From: Sphyrna mokarran
Taxonomy: Eukaryota
DNA: 64,000 nucleotides
Assembly: GCA_024679065.1 (NCBI GenBank)
Contig: JAGIQG010000004.1
Location: forward strand, 21,452,001 to 21,516,000
Direction of reading: 5' to 3'
Positions 1-64,000 of this stretch are shown piece by piece. The position numbers and the translations under genes were made by a program. The notes under the pieces were generated by a model. That model was not told where the DNA came from. It saw only the letters and a list, made by a program, of their open reading frames with translations, and searched no databases. Each line of letters starts with the position of its first letter. Position 1 is the first letter of the stretch.

Positions 1-868
1 TAGCAGTTAGCAAGAAACATAAACTCCAGTGGCCCAGGTCTTCACTGAACAATAGACTCATGCTGACTGACTGATAAGTATCACATAGCTCTGGCTGCTG
101 TATCATTACATTTGGTAACTTTAGATGTGCTACATTGAATGCAAATTTTCTGTTTTTTAATAACAATGTTTAGTGCATCACTGGAAGAGAGTTTCTATTG
201 CTGGATACTGTTTGACTTCTTACTGCACTTAAATATTGCAAAATAAAATATCTAAAAGTGTACATGCTAGTCATAATATTGAAAGTAAAGAATTTAAAAT
301 TAACCACGAAATGGGGAGATTTTTTTTTAATCACCAAGCCAAATGAATGGAGTCCAGTTTAAAGAAAAAGAAACGATATAAATTATTGTATTTTATCTTT
401 AAGAGTTTGCAATCCAACCCATGAAAGGTAATAATAAGGGAACAGTGATTTAAGAAAAGAAATGTCATCTTGAATTTTCTTTGATGGCTTGGTACTGACC
501 TGTGCATTGCTGATCTTCATGCTATCCACACACGGGTATCAAACACCAGTGTCAATGGTGTTCAGTCAACACGACCATCGGCTGACTTAGCCACCAAATC
601 ACAGCTACAAGTTTAAAACAATGTCCTCTATTTTCCAACCAATCTCCCCCTCCACCCGCCTCTCAAAATGAATTTTAATCGAGGCTCTGACCTGTGCGAC
701 TTGCACAGCAGTACTTGCTAAAAGTAGGGAAAACAAATAAGCAACTCGTGCTTGAAGCAGCAGCAACGTGATTCACATCAGCAGAACCTGCAGAAGTCTA
801 CACCTGACCATTGCACTTGACTCTGGGTTCCAGCTCTGCTTCTTCACGATGACACTGATCTCATTCGT

Positions 869-1600
869 TAGAAACGTAGAAATTAGGAGCAGGAGAAGGC
901 CATTTGGCCCTTTGACCTGCTCCACCCTTCATTTTGATCATGGCTGTTCATCAAATTCAACACTCTCATTCCATCTCCCCCCTTGTATCCTGCGATCCCT
1001 TTAGCCCCAAGAGCTAAGTCTAATTTCTTTATGTAATCAGACAATGTTTTGGCCTCAACAGCAATCTGTGGGAGTGAATTCCACAGATTCGTCATCATCT
1101 GTGCAATAAGTCCTCAGAGGCAGAAGTCAGTTCACCAAAATCCCTTTATTTACAAGTCTGATAACAGCATATAGAGTGCCTTCAGTTAGCAGTCTACAAT
1201 AGGAATCCCAGAGGCACTGATACTCCTGGTTAAATACAGAGCAAGAGGCTCCCTCATTAGCCCATCAATTTGGCCTTTAATCAGGGACATCTTTTGTTGG
1301 ACTTTTAATCAGGGAGTTCATATTCTAACAGGCTGACCTCAATTGCCTGATTAAAGTCATTAAACTCTGGGTGAAGAAATTTCTCCTCACCTCAGTTCTA
1401 AAAGGTTTACCCGTTATTCTCAAACTATGACCCACTGGTTCTGGACTCCTCTACCATCAGGAACATTCTTTCTGAGTCTACCCTGTCTAACCTTGTTAGA
1501 ATTTTTTAAGTTTCTGTAAGATCTAAATGCCACTGAATATAATCCTAATCAACTCAGTCTCTCCTCATATGCCATCACAGGGATCAGTCTGGTAAATCTC
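869..1600 (-). mobile_element. CR1/HER1-type LINE 3' fragment, interrupted by a solo LTR
   Basis: Minus-strand peptide NLWNSLPQIAVEAKTLSDYIKKLD (CR1 ORF2 C-terminus). 3' UTR reads aaatggccttctcctgctcctaatttctacgtttct. Confidence 0.85.
1100..1363 (-). mobile_element. Solo LTR-like element
   Basis: Splits a collinear CR1 sequence and is homologous to 61187-61418. AATAAA and TATTTAA are present on the minus strand. Confidence 0.6.
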
Positions 1601-1874
1601 GTTCAGTTCCATGATCTGGGGTTTCTCCAACATGTGGAGACACAGAGTAGAATTTTCCCTCTCTTTTAACATTTGAATATTCGAAGCAGTGTGTTTTCAT
1701 GAACCAGTTCCTATAAAGTGACATTTAATTTGGTGCCAGTTTTTATTAGGAACATGCAGTCTACTGTTAAATAAAGATTGTTTGTTTTCAAATTTACTCT
1801 CATCCAAATCATTCCACTTCCTTAATGTGGACCTCCAGCTCTTAGGCCCAATGCCAACTAATGGATTTTTGTTT

Positions 1875-2600
1875 TTGAGAACCTGCCAACGATTTTCTAA
1901 TCTACCACCTCCGCTGGTAATTTGTTACACAGTTCCAACACCCTATTACTAAAGGTGTTGTCTATATTTTCCATTTTCATTTGGCATCATTATTAACCTC
2001 TCTCTCATAGGCCTCCATTCTTGTGCCTGGCAAATATTGTCTACTGGATTCAAATTCTTTACACCTGTGATTTCTGTAAAGTCTCGAATCAACGTCCGCT
2101 TCTCCTGAAATTGAACATCTTTTCTTCATAATCTGTCTCTAAGTTCAGGAATCTGCTTCTAAATGCTCCTTTAGTTTCTTTTTCCCCAGTAACTCTGCGT
2201 CTTTCCCATAATACAGTTCTCTAAACTCATCCTGATGCAGCCTTACCGTAGCTACATATTTCAACATCTCATCCTTAAACTTATAAATCATCATCCATAA
2301 TTCTCCACTCCAATATTTTCTTTTATGTCAACACCTGCTAACATTGCACCAACGATCTTACTGATTGTTCAGAGCTCGAAGACGAGCTCTTTCTCGTGAA
2401 ATGTCTTTATTGAACTGAATGTAAGATGGCTGCCGTGCAGGGAGTCCTGCGAGGCAGAGGTCACATGACTACAGCAAGGCAGAATGGGCATGTATTATTA
2501 TTGCATTTTAAAATTCAAACGCCTTCTGTTTTATAACAGACTAAAGACACTCAAATATCCTCTCTTCCCGAACAAACAAAAGACAGATTTGCATATACTA
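1875..2600 (-). mobile_element. Highly decayed CR1-like LINE fragment
   Basis: Residual VLELCNKLP (W-N-x-L-P type) and VRLH (VRPH type) motifs on the minus strand. Confidence 0.4.
2366..2490 (-). mobile_element. Short LTR (TG...CA), same family as 4920-5044
   Basis: tttattgaac..tgtaagatggctgcc..ggcagaggtcacatgactacagcaag aligns to 4920-5044 in the same orientation. Confidence 0.7.
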
Positions 2601-2629
2601 CCATGTATAACTACGAGGTCTCGATGTCC

Positions 2630-2880
2630 AATGGGTGACACCCCTACCTCTGAGCCAGAATCCCCAGGTTCAAGTTCCACTCGAGAACTTGCCAGCCAAG
2701 AAGATGTGTTCTTAACATGGCCAACAGGTTGCATATCTAAAATCTTTCCAGCACACGTCAATGGCAGACAGTAAGGGTGCAAGAGACTCCTGGTCATCTA
2801 TGTTTGGTGGTGCCCCTCAATTTATAAGCCTCTGGCACTAATCTAGCAACCTGCTCCAGGAAAAACAAGTTATGGGTGCA
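2630..2880 (+). mobile_element. tRNA-derived SINE, distinct old family
   Basis: Head caatgggtgacacccctacctctgagccagaatccccaggttcaagttcc has a B-box-like GGTTCAAGTTCC. Confidence 0.5.
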
Positions 2881-3009
2881 AATTAAAATCTGCCTTGTGC
2901 AGGAAGAGGAACCACAATAATAATGTGTAACTCTAAGTTACTCAACTTATCCACTACACAACAACTGTTCTCACACATTAATAAACTGTTTGTTATTCTT
3001 ATCAATCAT

Positions 3010-3755
3010 TGCATATGCGTTGTACACAACAGGTTGGTTCTGTCAAGGCTAAAAGTGATAAATAGTTGGTGACTATTAGAATGATGTCTACAATTGGGAG
3101 AAGGAGAAGGAAGGAGAGCACCACATGAATAAGAAGTGTCAGATAGGCATTGGTACATGATGCAACATCATGACCTTCACTGTATGAAGTGGCTCAACTT
3201 GGCGATCTGAAAATGAAGGCCTCGAAAACTATGTTGAAGTTAGATGATAGTTCAATACTGATACCAAGAGGACAAATTAGTCTGAGAGCCCAATGCAATG
3301 GCAAGAATGAAGATGTGGCATTCCAGATCATACACAATACACAACCACAGCTCATCTTAACTGGAGCAAGTTTTAACGTTTGGACTGGTAACTCTAAATG
3401 TGACAATAGAATTTGCAATGTGTCGCAGAACACAAAACCATTAACCACTGAGCAGATGCTAGAGGAGTACAAAGATGTGTTTGGATGTCTACCTGGAAAA
3501 TATCATCTTGAAGCGGATGAGAGGGGAAGATCAATGCAGAATCTGCCGAGAAGAGTTCTAGCTGTCCTGAAATCAGCCTGAAAAGAAGATAAAAAAACTG
3601 GAGAAGGGATCAATCTAGAGAGTGACAACTCTAATAAACTGGATTAGCAGCCTGGCAAACTGTGAGAATGCTTAGACCTAAAGTATCTAAATAAAGCACT
3701 GAAAAGTTCTCACTACCCATAACAACCATCAGCTGATATCTCTCCAGTGGCCAAC
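3010..3755 (+). mobile_element. Ty3/Gypsy pol remnant (protease and start of RT), pseudogenised
   Basis: Degenerate protease CQIGIGT*CNIM (DTGA-type) at 3137-3172. Followed by LEEYKDVFGCLPGKYHLEAD..PRRV, WISSL and LNKALK.SHYP motifs. Confidence 0.8.
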
Positions 3756-3756
3756 C

Positions 3757-4055
3757 AGGATCCCTACTGTGAAGAAGGAGGTATTTCGGCCTATCAAATC
3801 TGCACTGACCACAATTTCACTCAGGCCCTTTTCCTGCGATTGCACACATTTACCCTTCTAATCTCTCTGACACCAGGGTCAATTTAACATGGCCAATCAA
3901 TCCAACTCTTTGCACTGTGGATGGAAACTGGAGCGTCTGGAGGAAACTCACACAGACATGGGGAGAACACGCAAACTCCACACAATTACCTCACTCCAGA
4001 ATCAAACCCAGATTGCTGGTGCTGTGAGGCAGCAATACTGACCACTGTGCCACCC
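3757..4055 (-). mobile_element. HE1-like V-SINE with CR1-derived tail (type A)
   Basis: tRNA-like head ggtggcacagtggtcagtattgctgcctcacagc, V-core and CR1-type tail. Confidence 0.9.
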
Positions 4056-4056
4056 C

Positions 4057-5044
4057 AAACTATATAGGTCTGTTTTGCTTCTTTGTAGCCAAACACTTGT
4101 GTGCGAAATGATTTCGCTTCTTGCAGTTGAAATACTGCCTTCCCCATGCTGGATGAATCTTCTTTTCCTTTGTACGATCTCCTGTGCAATATTTGCATCC
4201 TGCTTTTTGTTCGCAATTGTTCTGCTCTTTCAACTTGGAATGTCTGTCAGCATAATGAATCTCCTGGTCTGTTATGCCATGCATATGCTCTGGGAACACG
4301 TTTCTCTTATCACCAACTTGTTCTCACTGTCAGATCGCTTAAAACAATTCTATTTCTAATGAGATCATCTTTAAGTTGCCCAAATTCACATGATTCTGCA
4401 AGCTGTATTATTATTGTCAAATAGTGACCAATGGACTTCTTTTCACCTTGAGCTCTAGTGTTGAACACGTACCATTCATGAATTATGTTCACCTGGGGTT
4501 CAAAGCATGCCTGCAAGGTTTTTCAGATTTCTGCAAGCAGTTTTTTTGGACAGATTTAAGATGGGATACAATTAATAGCAGCATATTCCAGTAATGTTAA
4601 GAATGTTGCTACTCATTTTGGTTCCAATTTGTTAAATAAATCTGTTGCAGTTTCATAGTTTCGTCATTGCATGTGGAAAAAATGCTAGTTCTGCCACATA
4701 ACTCCTTTAATTTTGACAGGAGTTGGGAGTAGAGAATTTACAGCCATCCATATCTCACCCAGTATTATATTTGCAGCCTTTGGCTTGTGTGAAATTTTCC
4801 TTATTTTTTTTTCTTCCATGGTTTTTAGCAGATTGGAACATTCCAGTGTTCTTCTTTCAGTCATTGTGCCATCTCTTCCAGGATTTTAAAACTTAATCTC
4901 AGCTCCACTCCTGACAAGGTGTTATCAGCTCAAAGACTACAGTCTTTTTGGTATAATGTGTTTATTGAACCAATTGTAAGATAGCTGCCTGCGGGGCATC
5001 CCTCGTGGCAGAGATCACTTGACTACGGCAAGCCAGATAGGACA
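4057..5044 (-). mobile_element. Ty3/Gypsy 5' LTR, PBS and gag remnant
   Basis: LTR 4920-5044 (TG..CA) and PBS-like 4907-4919. Gag motifs QLAESCEFGQLKDDLIRNRIV and degenerate zinc knuckle YFNCKKRNHFAHKC. Confidence 0.85.
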
Positions 5045-5280
5045 TTTTCAAAACCCAAACACTGATTTGCATGCGCCAAAATTCTTGAATTTCTTTCTTT
5101 TATTCGTTCATTGCCATTTAATACGTAATCCTCATTCATGATAAATATGTAATCTGTTGGCAGAATTGTAGTAGAGTAGACCATAAGTGCACACGTGCTC
5201 AAAGCCATAGACAGTGTCACAAATTTTGAGGGCAGGTCACATTTTCCCATCAGAACTCTCATCCTGATCTGCCAATTTAA

Positions 5281-5753
5281 TTTTTTTCAATCATTCATGA
5301 GATGTGGGCATCTCTGGCTGGGCCAGCATTTATTGCCCATCTCTGAGGGCATTTAGGAGTCAACTACATTGTGAATCCAGAGTTACATATAGTCCAAACC
5401 AGGAAAGCAAGGCATATTTCTTTCCTAAATAACATTAGCGAACCAGATGATTTTACGACAATTGACAATGGTTTCATGGTGATCTTTGAATTTGAGAAGT
5501 TTTTAAAAAAATTCAAATTCAACCACCTGCCAGAGTGGGATTCGAACTCGGGACCTAAGAGCATTACGTTGTGTCCCTGGATTGTAGGCAGGATTCTACA
5601 GTCTTGTTCTTCCTGTCCTTGCTGCCAATGTGAATGGAGAATTTGGTGTTCAGCTCCATTCACTGCAGCGGCACAGAGAATTCCAGCCATGGACGAGGTC
5701 TGAAGTTTCCAGTGTACTAGCCCAGTGATAAAACCACCAGCCACTGCCTTCCC
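5281..5753 (-). mobile_element. tRNA-SINE type C, interrupted by a MITE at about 5586-5700
   Basis: Homologous to 7618-7970 and 47184-47549. B-box gggttcgaatcc-like; tail gggcaataaatgctggcccagccag. Confidence 0.85.
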
Positions 5754-5943
5754 AGTAGTTTGTAAGGCTTCAACCATAAGTATCCATCTTTAAGGGCAAG
5801 TTATCTTGCTGATTCTGAATCTGTAGAAAGCCATTGATGCAGAGAGCTTGAAATGAATGATAGCTCCACAGCCATCCACATGGTCCCCTTGTATTCAACT
5901 TTTACTGATCTTTGTGACACCACCTGCAATACTATCAACTTAA

Positions 5944-6197
5944 AAAGTTTATTTATCAATGTCACAAGTAGGCTTACATTAACACTGCAATGAAGTTACT
6001 GTGAAAATTCCCTAGTGGCCATACTCTAGTGCCCGTTGGGGTACTTTGAGGGAGAATTTAGCATGGCCAAACCACCTAACCAGCACGTCTTTCAGACTGT
6101 GGGAGGAAACCGGATCACCTGGAGGATACCCACACAGACACGGGGAGGACATGCAAACTCCACACAGACAATGACCCAAGCCGGGAATTGAACCCAG
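5944..6197 (-). mobile_element. V-SINE type B (alternative tail), 5'-truncated
   Basis: V-core plus tail cagtaacttcattgcagtgttaatgtaagcctacttgtgac..aataaacttt. Confidence 0.9.
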
Positions 6198-6892
6198 TAA
6201 AGAAGGAAATCACTCTGCTCACATAGAGGGAGAAGACTGACCAATTAACCAGTCAAGCATCCAGACAATCAAACCTTTTCAATTCATTGGTCATGAATGT
6301 AGCTTCAATTAAAATGAACTTGTGCACATAAAAAACCTGAATAAAAAGCAATCTCCCTTTAATATGCGGAGCTGCATTAGAATTGAAACCAATGGTCAAT
6401 AAATATATATTTTAATCCTTTTATGAAGCGATGTATTTGGTAGGGTAGGCTGGAAGTTAATAAACCAGGTTGTTGAACCAAAGTCTGAATTGAATTCTTG
6501 CCTGTTAATTGCATTGAGGCTTCCCCAGGAGTGAAATGGGAGTTGTGAAAGAATTATCAGCCAAAGAAGATCCTGTGCTATAACAGCTCATTACAGGTAA
6601 ACCAGTCATTGTGGTGTCCATAGCCTCGAATGTCAACATCATGGGAGGGAGAGATATGAAGAGAGAACATTGGGGAGTGTGAGTTAAATGTGGATGGTGG
6701 GGTAGGGGAGGAGAGTATTGTAGGAGGCCAGTGCAGAAAAGTATTTTTTTTAACGTAAATCATTTATGTTCAACAATGCATAAATTCCTGGAGTTTTGGA
6801 TTTAATTTCATTTCTATAGTCCTGACATGCTTCTCTCCTTTTTATCTATTGGTTTTTCTCCTAATTTCTCCCATTCGATTCAATTTTTAAAT

Positions 6893-7027
6893 GGAAGGAA
6901 TTTTCCCATTCCCCCCAACACAGGAATCATAGCGGGTGGAGAGGGGGTGAGATGGATCATGCAGAATCCCATTGAGCTCGGGAGGGATTTTCAGGTTTTG
7001 TGAGAGCGCGGCTGGAAAATCTCACCC
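6893..7027. mobile_element. Harbinger-like MITE (~140 bp)
   Basis: TIRs ggaaggaattttcc / ggaaaatctcaccc. Homologous to 10715-10862 and 25905-26040. Confidence 0.7.
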
Positions 7028-7389
7028 TGGGTCTTTTACCATATGCTTCATACTCATGTAGGTTTGATTGATGTAGCTCTAATAACACATTTTCTCTTGA
7101 CACCACTCTAGCATTTTGTGGTTGTTTCTCTTTCTTCATAGGACCTAGATGGCCTACTCCTGCTCCTATTTCTTATGTAACTCTGGCTAGTCTTTGCTCA
7201 CTGCTTAATTGTAGCCATTTATACACCATGTTTAAAATAGTATTCGTTCTTAACATTCATTCTTTTGCCTGATTTAATGAATGTGTGCACACCCATCACA
7301 ATGGAGTCAAAATTGTCTTATTTATTGCAAGTCATTAGTAAGTTATCATTTGATATCAAAATTTCTCCTTCAACTTAATGAATGGATAC

Positions 7390-7597
7390 AAGTGAGATTC
7401 TCCGGCCTCCCAGATGCATGTTTCCTGCTGACTGGAAGTGACATATTGTTTGCTAGTGGCAGAATTTTCTGGTCTCAGCGCTGTCAATGGAATTCCCATT
7501 GACCTCACCCCACGCTGGTGGGAAGCCCAAAGGATGGGCTGCACTGCCAGTGGGACCAGTGAGTCCTGCTGGTGCGAACAGCTGGAGAATTACAGCC
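7390..7597. mobile_element. MITE of the same TIR group
   Basis: gagattctccgg ... ctggagaatt termini with internal inverted symmetry. Confidence 0.55.
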
Positions 7598-7617
7598 AAT
7601 ATGTTCATTACAAATAA

Positions 7618-7970
7618 AGGGGAGATGATGCCCTCGTGGTATTATTGCTAGACTATTAATCCAGAAATTCAACTAATGTTCTGGGTTCCAGGTTTGAATC
7701 ACATCACAGCAGATGGAGGAATTTGAATTCAATAGAGAAAATCTGGGATTAAGAATCTACTGATGACTGTGAAACCATTGTCGGGAAAAACCCATCTGGT
7801 TCATTAATTTCTCTCCGGGAAGAAAATCTGCCATCCTTACCTGGTCTGGCCTACATGCGACTTCAGAACCACAGCAATGTGGTTGATTTTCAGCTGCCCT
7901 TGGGCAACCATGGATGGGCAATAAATGCTAGCCAACCAGTGACACCCATGTCCCATAAATGAATAAAAAA
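7618..7970 (+). mobile_element. tRNA-SINE type C, near full length
   Basis: Head ggggagatgatgccctcgtggtattatt..ggtttgaatc. Tail gggcaataaatgctagccaaccagtgacacccatgtcccataaatgaataaaaaa. Confidence 0.85.
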
Positions 7971-8073
7971 CAAATATGGAATCATTCAGTGCTTCCATAA
8001 CCAAAATAAAACATTAGCAAAGTTCAATAGCAGTTGAAAATAGGCATGGCGACTGATGTGCAATTAACTCATG

Positions 8074-8120
8074 ATAGCATACAAGAAACAATACTTTTCA
8101 CTGTACTACGATACATGTGA
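8074..8120 (+). mobile_element. Rex1-like LINE 3' tail only
   Basis: caagaaacaatacttttcactgtac..catgtgacaataataaatcaaatcaaa, the same tail as 22205-22517 and 25428-25813. Confidence 0.75.
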
Positions 8121-8449
8121 CAATAATAAATCAAATCAAATATCAGGATGTAAGTGGCAGATGGGAGGATTCCACCTTCATATAGTTAAAATTATTTTTG
8201 TTTTAAATTATTGAATCTAGTGGCTTCATTCTTTCTGTAAGTAACTGGGATTTTGGATTTATTCCTTACTAAAAAGAAACTTAAAAAAAAGGTTACTAGT
8301 GTTGACCGCAATCGTGACACACCCATGTCCATAGCATTTCACACACTGACCAGAACAGTCACATCACCTCACAAGATACTTAATGATATACATTGTGCTC
8401 TCTTACAAGACAAGGTGGCACACAACTGAAGCTAACCAAACAGAGAACG

Positions 8450-9890
8450 GCATCCTGCATAGCTCATGGGATTTGGGGTAATAACATTCATTTCCTGAAT
8501 AGATGATTGCTTAAAGGACAGAGGATAGGAATTAAAGGGTAATTTTAAAGTTGGCACGCTGTTACTATTGCTTTTCACAACAATTAGTCCTGGAGCCTCA
8601 GCTATTTACAATTTATATTAATGACTTAGATGAAGAGATTGAGTGTAATGGACCCACATTTGCTAGCAATTCAAAGCGAGGTGGGAAGTAAGCTGAGAGG
8701 ACGGCAGAGACTGCAGATGGACGTAGACAGGTTAATTGAGGAGTTTGATGAACTATCATGTGGGAAAGGTGAAGTTCTTCACTTTGGTAGGAAAAGTAGG
8801 AAAAATGAATATTTTTGAGATGATGATAAATGATTAAATGTTGGTGTCCAGAGGGATTTTGTGTCCTTGTACAAGAAACACTGCAAGTTAGCAAGCAGAT
8901 ATAATAAGCAAGTAGGAAAGCAAATGATATGTTGGTCTTTATTGGAAGTGAGTTGAGTAAGGACTCTTGCCTCAATTGATGAGAACGTACATGAACAGTT
9001 TTGATCTCCATGCCAATGGAGGTATATACTTGCCTGGGGAGGGCTGTAATAGAAGTTCACTAAATTGATTGCTGGGTGAGAGCCTTATCCAAAGGGGAGG
9101 AATTGAGTCAAATGGATGTATATTCTGGAGTTTAGAAGAATGAGAAGCACTGTGGCTCTAACTATTCCTGACGTTTAAAATGTTAAATTTTACTTTTTAC
9201 TGCCATAAGCAAGCTTTCATTAAGACTGCTAATGAAGTTGTTCTGAAAAAACCCCTAGTCACCACACTCTGGTGCCTATTCTGGTACACTGAGGAAGAAT
9301 TTAGCATGGCTAATGCATCTAACCAGCACATCTTTTGGATCGTGGGAGGAAACCAGACCACTTGGAAGTAACCCACACAGACATGAGGAGAACATGCAGT
9401 CTCCACACAAAGCGTGACCGAAGCCAGGAATCGAACCCAGGTCCCTGGTGCTGTGAGGCAGCAGTGCTAACCACTGTGCCACCCTAATGTGGCAGGCTAC
9501 CCAAACTTGGTGAGACTGGAACATTCCACCGCTGGAGGGAGGAGGCCAGAAAATTCTGGCTATAATGTTCTGCGAGGGCTTAACATGGTAGATGCTGAGA
9601 GGATGATTCCTCTGGCAAGAATCTGGGATTAGAGGCACATCATCTTAGAATTAGAAATTGGTCACTTAAGACTGAGACAAGGATAAATCTCTTCGGTCAA
9701 AGATTGTGAACCCCAGCATGCTGTAGATGCTCACTCCTTGAGTATCTGTAAAGCTGAGTTCGAAAGGGTTTTGAAATTGAGGATTGGAAGGGAAAGTCAA
9801 AGTGAGGTCAAAGATTAGCCATAAATGTGCTGAATGGTGGAGCATGTTCAAGGGGACATATGGTCGATTCCTATTTCTTATGTTCTTCTG
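8450..9890 (+). mobile_element. CR1/HER1 LINE RT and 3' end remnant with nested MITE and SINE
   Basis: Motifs FTIYINDLDE, RLQMDVDRL, GEVLHFGRK and QRDFVS. Ends in a CR1 tail, cctatttcttatgttctt. Confidence 0.85.
9195..9485 (-). mobile_element. V-SINE type B
   Basis: Full head gggtggcacagtggttagcactgctgcctcacagcaccagggacctgggttcgattcc plus type B tail. Confidence 0.9.
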
Positions 9891-10619
9891 AATGTGCTTT
9901 CAGCTGTCAGAGGTTTTAGGAGGATGTTGGCAGGTGTGTTGTGGTACCATTATAACTGGTGTGGTGAGCTCCCAAGTGCCACTGTTGGCATTAAGCCATC
10001 TAATTGATATCCTGATCTGCAGCTTCTCCATACGCCTGGCAGATATTCACGGTGTCTCTCGCTATCCGTCTTGTCAATATGTTGTCTTACATAACTCAGC
10101 CCAGAAGTGCACGCACATGCTGCAAATATCATTTTGAAGCTCTAACGTGTACCTAGCAACCAAAAAAATGGGCTCAGATGATCTTCATTTTTCAACTGCG
10201 TTTCTTGAATTTTCCACATAGGCAACTGTTTGCCATCCAGATCTTTGTTTTTTTTTCATTATCTCACTTCCTTTTTCTTATTCGGTATTTGGGAAAACTG
10301 GAATATAATAGTTACACAAAACACGCTTTATAAACTATTCACTAAATGACAAAATGTAATCCAATCCGCTCCTATTTGTACACGGGTAAGTTAGCTCTTG
10401 TTGATTGAATGTAGAAGCGGATGGGAAGGAACCCAATCTTCAGGTACCAAATCTGACGCTCAGAAAACTCATTCCTACACCATCTTCCTTATTAAAAATG
10501 AATATTCCACCCAAGTATGCGCCTCAACACAGGGGCTTTCACATTGCTGAGATTATTATAAAGAATATTCATTAAAACGGGGAGCAGCCACCCAGCAATA
10601 TATTAGTAGAACAACATCC

Positions 10620-10955
10620 CTAAATAAAAAGGCTTAAAAGTATTCAGCAGGTCCAGCAACATCTGTAGAAGAGAGATGCATAGCTCTGATGAAAGGTCTT
10701 TGCCCTGAAACATGGGGCAGGACTTTCCAGCCACGCTCGACCCAAAACCAAAATCTCCCACCTGTGATCAATGGAATCTCGCATGGTCCACTGTCCTTTT
10801 ACCCAGTCCTTCCCTCCTGGTCGCTAAAATTCCTATGGTAGCTGAGATGGGAAATTCTCCCCATGAACTCTTTCCCTCTCTTAAGATGCTGAGTATTTCC
10901 AGCAGTTTTTCGTTTATGTTTTAGATTTCCACCCCTTGCAGTATTTTGCTTTTGT
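10620..10955. mobile_element. Penelope-like terminal repeat (inverted arms around a hammerhead motif), split by a MITE
   Basis: Arms aaagtattcagcagg..catctgtagaagagag and ctctcttaagatgctgagtatttccagc are inverted copies. CTGATGA..GAAAC lies at 10686-10711. Confidence 0.7.
10715..10862. mobile_element. Harbinger-like MITE with 3-bp TSD (ATG)
   Basis: TIRs gggcaggactttcc / gggaaattctcccc, with atg on both flanks. Confidence 0.8.
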
Positions 10956-11002
10956 AACAGATGTCCCAGACAGCATTTGTAATCCAAGCAGTTTCAAGGG
11001 AA

Positions 11003-11292
11003 TTTTTATTTTATTAGTGTTACGAGTAAGGCTTATGTTAACACTGCAGTGAAGATATTGTGAAAATCGCCTAGTCACCATACTCCAGTGTCTGTTCAGG
11101 TACATTGAGGGAGAATTTAGCATGGCCAATGCATCTAACCAGCACGTTTTTTTAGACTGTGGGAAGAAACTGGAGCATCCGGAGGAAGCCCACACAGACA
11201 TGGGGAGAACATGCAGACTCCATACATATAGCGATCAAAGCTGGGAATTGAACCTGTGTCCCTGGCAACAGTGTTAATCACTGTATCACCAT
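11003..11292 (-). mobile_element. V-SINE type B
   Basis: Matches the type B core and tail. Confidence 0.9.
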
Positions 11293-12071
11293 ACAGCCCT
11301 TTTCCAAGGTACAGTTCTTTCATTGTGCCCAGAATGATGGCCCTCTCGGGAATTTACATGGTTTTTGGGGGGGAAGTGTTTAATCATGGTGTTGCAGTCA
11401 TCATGAGAGTGTGGAACAGACTTGATAGTCATTCTGGTCTTTTCTTTCTCATCAATTTTGTACGCATATGTTTCTAATAAAGGAGTTCTGACTGAGTTGG
11501 CTGTTCATCAGATGGCATTTATATCAAGTTTAATCTCTGTCAGTGTTGGATTGGGCTTTTGCAAAATGTTCCTTCAGATTATAATTTTGTGCACTTTTAT
11601 TCTTGGAAAAAAAAGCAACCCAACACTTCCATTCCTCAGAACAACCCCCCCCCACTCCCCGACCCCAATTATAACCCCAGCTCCTTGGGTATTATTCGCA
11701 GTGTTTAAAAAATATATATATTCAAAATGCTTCCAATTTCATCATTGCTGTGCCTGAAAATAAATTACAATTTTTCCTCGAGTTTAATTAAATGACTGTC
11801 GTCGTGTTGCTTTCTTCATCTCGCCCCCCTGTACCTTCCTATTACCTCTCACCGATAAAGAATTGCTATCTGTGGAATGTTAAGAAAGCTTCTGGGTAGC
11901 AAGGCTCATGAAATTTGTCACAAGATCTCATTTTCTTCATTGCGAGACGTGATGGTTATAATTGATGTGGAGGCTGTTGTAATTTACTGGCCAGCCACAA
12001 TTATCACTCACTCTCTGAGGTGATGTGACTGCAATTTAAATGCAGTGAAATAGAGAAGCGTTGCTGATTTT

Positions 12072-12073
<2 letters not shown>

Positions 12074-12113
<40 letters not shown>

Positions 12114-12161
12114 AGTGTGTATATATATTATATATATATATGTGTGTGTGTGTATGTGTGT
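12074..12161. repeat. Compound (TG)n(TA)n(TG)n microsatellite
   Basis: Seen directly in the sequence. Confidence 0.95.
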
Positions 12162-13133
12162 AAATTGATATGAGAATTCTGGATTAAGGCAGCACTGAAA
12201 CCATTCCTATTTAATCCCCCCTCTCTCTATCACCATATAGAACGCCTCACTTGCTGGACTATTAGGTATTCACGCTATTTCATAAGACAATTTTTTTTTT
12301 CCTCCCAGTTTTCATTTTGCTATACGTACGACAGCTCCGAGGGTGTTGGCAAAGGAAATCACCGAGGCACGTTTTTTGAGGTGACAGGGGTGACACTGCA
12401 GGAGCAGCAAATTTCATTATACGTTTAAAATTGAGTGCGACTTTAATAAAGCACAAACAGGCTGTAGATATCCAGCACAGCACTAATAGGAATACAGGAA
12501 AAAAAGAGGGCTCAGTCGTCCATGCTATTATCTTTATAGCATAGGAAAACATGCTGCAGGCAATCAGCATGAAATTCTTAATTGCTTAGCCTACTTATGC
12601 TGTGCTCTGGGGACAAATCCTGCAAATAAAATTGCCAGTAGGACCCTCATGTTAGTGCTAGGTCCCTGCTGTATACAAATGATTATTTTTAACTACTGCT
12701 TTGTTTTATAAGAATGCCCGAATGCTTTTCACCAATGCTAATAAACCATGATAATGTTAAACAGTCAAAGGCATCAATGCAAGAGGTATTTAGATGGTCG
12801 GTCGAATTATGCGTCAAATTAATAATAGAAAAAAATCCACGGAATGACTATATGCTAATGAAACGTCTTAAAAACCTGGAATTGTTTGCTACTTTTAAAA
12901 ATGTCACGCCTGCAATGTAAATGCAAATCAGCCAGTCTTAAAATGTAACATTGATCTATGATAAAAGTTTAAGACAGAAGGCATAGTGGCAGAATTCACT
13001 GAAATAGCCAGTTTCCCCTGTGACAAGTCCCGCCACACACTAGGTCTAACTGTCCTCGACACAAGAATTATTGGCTCTAGTTAATTATATGGGCAGTAGT
13101 CAGTTGCATATTTTTTTGTGAAGAATTTTAAAG

Positions 13134-13423
13134 GAGTGGTTAGCACCGCTGCCTCACAGTGCCAGGGACACACCTTTGATTCCTGGCTTGGATCATTGTA
13201 TGTGTGGAGGCTGCACCTTCTCCCAGTGTCTGCATGGGTTTCCTCTTGGTCCTCTGGTTTCCTCCCACAATCTAAAAGAGATGCAGGTTTATGTGCATTG
13301 GCCATACTAAATTCTCCCTCAGTATACCTAAACAGAGCCACAGTGTGGCGACCAGGGCATTTTCACAGTAACTTCATTGCAGTGTTAATGTAAGCCTACT
13401 TGAGACACTAATAAATAAACTTT
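13134..13423 (+). mobile_element. V-SINE type B
   Basis: agtggttagcaccgctgcctcacag ... gagacactaataaataaacttt. Confidence 0.9.
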
Positions 13424-13689
13424 AATCGAAAAAATGGCGGGTCAGAAATAGAGAGTTCTTTTTATTTTCTGTTTCCCAGGTCTGCCAGTTGATACTATTT
13501 AGATAATATTCACAATTACACAGTAGCCATTAGCAAGTGCAATGAATTCAGTGTTTCATGTGTTACAGTAGCAATAGGAAGCAGTAACTTTTTCTTTGAA
13601 AATATACAAAATCTTGATTTTTTTATTATAAAGAATGACGAAACAAAATCCCAGTCAATAATCAACAAAACAAACACACAATACAATCT

Positions 13690-14190
13690 AAAACAAAAGC
13701 AAAATTTTGCAGGCGCAGGAAATCCGAAATAAAAACAGAAGGTCCTGGAAAAATTCATCAGGTTTGCCAGCAGTTGTGGAGAGAGTTGGGGAGGGATTTT
13801 TCTGCCTTATTTGCCTCACTCCCACTGTCAGTGAGAATGGAGAATTTGATGCTCAGTCAAGTTCTACACTGCAGCGGCACCGGAGAATCCCAGCAAAGGG
13901 TAAGGTGGGAGGTTTACCGTATTATGCCTGGCGGTATGGGTAGTGGGAGGAGGGGGGTTGTCAGGTAGCCTGATATGTCCCCCTGCCCCCACCTGCATTT
14001 TTTCAACAACGTAAAACCCATTCCATTTTTGCCTCTCTTCAATTCTGAAGAAGAATCATATTGGACTCGAGACATTGAGGCGAATTTTCACATTCCATGG
14101 GAATCATAGTGGGTGAAGAGTGGACCATGGAATGGTCCATTGACCGTGAATGGGAATTTCTGGTTTCTTGCCCATTAACTCTTTCTTTCT
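13690..14190. mobile_element. Penelope-like terminal repeat fragments with MITE insertions
   Basis: Arm aaaagcaaaattttgcaggcgcaggaaatccgaaataaaaacagaa. Motif CTGAAGA-gaatc/gactc-GAGAC at 14045-14073. Confidence 0.65.
14077..14173. mobile_element. Harbinger-like MITE (internally deleted) with 3-bp TSD (ATT)
   Basis: gaggcgaattttc ... ttgccc, with att at 14074-14076 and 14174-14176. Confidence 0.7.
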
Positions 14191-15439
14191 TTGCTAAATA
14201 CTATCTCTTCTATATTCTAACATGTAGAATTAACACAAGTTAAACATGAATTAACTATGGTTAATATAAACTAAGTTGCACATCATATGGCAGGTACAAC
14301 TGAGGTAGATCTACCATACTGGTTCAGCAGTGCACTCAGATTTTGGTGATCACATTCAGTCACAAATTGCTTCAAACTCTGTCTTCCTCAGGAAGAATTT
14401 CAGCTCCTCTTCTTCTCAATACTGTGATCCCCAGCTGGTAGCAGTGCACAAACAGCCCAAGTTCCAGGGATGCACTCTTCACCACAAGGTTACGCATGCC
14501 TTCAGAACCTTCTCAACACAGTCTGGATGCTGTAGATCCACCAATGTTATCTTCATGCAACATAAAACAGCTGCAGCAACTGTACCTTTGCACATACTTA
14601 GCTTCTGGATCTGTCTTCTGCAGCTTGCATGTACTGCACTAAGGGATTCATCAACTGCTACTGCACAGATTGGACTGACTTGTGTCCTTGGTTCAGTTTG
14701 CCAGAGATTTGGGTTTCCAAACCTCAGTTTGTTTTCATTTCCTTGAGAAAATGGGAGAATCGGTTTTCTACCTCTATTCATGTTGTATTTCCCTTTCTCT
14801 CATCTTCAGTTTTTGTTTTAATTAGTATGTCACAAAAACCACAGATTAAACTTAAAGACACAGATTCCCTCACTGATGCAAAATCCATCACGAGCAGTTT
14901 AAGAAAAATACCCTTCCTTCTAATTCAATGCTATCATGTATCCTCTTGTCCCTCAACACATACACTCAGAACAAAATGTAAACCCAATGTGGAATTGTGG
15001 CATAAATTAGCAATCAGTGTACAGAGTTATAGTGTGATAGTAGGACAAATGTTAATACCAGTCTCAATGTCATCTCTATTTTTACCTTGTATTCTTTTGA
15101 CTGAAACTAATGGCTTTCATTTGCAAATGGGTAGGAATTCTTGTCAGCAAAAATATTATCACTAGCTGGAATTGGCAAGTGGGGAGTGGAAAATCACAAG
15201 TAATAGCGCTCAATTTCTGTTCAATTTGTGTTGTGTGCAATATTGCTGAACTGATAGTTCACATGTGGTATTGTTGCACACAGAATGGTAGAGAAATATT
15301 TAGGAAAGATTTTTGATTTGGAAATATGTTGTGTGTACCTATCACCTTTCCTCATCATCTTTCAAATTCTGTAAGGCTAGCAGGAATCAAGCTCCCTGCC
15401 AAATATCTCTTTCCCCTTGCCTATTTTCACTCCTGTAAC

Positions 15440-15775
15440 ACTGTCCTATACCACCCTTGCCTCAGCTCCCTGATGACTGAAACCCTCTTCTGGCCAGCCT
15501 CCCCTTCTACCCTATGTAAATTTTAACTCATCCAAAGTTCTGCAGCCCATTGCATCAAATTCAGTTCACTCATCATCCCTGTTTTTGCTGGCTTACATTG
15601 GCTCCCAGTCTGGTAATACTTTAATTTTACTTTTGATGTTTGTGTATCTCCTGTCTGTCCCTACTTCTGTAACCACTTAGAACCACCTAGGTCTCAGTGC
15701 TGGTCCAATTCTACTCCATTGCATATTCCTGCTTTTACTCATTTTGTTATTGTCAACCTTGCCTTCAGTGCTTGT
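15440..15775 (+). mobile_element. L2-like LINE 3' remnant
   Basis: LIQSSAA..IIPVFAGLHWLPV motif, typical of the L2 ORF2 C-terminus. Confidence 0.7.
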
Positions 15776-16450
15776 ATGATTTGATTTTGATGTGATTTAT
15801 TATTATCACATGCATTAGTACACAGTGAAAAGTATTGTTTCTTGCGCATTATACAGACAGCATACTGTACACAGAGAAGGAAAGGAGTGCAGAATGTACT
15901 GTTACAGACATAGCTAGGGTGTAGCAAAAGATCAACCAACAAGGTAGGTCCATTCAAAGGTCTGAAAGCAACCCAACTGTTCTTGGGTCAGTTGGTACCT
16001 GTTCTCAGACTTTTGTATCTTTTTTCTGACAAAGAAGGTGAAAGAGAGACTGTCTGGAGTACATGGGATCCTTAATTATGCTGGCAGGTTTTCTGAATTA
16101 GCGGGAAGGGTAGACAGTCAATGAATGAAGACCAGTTTTCATGATAGACTGGGCTTTATTCACAACCCTTTGTAAGTCTTATGGTTTCGGACAGAGCAAG
16201 AGCCATGTCAAATGATGCAACCAGAAAGAATGCTTTCTATGGTGCATCTGGAAAAGTTGGTGAGAGTCGTAGTGGACATGCCGAATTTCTTTAGCCACCT
16301 GAGAAAGTAGGAGCGTTGATGGGCTTTCTGAATTATAGTATCGGCATGTGGGAACCAGGACAAGTTGTTGGTGATCTGGATGCCTAGAAATTTGATGCTC
16401 TCAACCATTTCCATATCGTCCCCATTGATGTAGACAGGGGTATGTCCTCT
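15776..16450 (-). mobile_element. Rex1/Babar-like LINE 3' fragment
   Basis: VESIKFLGIQITNNLSW..KAHQRSYFLRWLKKFG..RCTIESILSGCI, with an (AAATC)n-type tail. Confidence 0.85.
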
Positions 16451-16603
16451 GTGTGGACCCTGATCCTTTCTGAATCAGTGCCTACTCTTTTGAGACGAGT
16501 CTTGGGAGCTATGTCTTTGATCAGGCTTTATTCCTTACATGGCTCAATGTTGCAGTCTGCTCAGTAATGCTTCATGGGAAGCATCACATTATGTTTTACT
16601 ACA
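16450..16603 (-). mobile_element. Possible short solo LTR
   Basis: TG...CA bounds and a minus-strand AATAAA, abutting the Rex1 fragment. No second copy seen. Confidence 0.3.
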
Positions 16604-16944
16604 TTAGTTCTTGTATACTACAGCTGAGGAGAATGCCTCCAAGTGCCAGTTGAGGCAATCTGGAACATCTGAAAGATAACATCCACAAATTTGGCCTGCA
16701 CATCTGGAAGTCAGCTCGGAGCAGTAATAGTTTACATCTTCAATCCTCTATCCTTCTTCCATTCCACAAGAGAGCCCTTTCAGTGGCTGGCAGAGCCCTT
16801 CGAGTGAGTGCAGGTTCCTGCAGTAAAGGAACAAATTGTCTGGAACAGGAAATTTCTTCAAATCATGACTTCATGACAGGAGCAGCCGTACATTAAAAGA
16901 AGACATCAGAATCATAAGAGAGTTCGTACTTGTTCGCTTTAAAA

Positions 16945-17420
16945 GTTTCATATGATGCGAGAGGGGCCCTTTGGCCCATCGAGGCTGCACCAACACATGT
17001 GATACACCTGAACTGCCGCCAAATCCCATCTGTTGGCCCATAGACCTCAATGTTATAATGTGCCAAGTGCTCATCCAGATACTTTTTAAAGGATGTAAAG
17101 CAACCCACTTCTACCACCCTCCCAGGAAGCGCATTCCAGACTGTCACCACTCTCTGGGTAAAAAGATTTTTCCTCACGTCCCTCCTAAACTTCTTGCCTT
17201 TCATCTTGTATCTATGTCCCCTTGTGACTGACCCTTCAACTAAGGGAAATAGCTCTTTCTTATTCACTCTGTCCATGCCTCTCGTGATCTTGTACACCTT
17301 GATCACGTTGGCCCTCGATCTTCTCTGCTGCAATAAAAACAACCCAGGTCTATCCAAACTTTCCTCATAACTTAAATGTTCCCCCCCAGGCAGCATCATG
17401 GTCAATCTTTTCTGCAGCTT
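16945..17420 (-). mobile_element. CR1/HER1 LINE 3' fragment
   Basis: ORF 16893..17405: LSYEESLDRPGLFLLQQRR..TRGHRYK..FTQRVVTVWNALPGRVVE. Confidence 0.92.
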
Positions 17421-17827
17421 TTCCTCTTCCTTCAGTGGAATGTGGTCCTAACTCTGTTACATCTGCCACGAAAAAAAACCTGTTAACTTCATCCTTGCTT
17501 TGCTGAACCTCACTTCCGAGTATTTGTGATGGACCATGAAATTTGGTAACTGGATAATTTACCAGTCTATTAAAGAAATAGAGTTCTTCACTCCATTTAT
17601 AATATTGAGTTTATAATATCGAGTTATTTCTGCATTCAGGATTAACTGCTAACAGCCAATAAGGAAGCAACCATACATCAAGGTTATAAGTACCCAGTGA
17701 TAACTTTACAACAAAGTGCTGGTAGCTGCAAAAGTAATTATAGGACTAATGGTATTCCAGATAAAATGATACGTTCTGACCATTTGTCCTCATTCAGCCA
17801 GGTTCGTCTGTTATGACCTGAGTAGCT

Positions 17828-18170
17828 AACCAGTGAGTATGTTTGAAGTATAGTCACCATTGTAATGTGGGGACCACAACAGCCAATTTGTGCACAGCAA
17901 GATCCCACAGATACTAGATAAATAAATGACCAGATTCATCTGCATTGGTTGAGGGATAAACGTTGGTGAAAAGATCAATAGAACTCATCTGCTCTCCTTC
18001 CTGCTTGGAAGGAAGATGGGGCTCCGATTAAATGTCTCCGCCAAAACTTGGCACCTGCAACAATACAGTACTCCCTCAATAACACACTGCAATATCAGGC
18101 TTGGATATGTCGACAGAGTGTGACTTGAACCCGCTGACTCAGAGAGACAAGTCCAATCAGTGATTCACCA
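17828..18170 (-). mobile_element. DeuSINE (SacSINE1-like)
   Basis: Deu-domain-like tattgagggagtactgtattgttgcaggtgccaagttttggcggagacatttaatcggagcccc on the minus strand. Tail cagccaatttgtgcacagcaagatcccaca as read on +. Confidence 0.7.
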
Positions 18171-18229
18171 TTGATCTATGACTCACAAAGTTTCTATAAC
18201 TAAAGGAGCGTCTTTAAGAGTTTTGTCGG

Positions 18230-18540
18230 TTGCATGTACGCTGAAAACCTCCAACCATGTCCGCTGCTGAGATTCTCTGGTGTCACTGCAGTGAAAAGAG
18301 TTTTACCTGAGCACAAAATTCTCCATTCTCTCTGGCAGTAACAGATAAGATCGGAGAAGGCTGCCCACAGGCACTGCATTAAAGAATTTATGAGTGCTCC
18401 TAGCTCGCTCAAAGAGTCACCCAGACTTGGATCTTTGGCTGTATTCTCTCTCCACGGATGCTATCAGACCTGCTGAGATATTCCAGCATTTTCTGCTTTT
18501 GTTTCACATTCTAGCATCCGCAGTATTTTGCCTTTATCTT
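18230..18540. mobile_element. MITE (about 18230-18366) followed by a Penelope-like terminal repeat (about 18400-18540)
   Basis: aaaattctccattc..ggagaaggctgccc; ctctccacggatgctatcagacctgctgagatattccagcattttctg. Confidence 0.65.
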
Positions 18541-19301
18541 AAAGATTTGATGAGTGGCAAATGCACAAAGTATTTCCAGGTTTGGTCACTGGTTTAGCTT
18601 TATTTCAATCCAGACATGAATAGGGAAAGTAAGTTTGGAATGAGTGCCTGTTGGTTAGAGAGGGGAAACTAATCCAGGACTTCCATTTCTGATCACTGTC
18701 CAATAAAGAGTAGATGGGTGGCTGCCAGGTGGATATCAGATTGCATTGGGATGCACAGATCAGCAGTCTCCTAGCACTCACTGTAGACTTACACATGAAG
18801 AATGGTTACTTGGGTGAGATAATGCAAGCCTGCAATGAGTTTCCAAATTTGGAAAAGGAAGAAATAGACCCCAGAAGTAGCCTCAGTGTTCTCGCTGAGT
18901 TCAGTAAGCACACAATAGAACGTTAAATCCCATTAAATATGCTCATGAAGTCAGTTTTTCTGGGCCCAATGCCTGAAGCCAAAGCTGTTTGAATATCTGA
19001 AAATGAAAGCAGACAAATTTTGTCAAAACTTTCTCCACATGCAAAACAATGAGGTCATGTTGAGATCGGTGTCTTGCCAAAGAATTTGTCTCCTACCTAC
19101 TGACCCCAGTTAAGAAGGAGGAACATTCTGACATCAGTATAATTGGTTGACCCATTCCACATGACTGCTACGTCATTGTGAACTATGAAACAAGACAGCA
19201 GCTTCTATATGATATTACTGTTCAACTCAGTGTATTTTCTTTGCTGATGCATCCATTATAGTGATCACTGATGGATGAAGAACAATTTAATAAAGCAACA
19301 T

Positions 19302-20232
19302 TTTTTTTTTATTCTTTTTTTATGGGACGTGGGCATCTCTAGCTGGAACAACATTTACTGCCCACTTCTAGGTATTCTTAAGAAGGTGGTGATGAACTGC
19401 CTTTTTCAACCACAGTCACCAGGCTGTAGATACACACACTGCTGCTAGGTAGGGAATTCAGGATTTTGATCCAGTGACAAGTGAAGGAAAGCTGATGTAT
19501 TTCCAAGTCAGGATGATTAATGACTTTGGATGGGAATCTCCAGGTTGTGGTGTTCCCAGGTAATCTATTGCTCTTTTCCTGCAGATAATAGTGGCCATGG
19601 GTTTGGAAGGTGCTGCCTAAGGTATCTTGGTGAGTTCCTGTGGTGCATCTCGTAGATGGTATAATCAGTTGGGGAGGGCATGAATATTTGTGGAAGAGAT
19701 AGCAATCAAATGAGGTGCTTCGTCCTGGATGGTGATGAGTTTCCTGAATGTTGCTGGAACTGCATTCATCCAGGCAAGTGGAGAGTATTCCATTCCACTC
19801 CTGACTTGTGTCTTGAAAGATAATGGGAAGGCTTTGGGAAGACAGGAGGTGAGTTACTCTCCACAGCATTCCTAGCATTTGACCTCGTAGACACAGTATT
19901 TAGTGACAAATCCATATCAGTTTCTTGTCAGTGGTGACCCCCAGGTTGTTGATAGTGGGGATTGGGGTTCATTGATGGTAACATTGTTGAATATCAGGGG
20001 GTTAGGGTTAGATCCTGTCTTATTGGAGATGGCCATTGCCTGGTACAAATGTCACTTGCTGCAAGTCATCACAAGCCTGAATATTGTCCAGGTCTTTCTG
20101 CATTTGGACATTGATTGCTTCAGCATTTGCAGAGTGCTGAACATTGTGCAGTCATCCGCAAATATCCTCACCTCTGACTCTATGACAGAGGGAAGCTCAT
20201 TGATGAAGCAGCTGAAGATGGTTCAGCCTAGG
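19302..20232 (-). mobile_element. CR1/L2-group LINE 3' fragment; likely partner of SINE type C
   Basis: RT motifs FADDCTMF and QVRSGMEYSPLAWMNAVPATFRKL. 3' tail is homologous to the type C SINE tail. Confidence 0.8.
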
Positions 20233-21558
20233 AGTCATCAGGCTATATGACCAAAAAATTATATGTCATGGAGGAATAATGGGGACTCGGACTGAGTTTC
20301 TATTCTGAGTTCTAGCATTGCAAAAGGTGCAGGTCAAAGAATAGATAATTCAGTGCAAAAAGAGGAGAAAAATTGGAGTAAAATCAGGACACATACTGAA
20401 TACATCTAGCATCTAGTGTCAGATCTGCTGCAGATAACGCCATAATACATTATGAAGGCATTAAGTTTAAAGGTAGATGGCAAAAATAAAATATGATACT
20501 TTGCTATTACAGCTGGAGAAAAGCACAAAGAGTACTTTACTGAAGAGAGGCCCATTGGGAATCAGCACATTGATACTTTATCTTCAGTTATCATGAGTTT
20601 CCATTGACTGTTGCAGTGTCCAAGCCTTCTAATCCTTCCAACTGATGGAGGAACAATCCCTGGCAAATGGCAGCTGTATAAGAATGTGGGAAGCAAATTG
20701 AAATTCGTTACAGGGTATTAAAGTAGAGAAATAATTTCTCTTTGAGGTATTAGTGCACGGTGACCTATTCTCAGTCGAAGAAGGATGGAATGCTCAAGTG
20801 GTCTGCAAAAGAGTACAATTTGGAGATGAGAAGTAAACAAGTCAAACCTGAGATCAGTAATAAATAATGGTGTCGATTTGGTTTAGCTAACTATAAACAT
20901 TGATCCTTTTTGGAATGAGAAATTCAGGAAAACATTCCTTTAAAACAAACATGCGCACATTTTGGTTTCCAACCCAGGTTACCGAGGATTTCGCTGGTCT
21001 GGTGACCTAAAGGAAGGCACTTGTCATTGGTGTTGAAATATAAAAATGAGTTCACACAGTTCAGTCAACTCAATGTGTAATATCCTTGGCTCTTTAAATT
21101 CATTAACCTCACATCCATTTTGGTATTGACAGGCGAAGTGGTCTGGATTAATGTTTCAGGAGTCTGGTCCTCTGTGTTCAGCCCCTTTCAGTAGGCTAGT
21201 AAATCTATGATAAACTGTACTTGGAGCATGAAGGTCAACACTTCTGGTTTGGTAGTCCCTGGCTGATGATTTGATCTGACTTGAATCAAACTAACAGCTA
21301 GTTCATAAAACAGAGTTAAATTGCAACCCATGCTGATAACAGGGACTCAATGGAGACTACACCACTTAGTTATATTTAAAGGGACAAATCTCTTTTCACT
21401 TGATGCACGTAGGTAACTTAAAACTATTTAAAAAACAATTTGCCAAGCTGTAACTCTGAACAGCAACACACAGAGCTTTCAAGCATTTCCATATCTTTCC
21501 TGTAACAAATGCGCCTTATTTAACCAGTTGCTCACTATGACTGAACAGTGTTCCTCGT

Positions 21559-21839
21559 TTAAAGTTTATTTATTAGTATCACAAGTGAGCTTACATTAAC
21601 ACTGCAATGAAAATCCCCTAGTTGTCACACTCTGGCAACGGTTTGGGTATTCTGAGGGATAATTTAGCATAGCCAGTGCACCTAACCAGCATGTCATTTG
21701 GACTGTGGGAGGGAACCGGAGCACCCGGAGGAAACCCACGGAGACAACTTGCAGATCCCCCACAGACAGCAACCCAAGCCGGATATCGAACCTGAGTCCA
21801 TGGTGCTGTGAAAAGCAGTGCTAAGCACTGTACCACCAC
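21559..21839 (-). mobile_element. V-SINE type B
   Basis: Head, core and tail present. Confidence 0.9.
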
Positions 21840-22204
21840 AACTGAATGGTAAAACCCAACTCTTAAACAGTGTAACTAAATTGGAAGCATCACATACTCT
21901 AGTTGTGCCAGGCAGTTGCCTGCAATTATGATGGGGCCATATTTACTGTGTCGTCAAATGGTGGTGTAACATAAAATGAACTTCTCAAGCATTTCACTAT
22001 GTGAATTTCTGCTCTGTTAAACTTATGTTTGACGTGTGCCAATGCCAAATAAAAAGTATCGCATGGCATCGGACTATGTTAATCTTTACCTTGGTGCTTC
22101 TGAAACCAGAGGCCCTACACCTCACTCAGATTGGGCATCAGTTTTTGTCACAAAACAAGCAACTCATCTTTATTTTCCAGCTGATTTGGTCCATAACCTA
22201 CATA

Positions 22205-22517
22205 ATGCAGCCAGCATAAATAAGGACGCCACACACCCTGGACATTCTCCCTTCCACATTCTTTCGTCAGGAAAATAATGCAGAAGTCTGAGGTTATATA
22301 CCAGCCTACTCAAGAACAGCTTCTTCTCTGCTGCCATCAGACTTTTGAATGGACGTACCTCACACTAAGTTGATCTTTCTCTACACCCTAGCTATGACTG
22401 TAAGACTACATTCTGCACTCTCTCCTTTCCTTCTCTTTGCTTTGGTATATCTTTTGGTATGCTTTTGTCTGTATAGTGCGCAAGAAACAATACTTTTCAC
22501 TGCACACTAACACGTGA
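22205..22517 (+). mobile_element. Rex1-like LINE 3' fragment
   Basis: AASINKDATHPGHSPFHILSSGK..KNSFFSAAIRLLN plus tail. Confidence 0.85.
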
Positions 22518-23469
22518 CAATAATAAATCAATTCAAAGTATAGAGTCTATTTTTCCCCTTTGATTTTTATAAGCTACAGAAAAGGAAACAGGTCAAATTA
22601 ATGATGTGTCCCAAATGTATAAACAGAAATCTGTTGTGACAGATCCCTATGACATGTGGTTTGGATAAAACGCCACGTTTCCAATCACTTGGGACAAAAA
22701 TTAAAAGACATTTTAGACAGCACTTTTTTTCTGCCAGTGGCTATAACTGTAAGCAGTTTTTTTCTGTTGGTGGCGGCGGGGGGGAAGAGAATGAATTCTT
22801 GGATTCTGACCTCAGCTTCTCCAGAAAACAACAATTTCTTTTTAAACTTTGAAACTGGAGATCATTTTCAATCCTGGAAGATGACAAATTTAAGAATGGA
22901 ATGGGAAGAGCAAAGAGTGGGAGGAATGACCAAAAAAGGAAAAGAAACAGACACAACATCTTCCGTAATTTGCAATGGATCCAGTCAAAAATGTTTGTAC
23001 TCCTCTGGCAATCTCTGCTGTGGGAAACACAGAGCTCTCTAACCATAGGACATTCTTCAAATCAATGCTTATATGTTTTAAGTTTCTATTAATAACTGAT
23101 TAACAAATCTGAAAAATTCATCTGGTCTGCTTGCAATAAGCATGAGCCCAGTTATCATTAAAATCCAAGCAATCAATATGTGACCACAGCTTGGACCTCT
23201 TGATTCTTTTGTTTTTTAATCTATGCTGACTTGATTTACTGCAGTGGTCACTGACATTATGGAAAATGATGACATTGCACCATTCAGAACTGTAATCTTC
23301 CCTACGCTAGCAAACCTTATGCAAGTCCTACAGACTGTCCTGATTTTGTTGCTTAGTTTGTGCTGGGTTCGCTTGTTGCAATCATGGTAAGGGTACCCAA
23401 GACCATGACATTTGTGCCCATGTCTAATTAGAGAAGAGTCTATCAGGATTCTCGCGCACAATCACTGAG

Positions 23470-23760
23470 TAATGCTGGAAAGAGCACATAAGTGACCTGC
23501 TCCAGGGCCTGGCAAAATTTGCCATTAACAGTCCAGCAGCGGGCAACCGAGGAGGTCATCCGGCCTGACTGCCTGCCCTCCACTTCAGCTACATTTGCAG
23601 CCGGGAGAGGCATGTGGTGTTCGAGATCACTGTCATTACCTTCTGTGCCCACTGGGCGCCGTAGGGGTTGGGGTGCATTATCGACCTCTTGAATTGCATT
23701 TTAATTTGGTGTTGTAAGTTTCCTTTCTACTTTGCTTTCTGTTTCGGGTGTTTCCCTACT
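23470..23760 (+). mobile_element. Tx1/L1-clade non-LTR element, ORF2 C-terminal remnant
   Basis: GLAKFAINS.QRATEEVIRPDCLP..HWAP*GLGCIID, followed by a T-rich 3' UTR. Confidence 0.6.
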
Positions 23761-23875
23761 TTTTGATTTAACCCTCAGTTAATTTGATTTAGTTTAATCG
23801 TTTCGCCAAAAAGATTGACTGTGAAGCCCTCCACACTGTCAAATAGCTGGTTGACGCTCATTGCCCATATTCTTT

Positions 23876-24056
23876 AATCATAGAATCCTACAGTGCAGAA
23901 CGAGGCCCTTTGGCCCATCGAGTCTGCACCGACCACCATCCCACCCCCACCCTATCCTCATATCCCTACGTATTTTATCTTCTAACCTACACATCCCAGA
24001 AAACTGAGGGAAAATTTTAGTATGGCCAATCAACCTAACCCACACACCTTTGGACT
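23876..24056 (-). mobile_element. Head-less type A SINE
   Basis: CR1-type tail and 3' core only. Homology ends at cacacctttggact. Confidence 0.85.
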
Positions 24057-24572
24057 CACATAGGGAGCTCGATTTTATGGTTCTCTGTGATGTATTTGAA
24101 GGTGGGGTTTTGGGGGGGGTGGGCACATATAATGCAGCATATTGACCTTCCTGCTTATCCTCAACTTGTTGTCTATTTTACAGTGGGGGGGGGGCAAAAG
24201 AGCTTGGTTGGAGGGAGGAGTGGATAGGCATCAGCAGGCCACCCAACCTGAGGCCTTTTGAGACCTTTAAATGACTGATTAAGGCTACTTGAAATGGTCC
24301 AATCTGCTTCTGCCTCAATTTTACCCAATGACATGGGGAGGGGGAGAGCGGGGCAGTACAGGTGCATGTTCAGCAACTTTTGTTGCACAGGTTGGTGTCA
24401 GGAAAGGAGGGGTGTGGGGGGTAGAACTTGTTTGAGGATCTCTTGTGCCCATCAAAGGCAACCACCCCAACACCCCTACCCAAGATTATACCTGCTTTGA
24501 ATCCTCTCTTCTGCCCTCACTGGCCTCTCATACCTTGCCGTCACCTTTCCTGGGGTCTGCCGGCAAGATGCT

Positions 24573-24737
24573 AGAATCATAGAATACTACAGTGCAGAAG
24601 AAGACTATTCGGCCCATCAAGTCTGCACCGACCACAGTCTCCACCAAGTCCTATTCCCATAACCCCATGCATTTACCCTGGCTAATCCCCTGACACTAAG
24701 GGGCAATTTAGCATGGCCAATCCAACTAACCAGGACT
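24573..24737 (-). mobile_element. Head-less type A SINE inside a longer MITE-like region
   Basis: agaatcatagaatactacagtgcagaag...ctaaccaggact. Confidence 0.8.
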
Positions 24738-25427
24738 TAAGTTTGAAATCCTCCGTAACATTCTCTTGTTCGGGCACTGCCTCTGATCCCAGAGGTTATC
24801 ACTACTCAAACCCGGTGCTGCAAGAACTGCAGGGCCAATCGGGATGGGCTTTCTTCTCGGATTAAGACGGAAGTCTCATCCTGAGCCAATCATCTCCATT
24901 TGCAACATAAAATGGCTACGATGCAACCAGCCTCTTGTGGAAAGGCCTCCCGATGAACTTTTCAGAGGGTAGTGGGGAATATGGCACGCTGTAAAATCTA
25001 GACTGTGAAAATTAGCCACTTGGGCACCATAACAGAGCGTGTAAGATAGTTTGCATTATTAAATTCAGCATCATACTGAGCTGTCATAACCAATTTTGGT
25101 AACAATGTTGCAGATCAGTTTTAGCTTTTGAATTATGTAGTTGTTTTTAATAAGTTAGTTGTTAGGTAACCTTGCATTGTTCTTCGAGGTGAGTGAAAAT
25201 GGCAAAGTGGTTCATAAGCTTCACTTGTGTACGAGATTTAAATCTGTCAAGCTATTTCTCAGTATAAAACATGGATTTTTACTGCTTTTATGGAAAAGTG
25301 GCTCCTGGAATGCAGGCAGTCGTTAACCTTACCAAATGAATTTGGGGCGAATGGGATCAAAGGTGATGGGGAGATATCAGGATTAATCAGCCATGATCAT
25401 AATGAATGCAACAGGCTCAAAGGGCCA

Positions 25428-25813
25428 AATCCATCATGCAAACCAGCCTCCCATCCACTGACTCTGTCTACACTTCTCATTGCCTTGGCAAAGCAGCCAG
25501 CATAATTAAGGACCCTACGCACCCAGATGTTCTCTCTTCCATCTTCTTCCTTTGGGAAAAAGATACAAAAGTCTGAGGTCATGTGCCAGCCAACTCAAGA
25601 ATAGCTTGTTCCCTGCTGCTGTCAGACTTTTGAATGGATTTACCCTGCATTAAACTGATTTTTCTCTACACTGTATGTATGACTGTAACACTGCATTCTG
25701 CACACTCTCCTTTCCTTCTCTATGAACGGTATATTTTGTCTGTATAGCACGCAAGAAACAATACTTTTCACTGTATGTTCATACATATGACAGTAACAAA
25801 CCAAATCAAATCA
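25428..25813 (+). mobile_element. Rex1-like LINE 3' fragment
   Basis: KAASIIKDPTHP..LPLGKRYKSL..LKNSLFPAAVRLLN plus caaatcaaatca tail. Confidence 0.85.
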
Positions 25814-25904
25814 AAAATGGTCTTCTCCAGCTCCAATCTTCCATGTCTTTATGCAAACATGAACCTTTGAATTCTGAGTTTATTTTCAAAAATTCCAACA
25901 TTCT

Positions 25905-26040
25905 GGAGTGAATTTTCCCATCCTGCTCAGCACAAGAATTGGAGCAAGCGAGGGGCACGGATCATGAAAATGTCAGTTGAAATGGGGAGTGGGGGGGAAT
26001 TGTCCGGTTTCATGATAAGCCAGGCCAGAAAATTCTGCCC
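25905..26040. mobile_element. Harbinger-like MITE with 3-bp TSD (TCT)
   Basis: ggagtgaattttccc / agaaaattctgccc, with tct on both sides. Confidence 0.8.
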
Positions 26041-26082
26041 TCTGTTCTTGGTGAGCCTGTTACACAGCTCCTGTTCAGAATG

Positions 26083-26410
26083 AGGGCAGCATAGTAACAT
26101 AGTGGTTAGCACTGGTGCTTCACAGCTCCGGGGACTTGGGTTCGATTCCCAGCTTGGGTCACTGTCTATGTGGAGTTTGCACATTCTCCTCGTGTCTGTG
26201 TGGGTTTGCTCCCACAGTCCAAAGACATGCAGGTTAGGTTGATCGGCCGTGCTAAAATTTCCCCTTAGTGTCCTGAGATGTGTAGGTTAGAAGGATTAAT
26301 GGGTAAATGTGTAGGGATTTGGGGGTCAGGCCTAGGTGGGATTGTGGGCGGTGCAGACTCAATGGGCTAGGTGGCCTCTTTCTGCACTGTAGGGTTCTAT
26401 GAATCTATGA
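26083..26410 (+). mobile_element. HE1-like V-SINE type A, full length
   Basis: A and B boxes (tagtggttagc, gggttcgattccc); tail ctgcactgtagggttctatgaatctatga. Confidence 0.92.
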
Positions 26411-27016
26411 GTTGTGCAAAACATCAGATGTGTATGAGATAATCATTGTGAATGCTTTGCTCCTGTTTCATATGCAATTACAACATACCTTCAGCACAAT
26501 ATTAAATATTTTAAAAGTTTGCCGTAGCTATTCAAAAGTGGCACTCAGATAAATGTAATTGCATCCTTGTCTCCATTAACGTCTTTCAGCATTTTAATTC
26601 CTAGGAGTTTTTTTCCTAATTTAATTTACTATTACCTCTGGAAACGAGTGCGGCTTACCACATGTGTGTAATGCTTGAAATTGCTTGAAGTAGCTTATGG
26701 TCTGGTTCAGTATCTGCTAAAAGGCGGTGGCTCTATTCCCATTGCAGGTATTGTCTTTTGATATTACATTTCAACAAATAGTGGATTGTCAGAGTGAACA
26801 ATAATTCATTCATATTAATCACTAAACCTAATATCCCAATATTTCAATGCTAGCAGTTTGGTTTTAAACCTCAGGAACGCATCACAGACTAACACTACTT
26901 GAGGCATGGGTCATCATAAAGTTAAATAAAGTAAACTGTAGTGCTGTTTAAGTGCATTTCAGTACATTTAAAGTTCTAATACTGACGTTACTGAGTATTT
27001 TATCCATGTAACCCAT

Positions 27017-27655
27017 GGGTGACACAGTGGTTATCACTGCTGCCTCACAGTACCAGGGACCAGGGTTCAATTCCTGGCTTAGGTCACTGTCTATGCAGAG
27101 TCTGCATGTTTTCTCTGTGTCTGCATGGGTTTCTTCCAGGTGCTCCAGTTTTCTCCCATAGTCCGAAAGTTGTGCTGTTTAGGTTCCATGCTAAATTCTC
27201 CCTCGGGTATCCAAACAGGCCTCAGAGCACGACGAATAAGGGATTTTCACAATAACTGAATTGCAGTATAATGCAAGCCTACTTGTATCATAGAAATTCT
27301 ACAGTACAGAAGGAAGCCAATTGGCCTATGGAATCTGCACTGACCACAATCCCACCCAGGCCCTACTACCACGTTCCTACATATTTACCCACTAACCCCT
27401 TCACCTATGCATCTCAGAACACTAAGGGCAATTTTGACACAGCCAGTCAATCAAACCTGCACATCTTTGGGTTGTGGGTGGAAATCAGAGCATCTGGAGG
27501 AAACCCATGCAAACACGAGGAGAATGTGCAAATTCCATGCAGACAGTGACCCAAGCCAGGAGTCGAACCCAGGTCCCTGGAGCTGTGAAGCAGCAGTGCT
27601 AACCACTGTGCTATCGTGCCATCCAGTATTGTGAGTAATAAATGAACTCTAACTT
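27017..27655 (+). mobile_element. V-SINE type B with a type A SINE nested in its tail
   Basis: Tail breaks at gcctacttgt (27287) and resumes as ttgtgagtaataaatgaact after 27625. Confidence 0.85.
27288..27624 (-). mobile_element. V-SINE type A, full length, nested
   Basis: atcatagaaattctacagtacagaagg ... aaccactgtgctatcgtgccatcc. Confidence 0.9.
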
Positions 27656-28493
27656 TAACCGCTGACTCAGATTCTACAAGAATACTGAGCAAAATAAAAC
27701 TGCTATCATTAGGTAAGTATGCTCATCAGCAGGAGAGGTTTGACAATGTCTGCATCAGTAATCCTAGTGTAACATGCGACTTATGTCAGATAACCATTTA
27801 GAAATATGTGGGAGCTGGTCCACAATTTAGAGATTTTGTGGATGGGATGGCAGAAAGGAAATGGAATATAAATCGCTGAACATGCTTGCCTGTGCTCTGT
27901 GTCTAATAGGCACACAGGGCAGAGGAGTCGAGAAGAATACCGTTGATTCCATCACAGTCACTTCATCTTCCTCGGTCTTGTGCCACTTGTCAGGCACGTG
28001 TGGGGTCATGTTTCGGCATTTGGTTGTCCTTAGCTACTTGTGATTTGCCTCCGTGTCGTTGAAGCTTAAGGAAGTGGATGTTATACATGAGAAGTGACAG
28101 CTTTTTGAAATGTTCACTCTTCCAAACAAATGCCATTGCTTTGAAGCTTGCTTTTCAGTCACTCTTGTTCTGCCTTTCTGTTTGGCAGTAGTTTATAAAT
28201 TTATAGATTAAGTTGATATCAATTCTGTAACATCTAAAAGTATAGTGTCCCATTTGCTGGCATGTAATCTGACAGTGAGAACTTGTTCCAAAATAAAATT
28301 GACAAATTCATTCAGGTTTGGTCCTTCAGTAATGCCACTGATTTGCAGATTATAAAATCCTTTGAGCTAATTCTGAACTTTAGTAGGTTAGTAAATGCCT
28401 GCTACTTGCTCAGATACCTTTTAAAGATATTTTGAGAAAAATAAAACTATGCCAGAAAAAAAATCTTTAAAATTGATTGTTAAAAAAATCTTC

Positions 28494-28702
28494 TGAGGGT
28501 TAAGTGTAATTAGTAAGCAGAGGTTAAGATTGGTTTAGGTTTGTTTCCGAGAGGGGTAAGTGTAGCTAGGAAACAGAGGCTAAATTGATTTAGATTTTGG
28601 AGAGGGATAAGGGTAATTAGGAAGCAGAGGTTAAGATTAGTTTAGGTTTCAGAGAGGGGTAAGTGTAATTAGAAAGTAGAGGGCAGGGTTGGTTTAGGTT
28701 TC
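28494..28702. repeat. Degenerate minisatellite, 4 copies of a ~50-56 bp unit
   Basis: Unit gaggggtaagtgtaattaggaagcagaggttaagattggtttaggttt. Confidence 0.9.
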
Positions 28703-29029
28703 ATTTTTTAAAAATTATTTCAATATCTATGCAACAAATGATGCAAATAAAGTATCAGCTTTCTGTCACTTTATTCTGCATTCCAGGAATTGTTAATCTT
28801 GCCCCACATGTTTAAAGAGGTTAATAATGAACTATTGAAAGTTCCTTCCCGTCAGCCGCTCAGGCCCAATGGCATCACAGACTACCTAGAAACTTAGTTC
28901 CAAAAAGGTAAACTTGTGTGCCGTACTTGACTAGGCAAACTTTATATTTTGTATAGTAACATTGTAGAGGGAAATGTTTCTTGCACTCTATCCATTCACC
29001 TCCATGATTAGCTTAGTGTGTGGACACCT

Positions 29030-29158
29030 ATGTCTGTATTTTACGACCTCGCCTGCTCGAGGTTTGTAAGGTTCTGCCCTCAGGTTAATGGAGAGTGCCA
29101 TTCTGCGAGTCTCTCTGTCCCAATTCTGGGGTGGGCAAGGCGGTAAAATCCCGGCCCT
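29030..29158. mobile_element. Harbinger-like MITE
   Basis: Ends ggcggtaaaatcccggccc; homologous to 10715-10862. Confidence 0.6.
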
Positions 29159-29299
29159 CAGCTCAACTTGACAAAACAGCATTTTAATAGCTTCTGCAGA
29201 ACTATCACCACCTGTGCCTTAGCATGAATGGGTAGTTTCAAGTGAGAGAAAATGCCATTCATTCCTCCTCTAGGCACATCTTTTGGTGCTTTATTGCTC

Positions 29300-30225
29300 C
29301 CATTACCACTCCCTTTGGCCTTGCACCATGAATCCTTTTGGCATTCAATCCTACCTACTTCACAGTATTTCATAGATCTCCCCTTGTGTTCTTTTCGCCA
29401 TCCTTTCCCCAAACACTGGATAATCAGGATAAACAATAATTCATTATTAATACGCTAAGCCTGAATATTCCAATCCTTAATACTGGCAATTCAGTTTTAA
29501 ATGTCAGGAACACATCACAAACGGGCACCCCTTGAGGTACCTTTCCCCTTGTACTTGCCTAAAACATCTCCAGTCTTTCCCACTTCTGATGAAAAGTCAT
29601 CAATCTGGGATTTTGGGGATGATTCCCCGGGGTCATTAGCCCCAGCCAGGAATCCCATTGGCCCACTGAATTGGGCGAGAGAGCCAAATCAGGATTATTG
29701 TGGGGGTGGGGGCGGGCGGAGCAGAGTGTCCAATCTGTTGCGAGTCTCCTGGTATGCTGCATCTGCCCCGATCAGATTCTCGTCCAGACTCGGCTTGTAA
29801 GTGAGGGAGAAATCCGGGTCACCCTCGTACCAATATGTTAAGGAAGGGGAGCTTACCCTCAATTGTGATAAATGGTTGGGCATGCTCCCTTTGTGTGCAG
29901 GGGTTTGTAATGTCCATGGTGGGTTCCGGTTGGGGACTGGACTCTCAAGATCGATGGTGCTCTGATCTCTGTAAAGCCAAGCTTGCCGGCGTGTATCACA
30001 TTGGAGACTTTCTTTGCAGTCAAAGAATGCCACCTGGCTAGTGCTGCCAACACCAACAGGAACATTTGGATTTTGTCGCTGGCAACAGCATTTAGATTAT
30101 TTTGGGGAGGAACGTGGCTATTAGCTCTATTCCTCTTCCCACAGATGTTGCCTCCCTGCTACGTATTTCCAGCACTTTCTATTTTCATTTCAGATTTCCA
30201 GCATCTGCAGTATTTTGCATCTGTA
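29300..30225 (+). mobile_element. Penelope-like terminal repeat split by a ~500-bp MITE-like insertion (29613-30119)
   Basis: cttctgatgaaaagtcatcaatctgggatt [insert] attagctctattcctcttcccacagatgttgcc..atttccagcactttctatttt. Confidence 0.65.
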
Positions 30226-30814
30226 ATAAATGTTTGGACAGATCATTTTGTGTTAATCCTTTCATTTTTAAACAGGCAGATAGTGCAACCGGATAGATGT
30301 TATTAAACATGCAAGCTGATAGCTGGACTATACTTAATTTTAAAAAAAAATGTGGAAATAAGGATGTTAATATAGTAATTCCCTAACCTTACTGGTCTAA
30401 GATCAGTGGCCTGTGACGATCCTTCTTGTGCATTAGCTTTCACGATTAGCCACTCATGATGTGGGGCAGGCAATGGTTGGCAGTATAAAAGTCATTGACA
30501 AAGCAATCAAACAGAGATTGGCGCCTACTGATGTCACAGTGTGCAGGGGTGTGCTTAACAGCTGGAAAGGTTTTTAATACAGTTTAAATAAACTTCCACC
30601 AGTAATTAAACTAACCTTGACTGTAAGACTAACTTGCTATCCCTCAGGTTATAGATGTGATCTTGGGGCCACTAACTGTTACAGCTCTGATGCAATCAAT
30701 ATTTGTAATATGTGGAATAATGCGTATATTTGAAATTTTTAAAACACGTCCATTCTTTTGGTTGAACTATGCAATAGCTACTCTCTGTTTCTTCTCATAT
30801 ACACTGGCACGTTT

Positions 30815-31114
30815 TAAGTTTAAAGTTTATTTATTAGTGTCGTAGGCTTACATTAATTCTGCAATGAAGTTACTGTGGAAATCTTTGAGTTGCCACAGTC
30901 CGAGTTGCCTCAGTTTTGGGTAAACTGAGAGAGAACTTTGCATGGCAATGCATCTTAACCAGCATGTCTGAAAGGGAGGAAACTGGAGCACCTGGAGGAA
31001 ACCCATGCAGATACGAGGAGAACATGCAAACTCCGCACAGATAGTGACCCAAGCCGGGAATCGAGTCTGGGTCCCTGGCGCTGTGAGGCCACAGTGCTAA
31101 CCACTGTGCCACGC
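30815..31114 (-). mobile_element. V-SINE type B
   Basis: Head, core and tail present. Confidence 0.9.
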
Positions 31115-32421
31115 ATGATGGTTGTGACCTAATTTTGAAATATTCCTGCAATACTCTGCTTTGTAAGTAAAGATGACCATCATGCTTGCCTTAAAACACA
31201 CTACTCACACAAAACGCCAGGAATTTTATTTTGAATGACTTGTAACATTTAGTCAGATACACAGTTTCATGAAAAGCGCCAAAATCTGAAACAGCAGACT
31301 GGAGTTGCAATGTGTACTTGTGTGTGGGCACAATGTAATTTAAAACCAGTATTCCTCCACCTTTGTCTTGTATTTTTAAACAAGCCTTGCAGCAAATGGC
31401 ATCTGCTGGCTAGAAATTGATTACATTAATTGATATGCCAATAAATGATCTTGTTATATCCGCCATTGGTTAGGAAGATGGGTAACAAGTCACACTGATC
31501 AATGGAACCAATAAAGATTTCATCCATTAATGAGCAACACAGTAATTAATGTTATCCATAAACCAATTAGGCCTGGTAGAAAATGTACTAGTTCATGCTG
31601 AAAGTTGCTTAGACATCTGAGTATCATTGTGGATGTTTAATACCAGAACTTAACAAGCAGATTGTTGTTTAATTTTGATTGTGCTGTTGTTTGTTCATCA
31701 ATAGTTCCTGAATACCGGCGAGAGGGAGTGACAGTTCTACACAGTGCTGCTGTATATTCCATCGGTACTAATGGTGTGTGTGTGAGGAGGAGTTGGGGGG
31801 GGAAGCCCCCTATGCGTGAAGTGTACATGACAGAATAAAAAGGAAATGAGCGGATAAATGTGAAATAAGTAAGCTGTTCAGTGGTGGGGAATGTCGATGC
31901 CTACACCTGCTCAAGATTTTTCTTTGAATTGTTAGATATTGACCCTCAGGACCCCTGTGGATTTCCTAATTGAAAATTAATATTGGATCAATGCAGCAAG
32001 TCATTTGCATATTGATCATAAACAACTTTGAAGGCACAAACTATGTGGAAAAGACCAGCTGGATCAATAGGGCCCTTCAGTAGACTTCAGTGTAGTACAT
32101 CACATTACACCACACTGCACTAAAGGTTAATGACTCAGAGCAGTTAAGTACCATTGTTGCACAGAATCTGCAGAGGGAGGTTTTCTTTGTAGCGCAGTGG
32201 AAAATTGACGTGTCAACTTTAAACCTGGAGTGAAATGTGAAAATGTGTGAACATAGTAGCCATAACGATTCTGACTTGTGGAATTTAAACAAATGAAGGA
32301 AACCCGTTCTCAATGTTTAGTTTGTTGCGGGTATTTCAAACAGATAATACAGGCAGGACTTCATCACCTCTACAGTGTCCATTTATGAAATGGACATTCT
32401 ATTTAGCTCAGCAGCATCATA

Positions 32422-32745
32422 CAGAACAAAGAACAAAGGAAATTATAGCACAGGAACAGGACCTTCGGCCCTCCAAACCTGCACCAACCAGGATGCTCGA
32501 CTGAACTAAAACTCCCTATTCTTCCAGGGACTATTTCCCTTTATTCCAATCCTATTCATGTAATTGTCAAGATACCCCTTACAAGTCACTATAGTATCTG
32601 CTTCCACTATCTCCCCCAGCAGCTCGTTCCAGACACCCATCGCCCTCTGTGTAAAAGTTTTGCCTCGTGCATTTCCTTTAAACCTTGTCCTTGGCACCTT
32701 AATCCTATGCCATTTGATAATTCACTGTCTCACCCTGTGAAAAAG
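32422..32745 (-). mobile_element. CR1 LINE 3' fragment
   Basis: FTQRAMGVWNELLGEIVEADTI; tail (ttctttg)n. Confidence 0.85.
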
Positions 32746-32966
32746 CTGTGCAATGCTGAAGTCTAAATACTTATTATTAGAAGAAAAGAAGATCGTTTTC
32801 AAAGCCAACTCAGCTTCACATTCAGGCTGGGATAACAGGATGGTAATCAGAAGCAGAAAGTCTGACTAATTTTTGCCAGCTCCTGCGAATTGAGATACTC
32901 TAGTTGAAATATGTGTTCGTTTCAATCAAGCTTTTTCCAGAATATCCATTCATGAGTGCTGATGAG

Positions 32967-33247
32967 GGTGGCATGGTGGCACAGTGGCTAGCACTGCTGC
33001 TCACTGCACCAGGGACCCAGGTTTGATTCTCGGTTTGGGTCACTGTCTGTGCAGAGTCTGCACATTCTCCCTGTATCTGTGTGGGTTTCCTCTGCATGCT
33101 CTGATTTCCTCCCACAGTCAAAGCAAGTACTGGTTAGGTGCATTGTACCCAAACAGGCACCGGAGTGTGGTGACTCAGGGATGTTCACTGTAACCTCATC
33201 ATTGCAGTGTTAATGTCAACCTACTTATGACACAAGTAAATAAACTT
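32967..33247 (+). mobile_element. V-SINE type B
   Basis: gggtggcatggtggcacagtggctagcactgctgc ... aaataaactt. Confidence 0.9.
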
Positions 33248-33548
33248 GAAGCTGATAAAATATTTGTTGATGATAATGTACTTTGGAAGCCAATGTGCAT
33301 CAGTTTTGCTTTGGTTTCACTGATTCCGTAGCATCTGATCCTGACTGGATTTTTAAATGAAAGTTGTGTTCTTTTCAGTGGAAATAATGTTTCCTAAATG
33401 GACAACTCCAGGGATTAACAACCTTTACTGTGAGAATTTATTGGTGAGAGCACCCCACAAAATGAGAAGTCAGCACCCTGAATTTCAGCGGGATTGCTCA
33501 CATTCTCCCACCCTGAACCTGCAGAAAAATAACACAGCTGGCTAATTA

Positions 33549-33846
33549 AGTTAATTTTTATTAGTGTCACAAGTAAGCTTACATTAACATTGCAATGAAG
33601 TTACTATAGAAACCCCCTACTTGCCACAATCTGGCACCTGTTCGGGTACACTGAGGGAGGATTTAGCATGGCCAATGCACCTAACCAACATGTCTGTTGG
33701 ACTGTGGGAGGAAACTGGTGTACCCGGAGGAAACCCACGCTCACAGGGAGAATGTGTAAACTCCACACAGTGACCCAAGGCAGGAATCAAACCCAGATCC
33801 CTGGTACAGTGAGGCAGCAGTGCTAACTACTGTGCCACCATGCCGA
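33549..33846 (-). mobile_element. V-SINE type B
   Basis: Full copy, tail-to-tail with 32967-33247. Confidence 0.9.
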
Positions 33847-34315
33847 TTCTCCCAAATGCTCTGCCGATCTCCACCCAAGATTATGACAGGAAATTGGGAA
33901 CGTTGGCCCAATATCAAGTGTTGATTAAAAAAAATAATTTGGTGGAGGCATGATGGTGATAATTCATCCATTTATGTGCAGTCTAGATATGTGAGTTATT
34001 GCAGAAAGTTAATGTAATAACATTAAGCCTTAACATTTACATTGCATCCTTTGAATCACAATGACTTCAATGTAGGCCAACGAACAAGCAAGTTTGAGCT
34101 CAGCAAGGTCACACAATTAGCAACATGATGTCTGGTGCAAATGAATTTGAACTATTTTTGGTGGTTTTAGATGACAGAAGAATGATAGTTAGGACTCTCA
34201 GAACTCTCTGCTCAGCTTCAAATGATTCCATTTGATTTTTATTTGTGTCAGCTTGTGCGGCCAGACACGTATAGGTGTAAAATCTTGTCCAAAGGACAGT
34301 GCTTCTGATGCTGCA

Positions 34316-34660
34316 GCAGTGCTTAACAATCAGTCTCAATCATGGATTCAGGCCCATTTCATGGAATTGAACCCACAACCTTTTAGGGTAAGAGTGCTCC
34401 TTAACTGATCAAGATAAAAACCATGTTCATTTGTTGCATTTTTGTTATTTGCGACTCGGGAATATTTTTGAATGGCTGACTGAAATGCCAGCTTCTGTTT
34501 TATAACCAGATATTTGGTGGTTTTTTGCATCTGGCAGCAGTCTGAAGATTGTCCAAAATGTGATTTGTTACCATCCTTAACTTTTACTCTTAGATTTAAA
34601 GGTTATCGGTCCAATTCCATAAGCTTGAATCTATGATTGAGACTGACTATTAAGCACTGC
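34316..34660. repeat. Imperfect inverted repeat of DeuSINE-head-like sequence (arms about 34316-34395 and 34586-34660)
   Basis: gcagtgcttaacaatcagtctcaatcatggattcag..atggaattgaacccacaaccttt versus the reverse complement of aaaggttatcggtccaattccataagcttgaatctatgattgagactgactattaagcactgc. Confidence 0.75.
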
Positions 34661-34929
34661 ATAGAAGGGATCTTAAGTTGAGAGTTGTTCATGTCAATCA
34701 GAAAAATAGAGGCAAATAAAACAAGCTAGAAGCAGGGATATTAATCAGGTTTGAAAGGCAGAGGGTACTTTTGTCCAAGGCCTTCACAGGCTTACAAAGA
34801 ATAGTGCAAGTAGCTGACACTTCAGGTCACTAACCAATCTGAAGCACAACACTTTTTTATTCCCAAGTTCAGCTGACTGAGAATCTCTTTGCAGCCAAAC
34901 TGCAGAATCGTGGAAGTATCGCATGGTAG

Positions 34930-35191
34930 CATCCCTACAATGCACAAGGAGGCCATTCAGCCCATCGGATCTGCACTCGCAGACCACGCATTTATCCTTC
35001 TAATCCTGTCTGACACTAAGTGGAAAGTCAGTCTAACCTGCACAACTTTGAAGTGCGGGAGGAAACTGGAGCACTAGGAAGAAACCCACACAGGCATAGG
35101 AAAAACATGCAAACGCTACACAGTCACTGGAGGCTGAAATTGAACCCGCATCCTGGCACTGTGAGGCAGCAGTGCTAACCACTTGCCACCA
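34930..35191 (-). mobile_element. V-SINE type A (internally deleted)
   Basis: atccctacaatgcacaaggaggcc ... gtgaggcagcagtgctaaccacttgccacc. Confidence 0.85.
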
Positions 35192-36212
35192 TTGAAATTA
35201 AGAAGTTGAAACAAGCAACAAAACATTCAACTTTATGCCACGGATAAGTAAAAGAGGACTAGCAATTGGCATAGTTGCCAAATAATGTTTTATTCCAGGA
35301 ACATTATACTGTATACATTTTTTTTAACTGAGAGTCATGCAAATTGATTTCATAACACTTTCAGATATGAAGAAAACAGAATTCTGGCATTTGTCCATAA
35401 ATATGCACAGGGCTCAGTTTACTTGTATTCCCGTGATGGTGGTATTTCTTGTGAGACTACAACACCTTTCTTTCTTGACTTGAGCTAAAACTTCCATGTT
35501 TGATTGAAACCTGGATATCTTCTACATCTTTAAAATATATAAATTTGTAACAATGAAATGAGGAAAGACTTTGTCAAACCCCAAAGTGTCAACGATTCAG
35601 TTGTGATTCTAACGTATGTGCATTTTACTTTGTAGTGTTGTTGAAATTGTTTTACAATGCTATAGAGTGCCTATCACAACTGTCCTGGAAGAGATAGACA
35701 ATATTTCACAATTGACTCTGAATAGATAAGTATAGGTTTTGGCCACACCTTGGCTGGATTCAGTAGGCAGCAATTTGACTGTTAAATAATCACACGTGAA
35801 TAAATGGCTCAGGAGATAGTGTTTATCAGAAAGCAGATACAGTTCTGGAAATGGGATTGATTCTGAAAGTGTCACTACATTTTTGATACTGAGCGTGTTA
35901 GCAATAATTAACATAGGAGTGGTGAACAATGGCACTAGAATCCAGTCTCCAAAGGACATTTGCATCCTTTTTTTTAATTTTAAAAATGGAGACATGAAAT
36001 GTGATTTTTCTTTTGGAACAACTGTTGTTCCACATCATTTCAGTGTGCATATTGCAATTTGAGATGATGCTTAAAACCTAAGACAGGATTTGGGGTTTTG
36101 GGTCAAGACAGTGCCATCCAGGTTTAAATGGGGGTCTCGACCCAGCAATGATTTTCCTTGACTTTCTCAATTATTGGCTAACAAACATAAATAACTTAAC
36201 AAGCTAAAGAGT

Positions 36213-36533
36213 GTGACACGGTGGGTAGCACTGCTACCTGACAGCTCCAGGGACCCAAGTTCAATTCTGGCCTCAGGTGATTATCTTTATGGAGATTGCC
36301 CATTCTCCCCATTTCTGCATGGGTTTCCTTCCATTTGCTCCCACATCTAAAAGATGTGCTGGTTTAGTCATTCTAAATTACTCCTTAGTGTCCCAAGACA
36401 TGTGAGTTAGGTGGATTAGCCATGGTAAATGTATAGGGTTACAAGCATAGGGGAGGGACAAAGGTCTGGATAAGTGAGAGAGCTGATACAAACTCGATGG
36501 GCTGAACTCTTTTGCACTTATAGGGATTCTATA
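36213..36533 (+). mobile_element. V-SINE type A (older copy)
   Basis: ggtgggtagcactgctacctgacagc ... tagggattctata. Confidence 0.85.
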
Positions 36534-36571
36534 ATTCAATGATTGTATAAACTTGTGAAGCTAATAGGAGC

Positions 36572-36614
36572 ACCCCCCCCCCCCCCCCCGCCACGCCACG
36601 CCACGCCACGCCAC
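36572..36614. repeat. Poly-C followed by (CCACG)n
   Basis: Seen directly in the sequence. Confidence 0.9.
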
Positions 36615-39600
36615 AGCAGGAGCTACAGCTTGCCATTGCAGGTAAAGAAGAAAAGGCAGTACAAGGACAGTAACAAAATTAATCTAATTACACATTCTCA
36701 AGCCAAATGGTGTGATTTTTCTCCTTATGCTGTATTCAATCTTTGCAATCACTCAATTACTTGCAAATTTGGTTTTTAGTTTACCTTAATTGGCTACCCA
36801 GCACTCCCAGTAATCCTTCTGCCCCCAATCAAAGCTCTGGGAAAATGGCTTGGGGGAGGGATGATACTAGTGTGCCAGATACCCATGAAGTTATTTACCC
36901 ACCACTACCATATCAGGGTGAAAAGTCTGCCCCTAATGTCCCACACAGAAACATTTTTGCCATTGCGGTCACTCTTCCGATTGCTCACACTCGGCTTTTA
37001 ATGCTGCCCCTTTCTCAGTGAGGTTTTCATTTATTGATCTCGCCTTGATTTTTTTCCTGGCTTACCTGTAACCTCGACACTGCTCCTCGAGTTGCCTGCC
37101 ACACAGCAGGCCTGGCGCAGTGAGCGGTGCCGTTCTTTCAGTTACGTTCAAAGTGTTATTACCGTGGTGGCCAGAGTAAGCTAGGAAACCAGGCTGCATT
37201 TGATTACTTCATTACAGACATTTTCATTGACTTTGCTCTGCTGAGCTGATGAACTGGGACTGGGGACAAGTGCACCTAATTGAAAGAAATAAATTCTTAT
37301 CACAGGTGGCACAAAACGCTTGGCTCTGTTTAAAAAGGGACACAGAGGATTGGGTTATTGAAGCAACAGTTCAACTTGTTTCACCGGCATTCTGTAATTT
37401 CACTTCATTGTATCCAAACAAAATTCCAATTTTATTTCCGAGAACAATCAGAAATCGAACATCCTGATTCATGCATGTTTGAGTTCCTTTGTTACAACAG
37501 TCAAATAATTTGATATCTCATTTATTTTACCATTGCAAAAAAAGAGCATTTCATGAGTTTCCAATTATTTTGTGCTCTAAGTAATTATTGTTTTTTTTAA
37601 GAAGTGATCGTTCGGTATTTTTGTCCATTACACAAACGCAAAAGTAATCCTAATGCAGTTTGGGATGAGCTGCAGGGCCAAAGTGTCATGGCACTTTGAT
37701 CAAGTGCCCTTTCAAAAGTAGCAGAGGTGGTAGAGCCAATTTTTTTCTCTCTCTGTTTCTGGGTTTGGCCTCAGAGGGACACGCCGAATGAATTTCACTT
37801 TGAAACCGCCCACTTTTCATTAAGATAATTTGGGCCCATTCCTTCCAAAATCAGGGGATGTGGCAGCATACCGCCCTAATAGCAGAGTTTTCTTGAGACC
37901 TTTCTAATGTAATAGAGCCCACCAAAGTGAATGGGTAATATGAATCCAGTTTTCAATTTCCATTCATTTGTCACCAATTTACGTTTTAGTTCTGGACGGA
38001 GTCAGGATAATTGTTCGAAGAGTGCAGCATCTTCAGTTTTCACCTTTATCGGGGAGTTATTTTGGATAAGAGAGAAATTGGGGGGGGGGAGACAACTCGT
38101 TTTCCTTAATAACTGAATCTAACAGCAAATTTTCTATTAGAAAATCTTTGCCTTTAAAACAAGAATTTTCCTCAGTGCTGTTCAATTTGCCGCATTTCTT
38201 GCCCATTCACAAATCTGTAGCATAGTAAATTTCACTCCCGTTAATTATTTCGCCCAAATTTTGCTACTTCTGAAAGACCCTTTGAAAAATTGTTTGCATT
38301 TTATCGCAGCCACCCATTTGGTGACGATCCCTCATGTTTGAATTTGCCCCAAGTTCTTCAATTCATTTAATTCTAGATCACTCAAACTTGACACTTTGAC
38401 CATTGGAGAAGGCTTGCTGCAAATGTGCACAATCACGAGGTTGCCTTTTGTGTTAAAAGTAGCACAACTATGGCATCCCTTGAAAAAAAGAAAGTGCTAC
38501 ATCTACCACAAATACGGAAGGCAGGTTTTGGTCACTTAGCATTCTAATGAGTCCATATAAAAATCTTAGGGGAAGAGGGGGTGGGTGGGGGAGAAGCCTT
38601 TCAGCTTTTAATGAAAAATTGTGCAGGATCGAAGCTTTTCTCCTGTGCAACAACAGATAACGCTAGGCACATTTGTGCAGCACAGCACAGTTCCCCTTTT
38701 CAAAAAAAAACTACGCAAGTGATGTATATATTTAATTGTTTCCACAATGGCTACCTCCGATTGTGTGGCCGAGGCAAGCACACGAGTGAATGTCATGGGC
38801 AGGAAAATTGTAAGAATTGAAGAGCGTGCACTTGACATCGGCGACCTCGCTGGGATAGATAAATGCAGCAGACTGAGGACTGAAATTGCAGTCAGTTCAG
38901 ATTATTTTTTTCCAGGGAAGTCTTTGTTGAATAGAGGAAGCTTGAATTCTTCCTCTGCTGAAATGATTATCAGTAGTGGGGTGGGGGTAGAGGGGGTTGG
39001 GATGGAGAAGAGAGTGGAAATGCAATTACTCAGATCCTTCCACCCCTCTGAAGCAAGACAGATTTAAACATGTTGGCTCATTACGCCACTCAATTTCCTG
39101 TTAGACACTAGGCTGGAGCTATTTTACCTTCGCTGAAATGCCCTGTAGATTTTTCACAGGAGAGGAGAAATTTCAAAGAAAATAATATAAATCATTATGA
39201 ATAGGAATGCTTTTTTTAAAAATGTGTGTTGTGTGAAGTAACAAGGCTTCAGTAACAAAGGCACATAAGGATAGTGCATTCTCCTGTAATTTGCGAAAAA
39301 AATAGTCTGCTAATATTTCAAATCCTCTTTCATCAAATTGATATACCTCCAGACTCTTAAATCATAAAAATCCATGGCATCTTTGTCCTATGTTAATTCC
39401 TGGCACACAAAAAGCAAACTGTGGTCCTTCAACTGTAAATAATAAATGAAGGAAAATTCGCACCTTGTATGTTATGAACAACAATGGTTAACGTCAGTGA
39501 TTTGCAAGATCATTAAGGGGTTCCGATTTGAGCTTCCTTCTGACTATTCATGGCCTTATTTGAATCCTTTGATTGCATTTCTACTTAATTAAGTAAGAGG

Positions 39601-41164
39601 TGTCCAATGCCATCTGTTTTAAAAATTCTGATTTTTTTAAAAAAAGAAACCTAATCCTCGCAGATTTTTTTTAACAATTTTGAGTTCTCGTGGATTGTTT
39701 TTTTAAAAATCGCCGTCTGGCTTCAGGGGACAGAAACAGGCTGTGGGATTAATTTGCCACATCTGAAGTTTGATCAACTTTCAGCCGCTCTTCCATTATT
39801 GATTCACAAAACAAAGACTTTGACCCATGGAATGATTTTAATTAGATGTCCTGAAGTGTGAAAATATCAGGTGCACATGGTTTGAGTCACGTTTACGTAT
39901 AAAGAATACGCTTATTTTTTTGCCATGACTGGGGATGCATGTGAATAACTGGGCAGAGAAATGACAGGCATGGTCAAATTGCTGTTCATTCTCATTTTGA
40001 TTTCGCGATGTTCTGCTAGGCGGCAGTGATAATTTTAAGGAATAGAAACTGGCTTACTTTCCATCCAGACCGCTGACCTAATCCCCTAATCCATGTTATG
40101 AATAACCTTTCGCTGTGTTTTAGGAAATCAAATTTTGTGTGTGCGTCGATGTGTAATTTTAATATGAAAAGAAGCACCGTGTCACCCACTTGTTTTGCTG
40201 TTAGTTGTGGCTGAGGTTTATAAATGACCTTGGGGGTAGTAGTGCTTGGTCTTGCAGAATCATAACAAGGAGGTGTCTGTGCCTTTTCTGCTTGATGAAT
40301 ATTCCTACCACTTCAGGCATGCTGTTATTGTAGGAGATGGAAGCTCGGCAGAAGTAAAGTGCAGAATGCAATTAGCCGGTCTTGTTTTTGCACTGTGACC
40401 CGGAATTTATTCAGCCATTCTAGACAGTAAACACATCAGTTAACTTAAATGGAACTGCTAAAAAGAACAGAGAAATACATGCACGCTATGTAGATTTCAC
40501 CAGGTTAGGCTTTTTCTTAAGGACAGGTAATAGCTAATCAATATAACAATTTTGCTTAAGCAATGGTCATTGTTTGTTCCATGCTACTTGCTGTACATTT
40601 CATTGGCTGATCAAATAGGTATTCGGCAATAACAATAATTGTTCAAGCAATAATGATAATTATCGTTTAAGCAACAGGTTTAAAAATTAAGAGAAACATG
40701 CGTCTCGTTATTTAGTTTGAAAAATGAACTAAAGGCACATAATTATTCTTCATCTTAGAGAAGGTTGTTTTCCCATTTTCTAAATAATAAAGGCTGCACC
40801 AGTGGTATTTTAATAGCACATTCATTTTTCATTCCGTGTCCAAGGTTGTTTTTAGTGGTTGAAAACATGATGCTTTTATCAAATTAAGGAAAATAAAATT
40901 GCGTCAAACTTCCATGTTTTGTGATTGGCCACGATGTTTAATATGCTGAGGTCAGATTGCCGCATGAGAATTATAATTAATAAAGAAAAAGCCAGCAAAG
41001 TGGCTCCATGGACCACTCGTTATAAAATAGTGTACAGTACGGATGTCACCAAATTGTTTTATTTTAAACAATTCCAACGTTGGCAATGGGATTTGCGTTT
41101 GACTACCTGCAGGCGGAGAAATGCATGTGGACCCTGCCAGCTTCTGTGTCAACAAATATGCTCA

Positions 41165-41585
41165 GAGTGTAACAAACACTGAGAGCACCGAAAAACCTCA
41201 GCCCGTCTGACGGCGTCGATGGAGGGAGAAACAAGAGTTAATGTTTTTGAGTTCGATGCACCTCTTCAGCACTCTTCTTTCACAATGTTAAATCCAAATA
41301 ATGAGATTAGTGCACGTGAGGGGACTGCTTCAATAGACCAGAACGGGATCGAGGAAGAGTCACATTTGACTCAAAGCACTGACTCTGTTTCACTATCCAT
41401 GCTTAGTCCCAGACCCACTGGTCGGAATGTTACCATCCCACCCATCAGAGCGGGCAAAGGGCGGACCATAGAAAGGTCCATTGACCGCGGCATGGGATTT
41501 TACAGTTTTGGAACGAGCTGCCTTTTTCCAGCATTTTGTTGTTATTTCGGATTTCCAACATCCGCTGGATGTTGCTTTTATTTTA
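41165..41585. mobile_element. Penelope-like inverted arms with a MITE remnant (about 41405-41510)
   Basis: gaaaaacctcagcccgtctgacggcgtcgatggagggagaaacaagagttaatgttt ... ttttccagcattttgttgttatttcggatttccaacatccgc. Confidence 0.6.
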
Positions 41586-43094
41586 AAACTGGGTCTTTTC
41601 AAACTCTTAATGTGATAGTTGATGGGCGTCAACCTAGGAGCGGCTTTTCATTCTTTGCACGTTCATGTCCTTATTTTTCCCTCTTTATCCATGGCATTTG
41701 TTGCTGTTTTCTTCTATTTAGGGTCACTAATGACATATGGTTTGTCCATCCCGTCAGTTCCTGACAGTCAAGTGAGCGGGAGAAGGGGGAACAGTGTGCT
41801 GTGTTTTGGCTCACACGTGTTGGTCTACTCAGTTTCAATTGTCTTTGGTCTGCATGGGAGTCATGAAGGGACGTTATGTATCATGTACAATCCCTAGTGG
41901 TCTTTTTGGTTAGAATAGGGAGTATATATCCAATCCTTCAGGGTGGTTACGAAATCCCTCACCATTCCCATTCTGGTCTCTTGAAAGAAGCTTGTGCACT
42001 GACCTCATTATTTAGATTTAGGGTTCTGAATGTTGCACCTTCAATATCGAAAGTCTGAATGCATCCAAATGCACAGTCCTATTACACAGTGTGGGGGGAG
42101 GTGGGGGTGGGGGAAAGAGCAGCTTGTTGAAAGAGTTCCTTGGTGCGCTGAGAATTCCACATAATAAATTGGCTCCCTTTGTTATTTGTGGCCAATTAAT
42201 ATAGAATGTACATTGAACTGAAAACCTTTCATATGCAGCAGGGCAACAGATTTTCAAAATAAATTGCTTATATCCAGAATAGGTTTACATATAACAGGAC
42301 TGGATATACAGGCTCCCTGGAACAAATTAGGACTTGGTGAAAATGTGCTTATCTCAGGAATTTCCTCAGATAAGATTTGCATATAAATGGCTTGAAGTGT
42401 ATATCCCTATACACTGTATATGAAAAAAACGTACAACATCATGAATAAATAATTATTCAAATGATTAAAATTATAAAGGACCATTTGTAGCACAGTGAAA
42501 CTTGATTATTATACTCAATTTTTTTTGAAAAAATGAGCTACTTCTTATTAATTCTGACATAAATTAGCCTGTTTATACCACACTGGAACCCAATTTAATG
42601 TCTGGGTTAAAAGTATCTTGAAAATAGCCTGAATTTAACATTTAAGCCTGCTTAAATGTTTCACATTGAATTTTGTTGTGAATGAACCATCCTTAAGCTT
42701 GTAAATAACCCTGAACTTTACATTAATCTTTCTGCTCTCACTCACACTCTTATCTTTGTTACAGCCCTTCACTGTCACTTTCCTCCCTTTAGCACATTGT
42801 ATGGAATCTACTTATTCCCTTCTGTTTAGAAATCAGCTTATGTCCTCACTTAATTGATGTTACACATTTTGATGTTACATATTTATCATATCAGGTGTGA
42901 TTTTTTTCTGAAATACAGAGAACGTCACAGTTCTCTAACCACATCTTGTTTCCTATTCTCTGTATAAGTGCTTTCTCTGATTTGATATAGAAAGGGCTTA
43001 ATTTAGAACCCCAAATGAATTATACAGATAAAGTCCATTTTTACTAAATTGAGAATCCAAAGAAAAGGATGCAAGTTTTGTTTTAGTTGATTGT

Positions 43095-43680
43095 ATGTTG
43101 TGGACTTTGCTGGTGAGGCCAGCATTAACTGCACATCCCTAATCACTCTCAGAAAATGCTGGCAAGCCACTGCCTTGAGTCGCTGAGGTCTGTCTGATGT
43201 CCATATACAAACAGAGCTGTTAGCTCGGAAGATTCATGATTTCGAACCGGCAACAGTATGGCAATATATTTCCAAGGCAGGATAGTGCGCCAGTTAGAGG
43301 TGAATTGGCAAGTGCTGCCCTTGACCTTCTAGGTTTGGGAGGTGATATTGAAGAAATCTTGGTGAGCTGCTTGACACTGGTGATGGAGATAATGAATGCT
43401 TGAGGTGATGGAGGAGTGCTAGTCCAATGGGCTGCTTTGTCCCAGGTTATGTGGAGTTTCTTCAGTGTTGCTGAAGCTGAGTCATCCATGCAAATTGAGA
43501 TTATTTTCATCAGCCTACTCACTTATGCCTTGCAGATGGAGGAAAGAGTTAGGGGAATCAGGAAGGAAATTACTCACCAACCTTCTGTTGTAGCCAGTTT
43601 TTATGTGGCTGGTCTAATTATGTTTCTGATCAATGGCGAGCCCCCAGAATATTTATGGTGCAGGATTCAATGCTGTTGAA
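43095..43680 (-). mobile_element. Second, older copy of the 19302-20232 LINE family
   Basis: CMDDSASATLKKLHITWDKAAHW; tail ggccagcattaactgcacatccctaat as read on +. Confidence 0.75.
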
Positions 43681-43687
43681 CTTTTTT

Positions 43688-43953
43688 TTAAGTTTAAGTG
43701 TCACAAGAGGGTTACATCAGCACTGCAATGAAGTTACTGTGAAAATACCCAGCGCCTATTTGGGTATATTGAAGGAGAATTTAGCATGGCCAATGCACCT
43801 AACCAGCACGTGTTTTGGACCGTGGGACGAAACCAGAACACTCAGATGAAACCCATGCAGACACGGGGAGAACATGCAAACACGACACAGACAGTGACCC
43901 AAGCCGAGAATCGAACCTGGCACTGAGGCAGCGATGCTAACCGCTGTGCCACC
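43688..43953 (-). mobile_element. V-SINE type B
   Basis: Core and tail match type B. Confidence 0.88.
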
Positions 43954-45211
43954 ATCAAGCAGAGATGAATTAGACTTTCTCTCATTGGAAGTGGTCATTA
44001 TTGGGCATTTGTGTGAAACAATGGTCAGTTATCAGCCTGAGCCTCAATGTTCTCCACACCTTGTTGCATATAGGCATGGAACCTGCAACTCTCTGGATAA
44101 TCTAGATTTAAAACAGCAACTCACATTCAACAGACCTTTAATGTAACAAAAATGTCTAAAGACATGGAAGTATGAGTGGAGAAAAGAAATGAACAGAGAA
44201 GCCTGAAGGAAGTCACAGGTATCCAGAGTTAAGACTGAAGAACTCACAAAGTCATTGTAGACTCAGAAAATCTGCTTCTACAGAAATGTTGTTGAACTGA
44301 GGTAATGGTTCAGTGAAATACATGTGTGGAGTTGGTCCCATATGTTTTCTGATCTGGTTCTCTACATTACGCTGTGCAACTACAGAGCTTACACTGTAAA
44401 GAGATGACTAGTATATGGAGATTGCCCTTCTGAAGGAGGACACCAGAACCGGCAGAACACAAGTGAAAAGTAACCTTTGGCTTTGTGAACTGTGGTTGCT
44501 GCCAGTTTCCATTGTGCAGACAAGTAAATGTTACTGATTTGGGAAGAAATACAACTTTTCAGCCACTAATCTAGAGTTAATTTAAGACTTTTTTTATCAA
44601 CTACATGTTACAACATGTGGGGAGCCAGCGACACCAGCAAAAAATAAAGCAGTTTTAAATGCTTAGGAAAGAAAGCAGGAGAAATCAAGAGTTTTGTGGT
44701 TAGGTGGGAGCCAGTTCGAGTCTCAAACCTTTATAAGTTGTCGAATAAAGGAAAGTCTGAGGGAGTTAAGAAGCGCCAGAATTTAAAATATTATTTTTCT
44801 GTGGGGTGGAGTGGGAGGGCAGACAGATAGACAGCATAACATTGATTATAATCCCCTTTATTATGATCCTTAGAGGATAACGATCCTGTGATGAAGTGCA
44901 GAGACTGGCAAATTGACACTTTTTCTTCGAGAGTCTTGAAAACTGCTGTCCTAGTTTCTGAGCTTGTTACTAGGAGAAGACCAAAGCACTATTCCCAGCT
45001 GAAATCTGTGGCCACTCGCTAGAATTTGACTTGGGGGAAAATTGTCCCAGTTGGGAGAGGAATGTGTTAGCCTTTGCATCACTGATGCATGTCTCCTGAT
45101 TATTGAGGAAGGAGTTGTGTTTTTGGCCCTGTTTCGTAAGTTCACAGAATAGACCTGCACATGGCTGAAAAGGAAAAATTGAAGAGGGGAAACTTAACGT
45201 ATTAAAGATAG

Positions 45212-45490
45212 TTTAAGTTTATTGCCACAAGTAGGCTTACATTAACATTGCAACAGTCACAGTGTTAATGTAAGTTCACCACACTCTGATACCTGTTTGG
45301 GTATACTGAGAGAGAATTTAACATGGCCAGTGCACCTAACCAGCAGGTCTTTCGGACCATGGTAGGAAACCGGAGCGGACATGGGAAGAACGTGCAAACG
45401 CCACACAGCCAGTCACCAAAAGCCGGAATTGAAACCAGGTTCCTGCCACCATGAGACACCAATGCTAACCACTGTGCCACCATGCCACCC
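45212..45490 (-). mobile_element. V-SINE type B
   Basis: Head, core and tail match type B. Confidence 0.88.
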
Positions 45491-45614
45491 GTGGTGCTTT
45501 GTAGTTTAATTCGATTTTCCATTTCCATGATTTCTCGGAAAGAATTGATAACCTAATGAAGAGATGATTAAAGCTCTGATACTTCTATGCAGTTAGTTAC
45601 AAAAAGGAAACACT

Positions 45615-45756
45615 GGATAAAAACAAATTACTGTGGATGCTGGAATCTGAACTCAAAAGGGAAAATGCTGGAAAATCTCAGCAGGTCTGGCAGTATCTGT
45701 AAGGAGAAAAAAGAATTGACATTTAGAGTCCAGATGACTCTTTGGCAAAGCTCTCT
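45615..45756 (-). mobile_element. Penelope-like terminal repeat with a decayed hammerhead motif
   Basis: ggatgctggaatctgaa..aaatgctggaaaatctcagcaggtctggcagtatctg..gagtccagatgactc. Confidence 0.7.
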
Positions 45757-46319
45757 TTTGGTTACAAAAAAAACCACATTTTTCTCAGAAGGGAGAAAAT
45801 TTTCCTCTGGTATGTGGTATCTTAGTTTATTATTAGAAAATATCTGATCAAATAAGTCAGTGTTTCTTCTGCAGAAGGAACATACTTGAGAGATAATGCT
45901 GCAACTTGGGAGTTATTTTAATTTTCTTAAGCTTTTTTGTTTTGTTCCATTTGGTCATCATATACCACAGTTAGAACGGAACTTAGATAATTAGTGTCAG
46001 AATAACTGGAGGAAAGTTTCACAGAGTGCAAATGTCAGGGTTTGAAAGCAAAATGGGTAACATAACCCTTTCGGGACAGAACGTCTCTTAACAGTGCACC
46101 TTTGACTTAGTCTGGATGCACAGGACATTAAGTGATCTGACCTTTCGCCAACCTCGTTAAAAGGGCAGTTGGTAAGCTTAGAGTATGCTTTTGGTGGAGC
46201 CGGAAGACCCCACTGCCAGGAATGGGAGTCAGAAAACCTCAGCTTTCCTTGCGCCCCAACTTCCCTTCAATTCAGAATTTAGTGGTAGAAGTTTCCCAGA
46301 AATTGGCAAAAGCCAATAG

Positions 46320-46965
46320 CAGAAGGGGAAAATGATATTGTCCACCATTTAGTGCAGGGCTCTAGTGTACAAAACTTAAAGGGCTGGTTTCTATATCATA
46401 ACGCTGGCTCCCTGATTCACCCACCCTACTAGTAACCTTGTCCAGCGATCATCAGGGTGCCATTTAAAGGCCTCTGCAGCACAAAGGATTTCACCTGGAA
46501 CCGCCTCACACTGCCCCTCCCTCTCTGCATTGCCCCCTGGCACTCCTATGCTTCTTACCCTCTGAGCGATGTGCTCACCTGAGTTCCCTTATGAGGTTGG
46601 CTTGCCAGGTGTACACATTGGGAGGCCAATTGTGATTCACGCAGGTCTGCCCTTATGCCAACATGGATGATCTTTTTGATGGTGGAGGGAGGGCTGCAGA
46701 GGGGAATGATAAGTAGATGATAATACATTCAAGCATGTCCCCCCACTGACAGTGGGTGGGGACTATCACGTCACATATTTATGACGGTATAAAACATGGG
46801 GTTCTCTAGCTGCATGCATCCCAAAACCAGAAATTCCCACTCGAGCTCAACCTACTGTTTCCATGGCGCGCAGGCCAGGAGAATTTCAGCCACGATTTGG
46901 GAGTCAGATTTTCCACTTCTGTCGCCAAACCCGCAGATGCGATCGGGAGCAGAAATTCCTAGCTG
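46320..46965. mobile_element. Longer non-autonomous DNA-transposon-like remnant (Harbinger-like group)
   Basis: GC-richer block with tttaaagg, ggagaatttcagcc and ggattttcc motifs shared with other MITEs here. Confidence 0.4.
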
Positions 46966-47183
46966 AAGCTTTTGAATGGAAAAACTGTTTTGTTTTGCAA
47001 TAAAATCCATCCCATGAATATAATCAGTGGCGTAATGACAGTATGATGTTGTTGCCCTTATCACCGAACATTCCTCTATATAGAAATAGTGTCACTGTGA
47101 TGGTAATTAAGATTGTAAGTTCTGCTACTTTCAAGCTTCCTCAGAAAATATAGCAGAGCAAGCTACATGAAATTCGACCTACT

Positions 47184-47549
47184 TTTTTTTTATTCACGCA
47201 TGGGATATGGGCGTCACTGGCTGGCCAGCATTTATTGCCCATTCCTAGTTGCCCAAGAGCAGTTGAGAGTCAACCACATTGCTGTGAATCTGGAGTCATG
47301 TGTAGCCCTGATCAGTTAAGGTTGGCAGATTTCCTTCCTTAAAAGAAACATTAATGAACCAGATGGGTTTTTATTCAACAATTGACAATGGTTTCATGGT
47401 CATCAATAGTTTCTTAATTCCAGATTTTTTTTTATTGAATTCAAATTCCACCATCTGCTGAGGCAGGATTCGAAGCCAAGTTCCCCAAAACATTAACTGA
47501 GTTTTTGGATTAATAGTCTAGCGATAATACCACTTGGCCATTGCCTCCA
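47184..47549 (-). mobile_element. tRNA-SINE type C, full length
   Basis: Reverse complement of 7618-7970. Confidence 0.88.
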
Positions 47550-48575
47550 CTTGAGCACTGCAATTTGATGCCATCTTGGTGCTTAGTTCTCACATAGGGA
47601 CTCAACTACATCATAGGGGCTTGGGGCATTGGCAGCACTGTATTTGACCAAACAAATTCAGACGTACTAAGAAACGTAAAAATTGAGACACAATATAAAG
47701 CTGTGATAAGGTAACAATAATAGGCTGCCGGCTTTTTTTTCTTACTACTTATTCCAAAGTCAGAATAACGAGTAGGTACAGTGCATGCGAGGATTTAAAA
47801 AGTGCAAACAGAGGAAATGTCTGCTGTGTATTTCTATCAGAAGTAGGCCGTAATATATGAGCTGCCTTGTCACCATTGTCCTTGTGTATCAAATCTGTCT
47901 TCAGTTTGGCAAGGCTCTGCACACAGCCATCATATGTTGTTTAATTAATACTCCCAGTGTTCTTAATCTTCACCTTCTTGTAACACATTCTCAAGTGCAA
48001 ACTTCAAAGCCTAACATCATTGAATAATCAATACAGCGAAATAGTGAATATTTTAAAGGGGGATCGTTGGTTCTGGCAATAAAGGACTAAGCAGTGCTAC
48101 CTAATCGGAATCTTGTCTCTGTTGTGCTGATGCTGGTTACCTTGCGTGAGGATCAGATAGATGAATGTATCAGACAATCAACTGCTAGGGTTAGTATCAA
48201 GCGCCCTCGCTTTTGTCATCATTAGAATAAATATGATGAGAAATATCACAGATCAGTTACATTCACCTCCACATTTCATCCTCTGACCTGCAGTGCCATT
48301 CGCAAAGCCCCAGATAAACTGCATTCATCATAAAGTTTTGGGAGAAAACCTGAGATTTTCTTTCCATTTTCTCCCTTCCAGTTTTCTCCCCTTTTCTCCT
48401 CAAGACATTTGATTTGTGTGTCTATTTGTGACATGTATGTGACTGTAATCGTTGATTGTAGAGGAAATCACAGTTGAACCAAGAAGGTCACAACATAGCC
48501 ATCGAGGATGTTAGTGGCTGCTTTATTCCACTTCCTAGTTTGGAGTTTCTGAAGTAAACTGTAACTTACCAAATG

Positions 48576-48907
48576 AATCATAGAACCCTACAGTGCAGAA
48601 AGAGGCCCTTCAGCTCATTGAGTCTGCACCAAACACAATCCCACCTAGGCCCTACTCCCATATCCCTACATATTATATCCACTAATCCCTCTAACCTACG
48701 CATCCCTGGACACTAAGGGGCAATTTCTTTGCATGGCCAATCAACCTAACCGGCACATCTTTGGACTGTGGGAGGAAATGGAGTACACGGAGGAAACCCA
48801 CACAGATACAAGGAGAATGTGTAAACTCCACGCAGACAGTGACCCAAGCCAGGACTCAAATCCAGGACCTTGGAGCTGTGAAACAGCAGTGCTAACCTCT
48901 GTGCTGC
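48576..48907 (-). mobile_element. V-SINE type A
   Basis: aatcatagaaccctacagtgcagaa ... cagcagtgctaacctctgtgc. Confidence 0.9.
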
Positions 48908-48985
48908 TCAAGTTAATTTCAACTGATTCAACAGAGGCCAAAAATTGAACTACCGACCTTCCAATCTAGATACCTAGGTCTATAT

Positions 48986-49246
48986 AGTGGCACAGTGATT
49001 CATAGCGTCGACAATGGTTTGATTCCCAGTTTTGGATCACTGTCTGTGTGGAGTTTGCATGTTCTCTCTGTGTCTGTGTGGGTTTCCTCCCATAGTGTGG
49101 GTTAGGTTGGTTGGCCATGCTAAATTGACCCTAGTTTTGGGAACATTGGCAGAGTAAATATGTGGGGTTACGTGAATAGGGTGGGATTATTGTCAGTGCA
49201 GACTCAGTGGGCCAAATGGCCTCCTTCTGTACTGCAGGGATTCTAT
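48986..49246 (+). mobile_element. V-SINE type A
   Basis: tagtggcacagtg ... gggccaaatggcctccttctgtactgcagggattcta. Confidence 0.88.
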
Positions 49247-49794
49247 TCAATGAATAGATCAGACACTAATTCCAGCCCGGGCGCAACAATGTCCTCTCCA
49301 TTATCCCTGACACTTCACAGAGGATAAATGTGCTTCTTTGTGACAACAGAATAATCAGTTATTACTTTATGGTGAACATACTTCGAATTCCACCATCCTT
49401 GGAACATTGAAGCATTATAGGAATGCTATATAGACCAACAAAAACAATACTATGTTTAAGAATGCAGATTAATAAGCAAGAATATGCTGGAAAAATAAGT
49501 ACAAGTTCAGTGCATGTACTGTTATCAATATGTAAATTGTCCAACAATTTACAGTGAAGAAGAGATACGCCATGATTTGAGAATTGCCACAAATTGCTGG
49601 GTGATTTGCACTGCCTGACCATTCGCCTTTCAAATCAAGAGCTCACTGTGAAACTCCCTGTGAGTTTCAAGAAATTGCTGCATTTGCATTATTAAAGTGA
49701 ATTAAATTTGCCACAGAAACAAATCTCATGATCCCATTTTTATTTCCCCTTTATGTTTCTCCTTTTGTACCTAGTTTGATTCTAATCCATTTGT

Positions 49795-50585
49795 AGAGAC
49801 ATAAGAGGTATACAGCGTGGAAACAGGCTCTTCGGCCCAACTCATCTATGCTGATCTGGTTTTTTTAAGCTGAACTGGTCCTGTTTGCCTGCATTTGGCC
49901 TACATCCCTCTAAATCTTTCCCATCCCTGTGCCTTTGTTTTTAATTGTTGTAATTGTAACTACCTCCTCTGGCAGCTTATTCCATCTACAACCACTTTCT
50001 GTGCCAGAAGTTACCACTCAGATGTCTTTGAAATCTTTCCCCTCTCATCTTAAACCTGTGCCTTAGTTTCAGACTACCCCACCCTGGGGGAAAGACCTTT
50101 GCTATTCACCATATCTGTGCCCTTCATGATTTTATAAAGCTCTATAAGGTCACCCCTCATCCTTCTACAGTCCAGAGAAAAAGTCCCAGCCTCTCCTTAT
50201 AATAGAAAACTTCCAGTCCCAGTAACATCCTTGTAAACCTTTCTTGCACCCTTTCCAGTTTATAGAACATAGAACATAGAACATAGAACAATACAGCACA
50301 GAACAGGCCCTTCGGCCTTCGATGTTGTGCCGACCAAAATAAAAAGCAATGCCCCTCCAAACTAAACCATTCCCTTCTCTTCCATATACTTATCAACTAA
50401 CCTCTTAAACGCCACCAAACTTGGCGCATCTACAACAGCTGCAGGCAGGGCATTCCACTCCCTAATCACTGTTTGAGTAAAGAACCTACCTCTGATATCC
50501 GTCCTATAACTCATACAAATAATAACGTCCTTCCTATAATGGGGCGACAAGAATTGTGCCCAGTATTCCAAACATGGGCTTACCA
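49795..50585 (-). mobile_element. CR1 3' fragment with a second CR1 3' end nested at about 50262-50505
   Basis: Outer copy VSPCLEYWAQFLSPHYRKDVI / KLERVQERFTRMLLGLE. Inner copy FFTQTVIREWNALP with an (ATGTTCT)n tail. Confidence 0.88.
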
Positions 50586-51539
50586 TTCTATTTCTAATAT
50601 TCTATTCCTTCTTATCAGCCAAGGAAAGAATATTGGGTTCCTTGGTCCACCAAAGTCAGAGCCCTTTGACCTCACTGTGCCATTTTCAGCTTGCACTTCT
50701 AGCAATCTGTAGCACAAAAAAGTTTTTGGAGCTGGATGGTGAGGAAGTCAGCCTAAAACACCTGTGACACCCTCTGCTCGGGCAGATTGTGGGCCATTTT
50801 TGCATTCGTGATGAAAGTTAATTGTTTTTTTTGAAAAGAAGCAAGATTGAAAAACAGAAGTCTCTAGGACGGCACGTCCTTTTTGTTAGTTGTTTATTGA
50901 GTGTATGCTTTGTAATTAAAATCTGCTTGTGATGAACTCATATCTATAGGGGATGAGCTATTAACAAAGGGATCTGACAGTTTCAGGTTGGTGATTTTTA
51001 TTCCAAATGAAAAATCAATATGTTTTCTGGGTTGTACATATTCAGAATGGGGTTGATCTTTCCATCATAATGGAAAATAGGTGTCCTGTTACTTCCTCTC
51101 TCGCCATATCTGTACCATTCCATTTTCCAATCCACTGGTGAATATTTCAACATGATTTGATTGCAGTTCATGACAGCGTTAATGTCCTCAGCCCCTAACC
51201 ACACACTTCAAGTAACTGAGCAGTGTCAGCTGCTGGCTAGTGTTTCGCACATTGTATGGAAAATAGCCTGCAGGAAAAGATGGGAAATAGCCATCTTTCA
51301 GCCCTGTTCGTGTTTTAAAAAAACAACTAACTTTGCGTTGTGTATCTGTGGAGCTGTCGGGGGACACACTGGACATTTAAACCAGTCTCACAGTTACAAG
51401 ATTTTTTATTTTAAAAGCATTCTGTTGTTTGAATTGCTTGCGTCCATATGTTTTTGCTGTAGGTTCCAACTTGCCCCCATCATAATTCTGACACCGAAAT
51501 GGAAAATGCTGGAAAACACTCAACATCTGTATGGACAGA

Positions 51540-51577
51540 AGCAGATGTTTCTGGTCGATTACCTTTTCGTCAGAGCT
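51540..51577 (-). ncRNA. Minimal type I hammerhead ribozyme motif (decayed copy)
   Basis: AGCU CUGACGA AAA GGU AAUCG ACC A GAAAC AUC UGCU. Both core boxes are intact, stems I and II partly intact. Confidence 0.55.
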
Positions 51578-51674
51578 GTGGGGGGAGAATTAGGATGTGA
51601 CGAGACTCAGGCAAATGAAAGGAAGGGGGAACGAGGGGACGGGGCAAAAGAAAACTAAAGAGAGAGAGATCAGA

Positions 51675-51972
51675 ATGGTGGCACAGTGGTTAGCACTGCT
51701 GCCTCACATCTTCAGAGACTGGGTTCAATCCCTGGCTGGGGTCACTGTCTGTATGAAGTCTGCACATTCTCCCCAAGTCTGTGTGGATTTCCTCCGGGTG
51801 CTCTAGTTTCTTCTCACAGTCCAAAGACGTGCTGGTTAGGTGCACTTGCCGTGCTAAATTCACCCTCAGTGTACCTGAACAGATGAAGGAGTGTGGCGAC
51901 CTGGGGATTTTAACAGTAACTTCATTGCAGTGTTAATGTAAGCCTATCATGACACTAATTAATAAACTTTAA
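51675..51972 (+). mobile_element. V-SINE type B, full length
   Basis: atggtggcacagtggttagcactgctgcctcac ... taataaacttt. Confidence 0.92.
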
Positions 51973-52879
51973 AAACTTAAATTCTCCAACCTCGCCCGTG
52001 GCTGGGATTCTCCAGACCCGTTGCTGTGATCTGGTTGAGCGCCAAATTCTCCATTGTCACAAGTAGCGGGGCGGGAGAATCCCTTCCATAGTCTATGACA
52101 GGGTGGGAGGCAGGAGGGATTAAATGCCAAAAGCGATTGTGTTGCAAGGCCAAAGGGAGTGTTAATGACACAGATGAGGGAACAAAAGGTGTTCCCAGGT
52201 GGAGGTGATGGATGGTGTGATCATGAATAACATCCAGTCAACAGCAAAGGGGGAGGTGGATATGAGAGAGAGTAACCAAAACTTTGTAAGGACCGGAAAC
52301 AAAGTGGGGGCAGAGGTTATAATATGGGACCGTTGATCTCATTATTGAATCCAGAAAGCTGCAAAGTGCCCTACTGAAAGATGAGGTTCTGTTTCACGAG
52401 CTTAGGTTGAGCTTCACTGCAACGCAGCAGGAAGTGGGGAATAAAAAGATCAAAGTGGGGGCAAGGTGGAAAAATCGAATGTGAAGCAGATTGTTACACT
52501 TGCCTTTTATGCAATGCATCTCGATATGATCTTAAAATGAACCTTCCCAAAATTTCCTCCAAAGTAATCTGAGCATTCATTGCACAACATAAAATTCAGC
52601 CTCTGTGTCTATCTTCTTTCTTGAAAGACTCTGGCGTGGGACAGAAAAGGGCTGCCGTACTCGTGATTTTTTTTATTATTAAGCAGTCCCCTCTTTTGTT
52701 GCCACTTTTATACCTCCAAGTTCTGCAACACATGCTCAGAATCTTACAGTGAAGGCAAATGATGTTCTCCTTTCAACAACTAACCAGATGGAAGCCTGTG
52801 AGAGGAACCAGAGATGACTCATCTTTTAATTTTATTTTCCTCAATGCTGCCCCATATCTACTTGTTACATTCATGTGTT

Positions 52880-53048
52880 TCATAGAATTCCTGCGTGCAG
52901 AAAGAGGCCATTTGGCCCATCAAGTCTGCACCGACCGCAATCTCGCCCAGGCCTATTCCCATAACCCCATATTTTTACTCTGCTAACCCTCTGCCACTAA
53001 GGTCAATTTAGCATGGCCAGTCAACCTAACCCGCACACCTTTGGACTG
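52880..53048 (-). mobile_element. Head-less type A SINE
   Basis: Homology ends at cacacctttggactg, as in 23876-24056. Confidence 0.85.
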
Positions 53049-53304
53049 AGTGTTTAAAATTTCCTCTCCTCTATTGCGGTTGATTTTATGTTAATCCTTT
53101 CAGCCCTGGCGTGCAGTCTCTCATTTGTTGAGATGAGTTTTGTTTATGATCCACCTCCAGCTCACATTCCACACAGATGAAAAGATCCTATCGGAAATAA
53201 GGACTTTGAGCTCCAACAGATGCCATTTTCCTTCTTGGTTTTGTGCGTGTTTCATGTCCCGATGAAAGCCTTCAGGTTGGCTGGATTTGTGAGTGGAGAG
53301 ATAT

Positions 53305-53425
53305 AAACCAAAGAACGCCGGAAACCTGAAATAGCAACATCTGGAAATGCAAGGGCATCTGCGGCAAGAAAAGATCGCTTCATCTACAGGCTGTGCATTT
53401 CCAGCATTTTCTGTTTTTGTTTCCC
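53305..53425. mobile_element. Short Penelope-like fold-back remnant
   Basis: Inverted arms ctggaaatgca..catctgcgg and ctacaggctgtgcatttccag. Confidence 0.55.
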
Positions 53426-54507
53426 ATTCACAGGGACCTGCTGGAAAATGACTCATTTGGTTTGATCTCACAGTTTCTGAATTGTAGTCAGTTAGCTCAT
53501 TCCATTATGGAATTTGCTGGCAGACCTGTATTATTCAAAGTTACGTGCCAAAGTTCGTAACATGAATTCAACCTTAAGTCGACAGCTTCCCAAATTAATT
53601 AAATACCTCAATATTAAAAAAAAAGCCAATTTATCCCACACTCGTGAATGTTGCCTCTCATCAGGTTATTTGGTTTGGGTGTTTTGATGAAATTCCATTT
53701 GGTGTGCTTAAACTTGTTTTTGTCCTTTGAAATTTTCCAACATGTCTGATTAAGTCAGCTGAAAATGATCTGACCCAGAAGAACTGCAGATAATGCAGGT
53801 ACTCTGTGAATTAATGGTAGGACAATTAGTCAACACAGTGATAAAATTAGATCACTTAAAAATATTGATGCAAAAGAGGACAACTGCCTTCCTTTGGGCA
53901 TTCTCATCATATGTTAAGATGCTTGACTTTGACCAAGTACTTCAAAGAAATAATCAACAGTGTCCAGTCACTTCATTTTTCTGCCCCTGCTCTTCTTTCA
54001 CATTTTCTCCTCCCATCCTCACCAACCTACCCCACCCCCCTCACCCACCCTGATAATTTGGCTTGCTGTTCGCAACAACCTTTAAAATCTTACCCTCGTT
54101 TCAATTTTTGATACAGAAAAGGTGGCTAAAGGTCCAAAAAATATCAGACAATGGGTGAGATTCTAACTGATTCAAAATCCACTCATTTGCAAAGAGCTAA
54201 AATCAGGCCAAAGCTTTTTAAATAGATTTTTCGTCAAGTTTTGGATTTCTTTCAAGAATTCAGTTCGTAATTTAGCAAAAATATTTTCAGTTTTTTTTGT
54301 GCTGAAGTTTTTTTTGGGCTGTGGAATGATTTCATTCCGCATGCTTGGCAGTATTTAGCATTCCCAGGCCAGGTATAACAGAGTCAGATAAAGATTAAAC
54401 CTCCTGCTATGAAGCTTCAATACTTTACCTCATCCCAACCACAGAAGTGAATATTGTGCCGCACCAGTGCGAGATTTATTCCACATCCAACACCTCTTAG
54501 AAACTTT

Positions 54508-54660
54508 TTGGGTGGAATTTTCCTGTCCTGCCCACCACAGGAATTGTAGTGGGCAGGACAGAAAATTTGGCAGGTTGTGCAAAGATCTGTTAATCTTAGG
54601 TGGGAATTGCTAGTCTTGGGGTATTGGGCAGCTGGAAGCTCCCTCCCTTTAAGTGAATTT
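54508..54660. mobile_element. Harbinger-like MITE
   Basis: gggtggaattttcctgtcctgcccaccacaggaattgtagtgggcaggacagaaaattt, with a strong internal hairpin. Confidence 0.7.
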
Positions 54661-54750
54661 GCCAATTCATACCGTATCAGGGACAATTATGCTTTTGGTC
54701 CCATCTGTATTCAGAACTGATTTGAGGCTGACCAGATAGCACAGTGTGTG

Positions 54751-55092
54751 CATGGTGGCACAGTGGGTAGCACAGTAGGTGCAACAGTGGCACTGTGAGG
54801 CAGCAGTGCAGGGGACCCGAATTCAATGCTAGCCTTGGGTAATGTGCGAAATTTGGACGTTTTCCCCATGTCTGCATGGGTTTCTTCTGGGTGCTCCAGT
54901 TTCCTTCCACAGTTCAAAGATGTGCAGACTAGGTTGATTGTCCATGCTGAATTATTCCTTAGTGTCAGGAGGCTAAGGAGGTTAAATTTGTGGGAGTATG
55001 GGGATAGTGCGTGGGTGAGATTGTTGTTAGTGCAGGTTTGATGGACTGAATGGCCTCCTGCACGACACTTGTAGGGATTCGATGATTCTATG
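54751..55092 (+). mobile_element. V-SINE type A with a rearranged head
   Basis: Core and tail gggattcgatgattctatga are normal. Head has a duplication and a micro-inversion. Confidence 0.88.
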
Positions 55093-55522
55093 AAACCCAT
55101 TTCATTTGGAGCTTTTGCAGCCAGCAATGATTTTCACTCATCTGAACCAGTTTTGAATCCATGTTGCAGGAGGTGAAATGCTAATATCTTCCTGCTGCAG
55201 CATCAAGATAGCTTTCCAATTAGCAATCTGAAAGCTGGCCATCTTTCCTATTGCTTTTTTAAGTCATACTGCTTATGGTGAGACATAAGCTGAAAATACA
55301 CTGAGAGTTTAGCTTCAGCGTAAGGTTGTTTTGGGTTCCAATCAGATGAAAAGTTGCAGCATAGTTCTGAAGGCTGTCAAGCACACAAATGCCATGAGAT
55401 GAGAAGACTAACTCTTACTCTTTGAGTTTGAAGCTATAACTAAGGCCAGAGACATTTGATTATGCTCACCTTTTTTAATTTGAAAGTTAATTTCTAAACT
55501 TAATTTATAATTCATACTTGTA

Positions 55523-56595
55523 GGACTGGATTTTCACTGTATCTGAGTAATTCAAGGTCCCTTTAAAAATCATGATGAGGACTGGATTCCTGACTCCTTT
55601 CCCCTGTTTTCCAATTTCTTGGAGTTGGTTGGGGCCGGGTCAAAGTCTTGTCCCCTGCAGTCTTGACATGGCCTGCTTCATTTCAGGGGACAGCCATGTG
55701 CCAGTCCCCTGCAATTTTCATGGCTTGGGCAAGGATTTCAATGTGTTGTGGTTCATTGCACCTCAGAGACAACTTGAGCCACAACTGCATGCGTGGACCT
55801 TTTAAAGGTAAGTTTAAGAGAACCTCCCCACGCCAAGGTATGCCCCGTCCCCAAATCAACCCTATTGGAAGCTATTGCTTCCATACCGAGCAATGTAACT
55901 AGCGCCTTGTGCCCCCCTCTACCAAACTATATCCCTGCACACGCCCTCATGTCCCCTCTGCCAAGCCATTTCCATATCCATTGACTGACTATACCATAAC
56001 GAATCAATGAATCAAGGACATGTTAAAAATCCGGTTTTAAAAAAAGACATTCATTAATAACTTTCCACTATGTTAAAAAAAAAGTCATTTTACTATTGGG
56101 TAATAAAAGTGTCAATCATCCAGATGTTTCAAAGTTTCAATAGCTGAAGCCATAAGCACTTGAAACCTGTGTGAATAAACATTGTGAAACAGAGATCAGA
56201 AAACCTGATCTATCAATCGAGCAATCTTTTCTGAGGCCCAGGTGCTTCAGTATTCTAACGGATATCTGGGTTCTCAGCCAAGCCTCATTGTGGCTGAAAA
56301 TCCAGAAATACGTTAATTTGTAGAAACACCTGAGATGTGAGGGCTGGAGAATCTGTTTTTATATTAACTGGGATGGAGTGCAACTGCATTGAGATGAGCC
56401 TTTTAAAAAAACGCCCTCAAGCACCGGGCAGGCCCTGTAGCTGCATCCGACCTTTTTCCCAGGTCAGCTGGCCTGGCTCCAGGCCACAACTAACCCCGAC
56501 AATGAAATCCCTCTTCCTGCGGGAAATTTCTCTGAAAAGCCAAGCTGGAAATTTTCCCGATTCCCACTACAAGCCTTGAGGACGAAAATCCAGGA
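55523..56595. mobile_element. ~1.07-kb non-autonomous DNA transposon (TIR-bounded)
   Basis: ggactggattttc at 55523 and gaaaatccagga at 56584 give a 10-bp perfect inverted match. No transposase ORF. Confidence 0.55.
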
Positions 56596-56819
56596 TATGT
56601 TATTATTGTTAATTTGAGATGTGACCATTGGATGTTTAATCTTGATTTTTTTTGAATTTTAATCTAATTACATTTTCTTGCTATTCTGCACTTTAGCCGA
56701 GGTTGTGGGCAGCTGCAGCGAGGCATTTCCCAGCAACAACACAAAGACCTGATGTGAGAGTAGATTTTGGTGACCGTTCGTTCACCTTCTCTTCCTTCCC
56801 CATACAGAAACATCCCATT

Positions 56820-57176
56820 TAGAAAATCAAAGAGCACAGAAGAGGCCCTTCGGTCCATCGAGTCAAATGCACTGGCATTTGAGAAACACCTGGATTCCCA
56901 CTTAATCCCATTTACCAACACTTGGCCCTTGGTCTTAATGTTATGACGTCCCAAGTGCTCATCCAGGTACATTTTAAAGGATGTGAGGCAACCCGCCTCC
57001 ACCACATTCCCAGGCAGTGCGTTCCAGACCGTCACCACCCTCTGGTAAAAAAGCTTTTCCTCACATCCCCTATTGACCCCCTTGCCCTTCACCTTGAACT
57101 TTTGTCCCCTAGTAATTGATCTTCAACTAAGGGGAACAGCTGCTTCTCTATCCACTCTGTTCATGATCTTGTACGC
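56820..57176 (-). mobile_element. CR1/HER1 LINE 3' fragment
   Basis: FYQRVVTVWNALPGNVVEAGCLTSFKMYLDEHL, closely related to 16945-17420. Confidence 0.9.
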
Positions 57177-58175
57177 CTCAATACCTGCCTCTTGTTGTAG
57201 GGCCAAAATGAATGACATCAAGAAGTGGGACAACATGAACCCTGTATCCCACCACCACGTGGCACACTGCTTTATCTACGTATGGCACTACTGCTTTTGT
57301 ATCAGTGGATAGGCGAGCAATCTGAGAATGCATTGCCAGCACAAAAGCAACATCTGTTGCAAAATGGCAGGGAGGTTTAAGTCCACCTTTTCTCATGGTA
57401 AGCACAAAATAGATTGCATGTGCCTGCTGAGGTAGTGTCCCCTGTATTGCCATCTTGAAAATATAGAGAACCAGGTCATGTCGTAATAACTTTAAGTTTC
57501 AATTCAGGCCCCAAATTCATAATGTCTTTTAGCATACCCGATTTTCAGAACAAATAGAGTTTCTGCTCATTCACATTTTATGATTTCTGGCTTTCAACCC
57601 AACGAACTTCTGAGAAAAGCAGTTGTGAATTCACACAACTTCTTGATACTCGTAATTTAATTTACCAAGACTGTCTTGTCTGAAGCTTTCGTGAATCCAT
57701 GTGTCAACATTCCATCCCTGAACACCACTAATATATTGCTTCATAAAGTGCCCCCTCCCTACCTTGCACCCCCAATGATCTATTTCTCTGGCCACTGAGC
57801 TCCCCCCCCCCCCCCACCACCCCATGTATAATGCAGTGCTCACTGTCTTCAAGTCTCCAGCCAGCCTTGCTCCTACAAACCCAATAGCACATACATAAAA
57901 CTGATGGAAGAGGCAATCAAAATCTACAGTGCGAAATACCAGCAGAGATATAAAAGTGTTTTAATTGAAACAATGTTGGGTCATCTCCAGTCACTGTATG
58001 GCTCCTCTGATGAAACAATCTGATCATGTCTAAACAGGTTAAATCATCTATGCCGGGGCCTGCTGCAGCTGCTGTTAAGTTCTTCGGAACTAATACTGAG
58101 AAACCTCAAGAATACCTACTTTCTTTTCTCACTGAACAGCTGGAGAGCTTAATGAGCAAAAATCTCAATCAGCTA

Positions 58176-58197
58176 ACCTGACCTGACCTGACCTGAC
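58176..58197. repeat. (ACCTG)4 pentamer repeat
   Basis: acctgacctgacctgacctgac. Confidence 0.85.
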
Positions 58198-59233
58198 TTT
58201 GCATATTGTCCTTAATAAGGACTTACATTAAAGCATTGAAGAAACTGTTCATTCTTTGGGAAGTGGAGGATTGTCATTGTTCTGGGGCCTCCAGTCACTG
58301 CTGTTTGTGATTAAGTTGATGTGTAAAGTTTTGCTGTTTGCTGGATTCGGCCCCTTCACAGCATTGGCACAAAGTGCTCATTCACATTTAGATTAGTCTA
58401 ACAGCTCCAGGGGTCAGTCTAAGGTCAGACTTAGTAATGATGTAAGGAGAGGCATGTCTGGGATTCTTATTTTGAACTGAAACACATACCAGCAAGTATT
58501 GAGAAAGATGCGCCCAGCAAAAAAAGTGTCCCAGACCTGTGGGGTACATTCTTTCTGCTTGATACCTTGAAAGCTTGTATTGGATTTTCTTTTCCCCCCC
58601 CCGAAGTCACTTTCCTCTTTCATGCTCAACTTTTCGAGTGCTGTGTACTAAGCCCGAATCTTGCAGACCAACGTTTTGAGTTGTTGTGTTATTAAGGAGA
58701 AAGTTGCTAGGGCCACAGAATACATTGGAAGAGAAAACACAAATGTTTGTGAAAAAAAATGTGGATGCGCTGCAGCAGTCGGGAGATGTGTGGAGAAGGA
58801 GAGGTGCAGGAGATCAAAAAAAACCGGACTATGCATGAAAGAATCACAGCGTGGAAGCCAGCACTCATTGTCTCTGAGCGCACTCCTGCCAGTCGCACAT
58901 GTCGCTTCACATTTTATTACAATGAAAAGGCGCAAGGAGTCTCACTTCGATAACCGCGAAGCTTATTCTTAAGTTTTTTTTTAAAAGAAGTGGCAGATCG
59001 TCTTTACTTCTGGGAAAGCACGATTATGAAGCAGTTAAAATCCACAAGCAAAGGAAAGCCCCTTTAATAAGCAGTTAATGTTTTGTTCCTCTTTGCAGAG
59101 CAAGCAAGTGGTCACAGTGTAATGTAATCAGACTGACTGAAGGGGAGTCAGGCCTCAGGAATAATATCTCATTTGGGGTTGATGCATAGATATTTTACAG
59201 GCCTGAGCTAAAGATGAAATATGGATGCCAAAC

Positions 59234-59246
59234 TGACCTTTGACCT
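59234..59246 (-). promoter_or_regulatory. Perfect DR1 nuclear-receptor element (AGGTCA-A-AGGTCA)
   Basis: tgacctttgacct in unique sequence about 1 kb upstream of the exon. Motif only, no functional evidence. Confidence 0.4.
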
Positions 59247-60207
59247 TCCTGAGTTACTTCATACAGTATGAGCTTTTGATGATATCAGTATGTGAGGTAC
59301 CTTAGCTCTCTCTCCAAACCTGATTTATTTTTGCCTGCTTTGATCCTGGCTGGAAGAAAAAGCTGGGTTTAAAAAAAAACTGCTTGAAAAAAGAACCGGC
59401 TGAAGGTAGAATGTTACATCAGTGAGGAGCGTCTTATTAAAAATCAATGTAGCACAGCAGGATAAGAGGTGGTAAAATATCTTTTATATGATGGATCCCA
59501 TCAAGAGGTAAATGTTCAAGTCGCCACAGGGACTGGCTATTGGAATCCTACACTTAAACTGAGATTTTAATTTGATTAATTGATGTGGTCCAAAACAGAG
59601 CATGCAGAAAGGATTATAAGATTCTCTTTTTAAAGCACTTTGTGTTTTTTTTATCAAGCCTGGTATCCAGACACCATGGTGAGGTATATTATTACCATGT
59701 GCTCAGGTTGGGGGTTGGGTTCTGGTGGTGGCGTTCTGGGGAAACAGGTTGACTTTGGAACGTCTGCTTGCTTAGGGTGACACCTATAGGACAGATGTGG
59801 AAATGAGTAGACCAGCCAAACAATTGTGTGGTGCACCTCCCATTTCCAAAGAAAGCCTTGTGGTATTCAGCTTAATTTGAGTACGTTTCAAACCATCCCC
59901 TTGCCCAATGCCGTTCTGTAAATTTCTACAGCACACTTAAGTGCAACTACTTCACTGCGTCATTCATATAACGTCAGTGCAATTTGTGCACATTTGAATT
60001 CAAGCTTCCTGGTTCAGACACCACCAGCAAGTTGGACACTGTGCAGGGCAATCCCAAATACAGTTGCAGCATTTGAGGATGAGACCTTGCGCAATCTATG
60101 TGAGACATTTTCCATTCTGGACATCGTCTGGCTTGCTGTTGTCTTCAGGTTGCCCACTTGGAAGTGCACTGCATTTTAAAAAAAGTTACGTTTTTCTTTT
60201 CTTCTAG

Positions 60208-60288
60208 ATGAAGCAAACGAAGATGTGGAGGGTCCTAATGAGTCCATCCAAGAAGCAGAAGATTCTACCAAAGACAAAGACGGTGGGG
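60208..60288 (+). CDS. zfhx3: Internal coding exon (81 bp, phase 1-1) of zinc finger homeobox 3 (ZFHX3/ATBF1)
   Basis: Acceptor tttttcttttcttctAG ends at 60207 and donor G|GTGAGA starts at 60289. The open frame (D)EANEDVEGPNESIQEAEDSTKDKDGG aligns without gaps (about 14/27 identical) to human ZFHX3 [27 protein letters not shown], recalled from memory. Confidence 0.85.
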
Positions 60289-60315
60289 GTGAGAAGGAAC
60301 CCAGTAAAGAAACAG
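60289..60315 (+). CDS. zfhx3: In-frame 27-nt exon extension via an alternative 5' splice donor (adds GEKEPSKET)
   Basis: Frame stays open to CAG|GTAGAG at 60315/60316. Same phase as the upstream donor, giving a 108-bp exon. Confidence 0.6.
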
Positions 60316-60543
60316 GTAGAGCAACACAAGCTACTTATTGTTCAACTTAAATATTTCCCTACTTAATTCAGGGATTGTTGGAAACCTTGAACAGGAAGTG
60401 GCCCAATGATCCAAATGATGTCAATACACTCTGACAAATATAGAACGGTGACCATCTAAAAACACATGAGGCAGCCACCTAAGAGTATTTTGTCACTTGC
60501 TTTGGTTTGCTTTCTGTGTAGCAGCTCTTTACATCTTTTAAAA

Positions 60544-60870
60544 ATTTATTCTTTCAAGTGGCTGTGGGCATCACTGGCTGGGCCAGCATTTATCGCCCAT
60601 CCCAATTGTCCTTGAACTGAGTGACTTGTTCAGCCATTTCAGAGGGCAGGTCATTCACATTGCTGTGGATTTGGAACCAGATCAGGATGGCAGAATTCTT
60701 TCTCTAAAGGACATCAGTGAACCAGGCAGGTGTTTTTTTTCAAAAATCTGACAATCAACAGTGGCTTCATGGTAACCATTACTGAGACTAGCTTTTAATT
60801 CCAGATTTTATTAATTGAATTTAAATTCCACCATCTGTCACATGAGATGTGAACTCATGTATTCTAAGAT
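60544..60870 (-). mobile_element. tRNA-SINE type C
   Basis: gtgggcatcactggctgggccagcatttatcgcccat...aaattccaccatctg. Confidence 0.85.
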
Positions 60871-61186
60871 TTGCATGGGCACAGAGCATGGCAGAGGAGG
60901 TTCAAATGGAAGCCAAGATCATAAGTATATTTAAAGCGATGTGAAGCTATATGGATTGAACTGTGTCTACATTTGATCTCCTGAAAGAAGCAGAGGAATA
61001 AGTTGGTATGGCTGAAAAAAACTTAGGCCTGTACTTGCAGGTTAAGGGGACTTGGATGCAACACTTTTTGCCCAATTTTCTCAGTCTTGTAGCTTATACC
61101 ATACTATTCTTTATCATGTGAACATTAATTTGTTAGGTTGTTGGATGGCAATATGATATTGCACTCTTAGAACTATAGAAAAGTCA

Positions 61187-61418
61187 CCTAATAAGCCTTC
61201 AGAGACAGAAATTGCTTCAACAAAATCCCCTTATTTACAATTCCAACAGCAGTACACAGAGTGCTATCAGTCAACAGTCAATCTTTGGGAACACCAGAGG
61301 AACTAGTACTCCCAGTTAAATACAAGGAAAAGACCTCCTGATTGGCCCAATTGACTCCTTAATCAGGGAGTTCACATTCCAATAGGCCAACTTTAGTAGC
61401 TTGATTGAAGTCATTACA
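61187..61418 (-). mobile_element. Solo LTR-like element, same family as 1100-1363
   Basis: Minus strand begins TGTAATGACTTCAATC and has CCAAT and TATTTAA motifs. Collinear with 1100-1363. Confidence 0.6.
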
Positions 61419-61685
61419 AGTTACAAAGCAGAATGAGATCTTTCAGTCCATCATATCTGCACTGGCCCAAAAAGAGAGATTGATTGATTTTAGTCCCACT
61501 TTGCAATATTTGATCCTTAGCCTTACACTTTAGGTGTAGATAATTTGTCTCTTTGAATGAATGGAGCCGTGTCCTGTAGGTTTATCCCATGAGCTGAGAT
61601 GTATAAAAGCCTCAGAGAAAGGCACTCTGCAACTTTCATTGTGCTGCAGTTAGGAATTGGTATTTCCGAACATTATTCTTAATTA

Positions 61686-61977
61686 TTTCATTTATTAGTG
61701 TCACAATTAAGCTTACATTAACACTACAGTGAAGTTACTGTGAAAATTCCCTAGTTGCACTCTGGTGCCTGTTCGGGTACACTGAGGGAGAATTTAGCAT
61801 GGCCAATCCGCCTAACTAGCAGGTTTTTCAGACTGTGCGAGGAAACAGAAGCAGCCAGAGGAAACCCACACAGGCATACAAAGAACGTGCAGACTCTGCA
61901 CAGGCAGTGATCCAAGCTGGGAATCGAACCCATGTCCCTGGCGCTATGAGTCAGCAGTGCTAGCCACTGTACCGCCC
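61686..61977 (-). mobile_element. V-SINE type B
   Basis: Head, core and tail present. Confidence 0.9.
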
Positions 61978-62962
61978 AAGAGGAGCAAAAATATTAAACT
62001 GCTGAAAGAAATTCTTCTCCTCACTTTTCCCCACAAGTAAACGAGGCAGTGGGATTCATTTAAGCTTCAAGATTTCCAGTCACACATGCAAATCCACATA
62101 TATTTTATAATTACTTCTATTTTGAAGGTTGCAAATAATCATCCTTAGGGACTCGGTGCGACATCACATCACCTGCAAGGCCGCCTGGACCAATCATAGC
62201 ATAATGATGACAGATAGGCTCAGTGACATCAAAAAGTATGGAAAACAACCACATTAATTAAAATGATCAGTTATTCATGAAACATTTAAATATTCATCAC
62301 ATTTGAAAAGGGTGCGGAGAAACTATTACCCTTTTTAAATGCTGTAATTGCATAGTCAGTGCAATCTGGAGTGGTCTCCATTTAAAAAAAAATGTTTTTA
62401 AAAAGAATGGCTACAAATCGTAGGAGCATAATGGAAGGAGTTTGGGATTTTATGTAAAGGCAGTTTCCATTAATATCGCCAATCAATTTAAAAATAATTC
62501 TTCTGAAATTGGTCTAAAATATTAGTCTGGCATTCTCTGTAATATGGTTGCTTACTTCAGCACCACGCTCCTATTAAATTTCCACTTGTGTCTGGCCTCA
62601 ATTTGCTGTACGAAAAATTATTCTCTGATAACACAATTTCCATAATAACTAGTTTTTCACACAAAATGCTTTGTGATTGCACAGTAATTCTTTTAGATGA
62701 AAATTGCTTGATCAGACCATAAAAATGAATAAAACCTTATTAAAAACGATGCATCACTTTAATGAAATGATTTATGAAGTTTTGTGAGCTTTTAAAGATT
62801 AGTAAGAATTATAAGACTAAACAACACCAACCCGTGAATGGTCTTTTCACCCGTATGCTACTTTCTATAAAATGAGCCACAAAAGGGTTACAATTTGGCT
62901 TTTACAACTGACTCAATTGGCTCCAAAATAGCCTTCTTGCAAAAATTTGTATATGTTATTCA

Positions 62963-63030
62963 GCACGTTGCACGTTTAAAATGTTTAACCCTCTGAGTGC
63001 TGAATTGACTCACGTGCCTTCACGTGCCTT
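62963..63030. promoter_or_regulatory. E-box cluster: 2x CACGTT, AP-1 TGACTCA, 2x CACGTG
   Basis: gcacgttgcacgtt (62963-62976) and tgactcacgtgccttcacgtgcctt (63006-63030). Motif only. Confidence 0.4.
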
Positions 63031-64000
63031 CTTTATCCCCCTTCATGAATGTTGCTGCCTCTCTGCAATTCTACTGAGAGTAGCTTTTCAATGTCCAGCT
63101 ACTCAGTATACCACAAGCTGTAATATAAAGCATTTTGGATTGTACCATTAACAATTCTAATGCAGTGGCCAGTGTATAATTCCCGTACAATTTAAAGGGG
63201 ATGGGAGAAAGAATTTGCCATGAGTGTAAATGTATTTTTGCATGCAGGTATCTGATCCCACAGCCCATGTAGTAATGGCTGGGTTGGACTACCTTATAAG
63301 GCTGCAATAAAAACAGAGGTTCCGACAACAATCTGAACTGCGATCTGAGGTTGCATTACAGCCTGTAATTCACCACCTTATTTTACTTATACACTAGTTA
63401 GTGTACATATACACTTGGGAGTGGATACAATGCTGTGAAGTCAGCCAAGATTGTTTAGCCCACAAGCTTCAACTATAATAGCGTTTCAATGTTGTTAGTG
63501 CATATGAGAGAATGAAGAGGTGCTTATCAGGGGCTGTAACAGAATCTTCTCTGGAATTTCACATTATGCGACCAGTGATGCATAATTCTTCTACTTTTGC
63601 TGTTTCTGGAAAAGCGATGTTGTTATCATTTTGCATTAATTTTTAAATACCGCCATTTCTGCTGTGTAGGTGGTCGATCTTTAGACTGTTACCCATTCAT
63701 ATCTTGCTGTCAGAGATCATCTCCAGCACATTGGCCAGTCGTAAGCGCCAACTCCCTGGAGAATTAAGTTGGACCCAGAATTTCCTCATGGCATTTTGCA
63801 AAAAGCAAAATTTACCATGAAATGGATGTGTGTTAAATCCTCCCTGTACTCCAATAAGGTTTTACCTCCTTTGAAAGGAAGCAGTCAATGAAATACAAGT
63901 TACAAAAAGCCTAGCAGCCGTGTAAAGACAAAAGCAAGATGAGTAGAATGAAACCAGAATGGTTCAGGTTTCATTTCATATATATCTGAGCATCACTGGG

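Follow-up and report, generated by a model that had tools for sequence, protein, structure and literature searches.

Within the 64-kb window analysed here, three decayed Penelope-like hammerhead stubs are interrupted at one position by small cut-and-paste transposons (Table 1). Three of the eight Penelope-like hammerhead stubs in the window are broken at the same alignment column, and in the other five hosts that have kept the hammerhead region the triplet is unbroken. Some hosts lie head to head (H4 with H2, H10 with H7), and host 1 carries an inverted arm. All three interrupted hosts have the CUGANGA box. The hosts are decayed, apparently ORF-less stubs, probably Penelope-like on the strength of motif and layout. 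Pfam gave no transposase, reverse transcriptase or RT plus GIY-YIG match among the 120 frames searched of the 191 of at least 70 aa in the window, where no gene was identified. An Rfam search returned no hammerhead family at E up to 1, with five weak, unrelated hits.

Table 1. Penelope-like hosts, hammerhead cores and inserted elements, in positions of the window
Feature	Position	Strand	Remarks
Host 1 inverted tail arm	10628..10685	-	Head-to-head Penelope-like stub; nhmmer host profile E=0.0013; blast to host tail
Host 1 decayed minimal-hammerhead core	10682..10714	+	Stem I 5' strand, CTGATGA, weak stem II, GAAA-C-ATG
Family-A MITE A1	10715..10862	-	148 bp; both terminal repeats; reversed relative to case 2
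Right duplication ATG and host 1 tail	10863..10955	+	
Host tail arm H4	13689..13788	-	Probably inverted arm of host 2 stub (pairing inferred)
Family-B MITE B1	13789..13921		Adjoins inner end of H4; duplication uncertain (TTG/TTA)
Host 2 decayed hammerhead core	14041..14076	+	Second stem-II subtype; CTGAAGA ... GAGA-C-ATT
Family-A MITE A2	14077..14173	+	97 bp; right terminal repeat largely deleted (3/14)
Right duplication ATT and host 2 tail remnant	14174..14200	+	Short remnant
Host 3 decayed hammerhead core	29582..29614	+	CTGATGA ... GGGA-T-TTT; GAAA box lost
Case 3 insert	29615..30119		505 bp; non-family-A; TIR-like left end good, right end poor; weak SINE-like middle
ATT and host 3 tail	30120..30224	+	
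Host H5	18408..18536	+	Triplet unbroken
Host H10	41150..41276	-	Triplet unbroken (AAAAC-ATT-AACTC); control site
Host H6	45618..45751	-	Triplet unbroken
Host H9	51484..51579	-	Triplet unbroken
Family-A copy A3	6893..7027	+	Outside hosts; no clear duplication; flank AAAGAC at CCAGCC-type end
Family-A copy A4	25905..26040	+	Outside hosts; duplication TCT/TCT; flank AAGAAC at CCAGCC-type end
Family-A copy A5	41420..41516	+	Inside host H7, ~40 nt downstream of triplet; right end truncated
Family-A-like copy A6	46799..46891	-	Outside hosts; internally deleted; duplication ATG/ACG; flank TAAAAC
Family-A copy A7	54510..54638	+	Right end lost

In case 1 the order is CTGATGA (10686-10692), GAAAC (10707-10711), the left duplication ATG (10712-10714), the insert, a second ATG (10863-10865) and AACTC. 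Case 2 reads CTGAAGA from 14045, then GAGAC-ATT, the insert at 14077-14173, ATT and AACTC. The two inserts belong to one MITE family (family A), lie in opposite orientations and are flanked by exact 3-bp duplications, ATG and ATT. Compared in opposite orientation they reach a local score of 33, against a shuffle maximum of 23; in the same orientation the score is 20 against 21. The terminal 14-mers of A1 are complementary at 10 of 14 positions, and 9 of 14 is reached by 0.3% of random pairs. The MITE adjoining H4 was considered as a candidate fourth hit beside the triplet.

The initial annotation had all three hosts broken at the same position by one MITE. The shared column holds for all three hosts and the exact position for cases 1 and 2, but in case 3 the insert starts at 29615 rather than 29613 and the duplication is imperfect (TTT/ATT, one mismatch). 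The break in host register falls between 29614 and 29615, where a TIR-like 14-mer begins (12/14 to the pattern). A boundary at 29613 was rejected, with a terminal complementarity of 4/14 against 7/14 at 29615; the latter value is found in 4.8% of random pairs. Scores of this 505-bp insert against family A were within the shuffle range, neither nhmmer nor blast linked them, and its fold-back showed no excess (z = 0.13). Being unrelated to family A, it is not the same MITE, and a single family for all three inserts was rejected.

Family A is non-coding and 93-148 bp long, with terminal inverted repeats whose ends start GG or GA. Terminal complementarity is 10/14 in A1, A3 and A4 and degraded in A2 (3/14) and A6 (4/14). 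The 3-bp duplication is exact in three of the five two-ended copies (ATG, ATT, TCT), has one mismatch in A6 and is absent in A3. These features support the view that the family behaves like PIF/Harbinger-type MITEs with 3-bp duplications. An autonomous partner would be expected to combine the same terminal repeats with a DDE transposase and a Myb-like ORF; none of the 120 frames searched matched a transposase family. Four of the seven copies are outside hosts and five are away from the triplet; A4, at 25905 with TCT on both sides, is one that had already been noticed, and A5, in host H7, had been missed, as had the unbroken triplets of five hosts. As the family profile was built from the seven copies that it then recovered, the E-values of these are circular; no additional copy scored below E 0.1. 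Scans with host and MITE patterns gave no loci in viral contigs or metagenome contigs.

The opposite MITE orientations, the two stem-II subtypes of hosts 1 and 2 and the different duplications support independent insertions rather than one amplified chimera, as the initial annotation had argued. Retrotransposition of a nested MITE may be possible in principle, and we found no support for it here; with the case 3 insert unrelated and few read contigs able to be composites, it is highly improbable that the Penelope machinery amplified one or two host-plus-MITE chimeras.

The insertion sites have in common an RRAC half-site ahead of the duplication. All three two-ended family-A copies outside hammerheads have RRAC at positions -7 to -4 on one side (AAAGAC, AAGAAC, TAAAAC), against a background of 2.8% per site (P 2e-5); for AC only the background is 10% (P 1e-3). 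The motif was chosen post hoc and these values refer to three sites. Cases 1 and 2 also carry it (TGAAAC, CGAGAC), but it is present at only three of eight non-triplet family-A ends and one of 19 other TIR-like ends. The sequence preference proposed earlier for the MITE is supported, with this half-site as a candidate for it. The palindromic target then suggested, AACGTTAAC/AACATTAAC (AACRTTAAC), was rejected: it is found at none of the three two-ended non-hammerhead sites and occurs unoccupied three times in the window. The known target of Harbinger3_DR is AAACACCWGGTCTTT (available text of PMC3016246), and PIF/Harbinger target preferences are described as spanning 9-15 bp (excerpts of PMC2836001). 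The RRAC half-site resembles the Harbinger3_DR target, and the A3 flank is GTCTTT.

Read contigs gave a similar picture for case 1, the only case compared, from copies with at least 80% similarity to a single decayed end, contig depth being no copy count. The 37 MITE ends in run X5 have mixed flanks, most of them unrelated, and the majority letters before them end in AGACAC-AAT. Random sets show ACA at -5 to -3 in 2% of cases and match the hammerhead site at 6/9 in 4%. Agreement among the loose ends was 0.39, against 0.56-0.64 where the flanks are the shared host tail at 10887, which speaks against insertion confined to hammerheads. Simulation with random flanks gave 0.354 +/- 0.009, below the observed value, so some shared flank is allowed. 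Hammerhead composites in the case 1 orientation make up at most ~4% (X5) or ~19% (X1) of MITE ends, and those in the reversed orientation ~15%, a figure partly from a hand count of 11 of 30 matches.

The best reading of the nesting, and a probable one, is that a PIF/Harbinger-like MITE has a modest hot spot here by coincidence. Most likely the letters of the ribozyme core happen to match the preferred DNA target of the transposon, with no seeking-out of ribozymes. The inserts, their ends and duplications and their opposite orientations can be read directly in the window, as can the same RRAC half-site at family-A sites elsewhere, to which the reads lend weak support. A PIF/Harbinger-like (PHIS) transposase would have mobilised the inserts in trans, and its target may be extended and roughly palindromic, like that of Harbinger3_DR. 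Insertion at the hammerhead position would follow because the transposase prefers RRAC before the duplicated triplet and the conserved GAAAC provides it. As the host is very abundant (eight core-bearing copies in 64 kb) and the core is its most conserved part, a few per cent of insertions could fall at this position again and again and make it a modest hot spot, with this window a selected high draw. Against this, case 3 belongs to another family and breaks the same column, and the half-site of its host is now degraded.

The hosts were probably already old and dead when hit, in which case no ribozyme activity was switched off. In the minimal-hammerhead test, none of hosts 1-3 has the full set of GAAA box, palindromic junction, cleavable triplet and paired stems I and II. 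The box is GAGA in host 2 and GGGA in host 3, with no stem II predicted in either. Host 1 reads GAAA-C-ATG, with G17 and a stem II of -1.2 kcal/mol, and both its ATG copies place a non-cleavable G at position 17. By their sequences, the hosts would derive from minimal hammerheads and are predicted not to function as such.

Empty host forms that skip the insert were found in five records from contigs of relatives, with a single triplet. Run X5 has an orthologous contig, with 59 differences over ~515 bases, that contains A1. In runs X21 and X23 the host 1 flank, inverted arm and core start align and depth over the MITE body is zero (bins 10740-10839), which suggests an empty host 1 ortholog, 78 letters after 10695 having failed to align. 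Host 1 was probably dead before the MITE inserted: each of its two duplicated triplets has G as last letter, and lineages without MITE signal have the stub as well. We dropped the ATT reading as a means of dating host decay, because both copies follow C and CpG decay could strike each separately. With host 1 already non-cleavable, the hosts decayed stubs and the flanks of most MITE ends unrelated, the earlier idea that the MITE systematically disables retroelement ribozymes is not supported.

Chance together with selection of the window is an unlikely explanation. It would take abundant MITEs and hosts, a preference for an A-N-T-like triplet only and a window picked from very many. The host does supply ATT/GTT triplets, the read consensus triplet is AAT and case 3 is imperfect. 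However, two of seven family-A copies on eight host triplets has P ~3e-7 under uniform insertion, a value to be read in the knowledge that the window was selected for the pattern, and both reads and sites outside hosts show RRAC again.

The 4-bp half-site under-predicts what is seen: with RRAC sites as targets the probability of two or more of seven is 4e-4, and with RRAC-R-N-T sites it is 0.019. A longer motif or window selection would therefore be needed. The shortfall would suit host-specific targeting like that of Dada, in which the transposase recognises a long stretch of the Penelope pseudo-LTR hammerhead, finds a safe harbour in its many copies and destroys ribozymes as a by-product. 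So would three of eight hosts hit at one column by two unrelated insert families, in two orientations and in two host subtypes, and there is precedent in the fixed sites of Dada DNA transposons in multicopy RNA genes (PMC3706591, in the portion available). But five of the seven family-A copies lie elsewhere than on the triplet, including one in a host but 40 nt off, the MITE ends have mixed flanks with composites a minority, H10 is unoccupied although no site in the window matches better, and host 1 could already not be cleaved. We regard such targeting as rather improbable. Equally doubtful is the wider proposal that in shark Penelope-like repeats the site of hammerhead cleavage serves throughout the genome as a strong landing pad, far above short-motif prediction and used convergently by several PHIS-like families. 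A DNA transposon lineage would then be on the way to making another transposon's ribozyme its safe harbour. It is scarcely credible that wide insertion was followed by selection favouring breaks of a self-cleaving motif inside a transcribed region: self-cleavage within pre-mRNA could do harm, but in vitro a minimal hammerhead has no activity as a monomer and is weak as a dimer (accessible text of PMC4209133), any break in the core would suffice, yet the three share a single column, host 1 was past cleaving and the window holds no identified gene.

If the coincidental hot spot is the true explanation, the extended target of an abundant shark-type MITE family is like that of Harbinger3_DR and can be read genome-wide. 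Recurrent independent insertions at one repeat position would then be a source of error for presence/absence markers and for chimera calls in repeat libraries, and no control of ribozymes is implied. A true landing pad would be a rare DNA transposon targeting the catalytic RNA of another element, comparable to Dada. A literature search found no report of MITE nesting in Penelope-like hammerheads within its scope, outside which lay most subscription journals and Repbase/Dfam, and the available parts of the Penelope-like hammerhead papers (PMC4209133, PMC8557442) do not mention nested DNA transposons.

Family A is like Harbinger3_DR, mPing and PIF, as far as the accessible text of PMC3016246 and PMC2836001 describes them, in being short and non-coding, with G-initiated terminal repeats, a 3-bp duplication and an extended target. 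Its RRAC-type half-site resembles the AAACAC/GTCTTT of Harbinger3_DR (same portion of PMC3016246). It differs from PIF/Harbinger MITEs in its duplications (ATG, ATT, TCT, ATG/ACG, against TWA or CWG), in its usually single matching half-site, in having no linked transposase, and in a preferred site that coincides with the ribozyme core of another element. The TWA that characterises PIF/Harbinger sensu stricto (PMC4482050, in part) is found in none of the five two-ended copies, and family A was not placed in that group. Pangu, of the PHIS superfamily, has a 3-bp ANT that fits ATT of case 2 and the read consensus AAT, and repeats starting AG/GG; in contrast, A1, A4 and A6, with ATG, TCT/AGA and ACG, fall outside ANT, and there is no transposase here. 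The available text of the same paper (PMC4482050) names no vertebrate among Pangu hosts.

The hosts share with the minimal hammerheads of metazoan Penelope-like pseudo-LTRs, in the parts of PMC4209133 and PMC8557442 available, the CUGANGA and GAAA boxes, a short stem I, no stem III beyond the palindromic junction and scattered 5'-truncated copies with inverted arms. They differ in that all three hit copies have core lesions and lack an RT or GIY-YIG frame that would link them to a clade. Dada is similar in being a DNA transposon that recurs at one position of a multicopy RNA-derived sequence, but from the portion of PMC3706591 at hand it is strictly target-specific, with 6-7 bp duplications in conserved snRNA and tRNA genes. 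Family A makes 3-bp duplications and is mostly elsewhere, with two of seven copies on the triplet in the window and a minority in the read contigs.

The window is rich in repeats (G+C 41%), among them a 300-bp SINE-like repeat with about 20 copies. A profile search placed the tail or core of the Penelope-like host repeat at about ten positions, and the alignment keeps the hammerhead region in eight copies, with the CTGANGA box, stem II (in two subtypes), the GAAA box, a C, the triplet and AACTC in that order. These eight cores match the minimal hammerheads of Penelope-like elements, in which, according to the available text of PMC4209133, a palindromic junction replaces stem III, monomers are inactive and dimers weak. 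The inverted arm of host 1 and the head-to-head pairs H4/H2 and H10/H7 have the layout reported, in the accessible part of PMC8557442, for truncated Penelope-like insertions. A Pfam scan of 120 of the 191 window frames of at least 70 aa found no coding frame assigning the hosts to a Penelope-like clade. The decayed frames in the window, which we take to be LTR-type and LINE-type, gave a single match above cut-off and no identified host-genome exon. The evidence discussed here comes from the window, from contigs of related runs aligned over case 1 only, and from published papers.

Coordinates of inserts, repeats and decayed frames in the window
Feature	Position	Strand	Remark
Case 1 insert	10715-10862		148 bp
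Case 2 insert	14077-14173		97 bp
Case 3 insert	29615-30119		
Family-B MITE beside host arm H4	13689-13921 (region)		
Further family-B copy	5586-5715		
Further family-B copy	18240-18366		
Further family-B copy	51974-52087		
Head-to-head pair H10/H7	41150-41580		
Region of family-A copy A6	46799-47013		second end family-B-like
TIR-bounded stretch directly after A6	46901-47013		
Left end of family-A copy A7	54516-54567		hairpin, near-perfect 20-bp stem
Two TIR-like ends	28990-29156		like orientation, 77 bp apart
Decayed retroelement-like frame	3174-3581	+	
Decayed retroelement-like frame	16211-16474	-	Pfam ALKBH8_N, E 4e-9
Decayed retroelement-like frame	16893-17447	-	
Decayed retroelement-like frame	19378-19899	-	
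Decayed retroelement-like frame	56664-57122	-	

The initial annotation described three hosts broken at one position by the same MITE, and in all three hosts the left half does stop at one alignment column, directly after the triplet. Case 1 has terminal complementarity of 10/14 and ATG at both flanks; case 2 has ATT at both flanks and a damaged right end. The two belong to a single MITE family (A), and because they lie in opposite orientations in hosts of different subtypes they are independent events, as had been proposed. Five records from relatives' contigs run through the case 1 site in the host form that lacks the insert.

Case 3 holds in part. It begins at 29615 with the duplication TTT/ATT, not at 29613 with ATT/ATT, and its ends are complementary at 7/14, a value that random pairs reach in 4.8%. 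The insert is unrelated to family A, so the same MITE did not strike a third time; a different element probably inserted here at the position used in cases 1 and 2. Its middle (29859-30052) gives a weak nhmmer match to the SINE copy at 21571-21795 (E 0.006), so that the insert may be composite in origin or a MITE that contains a SINE.

Family A has seven copies in the window: two at the triplet, four outside hosts, and one truncated copy in host H7, some 40 nt downstream of the triplet (the partner of H7, H10, has the best-preserved empty site). For two of the seven to fall on eight triplet sites, P is 3e-7 if insertion is uniform, 4e-4 if it is confined to sites with the half-site RRAC directly before the duplication, and 0.019 if confined to RRAC-R-N-T sites; these values inflate the surprise, the window having been selected for the pattern. 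Some insertion preference of family A is likely. That chance, with a preference for the triplet alone, produced the pattern is unlikely.

A MITE of a second family (B) adjoins the inner end of H4, possibly a few bases from the triplet on the opposite strand, with TTG/TTA as a doubtful duplication. The paired ends at 28990-29156, each followed by TCAG, are perhaps nested or tandem MITE remnants. The A7 hairpin has weak chance matches to microRNA families.

The palindromic target AACRTTAAC, proposed as the preferred site, did not survive: it is used at none of the three two-ended non-host family-A sites and is unoccupied at 41245, 47489 and 59082. The letters before the duplication at one end of those three sites are AAAGAC, AAGAAC and TAAAAC; those of cases 1 and 2 are TGAAAC and CGAGAC. 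Of all positions in the window, 2.8% have RRAC on either side and 10% have at least AC. A half-site at all three sites has P 2e-5 (RRAC) to 1e-3 (AC), for a motif chosen post hoc; RRAC stands at just 3/8 non-triplet family-A ends and 1/19 other TIR-like ends. Ahead of 37 MITE ends in the related run X5, the most frequent letters finish AGACAC-AAT. In trials with random sets, ACA turned up at -5..-3 in 2%, and agreement with the hammerhead site at 6/9 in 4%. This read consensus backs the RRAC preference independently, if modestly.

Summed depth in runs X1 and X5 was 2785 and 2534 for the MITE-end bin and 375 and 84 for the hammerhead bin. Counting the whole hammerhead bin as composites (hosts with a MITE at the triplet), these make up at most 19% and 4% of MITE ends, rough bounds, since depth is not copy number and the counted ends are at least 80% like the case 1 copy. 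The neighbouring bin agrees better with few composites. In the reverse orientation, the 37 X5 loose ends listed agree at 0.39, which exceeds random simulation (0.354) and resembles unrelated AT-rich flanks (0.36-0.43); where the flank is shared host tail, at 10887, agreement reaches 0.56-0.64. By hand count, the consensus of the 37 ends agrees with the host tail at 11/30, as in 1% of simulations with a 20% shared flank and 7% with 15%. These rough bounds rule out that most copies are composites; they are compatible with a hot spot that takes a few per cent of insertions, which would still far exceed uniform insertion. Targeting of the host itself, as in Dada elements (PMC3706591, available text), we consider improbable.

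The suggestion that such insertions disable ribozymes is not supported. Both duplicated triplets of host 1 read ATG, so the G at position 17 preceded insertion, and under the NUH rule a G there is non-cleavable. In hosts 2 and 3 the GAAA box is now gone. The X5 ortholog carries the case 1 MITE, with 59 differences and 2 gaps over 10400-10915. In two related organisms (X21 and X23) the MITE body (10740-10839) has zero depth, copies of the hammerhead repeat are far more numerous, and one contig each aligns to 10541-10695 (flank, inverted arm and core start). The family-A MITE looks restricted to a lineage, and from these flank contigs, which stop short of displaying an empty site, we infer that the host 1 stub is older than the spread of family A. 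Most likely the insertions struck old debris. Amplification of one chimera, and biased retention of the composites, are both very improbable.

The insertions are real and independent, and their shared position is a probable, modest hot spot. A PHIS-type transposase acting in trans likely picks sites that are roughly palindromic and have RRAC ahead of the duplicated triplet. In the hammerhead core it would find a good half-site, always at one place in a repeat that occurs about once per 8 kb, so that independent insertions would recur at the triplet. Taken as a whole, this preference-driven recurrence is the likely explanation.

Our literature search, of incomplete coverage, found no report of a MITE nested in a Penelope-like hammerhead, and the available part of a preprint on Penelope-like elements and retrozymes (2026) has no such nesting. 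Each component is of a known kind. Harbinger went undetected in elephant shark, in a study whose accessible text urged examination of other cartilaginous fish (PMC9179366). Published PIF/Harbinger target preferences, in the text available, span 9 bp in plants and 15 bp in vertebrates (PMC2836001), and that of Harbinger3_DR is given as AAACACCWGGTCTTT (PMC3016246, in part). None of the family-A duplications is TWA, and they agree only partially with the ANT of Pangu, as far as the accessible text of PMC4482050 describes it; family A thus behaves like a PHIS MITE and is placed in none of the named groups.
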